A stretch of DNA of 46,032 nucleotides, from assembly GCA_049437345.1 (NCBI GenBank), contig JBMTIN010000001.1, positions 1 through 46,032 on the forward strand. The letters are read 5' to 3'. This DNA comes from Candidatus Marinamargulisbacteria bacterium. Its GTDB lineage: Bacteria; Margulisbacteria; Marinamargulisbacteria; UBA817. Of this stretch, positions 1 through 46,032 are shown in pieces. Under the pieces are notes generated by a model. It saw only the letters and a program-made list of their open reading frames with translations. It did no database searches and was not told the origin of the DNA. The position numbers and the translations under genes were made by a program. Positions within the stretch are counted from its first letter, which is position 1; every line of letters starts with the position of its first letter.

Positions 1-93
1 ATTTTCGGATTCTTTTATTTTATCAATTTATGCCAGAGTTATGCAGAGGTCTTTAGTAGTAACAAATCTCTAGTTAGTAGCTCTGAAACAATC

Positions 94-183
94 TGGCGGA
101 AAGGGTGGGATTCGAACCCACGTTACGCGTTAACGTAAACACGCTTTCCAAGCGTGCGCCTTCAGCCACTCGGCCACCTTTCC
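94..183 (-). tRNA. tRNA-Ser (anticodon GGA), CCA encoded
   Basis: The reverse complement reads GGAAAGGTGGCCGAGTGGCTGAAGGCGCACGCTTGGAAAGCGTG...GGGTTCGAATCCCACCCTTTCCGCCA. It has a 7-bp acceptor stem, anticodon loop TTGGAAA, a long variable arm and a GTTCGAATC T-loop. Confidence 0.9.
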
Positions 184-235
184 GTTACGTTAACATAGTA
201 AAATATTTTTAACTGCACGGCAAATACCCTGGGGG

Positions 236-2173
236 TTATTTTATGGGGGCGGGGGGCTGGACTTGGTTGTTTTCAATGGCGTGCTGGGCCATATAGAGTC
301 GACGCAGTGCCGCTTCAAATAGCGCGCGATCGGTATCATTTAACGTATCATTTATAGGCGTGGTTTCCATGGGGTCGGTGGCCAAATTATAGTAATATAC
401 GTGTTCATTTTTAGCCGAGAAGCGATATTTATATGGGTACGACACCAAACTGAATTGTTTTGCATACGGTTGAATGAGTGGAATCAGGTGGTTTTTTTGA
501 GGTGAAAAAACCGACTGACCCATAAAGTGGGTGTTCGATAGCGGCACTGACAGGAGGTCTAAAATGGTCGGGGCAATGTCTAATTGAGAATGGGCCTCAC
601 GAATGATGGTGGGATTCATTTGATTTGGCCAAGTAAGAAAAAATGGAATTCGAAACGATTCTTCATGGTAGCCGGCTTCAAGGTGAAAATTACCATGTTC
701 GCCCATAGGGAACGCATGGTCGGATGTAATAATTACCAAGCTATTGTCGTATAACCCACGGCGTTTTAGTTCATCAAAAAATACCCGAAGGCCATCATCC
801 ACCAATCGAACCGAATTGGCATAATGGTCATGAATCGATGTTGGCTCAGGGTAGACCTGACGGTCACGAGGAGGCATGGAATTAAAGGGGAAATGGTTGG
901 CAATGGTTAATAGTGTATAGAATTCGGGCGTGTTTTTTGTATGATTGGCATCAAAATAATCAAAGAATCGCTTAAAAAATATGGCGTCTTTCACGCCCCA
1001 GCGCAACGCACCATCGCGATCTTTGGGGTGGAGGTAATCGTCGGCCACAACATAGTGGTCAATGCCACGATCGGTTAAAAAACGAGCGGTGTTATCAAAT
1101 TGACGATTTTTATGTCCGGCAAACGCATGTGTTCGGTACCCCAATCGTTGCAATTCAGTGCCCAGTGAGTCAATGCGCAAGTTAGGGTGTTTGACGAATG
1201 TTTTTCCGCGAAGGGCCGGCATAAACGAAAAAAACAGCCCAAAATGCCCCTTGGCGGTTTGAATAGAGTTACCATAAAAAGGGTCAATAAACACACTATT
1301 GGTTTGTAGTGCATTTAAAAAAGGCGTGTAGGGAATGCCATTGGGAGACACTTTATTTAAAGCGGAAGCATTGAGCGATTCAACCACAATTAGAAAAATT
1401 AAGGGGCGCTTGGCGGTATTATGGTGGGTGGGGAGTTCGCGACGAAATGGGTAGGTATTGGGGGGTAAATGGACGGTTAATTGGTGCGCATTACGATAAT
1501 AAAAATACACACTTTTTGAAAAATTAAGTAATGGGTCCAGCGAATTAATCGGCCATACAATGAGCACCCCAATTACAATCCCCCCCCCCACTTTTTGAGT
1601 CCAGCGACCATGGGCCTGTCCCGATTTAGATAAGGTTTGGTATCGCCATTCAAGCCCTAAAAATACAATGCAAATAATAATGCCATATACCAAGGCACGG
1701 GTGTCCAAGGCATTGGCAATCACATCGGCGGATTCCGGACTAAACGCAATGCTCAGGTTTTCAATAATTAATCCCCACGCCAATAAATCGTTGGCCCCAA
1801 AATGATATGCCGCCGTGGTGGCATACACCAATACCAATAACAGCGATGTGCTTACGCTGACCCAGCGTCGATTAAATACGGTTCCTACAATTTTAAAAAC
1901 GGTTGATACGGTAAATATACTCCACAGAACCAGTGCCAAGCTGGTCCATGTGAACGACAGCCCGCCAGTATCGTTACTGGCAAAGACTTCATACAAATAA
2001 TACAGTTGCAATCCCCCCATAAATCGAGACAATGCGGTGGGACGAAACCCAACCCATGTGGACCACAACGATCGGATGCTTTTGGCCATCATAATCATAT
2101 AGTTACAATAATAGGGACCATTAAAATTAGCAAATCGTTCGATGGAACTAACGCATTTTATGTTACCAATCAT
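236..2173 (-). CDS. LTA-synthase/sulfatase-family membrane protein (phosphoglycerol- or phosphoethanolamine-transferase-like)
   Basis: 645-aa ORF. The N-terminal third is polytopic and hydrophobic. The C-terminal domain has alkaline-phosphatase-superfamily marks: LIVVESLNASAL metal-site region, a candidate Thr nucleophile in GNSIQTAKGHFG, and ITSDHAFPMGEHG. Confidence 0.75.
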   Translation of the reverse strand: MIGNIKCVSSIERFANFNGPYYCNYMIMMAKSIRSLWSTWVGFRPTALSRFMGGLQLYYLYEVFASNDTGGLSFTWTSLALVLWSIFTVSTVFKIVGTVFNRRWVSVSTSLLLVLVYATTAAYHFGANDLLAWGLIIENLSIAFSPESADVIANALDTRALVYGIIICIVFLGLEWRYQTLSKSGQAHGRWTQKVGGGIVIGVLIVWPINSLDPLLNFSKSVYFYYRNAHQLTVHLPPNTYPFRRELPTHHNTAKRPLIFLIVVESLNASALNKVSPNGIPYTPFLNALQTNSVFIDPFYGNSIQTAKGHFGLFFSFMPALRGKTFVKHPNLRIDSLGTELQRLGYRTHAFAGHKNRQFDNTARFLTDRGIDHYVVADDYLHPKDRDGALRWGVKDAIFFKRFFDYFDANHTKNTPEFYTLLTIANHFPFNSMPPRDRQVYPEPTSIHDHYANSVRLVDDGLRVFFDELKRRGLYDNSLVIITSDHAFPMGEHGNFHLEAGYHEESFRIPFFLTWPNQMNPTIIREAHSQLDIAPTILDLLSVPLSNTHFMGQSVFSPQKNHLIPLIQPYAKQFSLVSYPYKYRFSAKNEHVYYYNLATDPMETTPINDTLNDTDRALFEAALRRLYMAQHAIENNQVQPPAPIK

Positions 2174-2283
2174 TACGACATTGTTATATGGTGGTTTGAA
2201 TCTCCCCTGTTTTCATCCTTATTTGGTGTCAATACCGTCGCTAATTGGTCAAATAATGTGCTTAATCCAACCCATCGATATTG

Positions 2284-2470
2284 AGCCACGCTGAGAAATC
2301 AAGGAGTCACGCTGCGAAATCTTAAATATTACTCCACGAAATTTAAAATGACACGATTAGGACAATGGTTGTTTGGGTATTACTCCGACCAGAAAGTAGT
2401 ACTCATGCATTCGCCTCAGAAATAGTATCCTAAATGAATACTATTTCGTGACCGGAGTAATAATACGGCG
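2284..2470. repeat. Repeat-rich, hairpin-forming intergenic segment
   Basis: Direct repeats cacgctgAgaaatc (2287-2300) and cacgctgCgaaatc (2308-2321). Three copies of a tattactcc(g) motif: 2327-2335 (+), 2378-2390 (+) and 2450-2463 (inverted). Nested perfect 10-bp hairpin gaaatagtat (2419-2428) / atactatttc (2438-2447). Confidence 0.6.
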
Positions 2471-2550
2471 GTGTAAAATAATCAGAATGGCGCGCTCAAA
2501 CGGGGGCTTTTTTAATTTTCAACCCAAATAATTGTTTTTTCCAAATTTTA

Positions 2551-2569
2551 ATTGGTGGAGGTGGGCGGA
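2551..2569 (-). repeat. Partial duplicate of the tmRNA 3' end (att-like direct repeat)
   Basis: attggtggaggtgGGcgga at 2551-2569 versus attggtggaggtgACcgga at 3833-3851, which is the ssrA 3' acceptor arm plus CCA plus 2 flanking nt. There are 13 identical nt, and 17 of 19 overall. Confidence 0.7.
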
Positions 2570-2581
2570 TGACGTTAGAAC

Positions 2582-3694
2582 CTATTTTTTAAATAATTCA
2601 AGCAAAGCGGTATTTAAAAACAAGTTTTCTCTTCCTACTTTTTTAGATGTTAAAAAACCTGCTCTTTCAAGTTGATGTAGATATTCAGAGCCTGTTTGGC
2701 GTTTGGCAATATTAGATTTCTCTAAAAATTTTACTTTACAATAGGGCTGTTGAAATAGGGTGTCAATTAACTCTCTCGAATACATTTTAGGAAACTGTCG
2801 TTTCATATTTTTACTGAACTCTCTGATCAATGTTTGTATAGACTGAATCTTTAGAATGGTTTCTTCAGCAGATTGTTTTATGCAAGTTAATATAAACATA
2901 ATCCAGGGTTCATACTCTTTTTTAAAAGTTACTTCCCTAAGCAATGTATAGTAGCGGTTTTTATTTTCAATAATATGGTGGCTTAAGTATAAGATAGGCA
3001 ATTGAATTAAGTTCTGTTGAACAAGATATAGTACGTTTAAGATCCTGCCTGTTCTACCATTTCCGTCATAAAATGGGTGAATGGCCTCAAATTGATAGTG
3101 CATTACTGCCAGTTTAATGAGCGGGTCAACACCGTCTTCACTGTGTAGATAATCTTCCAAATTTTTAAGTTTGTCCCTAATAAGCTGCTCTCCAACAGGT
3201 GGCGTATAAATAACGTTGCCTGTCATTGCATTTTTCAGTGCTGTTCCAGGTAACGAACGTATTCCAGAATCGTGTTGCATAAGTTCTGCTTGTATATCTG
3301 TAATAATATTCGTTGTTAAAAAAGGTCGATCTTGTAAATAAGAAAAGCCCTTCCATAGAGCATCTTTGTACTTTAGAACTTCTTTGGTTGCAGAATCCAT
3401 ATTTTTATCAGGTATAGATAGTGCTTGATATAATTCATCGGTTGTTGTAATAATATTTTCAATTTCCGAGCTATATTGAGCCTCTTTAAGTGATAACGTA
3501 TTGATAAAAATGCTTTGATTTGGAATTGTTTCGGCCAATCCTTTAAGCTCAGCTAATTTTCTGTTTGCCATTATAGATGCTTTTAGTATTGCCTTGGTCT
3601 CTATCTCTTCCTTAGGTGGAAGCAAAGGCAAGTCATTAAATGGTTCGTTTGGGTTAATTTGCACAGTAATATAATATGTCGATATAATCGACAT
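2582..3694 (-). CDS. Fic family protein (AMPylase-type, class II with internal inhibitory helix, C-terminal winged helix)
   Basis: 370-aa ORF with the canonical Fic motif HPFYDGNGRTGR. It has an N-terminal S-x-x-x-E-N inhibitory motif (SSEIEN) and a C-terminal wHTH-like segment (AKRQTGSEYLHQLERAGFLTSKKVGRENLF). Confidence 0.9.
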   Translation of the reverse strand: MSIISTYYITVQINPNEPFNDLPLLPPKEEIETKAILKASIMANRKLAELKGLAETIPNQSIFINTLSLKEAQYSSEIENIITTTDELYQALSIPDKNMDSATKEVLKYKDALWKGFSYLQDRPFLTTNIITDIQAELMQHDSGIRSLPGTALKNAMTGNVIYTPPVGEQLIRDKLKNLEDYLHSEDGVDPLIKLAVMHYQFEAIHPFYDGNGRTGRILNVLYLVQQNLIQLPILYLSHHIIENKNRYYTLLREVTFKKEYEPWIMFILTCIKQSAEETILKIQSIQTLIREFSKNMKRQFPKMYSRELIDTLFQQPYCKVKFLEKSNIAKRQTGSEYLHQLERAGFLTSKKVGRENLFLNTALLELFKK

Positions 3695-3736
3695 GTCAAC
3701 GACATATGTCGATTAAATAGAAAAATATCGACATAT
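3674..3736. promoter_or_regulatory. Operator-like array of ATGTCGAT/ATCGACAT half-sites overlapping the Fic start codon
   Basis: Half-sites lie at 3676-3683, 3687-3694 (contains the Fic ATG), 3700-3713 (perfect palindrome cgacatatgtcg) and 3727-3734. Confidence 0.55.
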
Positions 3737-3834
3737 ATACGGCTAAGCAGGTGCTCGGAATTGAACCCCTTTTTGAACGTAGATATCTAAAGTGAAGATA
3801 AAACTTTTTGGTTATTTGTACCTAAAAAGTTTAT

Positions 3835-4214
3835 TGGTGGAGGTGACCGGAATCGAACCGGTGTCCGTGAATGCGACAAATTAAACCACTACGAGTGTAG
3901 TTCCTGAATGGTTAACCATGCATACCTTGCGCAGGAACTCGCGGGTAAGCATGGGCTAGCGGTGTTGTTTAATGATGGGAACCCGTTAACACGTGCCCAT
4001 CACGAGTTGATAAAATTAAAAAGCCGCGTGAATGATCAACACATCCACGATGCTGCGCAATGACTTAATTAAGCCGCTGCTGCGATTGGTTGATTAAAAT
4101 CAACCGAAACTACGTTGTCTGCAGTTATTTTTGTCTGCCTTTTTACGAGGCCGGGCAGCTCCTCGACTCGCGCTCTAATTCAACGATCATTCTCGTCGAA
4201 GCCAAAACACCCCC
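3835..4214 (-). ncRNA. ssrA: tmRNA (ssrA), predicted tag ADNVVSVDFNQPIAAAA
   Basis: The minus strand starts GGGGGTGTTTTGGCTTCGACG and ends CCGGTTCGATTCCGGTCACCTCCACCA, a tRNA-Ala-like domain. The internal tag ORF GCAGACAAC...GCAGCAGCGGCTTAA (4069-4122) follows an AAAAATAACT resume context. Confidence 0.9.
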
Positions 4215-4301
4215 AAAGATCAAGTTCGTCAGCCATGCTGATACCTTTACAATAGGCGATAATAGTAACGTTTGGCAACTGAGAATATGCCCCAGGCAAC
4301 A

Positions 4302-5609
4302 CTAATTTACAATATGGTCATAAATGGCGGTGAATTGACGCACTTCATCTTGACTTAATGACTGGTGGCGTCGCTTCATCATGCGGTCCAGAGTGGTGAC
4401 AAATGCGTTAATATCGTGTTTTTTGTAGTCATGGGCCTGGCCCCAGGTGAAAGGAGGAACAAAGGTAGAATGAGACGAGTGACCGTACAAACTACAGGCG
4501 CTACCAATTACGCTGCCGCAGGTAATGGCCGTTTGAATGCCTGTTTTAACAAAGTCGCCTAAAACGGCACCCAAGAATAGTTGGTCCGAGGCCATCGATT
4601 CCGGGGTCATGCCACGATGCGTATTCACATCACTATACGAGAGCTTTAAATTCGATATCGTGGTCCCCGCCCCCAAGTTAACCCACTCACCGGTCAGACT
4701 ATTTCCAATATACCCGTCATGACTTTTATTGGAATACGCTTGAATGATGCTACTTTTAACTTCGCCGCCAATTTTGCAATGCGCCCCAATATACGATGAT
4801 GCAATGGCGGTATGGCTATGAATGGCGCTGCCTTCTCCAATAAAACAGGGGCCTTGAATATGTGAAAATGGTTGAATGGTTGCATTATCCATAATCACAA
4901 TGGGGCCCTGCCTCGCATCCAATACCGTGTAGGGGGCAATCGTTGCTGTGCTAGCAATGCTCATACGAGTGTCATTAATTAATGTCGAAAAACTGGCAAT
5001 GTCACCTTCAATTAATTGGCGTTTTGAATAAGTATCAAAATCCGCATTCAGTACGGAAGAAAATGTGGTTAAATAATCCCACCAATGGGTGGTTAGCCCC
5101 AGGTATTTTTTTTCGCTAACAATGCTGTCCTTACGTAGTTGCCCCATAATGGCATCAAACGTCGGCTGTGTTTGCAGTAAGCCAAAGACCAAGGTGTTCA
5201 TCGTCCCTGTCGCGTAAATCATCGGTACGGAGTTGTTGTTAATAAATAATTGGTTTTTGGTGGGCTGAATTCCCGATAATAAGGTATTTAGGTGTGCCAA
5301 TGACATTCCTCCCAAGCGACCATTGACATACAACGTGGGTAGGCTTTTATTTAATTGATTAATGGTCAATGTTGGAAACCGTTTTTTTAAAAAAAGGGCC
5401 TGAGATGGTTGGCAGAGTAACGTTAATGTTTGTTCTGGCAAAAAAAGGCGTAATTTTTCGACCAAATTATGCATGCCATGGGGGATAGTGTATACCGGTC
5501 GTGTTAATTGGTAGGGCGTGGCATTTTTGGCATCGTGGTCTTCAAAAATGCAAATTTGAAATGGGCTATTCACTGTTGCTTTTTGATTTAGATTGACTAT
5601 CGTTGGCAT
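4302..5609 (-). CDS. Putative sugar nucleotidyltransferase / acyltransferase with left-handed beta-helix (alternative GlmU-like family)
   Basis: 435-aa ORF. The N-terminus ICIFEDHDAKNATPYQLTRPV resembles the nucleotidyltransferase-like start of this family. The C-terminal half has hexapeptide-repeat character (IGEGSAIHSHTAIASSYIGAHCKIGGEV...IGNSLTGEWVNLGAGT). The start overlaps the upstream gene by 44 nt and may lie further downstream. Confidence 0.6.
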   Translation of the reverse strand: MPTIVNLNQKATVNSPFQICIFEDHDAKNATPYQLTRPVYTIPHGMHNLVEKLRLFLPEQTLTLLCQPSQALFLKKRFPTLTINQLNKSLPTLYVNGRLGGMSLAHLNTLLSGIQPTKNQLFINNNSVPMIYATGTMNTLVFGLLQTQPTFDAIMGQLRKDSIVSEKKYLGLTTHWWDYLTTFSSVLNADFDTYSKRQLIEGDIASFSTLINDTRMSIASTATIAPYTVLDARQGPIVIMDNATIQPFSHIQGPCFIGEGSAIHSHTAIASSYIGAHCKIGGEVKSSIIQAYSNKSHDGYIGNSLTGEWVNLGAGTTISNLKLSYSDVNTHRGMTPESMASDQLFLGAVLGDFVKTGIQTAITCGSVIGSACSLYGHSSHSTFVPPFTWGQAHDYKKHDINAFVTTLDRMMKRRHQSLSQDEVRQFTAIYDHIVN

Positions 5610-5766
5610 AAAAACCAGTGCCCTTAAATTGAATGCCCACGGATTGTATGACCCGAAAAATATCGGCGGAGCATTGGGGGCAATCGGTCAGGGGGGCGTC
5701 CATCATGGACTGAACGGTTTCAAATTCATGGGCACATGATTTACAGCGGTATTGGTATGTTGGCAT
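5566..5766 (-). CDS. FmdB-family zinc-ribbon protein
   Basis: 66 aa. It reads MPTYQYRCKSCAHEFE...CPQC, the CxxC-x-CxxC zinc ribbon typical of the FmdB/CxxC_CxxC_SSSS family. Confidence 0.8.
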   Translation of the reverse strand: MPTYQYRCKSCAHEFETVQSMMDAPLTDCPQCSADIFRVIQSVGIQFKGTGFYANDSQSKSKSNSE

Positions 5767-8474
5767 TAGCGATCCTTTCGTAATTGACGGATCAATTGAT
5801 CCAGTGTTTTAAATTCAAGACCAAAGTTAACCCAATCCGAGGATTTTAGTCGATCTTTAGCTCTAGAATAGGTGTCAATAATTTTTTTTGTCAACTCATT
5901 TTTAGTATCTGTGGTGGGGACTGGCTCCGAAATTGTAGTGGGCATGGGTGAATTTGTAAGTTGGCGAATTCCATCGGCAATGGATGGGGTCATGGTGACT
6001 TTATCGCCCGCCGCTACAATCACCCGTTTAAGTTCGGGCAACTTACTCTGAGTGGCTTGCAGATAAATAGGTTCAATATAAAAGATGGCATTTTTGTAAG
6101 GAATAACCATTAAATTTCCGCGAATAACACGAGACCCAACTTGGCCCCATAGGGTTAAGTCTTTGGATATGTCGGTATTTTGATCGATTCGAGATTCAAT
6201 TTGCAGTGGCCCATATACCGTTTCTTGCTTGGGGTACTTATATACCGTGAGTTTTCCAAAATTGTCTGGCTCGCATGATGCGGTTAGAATAGACACCAAA
6301 TTATTTTTATTGGATGGGGTTAAGGGCAACATCATGACATATTCATTTCGGTGGGAGACTTGATTATTAAAGTACATGTAATATGGGTCCATGGTAATGC
6401 CCGTTTCCGAATCGTAGGTTTCCGTAGGAAAGGTCCACACATCTTCTTTATTATAAAAAACTTGAGGGTCGGTCATGTGATACGTATTGTAGATGGTTGA
6501 AACAACTTTAAATAAATCTTTTGGAAACCGAATGTGTGCTTTTAGGTCATTTGGCATGTCTGACAATGGTTTCAATAATGATGGGTACATGGCGTGGGTG
6601 CTCATAATAATCGGGTCTTTGTCATCTTTAATGTAAAAATGGGTTTCTCCAGAATAGGCATCCACGGTGGCCACAACAGAGTTTCGTATATAGTTTGTGT
6701 TTCGTGAATATGGAGTGGCGTATGGGAAATGGCTCGATGCCGTGTAGCCATCAATCATCCATATTAATCGACCACGATGAACCACTAAATATGGGTCGCG
6801 ATCGTAAGTAATAAACGGGGTGATCTTTTGAGGGATTAAATGGACATTTCGATCAAATAGCAATCGTGATTTACCATGAATATTTTGGCTAATAAGTAAT
6901 TTAATATCGCGTAGTTTAATGGCAAAAACAAGCCGTTTAAAAAATGAATCCAATACAATGCCCCCGGTCCCCGAATAGTGTGTGTAACGGTTTTCGTTAT
7001 CTTTCGGATAATCAAATTCTTTTTGACGAGTGTTGGCAATGACATAATGATTGGTGGATTCCCCAAAATAAATTTCAGGGCGATCAATCACAATGTTTGA
7101 TTTACTTACGGGTGGAATATCACGAATTAACAATTCCGGCAGCCCTTCGGCATTAAATTGATTCACGGGAACCATGCACAGCCCATAACCATGGGTAAAA
7201 ATCAGATGCTTATTCACCCATGTTTGGGCTTTTTGACTAATTTGCTGAATATCAAGTTCTCGTGCAGATACCATGACCTGCTGGGGTTTATTATTGACCA
7301 TATATCGATCAATATCCACGGTTTGAAATTCATAATATAAGCGGATTTCTTGCAATTGTTTTAATGTTGATTTTAATGGGCCTGGATTCCATAAACGTGC
7401 ATTATTTAAAACGGTGCGAAAGTTCGGGTCATTTTTAATAATGGGTTTTTTTTGATACGCAATGTCCACGTTTTCAATCGCATCAAGTTGATATGCCAAT
7501 TGCGTATAGTGAATATTATGTTTAATAAATGGGATTTCTTTTTTAAATTCATTGGGTGCTACCACATAATTTTGAATAAGCGATGGAATGAGCGTTAGGC
7601 CAATCATATGAAATGCCCCATATCCAATGACCCCGGCCAAGGTCCACCGTAAGGACAAACGAAAAATAAGAAGGATGGCTAAAATGGCCAACCCAACCCA
7701 AATAATTGGCAATACACCAATGGCTTTGAGGTAAACGTTGGCATCCGTGTATCCCAAGCCATGGATAATGCCATTATTTTTAAATAACAGCTGAAACTTC
7801 GCTTGGTAGGCCGAGGCCGAAAATAAGCCAAAAATAAGGGCCAACATTCCCAATACATGCCCGCGAACCCAGTAGTGTGTTTTTGTAAAGAATAGCCCAA
7901 AAAAACCGTGCTGAACATAATGCCAAAGGCTATACAAAAGACCGGTAATGGCAACAAATTTAAGTAATCCAATGACATGACCAATGATCGGAAATAAGAA
8001 CACAAAAAATGAGACATCTTTGTTAAAAATAGGGTCTGAAATATGAAATGGTTGAGCGTAAAATGACAAGACAATATCGTGCCAATAGTGACTGCCCACT
8101 TTGGCCGCTAAAAGAGACACCGTCACGAGTCCGGCCCACTTTAATCCATTCGATATTTTTTGAGTGGTATTGGTGTACCCCGATAACAACGTGCCAATGA
8201 TTTTTTTGAATTGATGCCACAGGGGGGATGATGGTTCATTGGGAATCGTGAATTTAGATCGTTGAATCACTGTACGGGTCAACCGAGCATTAATCGCGTA
8301 AATGCTAAAAATCACACTAAAAAATAACGCAAAACTTCCTAGTTTATAGCCCAATTGGGTAAGATAAGTGCCGGCATAACCCATGGCTTCAAACCAATAT
8401 AAACTGGGAAGAATGTGAGCAATTCCAACGTATAGAATCAATGCGAAAAATAAAAATAAACCAATAAAAATCAT
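5766..8474 (-). CDS. UPF0182 family membrane protein (function unknown)
   Basis: 902 aa. The N-terminus is multi-TM, followed by a large soluble region with family-typical stretches (ARLWNPGPL...LQEIRLYYEF.TVDIDRY, FTHGYG). Its stop overlaps the FmdB start. Confidence 0.75.
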   Translation of the reverse strand: MIFIGLFLFFALILYVGIAHILPSLYWFEAMGYAGTYLTQLGYKLGSFALFFSVIFSIYAINARLTRTVIQRSKFTIPNEPSSPLWHQFKKIIGTLLSGYTNTTQKISNGLKWAGLVTVSLLAAKVGSHYWHDIVLSFYAQPFHISDPIFNKDVSFFVFLFPIIGHVIGLLKFVAITGLLYSLWHYVQHGFFGLFFTKTHYWVRGHVLGMLALIFGLFSASAYQAKFQLLFKNNGIIHGLGYTDANVYLKAIGVLPIIWVGLAILAILLIFRLSLRWTLAGVIGYGAFHMIGLTLIPSLIQNYVVAPNEFKKEIPFIKHNIHYTQLAYQLDAIENVDIAYQKKPIIKNDPNFRTVLNNARLWNPGPLKSTLKQLQEIRLYYEFQTVDIDRYMVNNKPQQVMVSARELDIQQISQKAQTWVNKHLIFTHGYGLCMVPVNQFNAEGLPELLIRDIPPVSKSNIVIDRPEIYFGESTNHYVIANTRQKEFDYPKDNENRYTHYSGTGGIVLDSFFKRLVFAIKLRDIKLLISQNIHGKSRLLFDRNVHLIPQKITPFITYDRDPYLVVHRGRLIWMIDGYTASSHFPYATPYSRNTNYIRNSVVATVDAYSGETHFYIKDDKDPIIMSTHAMYPSLLKPLSDMPNDLKAHIRFPKDLFKVVSTIYNTYHMTDPQVFYNKEDVWTFPTETYDSETGITMDPYYMYFNNQVSHRNEYVMMLPLTPSNKNNLVSILTASCEPDNFGKLTVYKYPKQETVYGPLQIESRIDQNTDISKDLTLWGQVGSRVIRGNLMVIPYKNAIFYIEPIYLQATQSKLPELKRVIVAAGDKVTMTPSIADGIRQLTNSPMPTTISEPVPTTDTKNELTKKIIDTYSRAKDRLKSSDWVNFGLEFKTLDQLIRQLRKDR

Positions 8475-8482
8475 AATAAATG

Positions 8483-8560
8483 TGGTAGCGGCGACTGGAG
8501 TTGAACCAGTGACCTCACGGGTATGAACCGTGCGCTCTCACCAAGCTGAGCTACGCCGCC
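8483..8560 (-). tRNA. tRNA with CAT anticodon (elongator Met or lysidine-modified Ile2), CCA encoded
   Basis: The reverse complement reads GGCGGCGTAGCTCAGCTTGGTGAGAGCGCACGGTTCATACCCGTGAGGTCACTGGTTCAACTCCAGTCGCCGCTACCA, with anticodon loop TTCATAC. It is not initiator-like, since the anticodon stem lacks a GGG/CCC run. Confidence 0.85.
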
Positions 8561-8584
8561 ATGACAGGTATAGTACCAATTTCT

Positions 8585-9343
8585 TTATTCGAGCACCAGT
8601 GTTTTTATTGCGGTTGGTGAGAGTTCTGAAAATTGCCCCGCTGGAAGATCGCCTAGTTGTATTGGGCCAATATCGGTTCGGTGCAATCCGATCACACGGT
8701 ACCCTAAATACTCAAATGATCGTCGTAAAATTCGGTTTCGTCCAATGCCAATGGTAACATGCATCATGGTGGGGTGGGGACCACTAGAAATGGTCATTTT
8801 TGTTGGGCCATCGTCTAAAAAAAAGCCATCACAAAGCCGCTGTTTATCGGCCGGTGCCAATCGTTTATCAAGCGTGATTTGATACCGTTTTAAAATAGAA
8901 AACTTGGGGTGCAGTACCGTTTGAATAAATTGCCCGTCATTTGAAAACAATAATAATCCAGAGGAATGACGATCCAATCGTCCAATCGGCTTAAGTGTGA
9001 TATTCAACCGATATTTTTTTAAGTAATACCCAAGGTCGGTGCGCCCATTGGGGTCGTTAAACGTTGAAATAACATTGAGTGGTTTATGAAACATATAATA
9101 AAGTGATTTTTGCGATCGGATAGGGGTGTTGGCGACAATAATCGTATCCAATGGTGATACCGGGGTTTGCGCATCTCGGATAACCTGTTGATTAACGTGA
9201 ACATTTCCTTCCATAATATATTTCAAAATGGCCCGTCGAGAATGAGGGCTATTTTTTCGGATATAGTTAATGAGCGGTATCTTGAGAGATGGATCCTTGA
9301 ATGTCATACGATAAATAAATCTTATTTTCGTCAAAATGGCCAA
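8585..9343 (-). CDS. rRNA pseudouridine synthase (RsuA/RluB family) with N-terminal S4 domain
   Basis: It carries the catalytic motif GRLDRHSSGLLLFSNDG. The true start is probably the internal Met at 9307 (MTFKDPSL...), which reduces overlap with the upstream gene. Confidence 0.85.
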   Translation of the reverse strand: MAILTKIRFIYRMTFKDPSLKIPLINYIRKNSPHSRRAILKYIMEGNVHVNQQVIRDAQTPVSPLDTIIVANTPIRSQKSLYYMFHKPLNVISTFNDPNGRTDLGYYLKKYRLNITLKPIGRLDRHSSGLLLFSNDGQFIQTVLHPKFSILKRYQITLDKRLAPADKQRLCDGFFLDDGPTKMTISSGPHPTMMHVTIGIGRNRILRRSFEYLGYRVIGLHRTDIGPIQLGDLPAGQFSELSPTAIKTLVLE

Positions 9344-9815
9344 TCATTTTTTGAGCCGTCATAATTAAGTTGTCGGAATTAATATTCAAATGACCATGCG
9401 CATGGAGGATGTTTTTATTTGAATCCAGCATCATTTCATCCGATCGAACCACGTATGTTTGTTGATCCATCAGTAATGTGGCCGATGTTTTGAGCAATTT
9501 TAATATGCCATCCGATGTAGCGTATGCCCCGGTGGGGGATTTGAAGGATAGTTGCTGATTTGGCGAATCCCCAAAAAATGTGCCGTGAATGTCCACCAAA
9601 TAAAAATCATGGGCATCATTAAAAATAGTGGCGGATGTGGCGGTCAGTGACCATTCTTTTTTGCCACTTTTTAATAAGCTGATGGTGACATTTTCAAAGG
9701 TATATTCTCCAGTAATGATATTATTTTTTTTGGACTGTATGGTTGGGGTTCGGGTTGAAACAAAAATGATACCAAGAAGAAGACCAATAATAATTGGGAA
9801 AAATATATGTCGCAT
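9267..9815 (-). CDS. LptC-like (OstA-fold) membrane-anchored protein
   Basis: 182 aa. A single N-terminal TM anchor (FFPIIIGLLLGIIFV) is followed by a beta-rich region. Its repeating pattern resembles LptC/OstA-like proteins. The call rests on pattern only. Confidence 0.45.
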   Translation of the reverse strand: MRHIFFPIIIGLLLGIIFVSTRTPTIQSKKNNIITGEYTFENVTISLLKSGKKEWSLTATSATIFNDAHDFYLVDIHGTFFGDSPNQQLSFKSPTGAYATSDGILKLLKTSATLLMDQQTYVVRSDEMMLDSNKNILHAHGHLNINSDNLIMTAQKMIGHFDENKIYLSYDIQGSISQDTAH

Positions 9816-10447
9816 TATTCAATCCCTACGGGTGGCGTTGGACGGTATTTGGCTTCAATCGATTTCAGTCGTCCAACACTCAGTGTTTCTCCCAATACGC
9901 CAAAGTAGTTTCCCGTTTCATAGTAAGCTTGACCCAATAAAAAGTGAATGGCCGTGGCATTATCATTGATTTTAAGTGCTTTTTTACACCAAGCAATGCC
10001 GTCATCATATTTTTTTTCTTCGCCCAATAGTAGCGCGATAAATCCCATACTCCATACATGATCCGGCTTAATTTTTAAAACCGTTTTAAATGACTGCATG
10101 GCTGCGGCACGATCTTTCATAACATAGTGGGCAAAGGCCAGTTTGAAATGAGACGGCCAATGGTTGGGGTCTTTTTCGATTTCGGCTGTGGCGGTTTTCA
10201 TGACAACTTGTTCGTAATTCTTGTGCAGTTCAGGAACAAGCTTTAGTTGTTCCCATCCCAATTCAATCCATCCAGTAGATGCATAGGCCATAGCAAGCTC
10301 AAATCGAAGCCCCGCATCATTGGGGGTTGCATTAATTTGACGTGTTAATTGGGATTGAATGGCCACATCGTCAGGCGATAATTGGGGGAATGCATGCCCA
10401 ATCATGGTCCACATAAAGAGTATGAAAATAATTAATTTATACATCAT
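9815..10447 (-). CDS. Secreted TPR-repeat protein
   Basis: TPR-like repeats are present (LRFELAMAYASTGW, AFAHYVMKDRAAAMQSFKTVLKIKPDH, LLGQAYYETGNY). The likely start is MMYKLIIFILFMWTMIGHAFP, a signal peptide, at 10447 rather than the ORF-track start at 10519. Confidence 0.7.
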   Translation of the reverse strand: MMYKLIIFILFMWTMIGHAFPQLSPDDVAIQSQLTRQINATPNDAGLRFELAMAYASTGWIELGWEQLKLVPELHKNYEQVVMKTATAEIEKDPNHWPSHFKLAFAHYVMKDRAAAMQSFKTVLKIKPDHVWSMGFIALLLGEEKKYDDGIAWCKKALKINDNATAIHFLLGQAYYETGNYFGVLGETLSVGRLKSIEAKYRPTPPVGIE

Positions 10448-11282
10448 TTTTAATGGTGACGAGGGCTTTTTTAAGCGTGGGTATCCAATGCGCTTGGCTT
10501 GACCGTGATACAATGGCACAGCGAATAATTAATAATCGAATCAAGGTTCGAATAATCATCTTATATGCAACCAATATAGCGTGAGGGTAATATTTTTTGC
10601 ACAAATAGAGGCTACCAATATACCCACCCACCTTGGTTTCAATGGTCTGAAATTTTGTGGATAATCCCCCGTGATGTGTGACCGATACAAAGGGGTAATA
10701 AATGAGTTTCTTTTTTTGTCGTTTTGCATGGATGGCAAAATCCACATCATCATTGTAAAAAAAGAGGTTTCGGTCAAAACCACCCATGTCTTTAAAAAAG
10801 GATGTTCGTATAAAGAGCGATGCCCCCGATAAAAATGATACGGTTTGAACCGTCTTTCGTTTGAATTTTAGGGCATTAAATCCACTTCCTTGTACTTGAA
10901 TACTACCATCGGTATTTAATAGTTGGGGAGATATGCCAACAATGGCCTCATTGGTTGAAAAATGATCAAGAATGGGGCCCATAATATCGTCGGTATGCGA
11001 AAAAACAGTGTCATTATTTAATAGCCAAAGAAACGGGGTAGTAAATTCATCCATGAGTAAATTATGTGCTTGAGGAAACCCAACATTGGTGGGATGTTGA
11101 ATGAGTTTAACATGTTCAGATACATATGGCTCAATCCGTTCAATGGAGTTATCAGTAGAGGCATTATCCCATATGAGCACCTTGAATCGGTGCCCAAATG
11201 AATATTGAGATATAACAGACTGAAGGCAATCATCAATAAATTTGGCGCCATTATAATTTACAATAATAATGGTTAGTATCAT
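10437..11282 (-). CDS. Glycosyltransferase family 2
   Basis: 281 aa. The N-terminus ILTIIIVNYNGAKFIDDCLQSV...WDNASTD and the later NDD/DVD motifs are typical of the GT-A fold GT2 family. Confidence 0.8.
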   Translation of the reverse strand: MILTIIIVNYNGAKFIDDCLQSVISQYSFGHRFKVLIWDNASTDNSIERIEPYVSEHVKLIQHPTNVGFPQAHNLLMDEFTTPFLWLLNNDTVFSHTDDIMGPILDHFSTNEAIVGISPQLLNTDGSIQVQGSGFNALKFKRKTVQTVSFLSGASLFIRTSFFKDMGGFDRNLFFYNDDVDFAIHAKRQKKKLIYYPFVSVTHHGGLSTKFQTIETKVGGYIGSLYLCKKYYPHAILVAYKMIIRTLIRLLIIRCAIVSRSSQAHWIPTLKKALVTIKNDV

Positions 11283-11809
11283 ATGTGATTTATTTGGGAA
11301 GGCTGTGTTATTTCATCAAACAAGGCTGAATGTGGGACCCATGAAACCGTGTGAATGAGTGGGTGGGCCAATGGCGCAATGGTGGATGGCGTGGATTCAA
11401 TGAAATAAGATATGAGGTCGTTCGGGGTCTCGGTTGGCATGGTCAATTGAATCCCCCATAATTCAGACATTGTCACACTTTTTATTATTTGATCAGGGCA
11501 TTCTTTAGATAACGCAATCATTTTAGACGTTAAATTCAAAGGCTTTTTTCGTGAAACATTAAAATAATAATGCGAAGGATTAAACCGTTGTTTATCAAGT
11601 AATAAATGGTGTTTGTTGGGGTTGGAAAAAATATATGTGGATTCAATCACATGACGTAATTCAGATTCAATAATATTTCCCGTAATAGTATATTGTTCAA
11701 ATCGTTGGATGGCCGTGGGTCGGTTCCCTTTTGAGGCATAATGATCAAATAATTGTTGTGCGCTAACAGCCGCTAAATCTTTTTGTTTTAATGTGGTAAA
11801 AATAATCAT
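11279..11809 (-). CDS. Hypothetical protein, possibly a tandem PurS-like (FGAM synthase N-domain-like) protein
   Basis: 176 aa, directly downstream of purQ. Both halves end with a PurS-like xNPxxH/E motif (IFSNPNKHHLLL and PLAHPLIHTVSWV), each preceded by an LK/RK...strand pattern. The similarity is weak and was judged by eye. Confidence 0.35.
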   Translation of the reverse strand: MIIFTTLKQKDLAAVSAQQLFDHYASKGNRPTAIQRFEQYTITGNIIESELRHVIESTYIFSNPNKHHLLLDKQRFNPSHYYFNVSRKKPLNLTSKMIALSKECPDQIIKSVTMSELWGIQLTMPTETPNDLISYFIESTPSTIAPLAHPLIHTVSWVPHSALFDEITQPSQINHI

Positions 11810-11812
11810 GAT

Positions 11813-12550
11813 TTATCCTTTAAATGCATTAAATAAGTCAGTAAAATCCGTTAACGCCAGATGATTTTTTTTGGCATATGCTCGAATGGCATGTGGGTAT
11901 CGTTGTGAATTTAAGGATCGTTCGGGGTGGGGCATTATCGCAAATGCATTTCCTTCGGCGTTACTAATCGCCGCCAATCCGTTGGTTGCGCCATTCGGAG
12001 TGGTGGGAAATGTGGCTTCGGTATGACCATCAATACGGGAATAAACCAACCCACTGGTTGGGGGTGTTTTATGCAAAAAACGACCTTCTCCGTGGCAAAT
12101 TTGAACGGGCAATACAGTGTTATCGTTAAACGATGCTAAAAATGGTGTGTGTCGGTGATTAAATGGTCGCAAAAATCCCCAGTCACACATGAATCCAATG
12201 GGGGTTTCATGGACGTAATTAAGATCAATGATATCGGTGAGTACGTCATGGTGGGAGAACAATCCAGCTTCGACCAATATTTGGGCCCCATTACAAATAC
12301 CTAAAATCAATTTTCCTTTGGTGGATTCATGGCGTAATTGACGAATAATTGGAAGCTTTGCTGCAATTACACCGGCGCGAATCCGATCCTGAAAACTGAA
12401 CCCTCCGGGTAAAATAAATCCTGAAAAACGGTCAAGATTAACAGCTGAATTCCAAGGCACGCGTTCATAAGAAATCGATAATTTATCGAGTGCTTGTGCC
12501 GTTTCATCTTCGCAATTACTGCCTGGAAACTGTAAAATTGCGACACTCAT
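11813..12550 (-). CDS. purQ: Phosphoribosylformylglycinamidine synthase, glutaminase subunit PurQ
   Basis: It has the N-terminal VAILQFPGSNCEDE, the nucleophile elbow GICNGAQIL, then HGEGRF and MPHPERS. Confidence 0.9.
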   Translation of the reverse strand: MSVAILQFPGSNCEDETAQALDKLSISYERVPWNSAVNLDRFSGFILPGGFSFQDRIRAGVIAAKLPIIRQLRHESTKGKLILGICNGAQILVEAGLFSHHDVLTDIIDLNYVHETPIGFMCDWGFLRPFNHRHTPFLASFNDNTVLPVQICHGEGRFLHKTPPTSGLVYSRIDGHTEATFPTTPNGATNGLAAISNAEGNAFAIMPHPERSLNSQRYPHAIRAYAKKNHLALTDFTDLFNAFKG

Positions 12551-13542
12551 CTAAAAAAGTCTCTTTCAACATTAATGGCCGCAATCATTCCATCCGATAC
12601 CGCAGGGGCAATTTGTCGCACTTGTTTACTACGGATATCGCCGGCCGCATATACGCCATGAATATTTGTTCGCATGCAATCATCCGTAATAATAAACCCC
12701 TGTTCATCGAGTTCAATATCAAATCGAACAATATCTTGAGGGGGAACGCGACCAATATAAATAAATACACCCTGGGCATCCAGCCAGGTGGATTGTCCGG
12801 TAATAATATTTTCGGTCAATACGCGTTCTACGTGGTCTACCCCAAATAATTCGGTGACTTTGGCGTTCCACATAATGGTAATTTTAGGGTTTGTTTCAAT
12901 CGTCTGTTTTAGTTTCTTTACGGCACGAATCGTGTCATAATTATGTACCATATATACATGATTTACGTATTTCGATAAATAATCGGCGGCATAGCAGGCA
13001 CAATTCCCCCCCCCAATGACAACCGCATTTTTGTTATGGTAATGGCTGGGGTCCGCTTGAGCGTAATATGAAATCCCTTGTCCCAGAAACCGTGATTCAA
13101 AATCGGCATTTAGTTTCTTTGGGTCCAACCCAATGGCCAATATCACGGTTTTTGTGCGGTAATTATGCCCCAGCGATGTCGTTACTGTTTTTACGGGGCC
13201 GTCAATACTAATAAAATCCATGACGGTTTCACAGGTATAGTAAATATCATGTCGAAATAATTGATCTTCCATAGATCGACCCAAGTCTGGCCCTAAAATA
13301 CCCTCGGGTTGACCAATAAAATTATCAATCCGACAAGCCGTGGAGCATTCTCCTCCAGGCAGTGCTTTTTCAATAACCAATGTTTTCAAATCGGCGCGAG
13401 ACGCACAGACGGCTGCGGACATGCCCGCCGGACCTGAACCCACAACAATTACATCAAATAAATCATTATTTTCAGGTGACTTTCGTATTAACGCTGACTC
13501 CGGTTGCGTTGCGTCAATGGAATCCGCCGTCGAAAAAACCAT
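12547..13542 (-). CDS. Thioredoxin-reductase-like FAD-dependent oxidoreductase lacking the canonical CxxC
   Basis: Low-Mr TrxR architecture is clear (VIVVGSGPAGMSAA, AVVIGGGNCACYAADYL, GVYAAGDIR). However, the CATC position reads YAQA and HRRD reads HNYD. A CSTAC pair lies in the FAD domain (nt 13333-13347). Confidence 0.7.
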   Translation of the reverse strand: MVFSTADSIDATQPESALIRKSPENNDLFDVIVVGSGPAGMSAAVCASRADLKTLVIEKALPGGECSTACRIDNFIGQPEGILGPDLGRSMEDQLFRHDIYYTCETVMDFISIDGPVKTVTTSLGHNYRTKTVILAIGLDPKKLNADFESRFLGQGISYYAQADPSHYHNKNAVVIGGGNCACYAADYLSKYVNHVYMVHNYDTIRAVKKLKQTIETNPKITIMWNAKVTELFGVDHVERVLTENIITGQSTWLDAQGVFIYIGRVPPQDIVRFDIELDEQGFIITDDCMRTNIHGVYAAGDIRSKQVRQIAPAVSDGMIAAINVERDFFR

Positions 13543-13544
13543 GG

Positions 13545-14036
13545 TTACTCCTTAATAGTAAATTTCGTTCGTTTGTTTGAAATAATCGTGTCTGTCTTTA
13601 AGTTATAGATTAATTGATTCGATTTAATTTGGCTACCATTTTGTTTGATATAAACGTTGTTGAGCAATGTTAAAATAGCCCCGTTTTCAATGATCAAGTC
13701 ATCTGATGTGGCCTGTATGGATGTGGTTGTCAATTCAATATTACGGTGACCGGTTATTTTATTTTTTAGGATATTGGCGGTAAATTGCTCCCCTTTTAGG
13801 GTTGAATTGTTATGTGTAATAACAACATTTGTATTAAATTGGCCGGTTTGGGTGTCAATATTATACTGAAATTGCTGAGCACGTAGTCGGATATTGTTGT
13901 ATTCAAATTGAGCATTGCCAGAGGCCTGCATGGTGTCGGGCATGGCTAACGTAATGGTATCGGCTGAAAATTGAATGGATGGCGCGCCCAATAGCCCATA
14001 TGACATGATAATAAAGGAAAGAATGAATTGAACCAT
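13545..14036 (-). CDS. LptA/OstA-N-like periplasmic protein
   Basis: 163 aa. A signal-like N-terminus is followed by the repeated beta-jellyroll pattern typical of LptA (ADTITL....ASGNAQFEYNNIRLRAQQFQYN....GQF..NVVITHNNSTLKGEQ). The call rests on pattern only. Confidence 0.5.
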   Translation of the reverse strand: MVQFILSFIIMSYGLLGAPSIQFSADTITLAMPDTMQASGNAQFEYNNIRLRAQQFQYNIDTQTGQFNTNVVITHNNSTLKGEQFTANILKNKITGHRNIELTTTSIQATSDDLIIENGAILTLLNNVYIKQNGSQIKSNQLIYNLKTDTIISNKRTKFTIKE

Positions 14037-14108
14037 ACTCTATAGATCATATATTTATAAATTAATTCTTAACAATACTAATTTTTATTGATACTATATT
14101 TTCCAAGT

Positions 14109-14184
14109 GATCCGGTAGCTCAGTTGGTAGAGCACCTGACTTTTAATCAGGTGGCCGTGAGTTCGACCCTCACCCGGATCACCA
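14109..14184 (+). tRNA. tRNA-Lys (anticodon TTT), CCA encoded
   Basis: GATCCGGTAGCTCAGTTGGTAGAGCACCTGACTTTTAATCAGGTGGCCGTGAGTTCGACCCTCACCCGGATCACCA, with anticodon loop CTTTTAA. Confidence 0.92.
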
Positions 14185-14195
14185 CTATTTTTACC

Positions 14196-14774
14196 ATGAA
14201 CAATAATTATTTTCCGATACTTCAATCTCATATGTCTGCCACGCGATTGGATCACGTGATTCGTGTTCAGAAAATGGCTGTTTTTCTGGCCGAATCCCAT
14301 GGTTTAGATACATCGAGCATATCTGTCGCGGCACTATTGCATGATATTGCAAAGCAACATACCCCAGAGACATTGACGGCATTGGGATTGGATGTTCGTG
14401 CGTTGGATGATTGCTGGAGGGCCTATCCCGCTGTTTGGCATGCCTTTGCTGGTCCATTGCTTGTGCATCATGTGTTTCCTAATGAACCATCGTGTATTGA
14501 TTCGATGATTGAATGTCATACCACTGGCAAGGCCAATATGTCCGACAATGACATGGTTGTATTTATTGCCGATTTTATTGAGCCTGGTCGATGTTTTCCT
14601 GAAAGGGAGGGACTGGTGAGTATGGCCACATCCAATTTAAAAACAACGGTGGCGACCATTACCGAGATGACATTGAAGAAACTTGAAATAAAGCAACAAG
14701 CGGTGCATCCATTGACACAAGATTGTTGGGCCTGGTCAAAGTCAGCAATTTCTCGATATGGTAATGCGATATGA
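14196..14774 (+). CDS. yqeK: HD-domain protein YqeK (bis(5'-nucleosyl)-tetraphosphatase family)
   Basis: The HD motif LLHDIAK is present, and the position upstream of rsfS fits. The start is placed at ATG 14196 because the ORF-track start at 14088 runs through tRNA-Lys. Confidence 0.75.
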   Translation: MNNNYFPILQSHMSATRLDHVIRVQKMAVFLAESHGLDTSSISVAALLHDIAKQHTPETLTALGLDVRALDDCWRAYPAVWHAFAGPLLVHHVFPNEPSCIDSMIECHTTGKANMSDNDMVVFIADFIEPGRCFPEREGLVSMATSNLKTTVATITEMTLKKLEIKQQAVHPLTQDCWAWSKSAISRYGNAI

Positions 14775-16075
14775 ATCGAATAATTTCACATTTAGCCCAA
14801 TTTAAACGGACCATTTTTGTGATATGTGTTGTATCGCTGGCACTATGCTTGGGTCGGGCATTGACCTTCTTTTTATTAGCGATTCATTTAGTGGGGGTAA
14901 TTCCAGGGACATCAGTATCTGGCATCAATGTATTGGTGGTTGGCACCGATAGCGTGGATGGGACCCAGCGGTCCGATGTGATTTCAGTGGTTCATTTTAA
15001 TCAGGATCATGCCTCCGTTCGGGTGCTGGCGATTCCTCGTGATACACGAGTCACGATTGACGGGGTGGGGGTATCTAAAATTAATCACGCGTATGCCCAT
15101 GGGGGTATTTCTTTATTAAAAAAGACGGTATCAGAGTTTTTATCCATTCCCATTCATCACCATGTTGTGGTCAACACGGGGGGGCTGATGAAGTTGATCG
15201 ATACATTAGGTGGCGTTAAGGTTACCATTGATAAACCGATGAAATACGATGATTTTGCGGGAGATCTACACATTGATTTTCCAAAAGGAGAGGTTCATTT
15301 ATCCGGAGAAGATGTGGTCAAATATATTCGGTTTCGTAATGATGCTCAAGGTGATATTGGCCGAATTCAACGGCAACAGCAGGTAATGGATCAGTTGCTT
15401 GATCAGGTCTTTAATTTAAGATCACTGGTGGTGTCTCCCAAGCTAATTACTATTTTTTTATCATCAGTTAAAACGGATATCTCATTTAAAACAGCGGCGC
15501 AATGGGTGCATTTTTTAACTCGTGGGACGCGCCCCATTGATATTATGTTTTCAACCGTTCCTGGCAGTATTCGTTTGATCGAAGGGGTGAGTTATTGGCG
15601 CCCCAACATTGTGTATTTGGATTCGCTGATTACCAAAACCTTTATGGATTACGGGGAAACGGTATCATCGGCGGGCCATCAGCAGCAGCGGCCACTGACA
15701 TCCGATCAAATTCAGCGTGTTGGGCAGCAATTATTGTTGGATACTCATCAGAATATCGACGCATTGTCGCCAATGACAATTGAAGTGCTAAATGGGAATG
15801 GTATTTCGGGGTTGGCCGTTTATACGGCTGATGTGCTGAGATCGTATCAGTTGGATGTGCCGATTATTGATAATTCAGAATCGTTTGAATATAAAGACAC
15901 CATTATTGTTGATTGGAAGGGCAATTTAGATAAAAGTATGAAATTGGCCCAATTACTCGCCATTGATCCATCCAATATAGTTGTTTATGATAGACAGGAC
16001 AAGCCGTTGGATATCACGCTTGTATTGGGGAAAGATTGGTCCGAAGATAGAGTCCGGAAATTAGGTGTTAAATGA
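14771..16075 (+). CDS. LytR-CpsA-Psr (LCP) family protein with C-terminal LytR_C-like domain
   Basis: An N-terminal TM anchor is followed by the LCP core: NVLVVGTDS...RSDVISVVHFN...VLAIPRDTRV...SKINHAYAHGG. The C-terminus IEVLNGNGISGLA is typical of LytR_C. Confidence 0.85.
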   Translation: MNRIISHLAQFKRTIFVICVVSLALCLGRALTFFLLAIHLVGVIPGTSVSGINVLVVGTDSVDGTQRSDVISVVHFNQDHASVRVLAIPRDTRVTIDGVGVSKINHAYAHGGISLLKKTVSEFLSIPIHHHVVVNTGGLMKLIDTLGGVKVTIDKPMKYDDFAGDLHIDFPKGEVHLSGEDVVKYIRFRNDAQGDIGRIQRQQQVMDQLLDQVFNLRSLVVSPKLITIFLSSVKTDISFKTAAQWVHFLTRGTRPIDIMFSTVPGSIRLIEGVSYWRPNIVYLDSLITKTFMDYGETVSSAGHQQQRPLTSDQIQRVGQQLLLDTHQNIDALSPMTIEVLNGNGISGLAVYTADVLRSYQLDVPIIDNSESFEYKDTIIVDWKGNLDKSMKLAQLLAIDPSNIVVYDRQDKPLDITLVLGKDWSEDRVRKLGVK

Positions 16076-16428
16076 AAAAAGAAATTGAATTAATGATCGA
16101 TGTGTTAAGCGAAAAAAAAGCAGAAGATATTTTAGTGGTTCAATTTGAAGAGGGGCAACATTCCGTAGCCGATCATATTATTGTGGTGTCAGCATTAAAT
16201 GCTGTTCACTTGAAGTCATTGTGTGCCGATTTGCAACGGTTCTATAAGAAGAATAAACAGGATGCATTGGGTGAATTAGATTACATTGGGGTGTCGGGAA
16301 ACCCTGAATCATTATGGGTAATTCTAGATTTTAATGATTTGATTATTCATATTATGGAAAAAGATCTTCGTGTGCAATACGATTTTGATAATTTATTTGC
16401 GACGGATGAAAATTATCGTTATCATTAG
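16072..16428 (+). CDS. rsfS: Ribosome silencing factor RsfS (iojap family)
   Basis: 118 aa, with family pattern DHIIVVSALNAVHLKSL...WVILDFNDLIIHIM. It overlaps the upstream stop by 4 nt. Confidence 0.85.
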   Translation: MKKEIELMIDVLSEKKAEDILVVQFEEGQHSVADHIIVVSALNAVHLKSLCADLQRFYKKNKQDALGELDYIGVSGNPESLWVILDFNDLIIHIMEKDLRVQYDFDNLFATDENYRYH

Positions 16429-16437
16429 TGAAACCTT

Positions 16438-16513
16438 GGGGTTATAGCTCAGTTGGGAGAGCACTTGCATGGCATGCAAGGGGTCGGGGGTTCAAGTCCC
16501 CCTAACTCCACCA
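16438..16513 (+). tRNA. tRNA-Ala (anticodon GGC), CCA encoded
   Basis: GGGGTTATAGCTCAGTTGGGAGAGCACTTGCATGGCATGCAAGGGGTCGGGGGTTCAAGTCCCCCTAACTCCACCA. The G3:U70 identity pair is present, and the anticodon loop is ATGGCAT. Confidence 0.92.
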
Positions 16514-16523
16514 AGTTTATTTA

Positions 16524-16817
16524 TTAAGGACGGATTGAGTCATAAAATACGGCCAGTCTGTCTACCGCATCTTCTAAATTCGAAATAGTTAATTGATTGA
16601 ATGAGAATATCACATGTGCTTTTGGTCCACTGCTTAAATGGAGTATAGATATAAGTATATATTTGTTTTTAAATTTCATGGTAGTTTTTAGCCTTTTTGA
16701 TTCTAAGAAAAGGGTGTCGACAGATGCGTTTTTTGGTTTTTTGAGTGCGAAATTTTTAAATATTTTATCAGATTTCTTTGATTTTGTGAGGTTTATTATA
16801 CTCATAATATTACACAT
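16524..16817 (-). CDS. Hypothetical Lys-rich small protein (possibly not a real gene)
   Basis: 97-aa ORF in a markedly AT-rich spacer. It has no recognisable motif. Confidence 0.25.
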   Translation of the reverse strand: MCNIMSIINLTKSKKSDKIFKNFALKKPKNASVDTLFLESKRLKTTMKFKNKYILISILHLSSGPKAHVIFSFNQLTISNLEDAVDRLAVFYDSIRP

Positions 16818-16890
16818 TGTTACGCATTAATTATTGCGTGTCAATAAGGTGTCTATTGCAAAAATAAGGGTTGCTAAATACAATTAACAT

Positions 16891-17076
16891 GTGGCAAAAG
16901 CAGAAAAGGTGTTGGAATTAATTCGGAACAAATCAAAGCGTGTTAACTTGGCGTTAAATCCCCAGTTATGGGCATTATTTGATGCGTGTGTTGCCGAGGA
17001 AGATGTTGCGCCCACCCATAAAATAGAAGAATTAATTATTGCATACCTTGATAAACAAGGCCTTTTAGATGAGTGA
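16891..17076 (+). CDS. Small hypothetical protein, possibly ribbon-helix-helix, translationally coupled to dnaG
   Basis: 61 aa with a GTG start. Its stop overlaps the dnaG ATG by 8 nt. RVNLALNPQLWALFDACVAEE...IEELIIAYL has a strand-helix-helix pattern. It is not ribosomal protein S21. Confidence 0.45.
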   Translation: MAKAEKVLELIRNKSKRVNLALNPQLWALFDACVAEEDVAPTHKIEELIIAYLDKQGLLDE

Positions 17077-18748
17077 CACTGTTGCACTGGTTAAAGAGAA
17101 GTGGGATATTGTTCGTGAAATTCAAAAAGTGGTTCAATTATCAAAACGGGGGCAAAACTATGTCGGATTATGCCCATTTCATAGTGAGAAATCTCCCTCT
17201 TTTTACGTAAGTCCTGTAAAAAAAATTTTTCATTGTTTTGGATGTGGTGAGAATGGTGATGTGATTGCCTTTGTAATGAAGCATGATCATTTATCGTTTA
17301 AAGAAGTAATGATTGAAAAAGCCACAGAGTTTAACATTCCCCATTCATTTGCGATGACGACGGAATCAAATTCCGATCTAGATAAATTGCGGCAATTTTT
17401 AACTTTATTACAAACCGCTTATGGTGGGTGGGGGACGGCGTTTGATGCAATGGCGAATTATTTGAAGGGACGGCATATTCAAGTGAGTCACTCTCAGCGA
17501 TTTGGGTTGGGGTATGCGCCCGGATCATCGATACAAATGGAATGGCTCAAAACCATTGATTCATTATCGGTGGGGGAGGTGAGTGGGTTGTTTAAGTCGG
17601 ATGGATATCCATTATTGCAAGATCGTTTAATTTTCCCTATTCATAATGCGCGAGGGATCATTGTTGGTTTTTCCGGGCGTGCATTAGGCGATGCCGCTTC
17701 CGCCAAATACATTAATTCTCCAGAATCGCCCATTTTTTCAAAGAAAAAATTATTATATGGGTTACATTTAGCGAAATCGGCGATTAAAAAAGCCGAAAGC
17801 ACGGTGGTGGTTGAGGGGTATACGGATGTCATTGCAATGCACCAGAACGGGATCCAAAATGTGGTTGGGGTAATGGGGACGGCGTTGACGGATGCACATG
17901 CCAAGGCCTTGGTTCAGTACGCATCGACTGTTATTTTGTTGTTCGATTCGGATGAGGCGGGGCAAGCCGCAATTACAAAGAGTTTGCCTGCGTTATTAGC
18001 GCAGGGGGTCACTGTTAAGATTGCGACGTTACCCGACAAAGATCCGGCCGATTTTTTTGAGGCTCATTCGGCGGATGACATGATCTCATTACTGGCGAAG
18101 GCCCTTCATTATATGGATTTTTATATGGCAAAATGTCAATCGAGTGATACATTAACCGACCCTACAAAAAAGTCGAAGGCTGTGGGCTTCTTATGTCATC
18201 TCTTGGGACATGAAACGGATCCCATTGTGAAAGATCAATACATTAAAATAATGGCCGATTCATTTGGCGTGTCATCGAATATTATTCATTCACAGGCGCA
18301 ATCGAAGGGGAGCACGGGGCATGTTAAGCGGCCGTCTTTAATAACATCTTCAAAATATAAAAAAGCAGAAGATGTGGTGATTTATTTATTAATTACTGAC
18401 GTATCGTATCGGGAAAAATGTTTAGATGAGGTGCGTGAATTTTTACCATTTTTGAGTTCCAATGGGGTGTATGAGTTATTTAAAACATCCCCATTGGTGG
18501 ACTATGAACTGGTTAATCAAATTGAGCATTCAGAAATCAAAGGTTTTCTGATATCATTAATAATTAAATTTACAGAGTCAAATATTTCGTTTACGAAAAA
18601 AGAAATGGAGGATCATACTAAAATTTTAAAACAAGCCAAATTGAAACAACGAATTGAGGATATTCGTTTGTTGCTTGGCACAACTCAGGGAAATAACGAG
18701 AAAGAGTTACTAATTGAATTATCAGATTTGATAAAAAAAATTAAGTGA
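17069..18748 (+). CDS. dnaG: DNA primase DnaG
   Basis: It has the CHC2 zinc finger ([17 protein letters not shown]...[11 protein letters not shown]) and the TOPRIM region ([16 protein letters not shown]...LLFDSDEAG). Confidence 0.95.
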
Positions 18749-18756
18749 GGTGCAAT

Positions 18757-19746
18757 ATGACAGTAACTGAATTAGAAAGAAGATTTGATTGCGAAACCCC
18801 CAATTCTTCGATCGAAAAAGATTCGTTATCCAACTCTCAAGATAATAATGATTCCCTTGAGTTGTCCATTGATTTGAATTCGTATGAAACCCTTCCTTCT
18901 GGGGAATCCTCTTCAACCGAAGATACGGTTAAAATGTATTTAAAAGAAATTGGAAAAGCCAAGCTTTTAAGCAAAGAAGAAGAACTGATGATTGCTCGGA
19001 AGATGGACGAAGGATGCGCGTATAGTAAGAAAGTTTTAACCGTATGTAATTTACGATTAGTCGTGAGTATTGCCAAAAAATACACCGGCCGAGGAATTTT
19101 ATTTCTTGATCTAATTCAAGAGGGAAATCAAGGGCTTATTCGTGCGGTTGATAAATTTGACTACCGAAAAGGGTATAAATTTAGTACATATGCCACATGG
19201 TGGATTCGGCAAGCAATTACACGGGCGATTGCGGACCAAGCCAGAACCATTCGTGTGCCTGTTCATATGGTAGAAACCATTAATAAATTAAGAAAGTCCA
19301 TTCGAGAACTCATGCAAGACTTGGGTCGAAAACCATCGGAGCTTGAAATATCCGAATATACTGGCATTGCCCTACCAAAGGTGCAGGAAATTATTTCTAT
19401 TTCCCAAATTCCATTATCTCTTGAAACACCGATTGGCGATGAAGATGGCAACTATTTGGGGGACTTTGTCGAAGACCAATCGATGGCATCACCAGATGCG
19501 GTCATTTCGAGTGATAATTTAAAAGATGGGTTGAATACAATTTTAGCCGATTTAACGGAACGAGAAGCACGCGTGATTCGGTTGCGGTTTGGTTTTGACG
19601 ATGGTAAGGCCAGAACGTTGGAAGAAGTTGGTAACTTGTTTGATGTGACACGTGAACGTATTCGTCAGATTGAATCAAAAGCATTGCGGAAGTTGAGGCA
19701 TCCAAATCGCTTGAAAAAGTTAAAAGAGTTTGGCTTGGTTGATTGA
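18757..19746 (+). CDS. rpoD: Primary-like RNA polymerase sigma-70 factor (RpoD/SigA)
   Basis: Regions 1.2 to 4 are present: [55 protein letters not shown], and [29 protein letters not shown]. The ATG at 18757 has a GAGGTG RBS and is preferred over the GTG at 18745. Confidence 0.95.
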
Positions 19747-19783
19747 AAAAATAGATTAGATCCTTTAGAATTGAAACTAATGG

Positions 19784-19860
19784 GGGCCCATAGCTCAGTT
19801 GGTTAGAGCGTCCGGCTCATAACCGGCAGGTCCTAGGTTCAAGTCCTAGTGGGCCCACCA
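19784..19860 (+). tRNA. tRNA with CAT anticodon (Ile2-lysidine-like or elongator Met), CCA encoded
   Basis: GGGCCCATAGCTCAGTTGGTTAGAGCGTCCGGCTCATAACCGGCAGGTCCTAGGTTCAAGTCCTAGTGGGCCCACCA, with anticodon loop CTCATAA. Confidence 0.85.
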
Positions 19861-19995
19861 TGGTTTCCCTTTGTTTTTTAATCTTCAACAGCATGTGTAT
19901 GAATGTGGAGAGAGAATATTCGTGGGAGGTAAGTGGGTATGATGGCCCTTGGTTTGGTGTTGATTTTTTTATTTAACAGTGGTTTAGTGATTTGT

Positions 19996-20332
19996 GGTAG
20001 GCGATGTCGTCGCTTTGGGTCTTTGATTTAAAGAGGAAAGTCCGGGCTCCATTGGGCAAGGTGCCTCCTAACGGGAGGAGGAAGTAATTCCATGGAAAGT
20101 GCCACAGAAAGCAAAACCGCCATTTTTTGGTAAGGGTGAAAATGTGAGGTAAGAGCTCACAAGGTTAATTGGTAACAGTTAACTTGGGTAAACCCCACCT
20201 GGAGCAAGGTTAAATAGGGAAACAGAAACGGCCCGTTTCGTGATGATTTTCGGGTAAACCGCTTGAGGCCAACCGTGAGGTAGGTCCTAGATAAATGACG
20301 GCACATGACAGAACCCGGCTTATACGCCTACC
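19996..20332 (+). ncRNA. rnpB: RNase P RNA, bacterial type A
   Basis: The conserved P4 strands GAGGAAAGTCCGGGCTCC and ACAGAACCCGGCTTA are present, with GTAAGAGCTCAC and GGGTAAACCCCACC-type elements. P1 pairs ggtaggcg (19996-20003) with cgcctacc (20325-20332). Confidence 0.9.
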
Positions 20333-20434
20333 AAAAATATTCGGTATCATTGAAATAACCCCATGAACATTGTTAAATAGAGGACAGGTTCCTCGCCTTG
20401 AGGCATCGTAGTTTACAAATAAAAAGGAGACAAC

Positions 20435-21529
20435 ATGGGATTATCAATGGGTATTGTAGGGTTACCAAACGTAGGAAAATCCACATTATTTAATGCCATT
20501 ACTAATAATCAAATTGAGGCACAAAACTTTCCTTTTTGTACCATTGAACCCAACAAAGGCATTGTTCCGGTGCCCGATGATCGGTTGTCTGTATTGGCGG
20601 ATATCTCACAAACAAAAACGATTATTCCGGCCACCATTGAATTTATTGACATTGCGGGGTTGGTCAAAGGGGCGGCCACCGGTGAAGGGCTTGGGAATAA
20701 ATTTTTAGCGAATATTCGTGAGGTATCGGCCATTATTCATGTAGTGAGGTGCTTTGAAAATGACGATATTGTCCATGTGGATGGTTCTGTGGACCCGGTT
20801 CGAGATATTGGTGTGATTAATACGGAATTAATTTTAGCGGATATGGAGCAGTGTGAAAAAGCCATTGAAACACAACGCAAACGCACACGCACTAATGACA
20901 AAGCCGAGGTATTTAAATTTGATACATTAAAGGCATGCTTGGCGGCATTGCAAGAAGAAACGCCCATTCGAGCCATGGACCTAAGTGAGCCTGAACAAGC
21001 GGTAATTCGAGAGTATCATTTTCTAACGAATAAAAAAGTCATGTATGTTTGCAATGTTAAAGAAGATGACTATGTTTCTGGCAACTCTCACGCGGATCGT
21101 GTGGTTACGCATGTTCAAAATGAATCCGCGCAGGTGGTATCATTATCGGCCAATCTTGAACAAGATATTTCACAGTTAAGTGAAGACGAACGGCCATTAT
21201 TTTTAAGTGAATTTGGATTAAAGCAGTCAGGGTTGGCACGACTGGCTCAATTAAGTTTTAAATTATTGGGTTTGGAAACGTTTTTAACTACGGGTGAGAA
21301 AGAAACCCGTGCCTGGACCATTCCTGTTGGGACATTGGCTCCCAAGGCCGCTGCAGAAATTCATACCGACTTTGAGCGTGGTTTTATTCGAGCTAATGTG
21401 ATTCATTTTACCGATTTTGTGGCCTGTAATGGTTATAAGCAAGCCAAAGAAAAAGGGTTAGTTCGTCAAGAGGGCAAGGACTATACGGTTAAAGATGGCG
21501 ATATTATCGAATTTTTATTCAACGTGTAA
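20435..21529 (+). CDS. ychF: Ribosome-binding / redox-regulated ATPase YchF
   Basis: GIVGLPNVGKSTLFNA P-loop, DIAGLVKGA, and a TGS-like C-terminus (GKDYTVKDGDIIEFLFNV). An AAGGAG RBS lies upstream. Confidence 0.95.
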   Translation: MGLSMGIVGLPNVGKSTLFNAITNNQIEAQNFPFCTIEPNKGIVPVPDDRLSVLADISQTKTIIPATIEFIDIAGLVKGAATGEGLGNKFLANIREVSAIIHVVRCFENDDIVHVDGSVDPVRDIGVINTELILADMEQCEKAIETQRKRTRTNDKAEVFKFDTLKACLAALQEETPIRAMDLSEPEQAVIREYHFLTNKKVMYVCNVKEDDYVSGNSHADRVVTHVQNESAQVVSLSANLEQDISQLSEDERPLFLSEFGLKQSGLARLAQLSFKLLGLETFLTTGEKETRAWTIPVGTLAPKAAAEIHTDFERGFIRANVIHFTDFVACNGYKQAKEKGLVRQEGKDYTVKDGDIIEFLFNV

Positions 21530-22325
21530 GCTGGCGGTTTGCGGGGCCCTTATTGGCATTGCCAATTTGATTCCCGGTGTGAGTGGTGCCACGGTTGCCG
21601 TTGTATTTCATCAGTATGAGCGATTAATTACATCGTGTAATGCCGTATTAACGGGTGGAGTATCGATATCAAACATTCGTTATTTGGTTACCATTGGCGT
21701 CGGTGCCGTCGGTGCGATCCTACTACTTTCAGAGGTGCTGGAATGGGTATTAGTGGCATATAACGGGGTATTTCGTGTGGTTATTTCTGGGTTTATTTTA
21801 GGTACATTGCCATTTGTTCGGGTGAATCAATCACAGCGTGTATCTTGGCGATATCCAGTGAGGTCTCCCCTATTTTACGTTGGTATTGTTGTAATTATTT
21901 TATTGGGAGTACTGACACCTCCGGTGGGGGCCGTGGGTGACGTGTCCCCGATGATGATGGGTGTTTCAGGGGCTTTGGCCATCGTGGCCATGGTGGTGCC
22001 GGGTGTGAGTGGCTCAATGATATTAATGATTATAGGGACATATGCCAGCATTTTGTCGGGCATTGGGGACCGGAACATCGTGTTATTATGGCCATTTATT
22101 GTGGGGGTATTACTGGGAGGAATGGGGTCTATCAAGGGGCTTCATTGGGTGATTCATCGGTACCCACTGCCTTTCCAGTCGTTGGTGATGGGGTTATTAG
22201 TGGGCTCCATTGGTTTTATTTTAATGTCGGATACCGTATTCGACTTGCCCATATGGGTTAGCATAAGTGGATGGGTGATGGCAACAATGACATCGTTTAA
22301 ATGGGGGGCATATGCCAAAAGATAA
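21495..22325 (+). CDS. DUF368 family membrane protein (family implicated in undecaprenyl-phosphate recycling)
   Basis: The internally duplicated signature appears twice (IPGVSGATVAVVF and VPGVSGSMILMIIGTY), and the protein is polytopic. The start overlaps ychF by 35 nt and is uncertain. Confidence 0.75.
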   Translation: MAILSNFYSTCKLAVCGALIGIANLIPGVSGATVAVVFHQYERLITSCNAVLTGGVSISNIRYLVTIGVGAVGAILLLSEVLEWVLVAYNGVFRVVISGFILGTLPFVRVNQSQRVSWRYPVRSPLFYVGIVVIILLGVLTPPVGAVGDVSPMMMGVSGALAIVAMVVPGVSGSMILMIIGTYASILSGIGDRNIVLLWPFIVGVLLGGMGSIKGLHWVIHRYPLPFQSLVMGLLVGSIGFILMSDTVFDLPIWVSISGWVMATMTSFKWGAYAKR

Positions 22326-23022
22326 CGTATTTTTAGGGCCCAATAGCCAGGCCCCGTTTGAGTTTAATCAGGCGGTGGTTGATGTGTTTCCGGATATGCT
22401 GGCACGTAGCGTCCCTTTTTATAAAGAGGTATTAGCTCAAATGGCGGCGATTGCGGCACCTGTAATAGCTGAGATGCCAACACAAACGGTGTATGATTTA
22501 GGGTGTTCTCAGGGCGCGTGGGTGCCATTTCTAACGTCCGTAACGCCGGCACTTAATTATATAGGATATGATCAATCAGAAGGGATGATTCATCAGGCAC
22601 AGACATTGGCCACGGATACCATTCAATTTTTTGTTCGTGATATCACGACTGTATCGATCTTTGATAATGCCAGTATTATTGCTTGTCATTTGGTGTTGCA
22701 ATTTATTGAACCGACACGACGCCCGGCATTAATTGAATTAATTTATCAAGCATTACCTGATAATGGTATTTTTTTATTGGTGGAAAAAATACACCATCAG
22801 AATAATTTGGTCCAAGATTGCTATCGAAAAGAGTATCATGCATTTAAACAGCGCAATGGGTATTCCATGGCCGAAATTATTAACAAAGAAGTTGCATTAA
22901 ATGGTGTACTAATGACACAAACACAGCAAGATTATGAAGATCAATTAAATGCCGCGGGGTTTCAGACGGTGGATGTATTTTTTAAATGGTTTAATTTTAT
23001 GGGGATAATGGCTAAAAAATAA
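22312..23022 (+). CDS. cmoA: Carboxy-S-adenosyl-L-methionine synthase CmoA-like methyltransferase
   Basis: It is collinear with E. coli CmoA: FEFNQAVVDVFPDMLARSVPFYKEV, VYDLGCSQG, LVLQFIEP, HAFKQRNGYSMAEI and WFNFMGIMA. Confidence 0.85.
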   Translation: MPKDNVFLGPNSQAPFEFNQAVVDVFPDMLARSVPFYKEVLAQMAAIAAPVIAEMPTQTVYDLGCSQGAWVPFLTSVTPALNYIGYDQSEGMIHQAQTLATDTIQFFVRDITTVSIFDNASIIACHLVLQFIEPTRRPALIELIYQALPDNGIFLLVEKIHHQNNLVQDCYRKEYHAFKQRNGYSMAEIINKEVALNGVLMTQTQQDYEDQLNAAGFQTVDVFFKWFNFMGIMAKK

Positions 23023-23258
23023 TGTCAAATAAGCGATCAATTGGCACTCAATATTTATACTTAATTATTAAAATTGGTTCGGGGGTGCTAACAGCTATTT
23101 TATCGGGATTTTTAATAGGGTTGGCGTTAGATCGAACTTGGGCTCTCAATGGCTTGGGCGTATTGGTTGGCGTAATTTTGGGGGTGGCGATTGGATTTGT
23201 GTGGCTGTACCGGGCCGTAATGAGGATTAGTAATAATGACATCGACCTCGACCATTGA
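23022..23258 (+). CDS. atpZ: AtpZ/AtpI-family small membrane protein
   Basis: 78 aa with two TM helices (GFLIGLALDRTW...GVLVGVILGVAIGFVWLY). It sits first in the atp operon, and its ATG overlaps the cmoA stop. Confidence 0.6.
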   Translation: MSNKRSIGTQYLYLIIKIGSGVLTAILSGFLIGLALDRTWALNGLGVLVGVILGVAIGFVWLYRAVMRISNNDIDLDH

Positions 23259-23637
23259 ACTTAATATTGTTCGTATGATATGGCCGTATTGGTTGGCCAT
23301 AGGCATGATATTGGCGGTAGTGTTATCTTTTTTTTATGGTTGGGTGGCCGTATATTCAACCGTGCTTGGATCTTTATTTAGTTTGTTGGGACTCTATCAA
23401 TTATCACAAGATCAGGCGCATATTTTAATCCAAAACAACCGAAAAAAAGTATTTATTAGTTTTTTATTTCGACTGGCAATTTATGCGGTTCCCATCATTG
23501 CGTCGCTAAAATTTCCAAACTATTTTAAATTTTGGATAATCTTGATATGCTTATTCAAAAGTCAGGTAATTTTCATTGTAATAGAGCTAATTACCAACTA
23601 TAAAAATTACAAACAAAGGATGGCTAAAAATGGATAA
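23236..23637 (+). CDS. atpI: ATP synthase protein I (AtpI-like membrane protein)
   Basis: 133 aa with about four hydrophobic helices, immediately upstream of subunit a. The call rests on position and topology. Confidence 0.5.
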   Translation: MTSTSTIELNIVRMIWPYWLAIGMILAVVLSFFYGWVAVYSTVLGSLFSLLGLYQLSQDQAHILIQNNRKKVFISFLFRLAIYAVPIIASLKFPNYFKFWIILICLFKSQVIFIVIELITNYKNYKQRMAKNG

Positions 23638-24487
23638 AATTGGTGAAGTTTCTAGCATTCAATTTGAGATTTTCGATACCCTCATTCAATTAAACCCAGT
23701 CATGTTTTTAATGACGTACATTGTGATTGCGTTTTTAAGTATTTCAGCATTTTTAGCAACGCGTAAATTGCAGCCGGTTCCGGGAAAAGCACAGAACATA
23801 TTCGAGATATTATTTGAATTTATTGAGGATATTACATTAGGCACTTTGGGGAATAAGGATGGTAAATCATTTGTTCCATTTATTTTTACTATTTTTGTTT
23901 TTGTATTAGCGGCGAATTGGATAGGTATCCTTCCTCATATTACAACGTTTATTGGATTTGTTATTGCGATGGTACATCAATTGATTACTGGCGAGGCGGG
24001 TCAGTGGGTGGTAAATGGCATTACAAAAACAACGTTTATTCCAAATGTGAATACGTTTTACCATTTCTTGTTTGAAATGCCAGCATTTCAGGAGCCGACA
24101 CGATCCATTAATACGGATTTGGCATTGGGTTTATTGGTGTTTTTTGTGGTGCACATTAATTCCATTAGGAAACATGGATTATTGGATTACTTTCGTAGCT
24201 ACATGGGGGATATTGTTCCTTCGCATGGCTGGTGGATTCTTTTATTTCCAATTAATCCATTTTTTTATTTAAATTTAATTTCAGAAGTATCTTCAGTCGT
24301 GTCCCATTCGTTTCGTTTATTCGGAAATATTTTTGGCGGGTTCATGATCTTAGTGATTGTATCATCGTTGGTGAAGCATTTCTTGATTCCCGTGGGATTA
24401 TTGGCTTTTTTCGGATTATTTGCGGGGATTGTTCAAGCGTTTGTGTTTACAATGTTGGCTATTACATATATTGGACAGAAAAATTAG
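23630..24487 (+). CDS. atpB: F0F1 ATP synthase subunit a
   Basis: 285 aa and polytopic. It has the conserved stator arginine region SHSFRLFGNIFGG. Confidence 0.9.
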   Translation: MDKIGEVSSIQFEIFDTLIQLNPVMFLMTYIVIAFLSISAFLATRKLQPVPGKAQNIFEILFEFIEDITLGTLGNKDGKSFVPFIFTIFVFVLAANWIGILPHITTFIGFVIAMVHQLITGEAGQWVVNGITKTTFIPNVNTFYHFLFEMPAFQEPTRSINTDLALGLLVFFVVHINSIRKHGLLDYFRSYMGDIVPSHGWWILLFPINPFFYLNLISEVSSVVSHSFRLFGNIFGGFMILVIVSSLVKHFLIPVGLLAFFGLFAGIVQAFVFTMLAITYIGQKN

Positions 24488-24500
24488 GGAGAGGTAAATC

Positions 24501-25205
24501 ATGGATTCAATGATATTTATTGTTTTGGGTGCGGGGCTGGCGATTGGTTTGGGGGCGATTGGTTCGGCGATTGGTGAGGGGTATATTGCCATGAATGCTA
24601 TGGCGGCCTTGGGTCGACAACCCGCCGCATCCCAGAAGATTTTGAGGCTAATGATTATTGGTCAGGCAATTACCGAAACAGCGGCTATTTTTGCATTGGT
24701 AATGGCTTTAGTGTTATTGTTTGGTGCTGGTGGCGAAGGCGCTATGAAATCTGTGACATATATTGCGGCCGGAATTGCCATTGGTTTTGGGACAATTGGG
24801 TCTGGTTTTGGTGCTGGTTTGCCTGGTGGTTCGGCATTAAAGGGCATTGGCCGGAATCCAGATAACTCAGATGTTTTAACGGTTCAAATGATTATTGGGC
24901 AAGCCGTTACTCAGACATCGACGATTTTTGCACTTACGGTATCGCTCATATTGGTAACCTTGAATCCAGAAGCCAGTTATTTAAAAGTATACGCTATTTT
25001 AGGCGGGGCTTTTGCGATGGGTTTTGGGGCAATTGGGCCCGGCATTGGCGATGGCATCGTGGCGAAAAACGCCAACGAAGCGGTGGGTCGTTCCCCCCAG
25101 CACATGGGGCTTTTAACACGAACAATGATTATTGGTCAGGCCATTACTGAAACAACGGATATTTATTCGTTGGTTGTGGCATTGATTTTAATATTTGTTG
25201 TTTAA
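24501..25205 (+). CDS. Triplicated (three-hairpin, six-TM) ATP synthase c subunit; the middle hairpin lacks the ion-binding carboxylate
   Basis: 234 aa made of three units of about 78 aa (nt 24501-24740, 24741-24974, 24975-25202). Each unit has a G-rich helix 1 and MIIGQA(I/V)T(E/Q)T in helix 2. Helix-1/helix-2 key residues are E/E in unit 1, A/Q in unit 2 and D/E in unit 3. Confidence 0.85.
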   Translation: MDSMIFIVLGAGLAIGLGAIGSAIGEGYIAMNAMAALGRQPAASQKILRLMIIGQAITETAAIFALVMALVLLFGAGGEGAMKSVTYIAAGIAIGFGTIGSGFGAGLPGGSALKGIGRNPDNSDVLTVQMIIGQAVTQTSTIFALTVSLILVTLNPEASYLKVYAILGGAFAMGFGAIGPGIGDGIVAKNANEAVGRSPQHMGLLTRTMIIGQAITETTDIYSLVVALILIFVV

Positions 25206-25237
25206 AAAATTATAAGGTTTTATTAGGAGGAAAATAA

Positions 25238-25489
25238 ATGGAATTAGTTACAGGTGATCAATTTGTTAAAGCATTGGCATTATTAGCGGCCGGGATTGCG
25301 ATGGGTTTTGGTGCGGTAGGTCCGGGTATTGGTGAGGGTTTTGTTGCTGGCAAGGCATGTGAAGCCATTGGTAAGCGACCCGATGAGCAAGCATTGATTA
25401 CAAAAACAATGATTATTGGTCAGGCCATTTCAGAAACAACAGGTATTTATGCCCTGGTTGTGGCGTTGATTCTAATTTTCGTAGTATAG
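25238..25489 (+). CDS. atpE: F0F1 ATP synthase subunit c (single hairpin)
   Basis: 83 aa, reading GFGAVGPGIGEGFVAGKACEAIGKRPD...MIIGQAISETTGIYALVVALILIF. An AGGAGG RBS lies upstream. Confidence 0.92.
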   Translation: MELVTGDQFVKALALLAAGIAMGFGAVGPGIGEGFVAGKACEAIGKRPDEQALITKTMIIGQAISETTGIYALVVALILIFVV

Positions 25490-25499
25490 AGACAAGGGC

Positions 25500-25985
25500 A
25501 TGATTTCAATTAATCCATACGAAATTATTCTTCAGATTATTAATTTTGGGATTTTATATTTGCTTTTGAAAAAGTTTCTTGCGGCACCTTTGGCCAAGTT
25601 TCTAGCGGATCGAAGCAATTTGATTAAGCATAATATTGAAACATCTGAGTTAAATAAGAAAAAATCAGAGGAATTATTAAGCCAACACAAGGAAACCTTG
25701 AAAGAGGCACAAGTAGAAGCTCAAACCATTCGAAAAAAAGCGGAGGAATCCGCACAGAAAGAGTTGGCCACCATTGTTGAAGATGGCAAGGTTTCCGCAC
25801 AAAAATTGTTGGATCAGGCACGGCAAGACATCGATGTTCAAACCAATAATGCTCGAAAAACGTTATTAACGGATGTCGGTAATTTAGCCATTAATGTGGT
25901 TCAGAAATTTGTAGCGACTGATATATCCGAAAAAGATAAAAAGAAAACCATTGATCAGTTGGTTGAACAGGTATCTGCAAAGTAA
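25500..25985 (+). CDS. atpF: F0F1 ATP synthase subunit b
   Basis: 161 aa. A single N-terminal TM helix is followed by a long charged helical region. Its position is between c and delta. Confidence 0.8.
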   Translation: MISINPYEIILQIINFGILYLLLKKFLAAPLAKFLADRSNLIKHNIETSELNKKKSEELLSQHKETLKEAQVEAQTIRKKAEESAQKELATIVEDGKVSAQKLLDQARQDIDVQTNNARKTLLTDVGNLAINVVQKFVATDISEKDKKKTIDQLVEQVSAK

Positions 25986-26527
25986 TGGTCAAGTATAAGT
26001 CGTGCATTGATAATTATTTAAATGCATTGGTATCGTCCGTAGATGACGCCCAAAAGGTTCGCTTGCTTGATGACGTCATTCAGTTTTCAAACGCATTGAT
26101 TTCAAATCAGACCACGTGGGTATTTTTAAATAGTCCATTAATGAGTTCGGGCGAAAAGGTGTCGTTTTTAGATTCATTTTCGAAGCGTTTATCCATTAAT
26201 AAAGCAGTGGTGAATCTTTTTTCATTATTGATTAAGAATGGTCGGTTGGTTATTTTATCGGAATTGATTCGCGCATGCCAAGAGCGAAAAGACGTGATTA
26301 ATCAGGTGTCCAATATCGAGGTGGTTTCCGCCACCCCCTTTTCTGAAGATCAGTTATCGGCATTAAAAATAAAATTAAAGGAGACGGGGCATCAGAATAT
26401 CAATTTGTCTTCTAAGAATGATCCCTCACTTATCTCTGGATTCAAACTACTCACTAAAAACAATGTGTATGATTTAACACTTAAATCTGTTTTTGATGAA
26501 TTCAAAGAAAAAATCAAACGAAATTAA
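25985..26527 (+). CDS. atpH: F0F1 ATP synthase subunit delta (OSCP)
   Basis: 180 aa, positioned between b and alpha. The C-terminus has the typical DPSLISGFKL pattern. Confidence 0.75.
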   Translation: MVKYKSCIDNYLNALVSSVDDAQKVRLLDDVIQFSNALISNQTTWVFLNSPLMSSGEKVSFLDSFSKRLSINKAVVNLFSLLIKNGRLVILSELIRACQERKDVINQVSNIEVVSATPFSEDQLSALKIKLKETGHQNINLSSKNDPSLISGFKLLTKNNVYDLTLKSVFDEFKEKIKRN

Positions 26528-26536
26528 GGAGCTCTC

Positions 26537-28045
26537 ATGAATATCAAGCCTGAAGAAATAACAGCGATATTAGAAAAAGAAATTGAAAATCTTGATTGGA
26601 AAGTAAACGTCAAAGAAGTCGGTTACGTCCTTCAAGTCGGGGATGGCATTGCCCGTGTATACGGACTTGAAAATGTAATGGCTGGTGAAATGGTCAAATT
26701 TTCAGAATCGGTTTCTGGCATGGTATTTAACCTGGAAGAAAATAATGTGGGGTGTGTTATTTTGGGTGATGCGGCATCCGTAAAAGAAGGCGATGTTGTT
26801 GAGCGGACTCAAAAGGTAATGAATATCCCTGTCGGGGATGCCATGTTGGGGCGTGTTGTAGATCCATTAGGGCAACCCATTGATGGGGCAGGGCCCATTC
26901 AAACCACCAATACTCGTCCAGTGGAGCGAATTGCTCCTGGAGTATGTGATCGTCAGCCAGTAACCGAGCCACTTCAAACAGGCATTAAGTCCATTGATAT
27001 GATGATTCCTGTTGGACGGGGTCAACGAGAACTTATTATTGGTGACCGAAAAACCGGAAAAACAGCCATTGCATTGGATACCATTATTAATCAAAAAGAT
27101 TCTGACGTTATTTGTATTTATGTCGCAATTGGGCAAAAAAAATCAACCGTGGCACAAGTGGTTCAAACGTTGAAGGATAACGATGCCATGTCAAATACCA
27201 TTGTTGTATCGGCGGCGGCCTCAGATTCCGCCACATTACAGTTTTTGGCCCCATATTCAGGATGTGCCATTGGTGAAGAGTTTTTAGATAACGGAAAACA
27301 TGTATTGGTGGTGTACGATGATTTATCAAAACATGCCGTGGCATACCGTCAATTATCATTATTATTGCGTCGACCACCCGGTCGTGAGGCGTATCCTGGG
27401 GATGTCTTTTATTTGCACTCTCGGTTACTTGAGCGGGCATTAAAATATTCCGACGATAAAGGCGGGGGGTCCCTAACCGCTTTACCTATTATTGAAACCC
27501 AGGCGGGGGATGTTTCGGCGTATATTCCGACCAATGTTATTTCAATTACCGATGGCCAAATTTATTTGCAATCGGATTTATTTAATTCGGGAATTCGCCC
27601 GGCGGTAAATCCAGGGATATCGGTGTCCCGTGTGGGTGGTAATGCTCAAATTAAAGCGACAAAGCAAGTGGCCGGATCTCTTCGGTTGGACTTATCTCAG
27701 TTTTATGAGATTGCAGCATTCGCACAATTTGGTTCGGACTTAGACAAAGCCACTCAAAAACAATTGGAGCGTGGAAAGCGATTAACGGAATTATTAAAAC
27801 AAAGTCAATATTCACCTTTGCGGATTTCCCAGCAGATTATTATTTTTTATGCTGCGATTAATGGGTATTTAGATAATGTTCCCGTCGATAAAGTGCGCGA
27901 TTTTGAGAAAGAATTATTTTCAATTGTTCAGATGGAGCATGCAGATGTATTAAGTGCCCTTGAAACGGAGAAGGTATTAAGTGATCCAATTAAGGCAAAA
28001 GTCGAGGCCGCTATTAAGGAGTGCGCTTCATTATTTGCATCATAA
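26537..28045 (+). CDS. atpA: F0F1 ATP synthase subunit alpha
   Basis: It has the Walker [16 protein letters not shown] and the conserved [27 protein letters not shown]. Confidence 0.97.
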
Positions 28046-28057
28046 GGCAATTAAACT

Positions 28058-28918
28058 ATGGCAACCAATATACGTGATATTAAAGATCGAATTACATCGG
28101 TCGAAAAAACAAACAAAATTACATTGGCCATGAAAATGGTATCCGCCGCTAAGTTTAAACGAAACTTAAAGGCCTTGGATCATGTGAAGGAATACGGTAC
28201 TGGACTAGATTCTATTTTAGCCTCGTTATCGAAACGGTTATTTGATGATAATTTGTCACCATTATTAGGGACAAATGATTCACCACAGGTTGCAATTGTT
28301 GTCATTTCATCGGATCGTGGATTATGTGGGGGATTCAATACCAATTTATTTAAAACGGTTAAAGCTGTTTTGGAGCGTCATTCACAGGTGGATTTATATA
28401 CACTAGGAAACAAAGCTTTGCAATTTTATAAGTCTAAAAATGTGAATATTGTTGATTCTCGACCTTCGTTCAATACAGGGAATGATGATATCGAAATGAG
28501 TACATTTGTAGACAGTTTAATCGATGGTTTTTTAAATGGTGTATACTCTAAGGTGGTGGTTGTTTATAATGAATTTGTATCGGCGCTGGCGTCAAATCAG
28601 CAGGTAAAGCAGTTATTGCCTATTTCGTTGCCGGATTGGAACCCTTCCGTAGTAACAACATCAGATTTCATTTACGAACCATCAAAAACATCGACATTGA
28701 ATGTGTTTTTTAAACAATTAATACGGTATCAATTTTCATTGGCGGTTCATGAAAGCCTGGCATCAGAAGAAGGTTTTCGTATGGCCGCCATGGATTCGGC
28801 ATCGAGCAATGCAAAGGAGATGATTGATGAATTGACGCTTTATTATAACCGCTCACGTCAAGCGGCGATTACAACAGAATTAACCGAGATTGTGGCCGGG
28901 GCCGCATCAATTTCTTAG
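28058..28918 (+). CDS. atpG: F0F1 ATP synthase subunit gamma
   Basis: N-terminal I..RI.SV..T.KIT.AMKMVSAAK and C-terminal LTLYYNRSRQAAITTELTEIVAGA. Confidence 0.92.
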   Translation: MATNIRDIKDRITSVEKTNKITLAMKMVSAAKFKRNLKALDHVKEYGTGLDSILASLSKRLFDDNLSPLLGTNDSPQVAIVVISSDRGLCGGFNTNLFKTVKAVLERHSQVDLYTLGNKALQFYKSKNVNIVDSRPSFNTGNDDIEMSTFVDSLIDGFLNGVYSKVVVVYNEFVSALASNQQVKQLLPISLPDWNPSVVTTSDFIYEPSKTSTLNVFFKQLIRYQFSLAVHESLASEEGFRMAAMDSASSNAKEMIDELTLYYNRSRQAAITTELTEIVAGAASIS

Positions 28919-30733
<1,815 letters not shown>

Positions 30734-30756
<23 letters not shown>

Positions 30757-31081
30757 AAATATTTTCAATATGACTGATCTGGTCGTTGGTAACAACGATC
30801 AGGTCAAATTGAACATAGTGTTCCCATAGTTGATATCGGTTCATCGCCAATTCTGTCACATGCCACATTCGTTTTTGCTTTGCTCGGTTAATTTTGTATC
30901 CGGGGTGAATGGGGTGGCATTTACCGGACTTTACTTCAATGCTGTGAACCCATGGGCCCTTTTTTGAAATAATATCCAATTCACCCAACCTTGTATAAAA
31001 GTTTCGTGCGATAATTTTATGCCCAATATTTATTAAATAATTAACCGCAATTTGTTCGCCAATAAATCCTGTTGATCTCAT
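30734..31081 (-). CDS. yraN: YraN family (UPF0102) endonuclease-like protein
   Basis: 115 aa, reading GEQIAVNYLINIGHKIIARNFYTRLGELDIISKK....HSIEVKSG, the family signature. Confidence 0.75.
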
Positions 31082-31113
31082 ATTTTTCCCCCTTAATAAT
31101 ATATTCGAAAATA

Positions 31114-31728
31114 CTAAATCAATGAGGCATTGTCAAATAAGCTTAACTGATGATTAAGATTAAATGACTTTCGATGAATAGGACTGGGGGACTGTTGAAA
31201 TAAGGTCACATAGTGTTGTTTTGTGCCATATCCTTTATGACGATGAAATTCATACTCCGGGTAGCGTGCATGGTAGCGTACCATGCATCGGTCACGCAGT
31301 ACTTTGGCACAGATCGATGCCGCCTTTACTTGATCAATGAGTTGATCCGCTTTAACCATGGTTTCAATGGATCCAGGTATATTGGGACGACGATTTCCAT
31401 CGATAATAATATGGTCGCAGTTAATAGGGCAGCGACGGGCACATTTTTGCATGGCCAATAGAGTGGCATTTAAAATGTTCATTTGATCAATACCACGATG
31501 CGTGACCATGCCCACCCCTAAATAAATATAAGGACGTATTTTGTTGTAAATATCGAACCGTTGATTTACTGATAATTGTTTGGAATCATTTAAGAGGGCT
31601 GTATTTTTAAATGTTGATTTAAAAGCCACACAACAGGCCACCACTGGGCCGGCCAATGCGCCACGCCCAGCTTCATCAATACCAGCAATAAGGGCGGATG
31701 ATTTATGCGCCGTCAAATCGTTGGGCAA
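31114..31728 (-). CDS. rnhB: Ribonuclease HII
   Basis: IAGIDEAGRGALAGPVV catalytic motif, DSKQLS, and HRKSF at the C-terminus. Confidence 0.9.
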   Translation of the reverse strand: MPNDLTAHKSSALIAGIDEAGRGALAGPVVACCVAFKSTFKNTALLNDSKQLSVNQRFDIYNKIRPYIYLGVGMVTHRGIDQMNILNATLLAMQKCARRCPINCDHIIIDGNRRPNIPGSIETMVKADQLIDQVKAASICAKVLRDRCMVRYHARYPEYEFHRHKGYGTKQHYVTLFQQSPSPIHRKSFNLNHQLSLFDNASLI

Positions 31729-32944
31729 TTAGTACCGCATTATGACCACCAAATCCAAACGAATTGGACATTGTGATGTTTGATGTGGCTTCAATGGCGG
31801 TGTTTGGCGTGTAATTTAAGTCACAGTCGGCGTCACCGGCGTGATGATTAATGGTCGGTGGAATATAGTTATGTGCCATGGCATCTAAACATGCCACCAT
31901 TTCAATGGCACCAGCGGCACCGAGCAAATGTCCGGTCATGGATTTTGTGGAGCTAATATGAAGATTGTAGGCATGCTCACCAAAGACTTCCTTCATTGCA
32001 ATACTTTCATATTTATCGTTTAATTTGGTGGATGTGCCATGCGCATTAATATAATCAATATCCGTGGGGTTTAACTGGGCATCGTTCAAGGCCATTTTCA
32101 TGGCCCGCTGAGCACCTTCCCCATTTTCAGCCGGTGCTGTAATGTGGTAAGCGTCTCCTGATGCGCCATAGCCCGTAATTTCACCATAAATGGTGGCACC
32201 ACGTGCTTTAGCATGTGTTAGTGATTCAAGAATAAGAACGCCCGCCCCTTCCCCCATAACGAAGCCATCACGATTGGCATCAAACGGTCGACAGGCCGTT
32301 TCCGGGTCGGGATTTGATGTTAGGGCACGTGCGGCACAAAAGCTGGATAATCCGACGGGGGTAATGCAGGCCTCCGCACCGCCAGTAATCATGGCCGTGG
32401 CATCACCACGTTGGATCAATTTATAAGCATTTCCGATGGCGTGGGTCGATGAGGCACACGCGGTGACTGTCGCCGAATTCGGGCCTTTTGCCCCCGTTTT
32501 AATGGAGACCAGACCCGATGCCATATCAATGATCATCATTGGCACCGTAAACGGACTGACTTTTGATGGCCCCTTTTCAATCAGAGTTCGGGTTGTTTCT
32601 TCCAATACTTCAATCCCCCCAATGCCCGATCCAATTTCAACACCAATGGTATCTGCCGTTGTGTCGTCAATCACCAATCCAGAATGCGATACGGCTTCAA
32701 TGGCAGCCTTTAATGCCAAGATAATAAATCGACTGGTACGACGAATTTCCTTGGACGAAAGAACCGATGAGAAATCAGCATCCGTGATTTCGCCGGCAAT
32801 GCTTGCTGAAAAATCAGTGGTATCAAAAGACGAAATTTTACGAATGCCACATCGGCCAGTCTTTAGTCCTTCAGAGTACTCTGCTAACGAATGTCCCAGG
32901 GGATTAATGGTTCCGTAGCCGGTAACAACAACACGTTCTAACAT
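31703..32944 (-). CDS. fabF: Beta-ketoacyl-ACP synthase II
   Basis: It has the active-site Cys (TACASS), HGTST and GHLLGAAG motifs, and FGFGGHNAVL at the C-terminus. Confidence 0.95.
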   Translation of the reverse strand: MLERVVVTGYGTINPLGHSLAEYSEGLKTGRCGIRKISSFDTTDFSASIAGEITDADFSSVLSSKEIRRTSRFIILALKAAIEAVSHSGLVIDDTTADTIGVEIGSGIGGIEVLEETTRTLIEKGPSKVSPFTVPMMIIDMASGLVSIKTGAKGPNSATVTACASSTHAIGNAYKLIQRGDATAMITGGAEACITPVGLSSFCAARALTSNPDPETACRPFDANRDGFVMGEGAGVLILESLTHAKARGATIYGEITGYGASGDAYHITAPAENGEGAQRAMKMALNDAQLNPTDIDYINAHGTSTKLNDKYESIAMKEVFGEHAYNLHISSTKSMTGHLLGAAGAIEMVACLDAMAHNYIPPTINHHAGDADCDLNYTPNTAIEATSNITMSNSFGFGGHNAVLIAQRFDGA

Positions 32945-32955
32945 GATATTTAAAG

Positions 32956-33204
32956 TTAGTTTAAACTGTTCAATACATAGTCAACCGTTTTACCTACGGT
33001 AGTTAGTTTTTCAGCTTCTTCATCGGCAATTTCCGTTGAAAACTCTTCTTCTAGAGCCATAACTAATTCAACGGTATCCAACGAATCGGCCCCCAAATCT
33101 TCGCTATAGGCGGCTTCTTCGGTTACTTCGTCTTCACTGACACCTAATTGTTCAACAATCACGGCTTTTACTTTCTTATAAACATCTTCTTTTGTAATTG
33201 ACAT
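32956..33204 (-). CDS. acpP: Acyl carrier protein
   Basis: 82 aa with the phosphopantetheine site [19 protein letters not shown]. Confidence 0.95.
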
Positions 33205-33222
33205 AATTTCCTCCTAATAAAT

Positions 33223-33966
33223 TTACATATATAATCCGCCATCGATTCCCAAGACCTGACCTGTAATATAACCTGCATGGTCAGATGCAAGAAATTTACA
33301 CGCTTGTGAAATATCGTCTGGCATTCCAAGTCGAGACATTGGAACATTCTCCATTATATTATCTAAATAATCGTTTGGCAAAGCTTCTGTCATATCCGTT
33401 TGAATAAACCCAGGTGCAATGGCGTTAACAGTAATATTTTTTTTGCCATATTCTTTGGCTATTGATTTTGTAAATGCAATCATCCCCGCTTTAGATGCGG
33501 CATAATTTGACTGTCCTGGATTTCCCATACGTCCCACAACGGATGCAACATTAATAATTCGGCCATACTTTTTTTTGAGCATCCATTTTATGGTAGATTT
33601 AGTGGTGTTAAAAATAGAATTTAAATTGGTTTGAATGACATCATTCCATTCAGATTCACTCATTCGTAATAATAAATTATCGCGTGTAATTCCGGCATTA
33701 TTAATGAGTACATCAATTTTTCCGAATTCTTTGGCAACGTTTTGAATAAATGACGATGTTGCATCGAATGACGAAATATCCACGCCATAGCCTACGGCAT
33801 TGACGTCATGGGTATCACGGATGGTTTTGGCGGTCTCTTTGGCGGTGTCGCTATTGGTGGAACATAGCGCAATTGTTGCCCCATCACGAGCAAAGTCATT
33901 AGCAATGCTTAACCCAATTCCTCGACTGGCACCGGTAATAATAACCACTTTATCTTTAAACGACAT
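33223..33966 (-). CDS. fabG: 3-oxoacyl-ACP reductase
   Basis: An SDR with ITGASRGIG, NNAG and YAASKAG (YxxxK). It lies in the fab cluster. Confidence 0.92.
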   Translation of the reverse strand: MSFKDKVVIITGASRGIGLSIANDFARDGATIALCSTNSDTAKETAKTIRDTHDVNAVGYGVDISSFDATSSFIQNVAKEFGKIDVLINNAGITRDNLLLRMSESEWNDVIQTNLNSIFNTTKSTIKWMLKKKYGRIINVASVVGRMGNPGQSNYAASKAGMIAFTKSIAKEYGKKNITVNAIAPGFIQTDMTEALPNDYLDNIMENVPMSRLGMPDDISQACKFLASDHAGYITGQVLGIDGGLYM

Positions 33967-34888
33967 ATTTATCCTCCGTATTTATAATCGCATGGGTTGC
34001 GGCCACAGTTGATGTGGGAGAAACCTTGTATGCACGATTTATTTTTTTGATTAATCCAGATAACACTTTACCCGGCCCGACTTCAATGAAGGCGGGACAG
34101 TTATTAGCGAGGTGTTCGATACTTTCAATCCAACGGACGGGGGCTTGAATTTGAAGTGATAAATTTTCTTGAAGGATTGTACCGGATGTTTCAGGGGTGG
34201 CTAATCGATTCAGGACAATCGGATAATTCGAATTATTAAACGTGAACTGGGTCAAATATTCCTTGAATGGTGCAACCGCCGATGCCATGAGTGGTGAATG
34301 AAATGCTCCCGATACAGGCAGTGGGACCACCCGCTTGGCACCCAATGCGGTCGCTGCGGTATTGGCCTGTTCAACGGCCGGAGCTGTTCCTGAAATAACA
34401 AATTGAACAGGGGAATTATAATTGGCAATCCCAACACCATCAATGGGGTCGATCAGGTTCTCTATTACGGGTTGTGACAACCCAATAATGGCGGACATGG
34501 CTCCTTTGGGTTGGTTGGCAGCCAAGGCCATTAACTGACCACGTTTAATAACAATATTAATCGCCGACTCAAAGTCCAAGACCCCGGCGGCATAATAAGC
34601 CGTAATTTCACCTAAGCTATGCCCGGCAAGTTGGTGGATGCTGGGTTGTTTTTTTTGAAGTTGGTCGAAAATACACGCACTTAACACAAAGATGGCGACT
34701 TGGGTGTATTCTGTTTGGTTTAGTGTGGCTTCGGGACCATTAAACGCAATATCTGAAATAGATGTTCCTAAAATGTCTGAGGCCCGGTCAAAGTAGTTTC
34801 GGGATTCAGAAAATTGGTCATAAAAGTCGTGTCCCATGCCAATAAACTGGGCGCCTTGCCCTGAAAATACAAGATTATATTGATTCAT
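33956..34888 (-). CDS. fabD: Malonyl CoA-ACP transacylase
   Basis: The start is set at MNQYNLVFSGQGAQFIGMG (34888). The active site GHSLGE is present. The ORF-track N-terminal extension to 35047 overlaps fabH and was discarded. Confidence 0.9.
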   Translation of the reverse strand: MNQYNLVFSGQGAQFIGMGHDFYDQFSESRNYFDRASDILGTSISDIAFNGPEATLNQTEYTQVAIFVLSACIFDQLQKKQPSIHQLAGHSLGEITAYYAAGVLDFESAINIVIKRGQLMALAANQPKGAMSAIIGLSQPVIENLIDPIDGVGIANYNSPVQFVISGTAPAVEQANTAATALGAKRVVPLPVSGAFHSPLMASAVAPFKEYLTQFTFNNSNYPIVLNRLATPETSGTILQENLSLQIQAPVRWIESIEHLANNCPAFIEVGPGKVLSGLIKKINRAYKVSPTSTVAATHAIINTEDKYVV

Positions 34889-35897
34889 TTGATTTGCAAC
34901 TCCATTCGATAATAATTGATCCCCACGTAAACCCCGCTCCAAAACCAACCAGGCAAAGGGTGTCTCCCGGTTTAAATTGAGATTGATTGTCGTAATCCGA
35001 TAGCACCAATGGAATGGATGCCGCGGAGGTATTCCCAACATGATCAATATTCATTAAAAACCGTGTGTTCGGAATACCCAGTTTTTTAGCGACACGATCC
35101 AGAATCCGTGCATTGGCTTGATGACAGACAAAATAGTCAATTTGATCGGCCGTTTTTTGCGCCTTCTCCAATGCCCTAAAAATAGATTCAAATACCACTT
35201 GAACGCCTTTTTTAAACACGGCTGGTCCATCCATTGTAATAATGGACGGGTCCCCTTGGCGTGGCAATTGATCAAACCCCTCGACATTTGATGTCGGCAC
35301 ACATTGTAAAATATCTGCCGAATCCCCATCGGCGCCTTGATCAATGCTTTGAATACCACCGGTATGAACCGGTCCCACAACCGCCGCTCCGGCACCGTCA
35401 CCAAACAAAATGGCCGTACGACGATCATTCCAATTGACCAAGCGACTGAGTGTTTCTGCGCCTATGATAAGCCCTTGGGTAGATATACCACTAGAAATAT
35501 ACCCATAGGCAATTCCTAATGCATAGGTAAACCCACTACAAGCGGCGGTAATATCAAAACAAGGAATGGGGCGTTGTAATCCCAATTTTTTTTGAACCAA
35601 GCATGCAGTGGATGGAAATCCGGTGTGATCGGGGGTGGCTGTGGCGACAATAATAAAATGGATATCATTCAATGAGGTTGAATGTTTGGCCAGAGCGTGA
35701 CGGGCGGCTTTAGTGGCTAAATCACTGGTGGTTTCATTTGGTGCGGCAATATGACGAGATAAAATACCGGTTCGGGATTCAATCCATTCGGTGCTGGTGT
35801 CCATGCCTCGATCTAAAAAATGGCTATTCTCCACTTTGTTTTTGGGCAAATAATGCCCCACGCTTTGGATGCCAATCCGGCTATTTTGACGGTGCAT
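34875..35897 (-). CDS. fabH: Beta-ketoacyl-ACP synthase III
   Basis: Its catalytic triad contexts are AACSGFTYAL, CHQAN and GNTSAASIP. Confidence 0.93.
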   Translation of the reverse strand: MHRQNSRIGIQSVGHYLPKNKVENSHFLDRGMDTSTEWIESRTGILSRHIAAPNETTSDLATKAARHALAKHSTSLNDIHFIIVATATPDHTGFPSTACLVQKKLGLQRPIPCFDITAACSGFTYALGIAYGYISSGISTQGLIIGAETLSRLVNWNDRRTAILFGDGAGAAVVGPVHTGGIQSIDQGADGDSADILQCVPTSNVEGFDQLPRQGDPSIITMDGPAVFKKGVQVVFESIFRALEKAQKTADQIDYFVCHQANARILDRVAKKLGIPNTRFLMNIDHVGNTSAASIPLVLSDYDNQSQFKPGDTLCLVGFGAGFTWGSIIIEWSCKSNESI

Positions 35898-36879
35898 TTT
35901 TTTGAACGGCCGCCGAAATTTTATCGATCATATTGGTATTAACACATTCAATCGCTGTTCGGATGGCACTGACAATCGCTTTTTCTTTTGATTTACCATG
36001 AGCCACCAACGATACCCCATTGATTCCTAACAGTGGGGCTCCACCATATTCTTCGTAATCAATTCGTTTTTTAATTTGTTTAAACACGGGTTTTAATAGC
36101 ATGCCACCAAGACGTTGATACCATGTGCCATTTAGAATACCTTGCTTGATTTCTCCAAGAAGAAATTCGACCAATCCTTCTCCGAATTTCAATAAAGCGT
36201 TTCCTACAAATCCATCACAAACAATAACATCGGCTTTGTGAAATAGAATGTCTTTGCCTTCGATATTTCCAATAAAGTTGATCGTGTTCGTTTCTTTGAG
36301 CAATCCATGCGTTTCTTGAACCAACTGGTTTCCTTTTTCATCTTCTTCGCCAATGTTAATAAGTCCAATGCGGGGGTTTTGAACATGCAGTACCTGGGAC
36401 GAAAAAAAGTGACCCATCATGGCGTATTGCACCAAGTGATTGGGCTTGCTATCGACATTGGATCCCATATCAAGCATTAGTGCATGCCCTTTTTTTGTGG
36501 GAATAACAGATGCGAGTGCCGGGCGATCAACGCCCGGAATTCGACCGAGTATAAATAAAGAACAAGACATGACCGCCCCCGTATTGCCGGCCGATAAAAA
36601 TGCCGAGGCTTGTCCGTTTTTTACCAAGTTTAACCCCACATGAATGGAAGAGTCTTTCTTTTTCCGATAGGCCTGCAGGGGCGATTCATCCATCGCAATA
36701 GATTCGCTCGCATGGATAATATCAATGTTAGGGTGAGGTGTTAAATGTGTAGAAATGGTATTTTTATCACCCACTAGGATAATTTTAACCCCCAGTTGAT
36801 TTGCGGCAACCTGGGCACCCGATATAATCTGCCCAGGGGCATGGTCTCCCCCCATGGCATCAATCGCAATTGGAATCAA
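35881..36879 (-). CDS. plsX: Phosphate acyltransferase PlsX
   Basis: IAIDAMGGDHAP at the N-terminus, and a conserved position between rpmF and fabH. Confidence 0.92.
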   Translation of the reverse strand: MIPIAIDAMGGDHAPGQIISGAQVAANQLGVKIILVGDKNTISTHLTPHPNIDIIHASESIAMDESPLQAYRKKKDSSIHVGLNLVKNGQASAFLSAGNTGAVMSCSLFILGRIPGVDRPALASVIPTKKGHALMLDMGSNVDSKPNHLVQYAMMGHFFSSQVLHVQNPRIGLINIGEEDEKGNQLVQETHGLLKETNTINFIGNIEGKDILFHKADVIVCDGFVGNALLKFGEGLVEFLLGEIKQGILNGTWYQRLGGMLLKPVFKQIKKRIDYEEYGGAPLLGINGVSLVAHGKSKEKAIVSAIRTAIECVNTNMIDKISAAVQKNAPSK

Positions 36880-36884
36880 AGGGA

Positions 36885-37085
36885 CTATCCTTCTTTATTG
36901 CTTTTTTTTTGTTTAATTTGCATTACAGGGGCCCCTTTGTAGTAACCACAAACAATGCAAGCACGGTGGGCAACGGCAAGTGCCCCGCAATTAGTACATG
37001 TAACCATGGTGGGTACAGATATTTTCCATAGCGAACGATGGGTGCGTTTTCGTGATTTTGAACGTCTTTTTTTCGGTACTGCCAT
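36885..37085 (-). CDS. rpmF: 50S ribosomal protein L32
   Basis: MAVPKKRRSKSRKRTHRS with a CxxC...CxxC zinc ribbon (CTNCG...CIVCG). Confidence 0.93.
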   Translation of the reverse strand: MAVPKKRRSKSRKRTHRSLWKISVPTMVTCTNCGALAVAHRACIVCGYYKGAPVMQIKQKKSNKEG

Positions 37086-37237
37086 TCGAACAGACTCCTT
37101 CTAACTTTACTTATTTTTATGTCAGTATATGAACTCAATTTAAAGTTGTCAATCGAGTCAAAATAGAAATGATCACAGTATTTTTTTCATTCATGGTTAT
37201 TGGTTGTGAAATTATGTCGAATCCGATACAATTTTAA

Positions 37238-37738
37238 ATGGTGCTTAACACCATATTTATGTCCATATTTATTTCAAATGTTACTGTTTCACAAAAAAAT
37301 CCAATTATTCCGTATACGTCCCAGTATCAGGTGACTCACGGTGATTTAATTAAGTTTGGTATTGATATGACAAAAAAAGTACCTCCCGTTTCTTTATCTG
37401 ATTCAACCAAAAAAATTACTGTTGATCCGTCACCCACGTTAGATATTTTGCCTGAAATTACAGTGGAATCTTCTCATTTTGTGGTTATTGATCGTAGAGT
37501 TAATATAAGGGGGGAGGCCTCACGTTGTCGTATATCGGTGGATCGTGTGTCCGGTTATATGATTACTTCGAATTCGGTATTTTCAGATGTTTATCGGTTT
37601 GATCCCCAAACCTTTCCTAATGAATGTATCATTCCATTTGACAGTGTTGGGTATTGGACAAAGCACAATCAATATATGGATGCGTATTCGGTGGTTATTG
37701 GCGAACAATCAGGTGTTGTTGATAGTGTCGCTGAATAA
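37238..37738 (+). CDS. Hypothetical protein with hydrophobic N-terminus
   Basis: 166-aa ORF with no recognisable motif. Its 3' end overlaps the convergent 804-aa gene by 44 nt. Confidence 0.4.
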   Translation: MVLNTIFMSIFISNVTVSQKNPIIPYTSQYQVTHGDLIKFGIDMTKKVPPVSLSDSTKKITVDPSPTLDILPEITVESSHFVVIDRRVNIRGEASRCRISVDRVSGYMITSNSVFSDVYRFDPQTFPNECIIPFDSVGYWTKHNQYMDAYSVVIGEQSGVVDSVAE

Positions 37739-40109
37739 TATTTTTTAGTTTTTGAATAACCGATGAGTATTGATTGCGATGGTCTAATTGTGCCGCTTTA
37801 TTTAAAAACGCATCGGCATCAATCATTTGGTTTTGAAGTATCAATGATTCAGCTAACACCATTAATGAGTGAATGTTATTTGGGGAATGTTGCAAATGTT
37901 TTCGAATAAGTGTTTCCCCTTTTTTGGCATTTTTTTGTTTGTTATGGCACTGAGCCAATAGTCGTAAAATCGTTTGATTCTCGGGGTTAATTGCCAGCCC
38001 CTTATTTAGTAGCTTTTCGGCTTTTTGATACCATTTTTTAGATCGGTACGCACTGGCAAGATTGGCAATAACAAAAGCATTATGGGGGTCTATGGTATGG
38101 GCTTTTTCTAATATTTCAATACAGGGATCAAATTGATGCAATCGTCGGTGCATATCGCCTATGCGTGCCATGACGGTGGTATCGTCGGGTACCATGGTCA
38201 AGTATTGATAGTATAACGTGAGAGCATTTTCAATATATCCGAGTTGGTTTTGAATTTCGGCGTACTGTCGTAAATAATCTGTATTTCGTGGTTCATTTAA
38301 TAGTTTTTCTTCAAGGTCATTTTCAATCGAACCCAATTGTTGTTCCGTTTCAGTTTGAAGAGTTGTTTGAAATGTATTTGAAAAGGCGGGGGGATTGGGC
38401 GGCTCATTATCTGATATCGGAGTGGGGGGTGGCTGGTTGTCCATTAGTTCACGAACAACGCCCACATTTTTTTGATTATTTTTTTGGATGTTGTCGACAC
38501 GGGTTTCCAACTGAGTGCGTAATGATTCGTATGAACCGGTTAAAGCACGAAAATCATTTCGGTTAATTTTTAAAAGATCCACCGGGGTAACGCATCGAAC
38601 TGATGCTGATCGCGGTGCTTTTTGCATTAATCCCATTTCACCAAACGAATCTCCGGCATTTAATACGGCTAAAAGGGTTTCAGTGGTGTCAGGGTTTTCC
38701 TTAATTATTTCAACGTGACCGGATTCAATAATATAGAAATAATCCGCAATATCCCCTTCTCGAAAGACATAGGCCCCTTTTTGATAATGAGATCGATCCA
38801 CTTTTTCCGTTCGATAAACATCCAATTGAGTAATATCAATAGGGAAAAAGGCATGAATAATCCAATCAAATAAGACGCGAAATTTACAGTAAATACCAGG
38901 TAATTTGACCCAATAAATAGCTCGCCACATAAAAAATGCGATGACACCACTAAATCGAATTCCCATAACCTCAGCAATGCCGCATAGGTGACCAATCACG
39001 GCCATTTGTCCCAATGCTTTGAATGAAAAGGGGATTAAGGGCTTATTGACAATGCAATGATGAATATTTTTGGCTAATACGGGGGCCATTCGAACCGCAA
39101 ATTGGGCTGTAGGTGGGCACTGTGCATGTGGGTTATGCTTGATTTCTTTTAAGTTGGGGGTGCAGGCACAATCGCCAATGGCCCATACATTGGGAATATG
39201 CTTTAAAATAGTACCACTTGAGGATCGTTGAACAACCCTAAAAAAAGCATCGGTATCCAGTCGACCGCGGTCATTAATAAAATCAAGATGAGTTAAGACC
39301 TTGTGTGGTGAATTGCCTGTGGTACAAACCACGGTGTTTGTTTCAATAATGTCGCCAGTAGATAACTGAACATGAGTTGCGGATATTTCTTGAACTCGGG
39401 TATTTAATAATAGTGTCATGCCGCGTGCGCGTAATTTTTTTTGCGCAAAAATAGCCACTTTTTCTCCCAATTCTTTCAGTATACGATCACCGGAATGAAT
39501 CAATGTTAACTGGATATCAGACTTTGAAATGGTGGGGTAATTTTTGACGGCAGCTTTAATCATGTCGCCCACTTCGCCCATGGTTTCAACCCCGCTAAAT
39601 CCCCCGCCAATAAATACAAAAGATAACAGCGATTGTTTTTTTTGAGCATCGGTTTCTGCGGCAGCCATTTCAAGTTTATTAATAATTTCATTGCGTAAAA
39701 ATATAGCATCACCCAGTGTTCGCATAGGCAGGGAGTGTTCCGTCATTCCTGGTACACGTGACATATCTGTGGCCAACCCCATAGCAATCACCATATGATC
39801 AAAGGAAATCCATTGTTGACGAGTAATATCATTTTCAACAATTTTGACTTTCTTTTCTGTGAGATCAATTTGATCAACACGTGCACGATAAAAGGTGACA
39901 TTTTTACATAGGCGCCGGATGGGATTAATAATATGAGAGGCTTCAATACTTCCCGCGGCTACTCCCGGCAACATGGGTTGAAACATGACATAATTATTAT
40001 CGCTAATCATGGTAACTTTAATGTTGTTTTTTTTTGTGATCAACCGTTGTAGTTGTTGGGCAACCCCCACACCGGCAAAGCCACCACCAAGAATTAATAT
40101 ATGTGTCAT
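37695..40109 (-). CDS. Type II NADH dehydrogenase (NDH-2)-like flavoprotein fused to a cyclic-nucleotide-binding domain and C-terminal TPR repeats
   Basis: Residues 1-430 match NDH-2 (ILILGGGFAGVGVA, FVFIGGGFSGVE, VWAIGDCA, and a C-terminal amphipathic/membrane segment). Residues ~432-525 are a cNMP-binding fold (FREGDIADYFYIIESGHVEI...GDSFGEMGLM...PRSASVRC). A Pro-rich linker follows, then TPR repeats at ~608-775. Confidence 0.8.
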   Translation of the reverse strand: MTHILILGGGFAGVGVAQQLQRLITKKNNIKVTMISDNNYVMFQPMLPGVAAGSIEASHIINPIRRLCKNVTFYRARVDQIDLTEKKVKIVENDITRQQWISFDHMVIAMGLATDMSRVPGMTEHSLPMRTLGDAIFLRNEIINKLEMAAAETDAQKKQSLLSFVFIGGGFSGVETMGEVGDMIKAAVKNYPTISKSDIQLTLIHSGDRILKELGEKVAIFAQKKLRARGMTLLLNTRVQEISATHVQLSTGDIIETNTVVCTTGNSPHKVLTHLDFINDRGRLDTDAFFRVVQRSSSGTILKHIPNVWAIGDCACTPNLKEIKHNPHAQCPPTAQFAVRMAPVLAKNIHHCIVNKPLIPFSFKALGQMAVIGHLCGIAEVMGIRFSGVIAFFMWRAIYWVKLPGIYCKFRVLFDWIIHAFFPIDITQLDVYRTEKVDRSHYQKGAYVFREGDIADYFYIIESGHVEIIKENPDTTETLLAVLNAGDSFGEMGLMQKAPRSASVRCVTPVDLLKINRNDFRALTGSYESLRTQLETRVDNIQKNNQKNVGVVRELMDNQPPPTPISDNEPPNPPAFSNTFQTTLQTETEQQLGSIENDLEEKLLNEPRNTDYLRQYAEIQNQLGYIENALTLYYQYLTMVPDDTTVMARIGDMHRRLHQFDPCIEILEKAHTIDPHNAFVIANLASAYRSKKWYQKAEKLLNKGLAINPENQTILRLLAQCHNKQKNAKKGETLIRKHLQHSPNNIHSLMVLAESLILQNQMIDADAFLNKAAQLDHRNQYSSVIQKLKNIIQRHYQQHLIVRQ

Positions 40110-40160
40110 ATTGTTGGTGTTATCGATGAAAATAAAGCGTGGCTTTAGAGTATATGAGGT

Positions 40161-41495
40161 TTATTTTGAACGAACTCGACACCCGTTGATGGTGTCTTCA
40201 ACTAAAAAGCCGTCCGCCTCAATTTGGCGACGTAAATCATCGGCGGTAGTATAATTTTTATTTTTTTTAGCCGCCCATCGTTGATCCGCCAATTGTAAAA
40301 TATGATCTGGAATTGACGAGGAATGATGATTAAATAAGCCAATGGCACGGCCCAGTTTATAAAGTAATTGAGTGCCACATTGATGGGCATGAATGAGCCC
40401 ATGAAGTTCAAATAAATGAGCCAATGCTTCGGAAATATTTAAGTCGTTATATAAGGCCCCCCAAAAGTTCGTTTCAATGGCGTTAAATAGGTCTTTTTTT
40501 TCTTTGGGAATGGGCGCATCGGGAACAATATCAATAATGGAGGTTAATCGCTGGTACGCGGTCTGGGCATCGTTGAGTGTGTCGGTTGAATAACTTAGGG
40601 GCGCACGGTAATGGGTACGTAACAAGAAGAAACGAACAACATCGGGTGAATAATCTTTGAGTACATCACGAAGTTTAAAAAAGTTTTTGAGTGATTTTGA
40701 CATTTTTTGATTATCAATGGTTACAAACCCATTATGAATCCACATCGAAACAAAGGGTGAATGGTAGGCGCAGTTGGCTTGAGCCAGTTCATTTTCATGG
40801 TGAGGAAACTGCAGGTCGGCCCCCCCGCCGTGAATATCAATATGATCACCCATTAGTGAGTGGATCATAGCCACACATTCAGTATGCCAACCCGGTCGTC
40901 CAGGGCCCCACGGGGATTCCCAAAAAGGCTCACCTTTGTTCGAGGGTTTCCATAGTACAAAATCCAGGGAGGATGCTTTGGCTTCTTCAATCGCCACACG
41001 GGAACCACTTTGTAACTCATCAATATTTTTTTTTGATAATGCACCGTAACTTTCACAAGCAGATACACGAAAATACACATGATGATTGGCAACGTAAGCG
41101 GCATCTTTTTTGATTAATGTTTCAATTAGCCGGATCATTTGAGGAATATGGTCGGTGGCTTTGGGATAATGGGTGGCGGGAAGAATATTTAAGGCCGTCA
41201 TGTCTTCAAAATAAGCGTCAATAAATCGGCGGGTTAAGTCGTCAATTGATTCGTTATTTTGACGTGCCCGATCAATGATTTTGTCATCAATATCAGTAAA
41301 ATTTTGAACATGGTTAACGGTGTATCCAGCGTGAGTCAGGACTCGTTTTAAAAGATCAAAGGCCACGTAGGCACGCGCATGGCCAATATGACAATGATCG
41401 TAAACAGTGACACCGCATACATACATCGATACATTGGGTGGCTGGATGGGTGAAAAGGGTTCGATGGTTCGGGTTCGGGTATTATACAATTTCAT
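40161..41495 (-). CDS. cysS: Cysteine--tRNA ligase
   Basis: HIGHAR (HIGH) and KMSKS motifs are present, with a Zn-binding Cys context (MYVCGVTVYD). Confidence 0.95.
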   Translation of the reverse strand: MKLYNTRTRTIEPFSPIQPPNVSMYVCGVTVYDHCHIGHARAYVAFDLLKRVLTHAGYTVNHVQNFTDIDDKIIDRARQNNESIDDLTRRFIDAYFEDMTALNILPATHYPKATDHIPQMIRLIETLIKKDAAYVANHHVYFRVSACESYGALSKKNIDELQSGSRVAIEEAKASSLDFVLWKPSNKGEPFWESPWGPGRPGWHTECVAMIHSLMGDHIDIHGGGADLQFPHHENELAQANCAYHSPFVSMWIHNGFVTIDNQKMSKSLKNFFKLRDVLKDYSPDVVRFFLLRTHYRAPLSYSTDTLNDAQTAYQRLTSIIDIVPDAPIPKEKKDLFNAIETNFWGALYNDLNISEALAHLFELHGLIHAHQCGTQLLYKLGRAIGLFNHHSSSIPDHILQLADQRWAAKKNKNYTTADDLRRQIEADGFLVEDTINGCRVRSK

Positions 41496-42286
41496 TTGAT
41501 TTCATATCCATGATCATTGGTTGGAAATTGCTGGGTTTCCACGTCGGTTTTGAATTGAGACAGTGCCTTTGAGATCATATCGGCTCCGTCCAGATAGTTT
41601 TTTATAAATTTGGGTGAAAAGTTGGGGGTGAGCCCCAAAATATCGTTGGTCACTAGAATTTGACCGGAACAGTGAGGGCCCGCACCAATGCCAATGGTTG
41701 GGCAATTAACGGCGTTGGTAATGGTTTTTGACACCGAGATAGGTACTTTTTCAAGCACAATGCCACAGGCCCCAATGTCGGACAGTTGGGTGGCCAATTC
41801 AATGAGAGACTTTTGCTCGCGGACGGATTGACCGGTGAGGCGATACCCGCCGGATTCATGGATATATTGAGGCTGTAAGCCAATGTGTCCCATCACCGGG
41901 ATGCCTTCTTGAATTAATCGCTGAATGGTCGGGATATGAATTGAGCGAGATTCACATTTAACGGCACTGGCTCCGGCTTGAATTAATTGGGTGGCATTTT
42001 GAAGCGTATTTTCAATTGAAATACCATAAGTCATGAAGGGCATGTCAGCAATAACCAGTGTTTTTTTTGTGCCATTACAGACCGCTCGGGTATGATACAC
42101 CATATCATTTAAGGACATGGTGACCGTGGTCGTATCGCCATAAAATGTGTGGCGCAAGGAATCGCCTACTAGGATGCCATCAATATGGCTATGTTCGATT
42201 AGTCGAGCCATCGTGGCATCATAGGCTGTTAGTAGGGCGATGGGAGTGCACGTGTCCATTTTTTTCTGCCATTGTTGAAACGTCAC
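41492..42286 (-). CDS. panB: 3-methyl-2-oxobutanoate hydroxymethyltransferase
   Basis: It shows the PanB pattern LTAYD....A.L.......D.ILVGDSL, IADMPFMTY, VKCE and GHIGLQPQ. Confidence 0.88.
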   Translation of the reverse strand: MTFQQWQKKMDTCTPIALLTAYDATMARLIEHSHIDGILVGDSLRHTFYGDTTTVTMSLNDMVYHTRAVCNGTKKTLVIADMPFMTYGISIENTLQNATQLIQAGASAVKCESRSIHIPTIQRLIQEGIPVMGHIGLQPQYIHESGGYRLTGQSVREQKSLIELATQLSDIGACGIVLEKVPISVSKTITNAVNCPTIGIGAGPHCSGQILVTNDILGLTPNFSPKFIKNYLDGADMISKALSQFKTDVETQQFPTNDHGYEIK

Positions 42287-43047
42287 GATGTTGATTCCTT
42301 ATAAAGGCTGAATAAACGGGTTTCTAAGGCTTCGCGATTTAAAAACCGGGTTAAGTTTCCGTTTTCTGCAATTGAAATGGTGCCGGTTTCTTCGGATACA
42401 ACAATCACCATGGCGTCGGTTTCTTCACTAATACCAATGGCCGACATATGGCGAGTTCCCAGTCGTTTGTCGGATACTTTTGCGTTGGTTAGGGGCAATA
42501 AACACCCCGCTGTTAGGATTTCATTTCCTCGAATAATAATGGCCCCATCGTGTGTGGGGGATCCTGGCCAAAAAAGAGAACAGACCAGTTCAGATGTTAA
42601 ATTGGCATGAATGGCAATTCCCGATTCGGTGTATTCATCCAGGGGAGAATTTTGCTCAAGAACAATAAGCGCCCCGATGTTATTTTTAGATAAAAACTCA
42701 ACACTTTGTAAAATACGTTTAATTAACAGGGGTTGTTTATTTTTTTTTGTTTGAGCTGAAAAAAATAGCTTTCCACGTCGAATTTTTTCAGATGATCGTC
42801 GAATTTCATTTTGAAAGATAATCATAATAAATACAACGAAGATAATAAAAAACTGTTCAATGAATTGTGAGAATAACGATAAACCAACCATTTTACTAAT
42901 GGAATAACTGATAATAAATACCATTAAAATTGGGGATATGTTTTGAATTTGAGCTCGTTTGAGAACACTAAAAAAAAGATACAAAAGCAATATAATAAAA
43001 CCGATATCAATAATATTTAAAAATGTGAACGCCTGGCTAGGTATCAT
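42283..43047 (-). CDS. cdaA: Diadenylate cyclase CdaA (c-di-AMP synthase)
   Basis: Three N-terminal TM helices are followed by a DAC domain: GALIVLE, THDGAIIIRGN, LGTRHMSAIGISEETDAMVIVVSEETGTISI. Confidence 0.88.
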   Translation of the reverse strand: MIPSQAFTFLNIIDIGFIILLLYLFFSVLKRAQIQNISPILMVFIISYSISKMVGLSLFSQFIEQFFIIFVVFIMIIFQNEIRRSSEKIRRGKLFFSAQTKKNKQPLLIKRILQSVEFLSKNNIGALIVLEQNSPLDEYTESGIAIHANLTSELVCSLFWPGSPTHDGAIIIRGNEILTAGCLLPLTNAKVSDKRLGTRHMSAIGISEETDAMVIVVSEETGTISIAENGNLTRFLNREALETRLFSLYKESTS

Positions 43048-44336
43048 GGGATGTCGTATTGAATAATATCCGAATAGGTTTCTCGCTTGACCAATAATCG
43101 TGGAGTGCCATCATTGACCAATACCATGGCCGGTTTACAAAATCGATTGTAATTTGATGCCATGGAATAATTATAAGCACCGGTGCCATACACCACGATA
43201 GTATCATTTGGCTGAACAGTGGGTAATGATACTGAGTGCGCCAAGATATCGCCGGATTCACAAAATTTTCCGGCAATTTTATATTCGGTGCGTTGATCAG
43301 TGGTAGGGGATACGACATCGAAGGTATGATCTGACTGATACATCATTGGGCGTGGGTTATCCGCCATGCCCCCATCAACAAATAAATAATGAGGCCCATT
43401 GGTAATGGGCTTGGTCGCACCCACTGAATAGAGCGTGACGCCAGCATTTGCAATAATGGATCGCCCGGGTTCAAAAATTAACTTGGGGCTTAATAGCGCG
43501 TTTTTTTCGCAATGGGATGCCAGATCTGTGGCCATTTTTGAAATAATATCGGGCACATTCGGGGCATTATCCGTATCCAGGTATTGAATCCCAAATCCGC
43601 CACCACAATTGAGCTCTAAGGTGTCCAATTGAGTGGCCGTTTTAATCGTCATCATGAACTTAACCAAGATAGTCATTAGGTCGTGATACGGCTGGGTATC
43701 AAATATTTGAGAACCAATATGGGCATGAATTCCAATAAAGCTCCCCCAATTTCCATTGGATACACGTTCAATTAGCGGTAATACATCGTCAAGAGGTAAT
43801 CCGAATTTTGAATCAATATGACCGGTTTTAATATACTCATGGGTATGGGCTTCGATACCGGGCTTGATTCGAAACATAATATGGGCCGTCCGGTTATGTT
43901 GTGTCGCGATTGATTCAATTAAGGTTAGCTCAAAGGGGTTGTCCACGACAATACGAACGTTATGGCGAATGGCCAGTTCAAGTTCTTCGGCGGATTTATT
44001 ATTGCCATGAAAATAAATTTTATCTTTGGAAATGTGACTATTTAGTACGGTGAATAATTCTCCTCCAGAGACGACATCCGCACCTAGGTTTTCCGATGCA
44101 ATGATATTTGATATTCCAATATTTAAGCCCGCTTTTGATGCATACGCAATGGTAAAATCCGGGTAATTTTTCGTCAGTGTTTTGGTAAATAATTGGCAAT
44201 TGTGGCGAATGGTGGCCTCATCTAATACATATAAGGGGGTGCCATACTCGTTGGCAAGATCGTTTAGAGAACACCCCCCAATAAGAATGTCAGTCGCATT
44301 TTTCTGTGTTGTAATTGGGCGAACGTGAACTGTCAT
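43044..44336 (-). CDS. lysA: Diaminopimelate decarboxylase
   Basis: A fold-III PLP decarboxylase with GTPLYVLD, the AYASKAG PLP-Lys context, [17 protein letters not shown] and CESGD. Confidence 0.85.
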
Positions 44337-44695
44337 GGGGTATTTTTTAGGTCAATGAGTTTGGGAACTAAGTGCTCATTCGCATCGATCATGGCATAGC
44401 TAAGAATGAATAGGTCATCTCCCACTTCACCCAAACGAGCCGCCGGACCATTTAAACCAATGGTATTGGACCCCGAGGGGCCTGTAATAACATAGGTCTC
44501 AAGTCGCTCACCATTGTTTAGGTTCACCACTTGAACGCGTTCATTTTCACGAATGTCCGCGGCAATCATAATGGTTTCATCAATAGTAATGGAGCCCACA
44601 TAATACAATTCGGTATGCGTGATTTTAGCATACGATATTTTAGATTTTAGAACAGTAATATAGCTCATGGTGCCATTATAGCGAGTATTAAACAT
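44333..44695 (-). CDS. panD: Aspartate 1-decarboxylase
   Basis: It has LKSKI..AKIT, the self-processing site YVGS-ITID, and NGPAARL. The true start is probably the internal Met at 44668 ([11 protein letters not shown]). Confidence 0.88.
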
Positions 44696-44764
44696 AACCT
44701 CAATTAAGTTACTGAAAAAACAGAACGAATTGAATTTAATCTATTTTTTTGTTATTCTTTATGA

Positions 44765-45499
44765 GTGGTAAGAAAGATTGTTTTGTTGCTATTTCTTGCA
44801 TTGGTGGGGTGCGGCGAACTCCTTTTTGATAGTTCGAAAGACCCCGCGGGTATGACCGCTCAAATGGTTGTAACAACAACGGTTAACAACAGTGATTCAC
44901 CAACACACAACATGGTATTAACATTTTTATCGGATGATGGTGCCACAAATATTGAAAAGGTAACGGTAGATAATGATGAATTGTCGTATGATTCAAATAA
45001 AAGTCATTACTTTCATAATTTTTCAAGCGCACCCAGGGAAAATCAAATAATTACCGTGGTATGTGAATTTTCGAAGGGGGTGATCGACAGTTCGGAACAA
45101 ACATTGAGTGGCACAACGTTGACCATTCAACAAATGCCCTCATTTCAATTAAAAGTAGCGGATACTGTGTCTGAATTAGAAAATGTTGAATCACAAGAGA
45201 TGGTTGATGGTATTTCCTCGTCTCAAGTGATCATGATTAATTTGGGCAATTACAAAGGATATACCGTGAAAGGGGTTGCTACCTTAGTGGGGGATAATGG
45301 CCAAGAAGATACGGCTGATATTGGGGATGGCTGGTATATTCCATCTACTTTTTTAAAGGGGAATGCCAGTGGGTTTCCGCCGAACCAGATTATTTTAGAC
45401 GTGGTATTTTCGTATGACGGTACACTGGACGATGCCTTTGGGGACGGGTACATTCGTCGAGAAATTCGCATTAAAAAGTCGATAAATATAACACAATGA
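44765..45499 (+). CDS. Hypothetical lipoprotein
   Basis: 244 aa with a GTG start. A lipobox-like LLFLALVGCG follows a basic N-terminus. There are no other motifs. Confidence 0.55.
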   Translation: MVRKIVLLLFLALVGCGELLFDSSKDPAGMTAQMVVTTTVNNSDSPTHNMVLTFLSDDGATNIEKVTVDNDELSYDSNKSHYFHNFSSAPRENQIITVVCEFSKGVIDSSEQTLSGTTLTIQQMPSFQLKVADTVSELENVESQEMVDGISSSQVIMINLGNYKGYTVKGVATLVGDNGQEDTADIGDGWYIPSTFLKGNASGFPPNQIILDVVFSYDGTLDDAFGDGYIRREIRIKKSINITQ

Positions 45500-45513
45500 T
45501 TGGACAAATTACT

Positions 45514-46032
45514 ATGATAAGACACATTATTTTTATTTTTCTGTTGGTGATCGCATCGCCTCTATTTTCTCAGTTGGGGGCATCGTCTCCTATTGCGACT
45601 GAAACCATTACCATATTAAACGATTCACCGTCGTCAAAGGTGTACTTAAATGGTGTGTTAATTGGTGTTGGAAACATAAACCGTCATCCCGTGGATCCCG
45701 GCGCCTATGTTATTACGGTCAAGTTGGATGGTGACGTGCGGTATACGTCGTCGATAACCGTGGCCGTGGGCGAAAATGCATTGGTCAATACCAATCATTT
45801 TGTGGATATTAATAAAAATTCTAAAATTTCAGATTATGGGGCCAAGCAACTGGAGGAACAGCGATTAAAGAAGTCCACCCGTGGAAATATTGGTATTGGC
45901 GGGCAGTTTAATACACGGGCATCGGGCATCAGTATTCGTTTTCAACCAATAGAACGTTTCGGGGTTCAGGCCATTGGCTGGGCTGGAAAAGGCAAGGATG
46001 ACACACATCATAATATTCACGGGCGTGTTTAT
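45514..46032 (+). CDS. Secreted PEGA-domain-like protein (partial, runs off the window end)
   Basis: I translated this open frame by hand from ATG 45514 and found no stop in 173 codons. It has a signal peptide (MIRHIIFIFLLVIASPLFSQ) and a PEGA-like segment (VYLNGVLIGVGNINRHPVDPGAYVITVKLDG). It is not in the supplied ORF track because it is truncated. Confidence 0.55.
   Translation, partial: MIRHIIFIFLLVIASPLFSQLGASSPIATETITILNDSPSSKVYLNGVLIGVGNINRHPVDPGAYVITVKLDGDVRYTSSITVAVGENALVNTNHFVDINKNSKISDYGAKQLEEQRLKKSTRGNIGIGGQFNTRASGISIRFQPIERFGVQAIGWAGKGKDDTHHNIHGRVY

Follow-up and report, generated by a model that had tools for sequence, protein, structure and literature searches.

Why a gene for a Fic protein should stand directly behind the tmRNA gene ssrA, between two copies of the end of that gene and with no integrase beside it, is the question raised by this locus, which lies near one end of the 46,032-nt stretch of DNA analysed here (hereafter the window). 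The first-pass annotation proposed an integrase-less mini-island of about 1.3 kb, inserted at the 3' end of ssrA, which would be either a tiny cassette or what erosion had left of a larger island. The best reading of the evidence is that the islet is a CIME-like mini-island, either moved in trans or left as the remnant of a larger island. The features on which the analysis rests are listed in Table 1, and other loci are referred to by number (L001 and so on).

Table 1. Features of the ssrA-Fic locus, in window coordinates
Feature	Position	Strand	Basis or remark
Native ssrA-distal flank, the intergenic region before an LtaS-like gene; outside the island	2174..2550	-	contiguous with ssrA in five empty-site contigs
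attR core, CACCTCCACCAAT	2551..2563	-	exact 13-nt direct repeat
Element-specific DNA	2564..3832	-	1,269 bp (1,282 bp including one core copy); missing from L001 and L003-L006
Element right end (RE), GTTCTAACGTCATCCGCC, separating the Fic stop codon and attR core	2564..2581	-	missing at the empty site
Gene for a class II Fic protein of the SoFic family (by sequence), 360 aa, GTG start	2582..3664	-	Pfam, NCBIfam, PADLOC, PDB; start from homologue alignment and P0121
Sigma-70-like promoter	3671..3699	-	-35 TTGACA at 3699..3694, -10 TATTAT at 3676..3671
Putative proximal operator, palindrome TGTCGAT-ATA-ATCGACA, inside the promoter	3677-3693		unique in the window
Distal operator-like inverted repeat, ATGTCGAT, 13 nt, ATCGACAT	3706..3734	.	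upstream of all close Fic homologues
Fossil tmRNA-like 3' fragment, GGTTCAATTCCGAGCACCTGCTTAGCC, with the distal operator 4 nt downstream	3741..3767	-	T-loop motif, alignment
AU-rich 12-bp hairpin followed by a U-run, beginning 2 nt past the ssrA CCA	3801..3832	-	inverted repeat; RNA fold
attL core, CACCTCCACCAAT, the final 11 nt of ssrA plus 2 flanking nt	3833..3845	-	exact 13-nt direct repeat
ssrA (tmRNA gene), intact	3835..4214	-	ARAGORN; Rfam RF00023

The target gene shows no damage. Rfam RF00023 matched ssrA with 172 bits over model positions 1-374, that is, at full length and without truncation, and the encoded tag peptide is ADNVVSVDFNQPIAAAA. Only two SNPs separate the gene from the allele at an uninterrupted site in L001, and the 3' ends of the two are identical. 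As in Islander-type islands, the target gene is therefore intact and regenerated at one island border, and its 3' end is repeated directly at the far border. The 19-mer ATTGGTGGAGGTGACCGGA (3833-3851) has a single other match with at most three mismatches in the window, at 2551-2569 on the same strand, which bears out the annotated duplication of the tmRNA terminus: 17 of 19 positions agree, two are mismatched, and 13 nt are exact and in direct orientation (minus strand, 3845..3833 and 2563..2551). Weaker likeness around the repeat reaches 22 of 27 nt. A second match to the 19-mer arose in none of 100 dinucleotide-preserving shuffles; the first-pass annotation had judged a chance recurrence improbable. 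The accompanying claim, that a displaced copy of the 3' end of ssrA marks the far border, holds for the 13-nt core and fails beyond it, where the bases to the left of the attR core (..GTCATCCGCC) are sequence of the element and not of ssrA. Because ssrA and attR have only the core in common, the crossover is placed inside the core, at the extreme 3' end of the gene. The core, as read from its sequence, is the acceptor end of the tmRNA and has no palindromic arm-spacer-arm structure, a point that bears on Xer-dependent elements (IMEX) and integron cassettes, whose marks are flanking dif-like or attC/attI sites.

Five contigs from five JGI samples (L001, L003, L004, L005 and L006), all about 97% identical to the window, carry the site in its empty form. 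In 5/5 of them ssrA runs directly into the sequence found below window position 2551, with one copy of the core, and the borders of the insertion are exactly the 13-nt core; insertion into the 3' end of ssrA, as first proposed, is what these contigs record. Since the empty site holds one core copy, the insert measures 1,282 bp, and absence from relatives with an empty attB is again a property of Islander-type islands. The native flank is 96.6% identical between the window and the empty-site contigs, and divergence from L001 is not raised near the junction (2 differences in about 300 aligned columns spanning it). The insert itself is compositionally foreign in each of the measures used, including the GC and codon comparison with the flanks that had been suggested as a check. 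No other segment of its length in the window has so low a GC content (33.7%, against a window mean of 41.1%), its tetranucleotide distance (0.473 against 0.269 +/- 0.029, z about 7) makes it the most deviant segment in 46 kb, and GC3 of the Fic segment is 28% against 36-46%. In family-level relatives (L180-L182) the terminus of ssrA is conserved and is followed by entirely different DNA, in which there are no repeats and, at these ssrA loci, no integrase apart from Xer-like genes far away. A look-up with the LtaS-like downstream protein led to a contig that ends 192 nt upstream of the gene, short of ssrA.

The Fic gene is, as annotated, the only sizeable open reading frame between the repeat copies. 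The frame extends over 2582..3694, and the gene as called and aligned with its homologues is the shorter stretch given in Table 1; its GTG start lies about 7 nt downstream of the -10 element, and the gene is probably leaderless. The Pfam domains Fic_N, Fic and SoFic-like_C were identified in the protein, which ends in a C-terminal wHTH. The NCBIfam SoFic model scored 478 bits, under its 550-bit equivalog cut-off, the PADLOC SoFic profile scored 386 bits over positions 13-359 of 361, and the SoFic structures 3EQX and 9TC4 in the PDB matched at E about 1e-106. A single protein thus matches the profile over its full length, as a SoFic system should, and it contains both the catalytic motif HxFx(D/E)GNGRxxR (HPFYDGNGRTGR, residues 196-207) and the N-terminal class II motif (S/T)xxxE(G/N) (the inhibitory motif SSEIEN, residues 65-70). 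By sequence, then, the protein is a class II Fic AMPylase of the SoFic family. SoFic is a known single-gene abortive-infection defence against phages (Shewanella oneidensis SoFic; E. coli Sofic, PMC12249575), with which the islet protein shares the full-length model and structure match, the motif of the class II inhibitory helix, the Fic catalytic motif and the C-terminal wHTH; a defence role would follow by analogy. Characterised members are about 50% identical to it. An AS1-like small downstream gene is absent from the islet, in which the stop codon and the att core are only 18 nt apart.

The AT-rich region ahead of the gene also resembles known SoFic systems, its specific palindromes agreeing with a report that SoFic binds the promoter of its own gene (bioRxiv 10.64898/2026.07.09.737422). 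The promoter scan gave 11/12 matches. In at least 73 of 160 SoFic homologues, drawn from many phyla, the proximal palindrome also precedes the gene. The distal inverted repeat is conserved too; in L179 its two arms have changed symmetrically, each compensating the other. Conservation of the candidate operators is thereby established, and autoregulation of the islet gene may be supposed. The hairpin behind ssrA folds with -10.1 kcal/mol (z = -3.95; equally stable folds in 0/200 shuffles), no comparable hairpin was present in RNA folds of the native flank, and it resembles a terminator that the element brought along. [quoted passage not shown] Its place beside the operator indicates that the Fic module earlier adjoined the 3' end of a tmRNA or tRNA gene. 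A sub-threshold Rfam hit to tmRNA_permuted (24.5 bits, 3865..3755) was dismissed as driven by the real ssrA 3' end.

At the opposite end, RE together with the core has a homologue directly upstream of a 73%-identical Fic gene in L012 and L013 (better than 1,995 of 2,000 shuffles). Likeness of the right ends to the cognate RNA genes beyond the core was not significant. Derivation of RE from a decayed tmRNA T-arm, and of the corresponding RE' of other islets from a decayed tRNA-Met half, was rejected as unproven, as was a putative attR of a tRNA-Asp islet in L011; each of these alignments was no better than shuffles.

Pfam scans of the window ORFs revealed no recombinase or integrase in the insert or anywhere else in the 46 kb, and none is annotated on the syntenic contig L001, which covers window positions 93-15609. 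The sole gene of the insert is that for SoFic, in agreement with the first-pass annotation that integrase and other cargo are lacking. With attL and attR present and integration and transfer genes lacking, the islet has the make-up of a CIME as defined in PMC5704250. The pattern TTCTAANNTCNTCNNNNCACCTCCACCA, used to look for circular or integrase-carrying forms of this att, occurred only in L012 and L013 among 179 loci and in none of the viral contigs. A circle or tandem would contain the attP junction ...GTCATCCGCC-CACCTCCACCAAT-AAACTTTTTAGG...; no attP junction was found, and the attL/attP junction pattern had no match in viral contigs. Searches of plasmids with the islet DNA returned only short Fic-internal matches. 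Neither a second copy of the element nor a helper recombinase of matching att specificity was found; the nearest relative, 78% identical in DNA, lies at a tRNA-Asp gene.

Related SoFic loci were then compared. L179 has a unit of 1,225 bp bounded by 43-nt direct repeats at 10149-10191 and 11374-11416. After each repeat come 7 nt and an operator block, and since no Fic gene accompanies the second block, this one resembles a vestigial cassette in tandem. A P2-like prophage stands alongside, and RE' is common to the adjacent prophage end. L176 and L014 share the order tRNA-Met, 7 nt, operator, Fic, one unrelated ORF and RE'-CCCCACCA, in islets of 1.7 and 1.9 kb without an integrase, and L047 holds a SoFic-only island of 2.2 kb at tRNA-Leu with a 23-nt direct repeat. 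In L012 and L013, where RE and core stand directly upstream of Fic, the order is colinear with a circularly permuted window element; behind Fic, on the side away from RE and core, come DUF3892 and other genes, and no integrase is visible on either contig. In L025, from Leeuwenhoekiella aestuarii, tRNA-Leu is followed by SoFic, cargo, a tyrosine integrase and finally a direct repeat at least 30 nt long, 10.9 kb in all; the att of this island differs from that of the islet. SoFic/MloA homologues are also located at the extreme ends of Streptococcus prophages. A metagenome scan with the Fic protein gave distant homologues only (at most 57% identity), L096 excepted. SoFic is thus repeatedly the sole or first gene of islets adjoining tRNA or tmRNA genes. 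Among more distant homologues a tRNA lies within 1.5 kb in 9/80, so that such adjacency is not a general property of the family; a rule that SoFic genes adjoin tRNAs was accordingly rejected, and an enrichment is what remains.

We tentatively favour the reading that the 1,282-bp segment is a non-autonomous, integrase-less element of CIME type, which would have been small already when a recombinase acting in trans brought it to the 3' end of ssrA. The clean insertion at the core counts for it, with its foreign composition and undisturbed flanks, as do the recurring small SoFic units with att-like repeats (L179, L176, L014 and L047), the element ends shared with L012 and L013, the fossil tmRNA-like fragment and the Dehalococcoides precedent described below. 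Against it stand the failure to find a helper recombinase, a second copy or an attP junction, right-end similarities that are not significant beyond the core, and the low share of distant homologues close to a tRNA; an island of the L025 type, moreover, would give the same end product after internal deletion. The unit would have entered by conservative site-specific recombination between the ssrA terminus and the 13 identical bp that the element carries (RE-CACCTCCACCAAT-hairpin), catalysed by a tyrosine or large serine recombinase encoded elsewhere, perhaps on a sister island or prophage of the same att specificity. Integration would regenerate an intact ssrA and set the terminator-like hairpin right after it, followed by a self-contained SoFic module, namely a promoter flanked and overlapped by two palindromic operators and the probably leaderless gene. 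By homology, a SoFic dimer would repress its own promoter through the C-terminal wHTH and, upon phage infection, AMPylate EF-Tu and so stop translation in abortive infection.

The islet may also be what is left of an integrase-bearing island at ssrA in which SoFic was the ssrA-proximal gene, one or more internal deletions between the Fic stop and the 18-nt right end having removed the integrase and kept the att cores. This is a serious possibility, though we incline to doubt it. L025 has exactly the parent architecture required, L012 and L013 have additional genes behind Fic and RE with the core ahead of it, the Streptococcus homologues occupy prophage ends, and a toxic, self-regulated defence gene is the kind that selection would keep. 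The deletion, however, must have ended a few nucleotides from the Fic stop while sparing just 18 nt and the core opposite, must postdate the split from the empty-site lineage (about 3% divergence), and left no pseudogene debris in the insert; repeated decay also explains less easily the independent minimal units of L179 (with its vestigial tandem), L176, L014 and L047. The comparative data lean slightly towards a small recurring unit, and they show as well an integrase-bearing architecture able to yield such a remnant.

The other explanations concern how the segment reached this strain or whether it arrived at all. Import of an islet made in another conspecific strain, on a transformed or transduced fragment recombining in ssrA and in the downstream flank, would be permitted by flanks that are near-identical core genome, and would suit a window without an integrase; it is improbable, as no import tract is seen against L001 (2 differences in about 300 columns at the junction, 2 sites in ssrA) and as it merely shifts the origin of the islet to another strain. 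Presence and absence cannot by themselves polarise the event, and the five empty contigs may be one lineage, so the Fic DNA might have stood in the common ancestor and been lost from relatives by deletion between the 13-nt repeats. We regard this as very improbable, given the most deviant composition in the 46 kb, the entirely different DNA after the ssrA terminus in L180-L182 and the close Fic homologues at other tRNA genes in other genomes; precise loss at the att cores would, moreover, itself be excision of an island. Least credible of all is insertion of a transposon or MITE-like element with the repeat as a 13-bp target-site duplication. A short direct repeat around a small recombinase-less insert is what such an event would leave, but no transposase is present, no inverted repeat pairs the two ends of the insert, and the repeat, instead of being a duplication at varied sites, is the tmRNA terminus itself, a classic integrase target; L012 and L013, too, hold homologous RE and core as a pre-formed site.

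Among known systems, the Dehalococcoides ssrA islands that lack an integration module, have direct repeats of ssrA at their borders and were proposed to be CIMEs (McMurdie et al. 2011, PMC3146451) resemble the islet in their single-copy ssrA target, short direct repeat of the 3' end, low GC, the lack of any integrase in some and the occurrence of tandem arrays. A conserved element-borne motif just upstream of their repeat, which does not align with ssrA, is analogous to RE. They differ in being multi-kb and carrying rdhA operons, against 1.28 kb and one gene here, and in a 20-bp repeat with a crossover inferred in the T-loop, against a 13-bp core at the extreme 3' end; the integrase of that island family is a large serine recombinase (DsiB). 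The CIMEs related to Streptococcus ICEs and IMEs (PMC5704250) are likewise flanked by attL and attR without integration or transfer genes, stand in tandem with related elements, and are regarded as decay products that a related element's integrase mobilises. Their helper ICEs or IMEs and cis-mobilisation (accretion, co-excision) have been shown experimentally, whereas no helper was found for the islet, whose host phylum, probably Margulisiibacteriota, is uncultured. Strictly speaking, the origin assumed for CIMEs is the same as that of the remnant of a larger island considered above. Islander tDNA and tmRNA islands (PMC4383910) share the regenerated target, the direct-repeat fragment at the far border, foreign composition and absence in relatives, but carry their own integrase gene, which the islet does not, and at 1.3 kb the islet is far under their usual size. 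The L025 island has SoFic with the same operator palindrome first after a tRNA 3' end and a tRNA 3'-end direct repeat at its far border; it differs in having a tyrosine integrase along with some 8 kb of other cargo, and in its target gene, its phylum and a Fic protein only 56% identical.

The islet is thus a very clean but essentially ordinary case of a minimal non-autonomous genomic island; it belongs to an already known kind of element, and nothing here overturns current understanding. A bolder proposal, which we consider unlikely, is that SoFic modules (operator, promoter, Fic gene and a short right end with its copy of a tRNA or tmRNA terminus) make up a family of their own, namely miniature integrative cassettes that are non-autonomous and regularly moved in trans from one tRNA or tmRNA 3' end to another (ssrA, tRNA-Met, tRNA-Asp, tRNA-Leu), swapping att modules and gathering in tandem arrays, a 'MITE of the integrase world' that would spread a one-gene defence. 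A more speculative extension would have the SoFic dimer and the att-proximal operators take part in recombination directionality. The islet would be a minimal natural example of a one-gene anti-phage system grafted onto an essential RNA gene, in a candidate phylum without genetics. Because its att cores, empty site and element arm can all be read, it offers a convenient substrate for finding the cognate recombinase. Current papers on SoFic report promoter binding and leave the motif undefined; the comparison of homologues provides a testable candidate operator for the family, TGTCGAT-N3-ATCGACA.

The first-pass annotation had proposed an island at the 3' end of ssrA, the tmRNA gene, bounded by a duplicated tmRNA terminus, and this duplication was borne out. 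The 19-mer at 3833-3851 comprises the last 17 nt of ssrA plus 2 flanking nt; its sole other match in the 46-kb window, likewise on that strand, covers 2551-2569 and differs at 2 positions (17/19), and none of 100 dinucleotide-preserving shuffles gave a second match. An exact core of 13 nt (CACCTCCACCAAT, minus strand) is common to both borders, at the ssrA terminus (attL) and at the far border (attR), and a looser likeness around it reaches 22 of 27 nt. A 97%-identical homologue (P0001) of the alt-GlmU-like gene that adjoins ssrA (4302..5609) was found on nine metagenome contigs, five of which (L001, L003, L004, L005 and L006, each from a different JGI sample) extend beyond ssrA. On all five the alignment runs via ssrA to window position 3826 and picks up again at 2569, the two pieces overlapping on each contig by exactly the repeat. 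The empty site that the annotation had suggested looking for in relatives is therefore present in these five, and the occupied site was seen in the window alone. These junctions give an insert size of 1,282 bp, one core copy counted. Base by base, the empty site reads ...GATTCCGGT-CACCTCCACCAAT-TAAAATTTGG..., the attL junction ...GATTCCGGT-CACCTCCACCAAT-AAACTTTTTAGG... and the attR junction ...GTCATCCGCC-CACCTCCACCAAT-TAAAATTTGG...; the bases left of the attR core are element DNA, which places strand exchange within the 13-nt core.

The composition of the insert is foreign: its GC content (33.7% vs a mean of 41.1%) is the lowest among all equal-size windows, its GC3 is 28% (36-46% for neighbouring genes) and its tetranucleotide distance is 0.473 (0.269 ± 0.029). 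The Fic ORF is the one real gene between the repeat copies, as had been claimed, and the reported lack of an integrase in the insert extends to the whole window, where no integrase domain was matched in either the insert or the remaining housekeeping DNA (UPF0182, LtaS-like, dnaG, rpoD, rnpB, ychF, the ATP synthase operon, fab genes, cysS, pan genes and others). The product, P0121 (360 aa), carries Fic_N, Fic and SoFic-like C-terminal domains, the catalytic motif HPFYDGNGRTGR and, N-terminal to it, the class II inhibitory motif SSEIEN. It matched the PADLOC SoFic model over its full length (386 bits), SoFic crystal structures (E about 1e-106) and the NCBIfam SoFic model with 478 bits, below the 550-bit equivalog cut-off. 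SoFic has been described as a toxic, single-gene abortive-infection defence (PMC12249575) which AMPylates EF-Tu switch I and whose dimer binds its own promoter at most 100 bp from the start codon (bioRxiv 10.64898/2026.07.09.737422).

Features of the ssrA locus and closest Fic homologues
Feature	Position or locus	Strand	Context	Basis
ssrA (tmRNA gene)	4214..3835	minus		ARAGORN; Rfam RF00023, 172 bits, whole model covered
Decayed tmRNA-like 3' fragment GGTTCAATTCCGAGCACCTGCTTAGCC	3741-3767	minus	4 nt upstream of distal operator	
Distal inverted repeat ATGTCGA-N13-15-TCGACAT	3706-3734		first element of conserved block	alignment
-35 TTGACA			after distal inverted repeat	alignment of close homologues
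Proximal palindrome TGTCGAT-N3-ATCGACA	3677-3693		between -35 and -10	alignment
-10 TATTAT			after proximal palindrome	alignment of close homologues
Start codon GTG	3664		about 7 nt past -10	alignment of close homologues
80%-identical Fic	L010, L011		after tRNA-Asp	
67-68%-identical Fic	L014-L016, L176-L178		after tRNA-Met behind dnaG-rpoD, Marinamargulisbacteria	

The upstream regions of close Fic homologues were aligned, and the conserved promoter elements are listed in the table. Since the start codon follows the -10 so closely in this clade, a leaderless mRNA is likely for the SoFic gene. The proximal palindrome occurs once in the window, and a strict regex applied upstream of the Fic gene in loci L016-L175 recovered it, together with extra half-sites, for at least 73 of 160 SoFic homologues; many phyla are represented, with Flavobacteriia, Proteobacteria and Cyanobacteriota among the groups. 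As most of these homologues lack an adjoining tRNA, the palindromes are candidate operators of the SoFic family rather than recombination sites. The first palindrome of the L179 locus has changed symmetrically (ATGTCC...GGACA), as would be expected for a protein-binding operator. By analogy with the two studies cited, SoFic may be autoregulated; the preprint, whose text nowhere contains 'palindrom', defines no binding motif, and TGTCGAT-N3-ATCGACA is a concrete candidate operator that is worth pursuing.

Two further features lie between ssrA and the promoter. An element-borne 12-bp AU-rich hairpin with a U-run, 2 nt past the ssrA CCA, folds with -10.1 kcal/mol (z = -3.95), nothing comparable being present in the native ssrA flank; we infer that it is a terminator shielding the toxic gene from ssrA read-through. 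[quoted passage not shown] It sits where L014 and L176 have the genuine 3' end of tRNA-Met, and could be read as a fossil, left when the same Fic module was previously joined to the end of a tmRNA or tRNA gene, the att site perhaps stemming from an earlier host or an earlier att module.

The closest Fic homologues directly follow RNA genes on the same strand, and behind tRNA-Met the operator follows the tRNA end after just 7 nt (L014-L016, L176-L178). The L176 and L014 units (1.7 and 1.9 kb, without integrase) consist of Fic and one unrelated ORF, and are bounded by a conserved 36-43-nt right end (RE') finishing in CCCCACCA. RE' is present twice in L179 (10149-10191 and 11374-11416), flanking a 1,225-bp Fic unit, and the tandem at 10149-11500 twice has RE'-CCCCACCA, a 7-nt spacer and an operator, with Fic behind the first operator and none behind the second. 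Its neighbours are the 3' end of rpoD and, on the other side, P2-like prophage tail genes; the arrangement reads like a cassette array with one vestigial cassette. A homologue of the window's 18-nt right end (RE, 2564..2581) plus the tmRNA core was found upstream of a 73%-identical Fic in L012 and L013, significant in a shuffle test, an order matching that of the window element after circular permutation and suggestive of an attP-like or tandem junction. RE as a relic of the tmRNA T-arm, RE' as a relic of tRNA-Met and the candidate attR of L011 each failed shuffle tests. Outside Margulisiibacteriota, the phylum of the best named homologues, two SoFic islands occupy tRNA-Leu sites. The one in a Cellvibrionaceae MAG (L047:9489-11746) spans 2.2 kb, is SoFic-only without integrase and has a direct repeat of 23 nt. 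The one in Leeuwenhoekiella aestuarii (L025:9468-20360) spans 10.9 kb; SoFic adjoins the tRNA, and the opposite end holds a tyrosine integrase next to a direct repeat measuring 30 nt or more. A tRNA or tmRNA lies within 1.5 kb of 9 of 80 more distant SoFic homologues; this proximity is an enrichment, no rule, and the repeated mini-islets at such genes are a by-product worth pursuing.

Empty sites, repeat and foreign composition show the island reading of the first-pass annotation to be correct. The islet fits a site-specific recombination product at the ssrA terminus without a recombinase of its own, and would count as a cis-mobilizable element in the sense defined in PMC5704250. Its kind is already known, being a minimal integrase-less ssrA island with a known single-gene defence system; integrase-less ssrA islands of Dehalococcoides (PMC3146451) are a precedent, likewise with an element-borne motif adjoining the repeat.

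As to its origin, we tentatively favour arrival as a small unit, at just under an even chance: similar minimal units recur, including the tandem with a vestigial cassette, gene debris is absent from the insert and RE directly adjoins the Fic stop codon. Shrinkage in place from a larger island, leaving a stump, is a real, somewhat lesser possibility, for L025 displays the parent architecture and more genes lie downstream of Fic in L012 and L013. The window and the sister strain (L001) diverge by about 3% overall with no rise near the junction and at only 2 positions in ssrA, and import by homologous recombination is considered improbable. That the segment is ancestral and was lost from the relatives is very improbable, and a transposon-like event is scarcely credible, terminal inverted repeats being absent from the insert ends.

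Other variable sites were also observed. The window and the sister strain part company precisely where tRNA-Ser ends (3' end, window 94; 1-93 vs L001:14171-15324 and L187:2131-4130). There the sister strain has a truncated large serine recombinase (278 aa, domains Recombinase and Zn_ribbon_recom), for which no link to ssrA was found, along with a fragment of an IS3-like transposase; the locus resembles a second variable tDNA site, at which the window ends. A 65-nt segment over the start of the LtaS-like ORF (2153-2217) is present in the window and L004 and absent from L001 and L003, shifting the predicted protein start (645 vs 662 aa). The native ssrA/LtaS-like intergenic region (2290-2470), kept in the empty-site contigs and without an Rfam match, is rich in repeats (an inverted repeat with 29-nt arms, 2378-2406/2434-2462, and short direct repeats). 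Compared with L011, L010 (4075-4270) has a 146-nt insert directly after tRNA-Asp, framed by a direct repeat of 50 nt (92% identical; 20 nt of tRNA 3' end plus flank) around about 96 GC-rich nt, perhaps what is left of another element at that site. Marinamargulisbacteria relatives carry a SoFic islet behind the tRNA-Met after dnaG-rpoD; in the window (19784-20338) rnpB (RNase P RNA, 295 bits) follows the corresponding tRNA-Met, so that site is empty as regards SoFic. At the ssrA loci of relatives with about 53% identity (L180-L182), the ssrA-to-tRNA-Ser interval proves variable across the family, with 3-4.6 kb of unrelated ORFs without known function, and the ssrA terminus is kept as ACCGGTTC(G/A)ATTCCGGTCACCTCCACCA.
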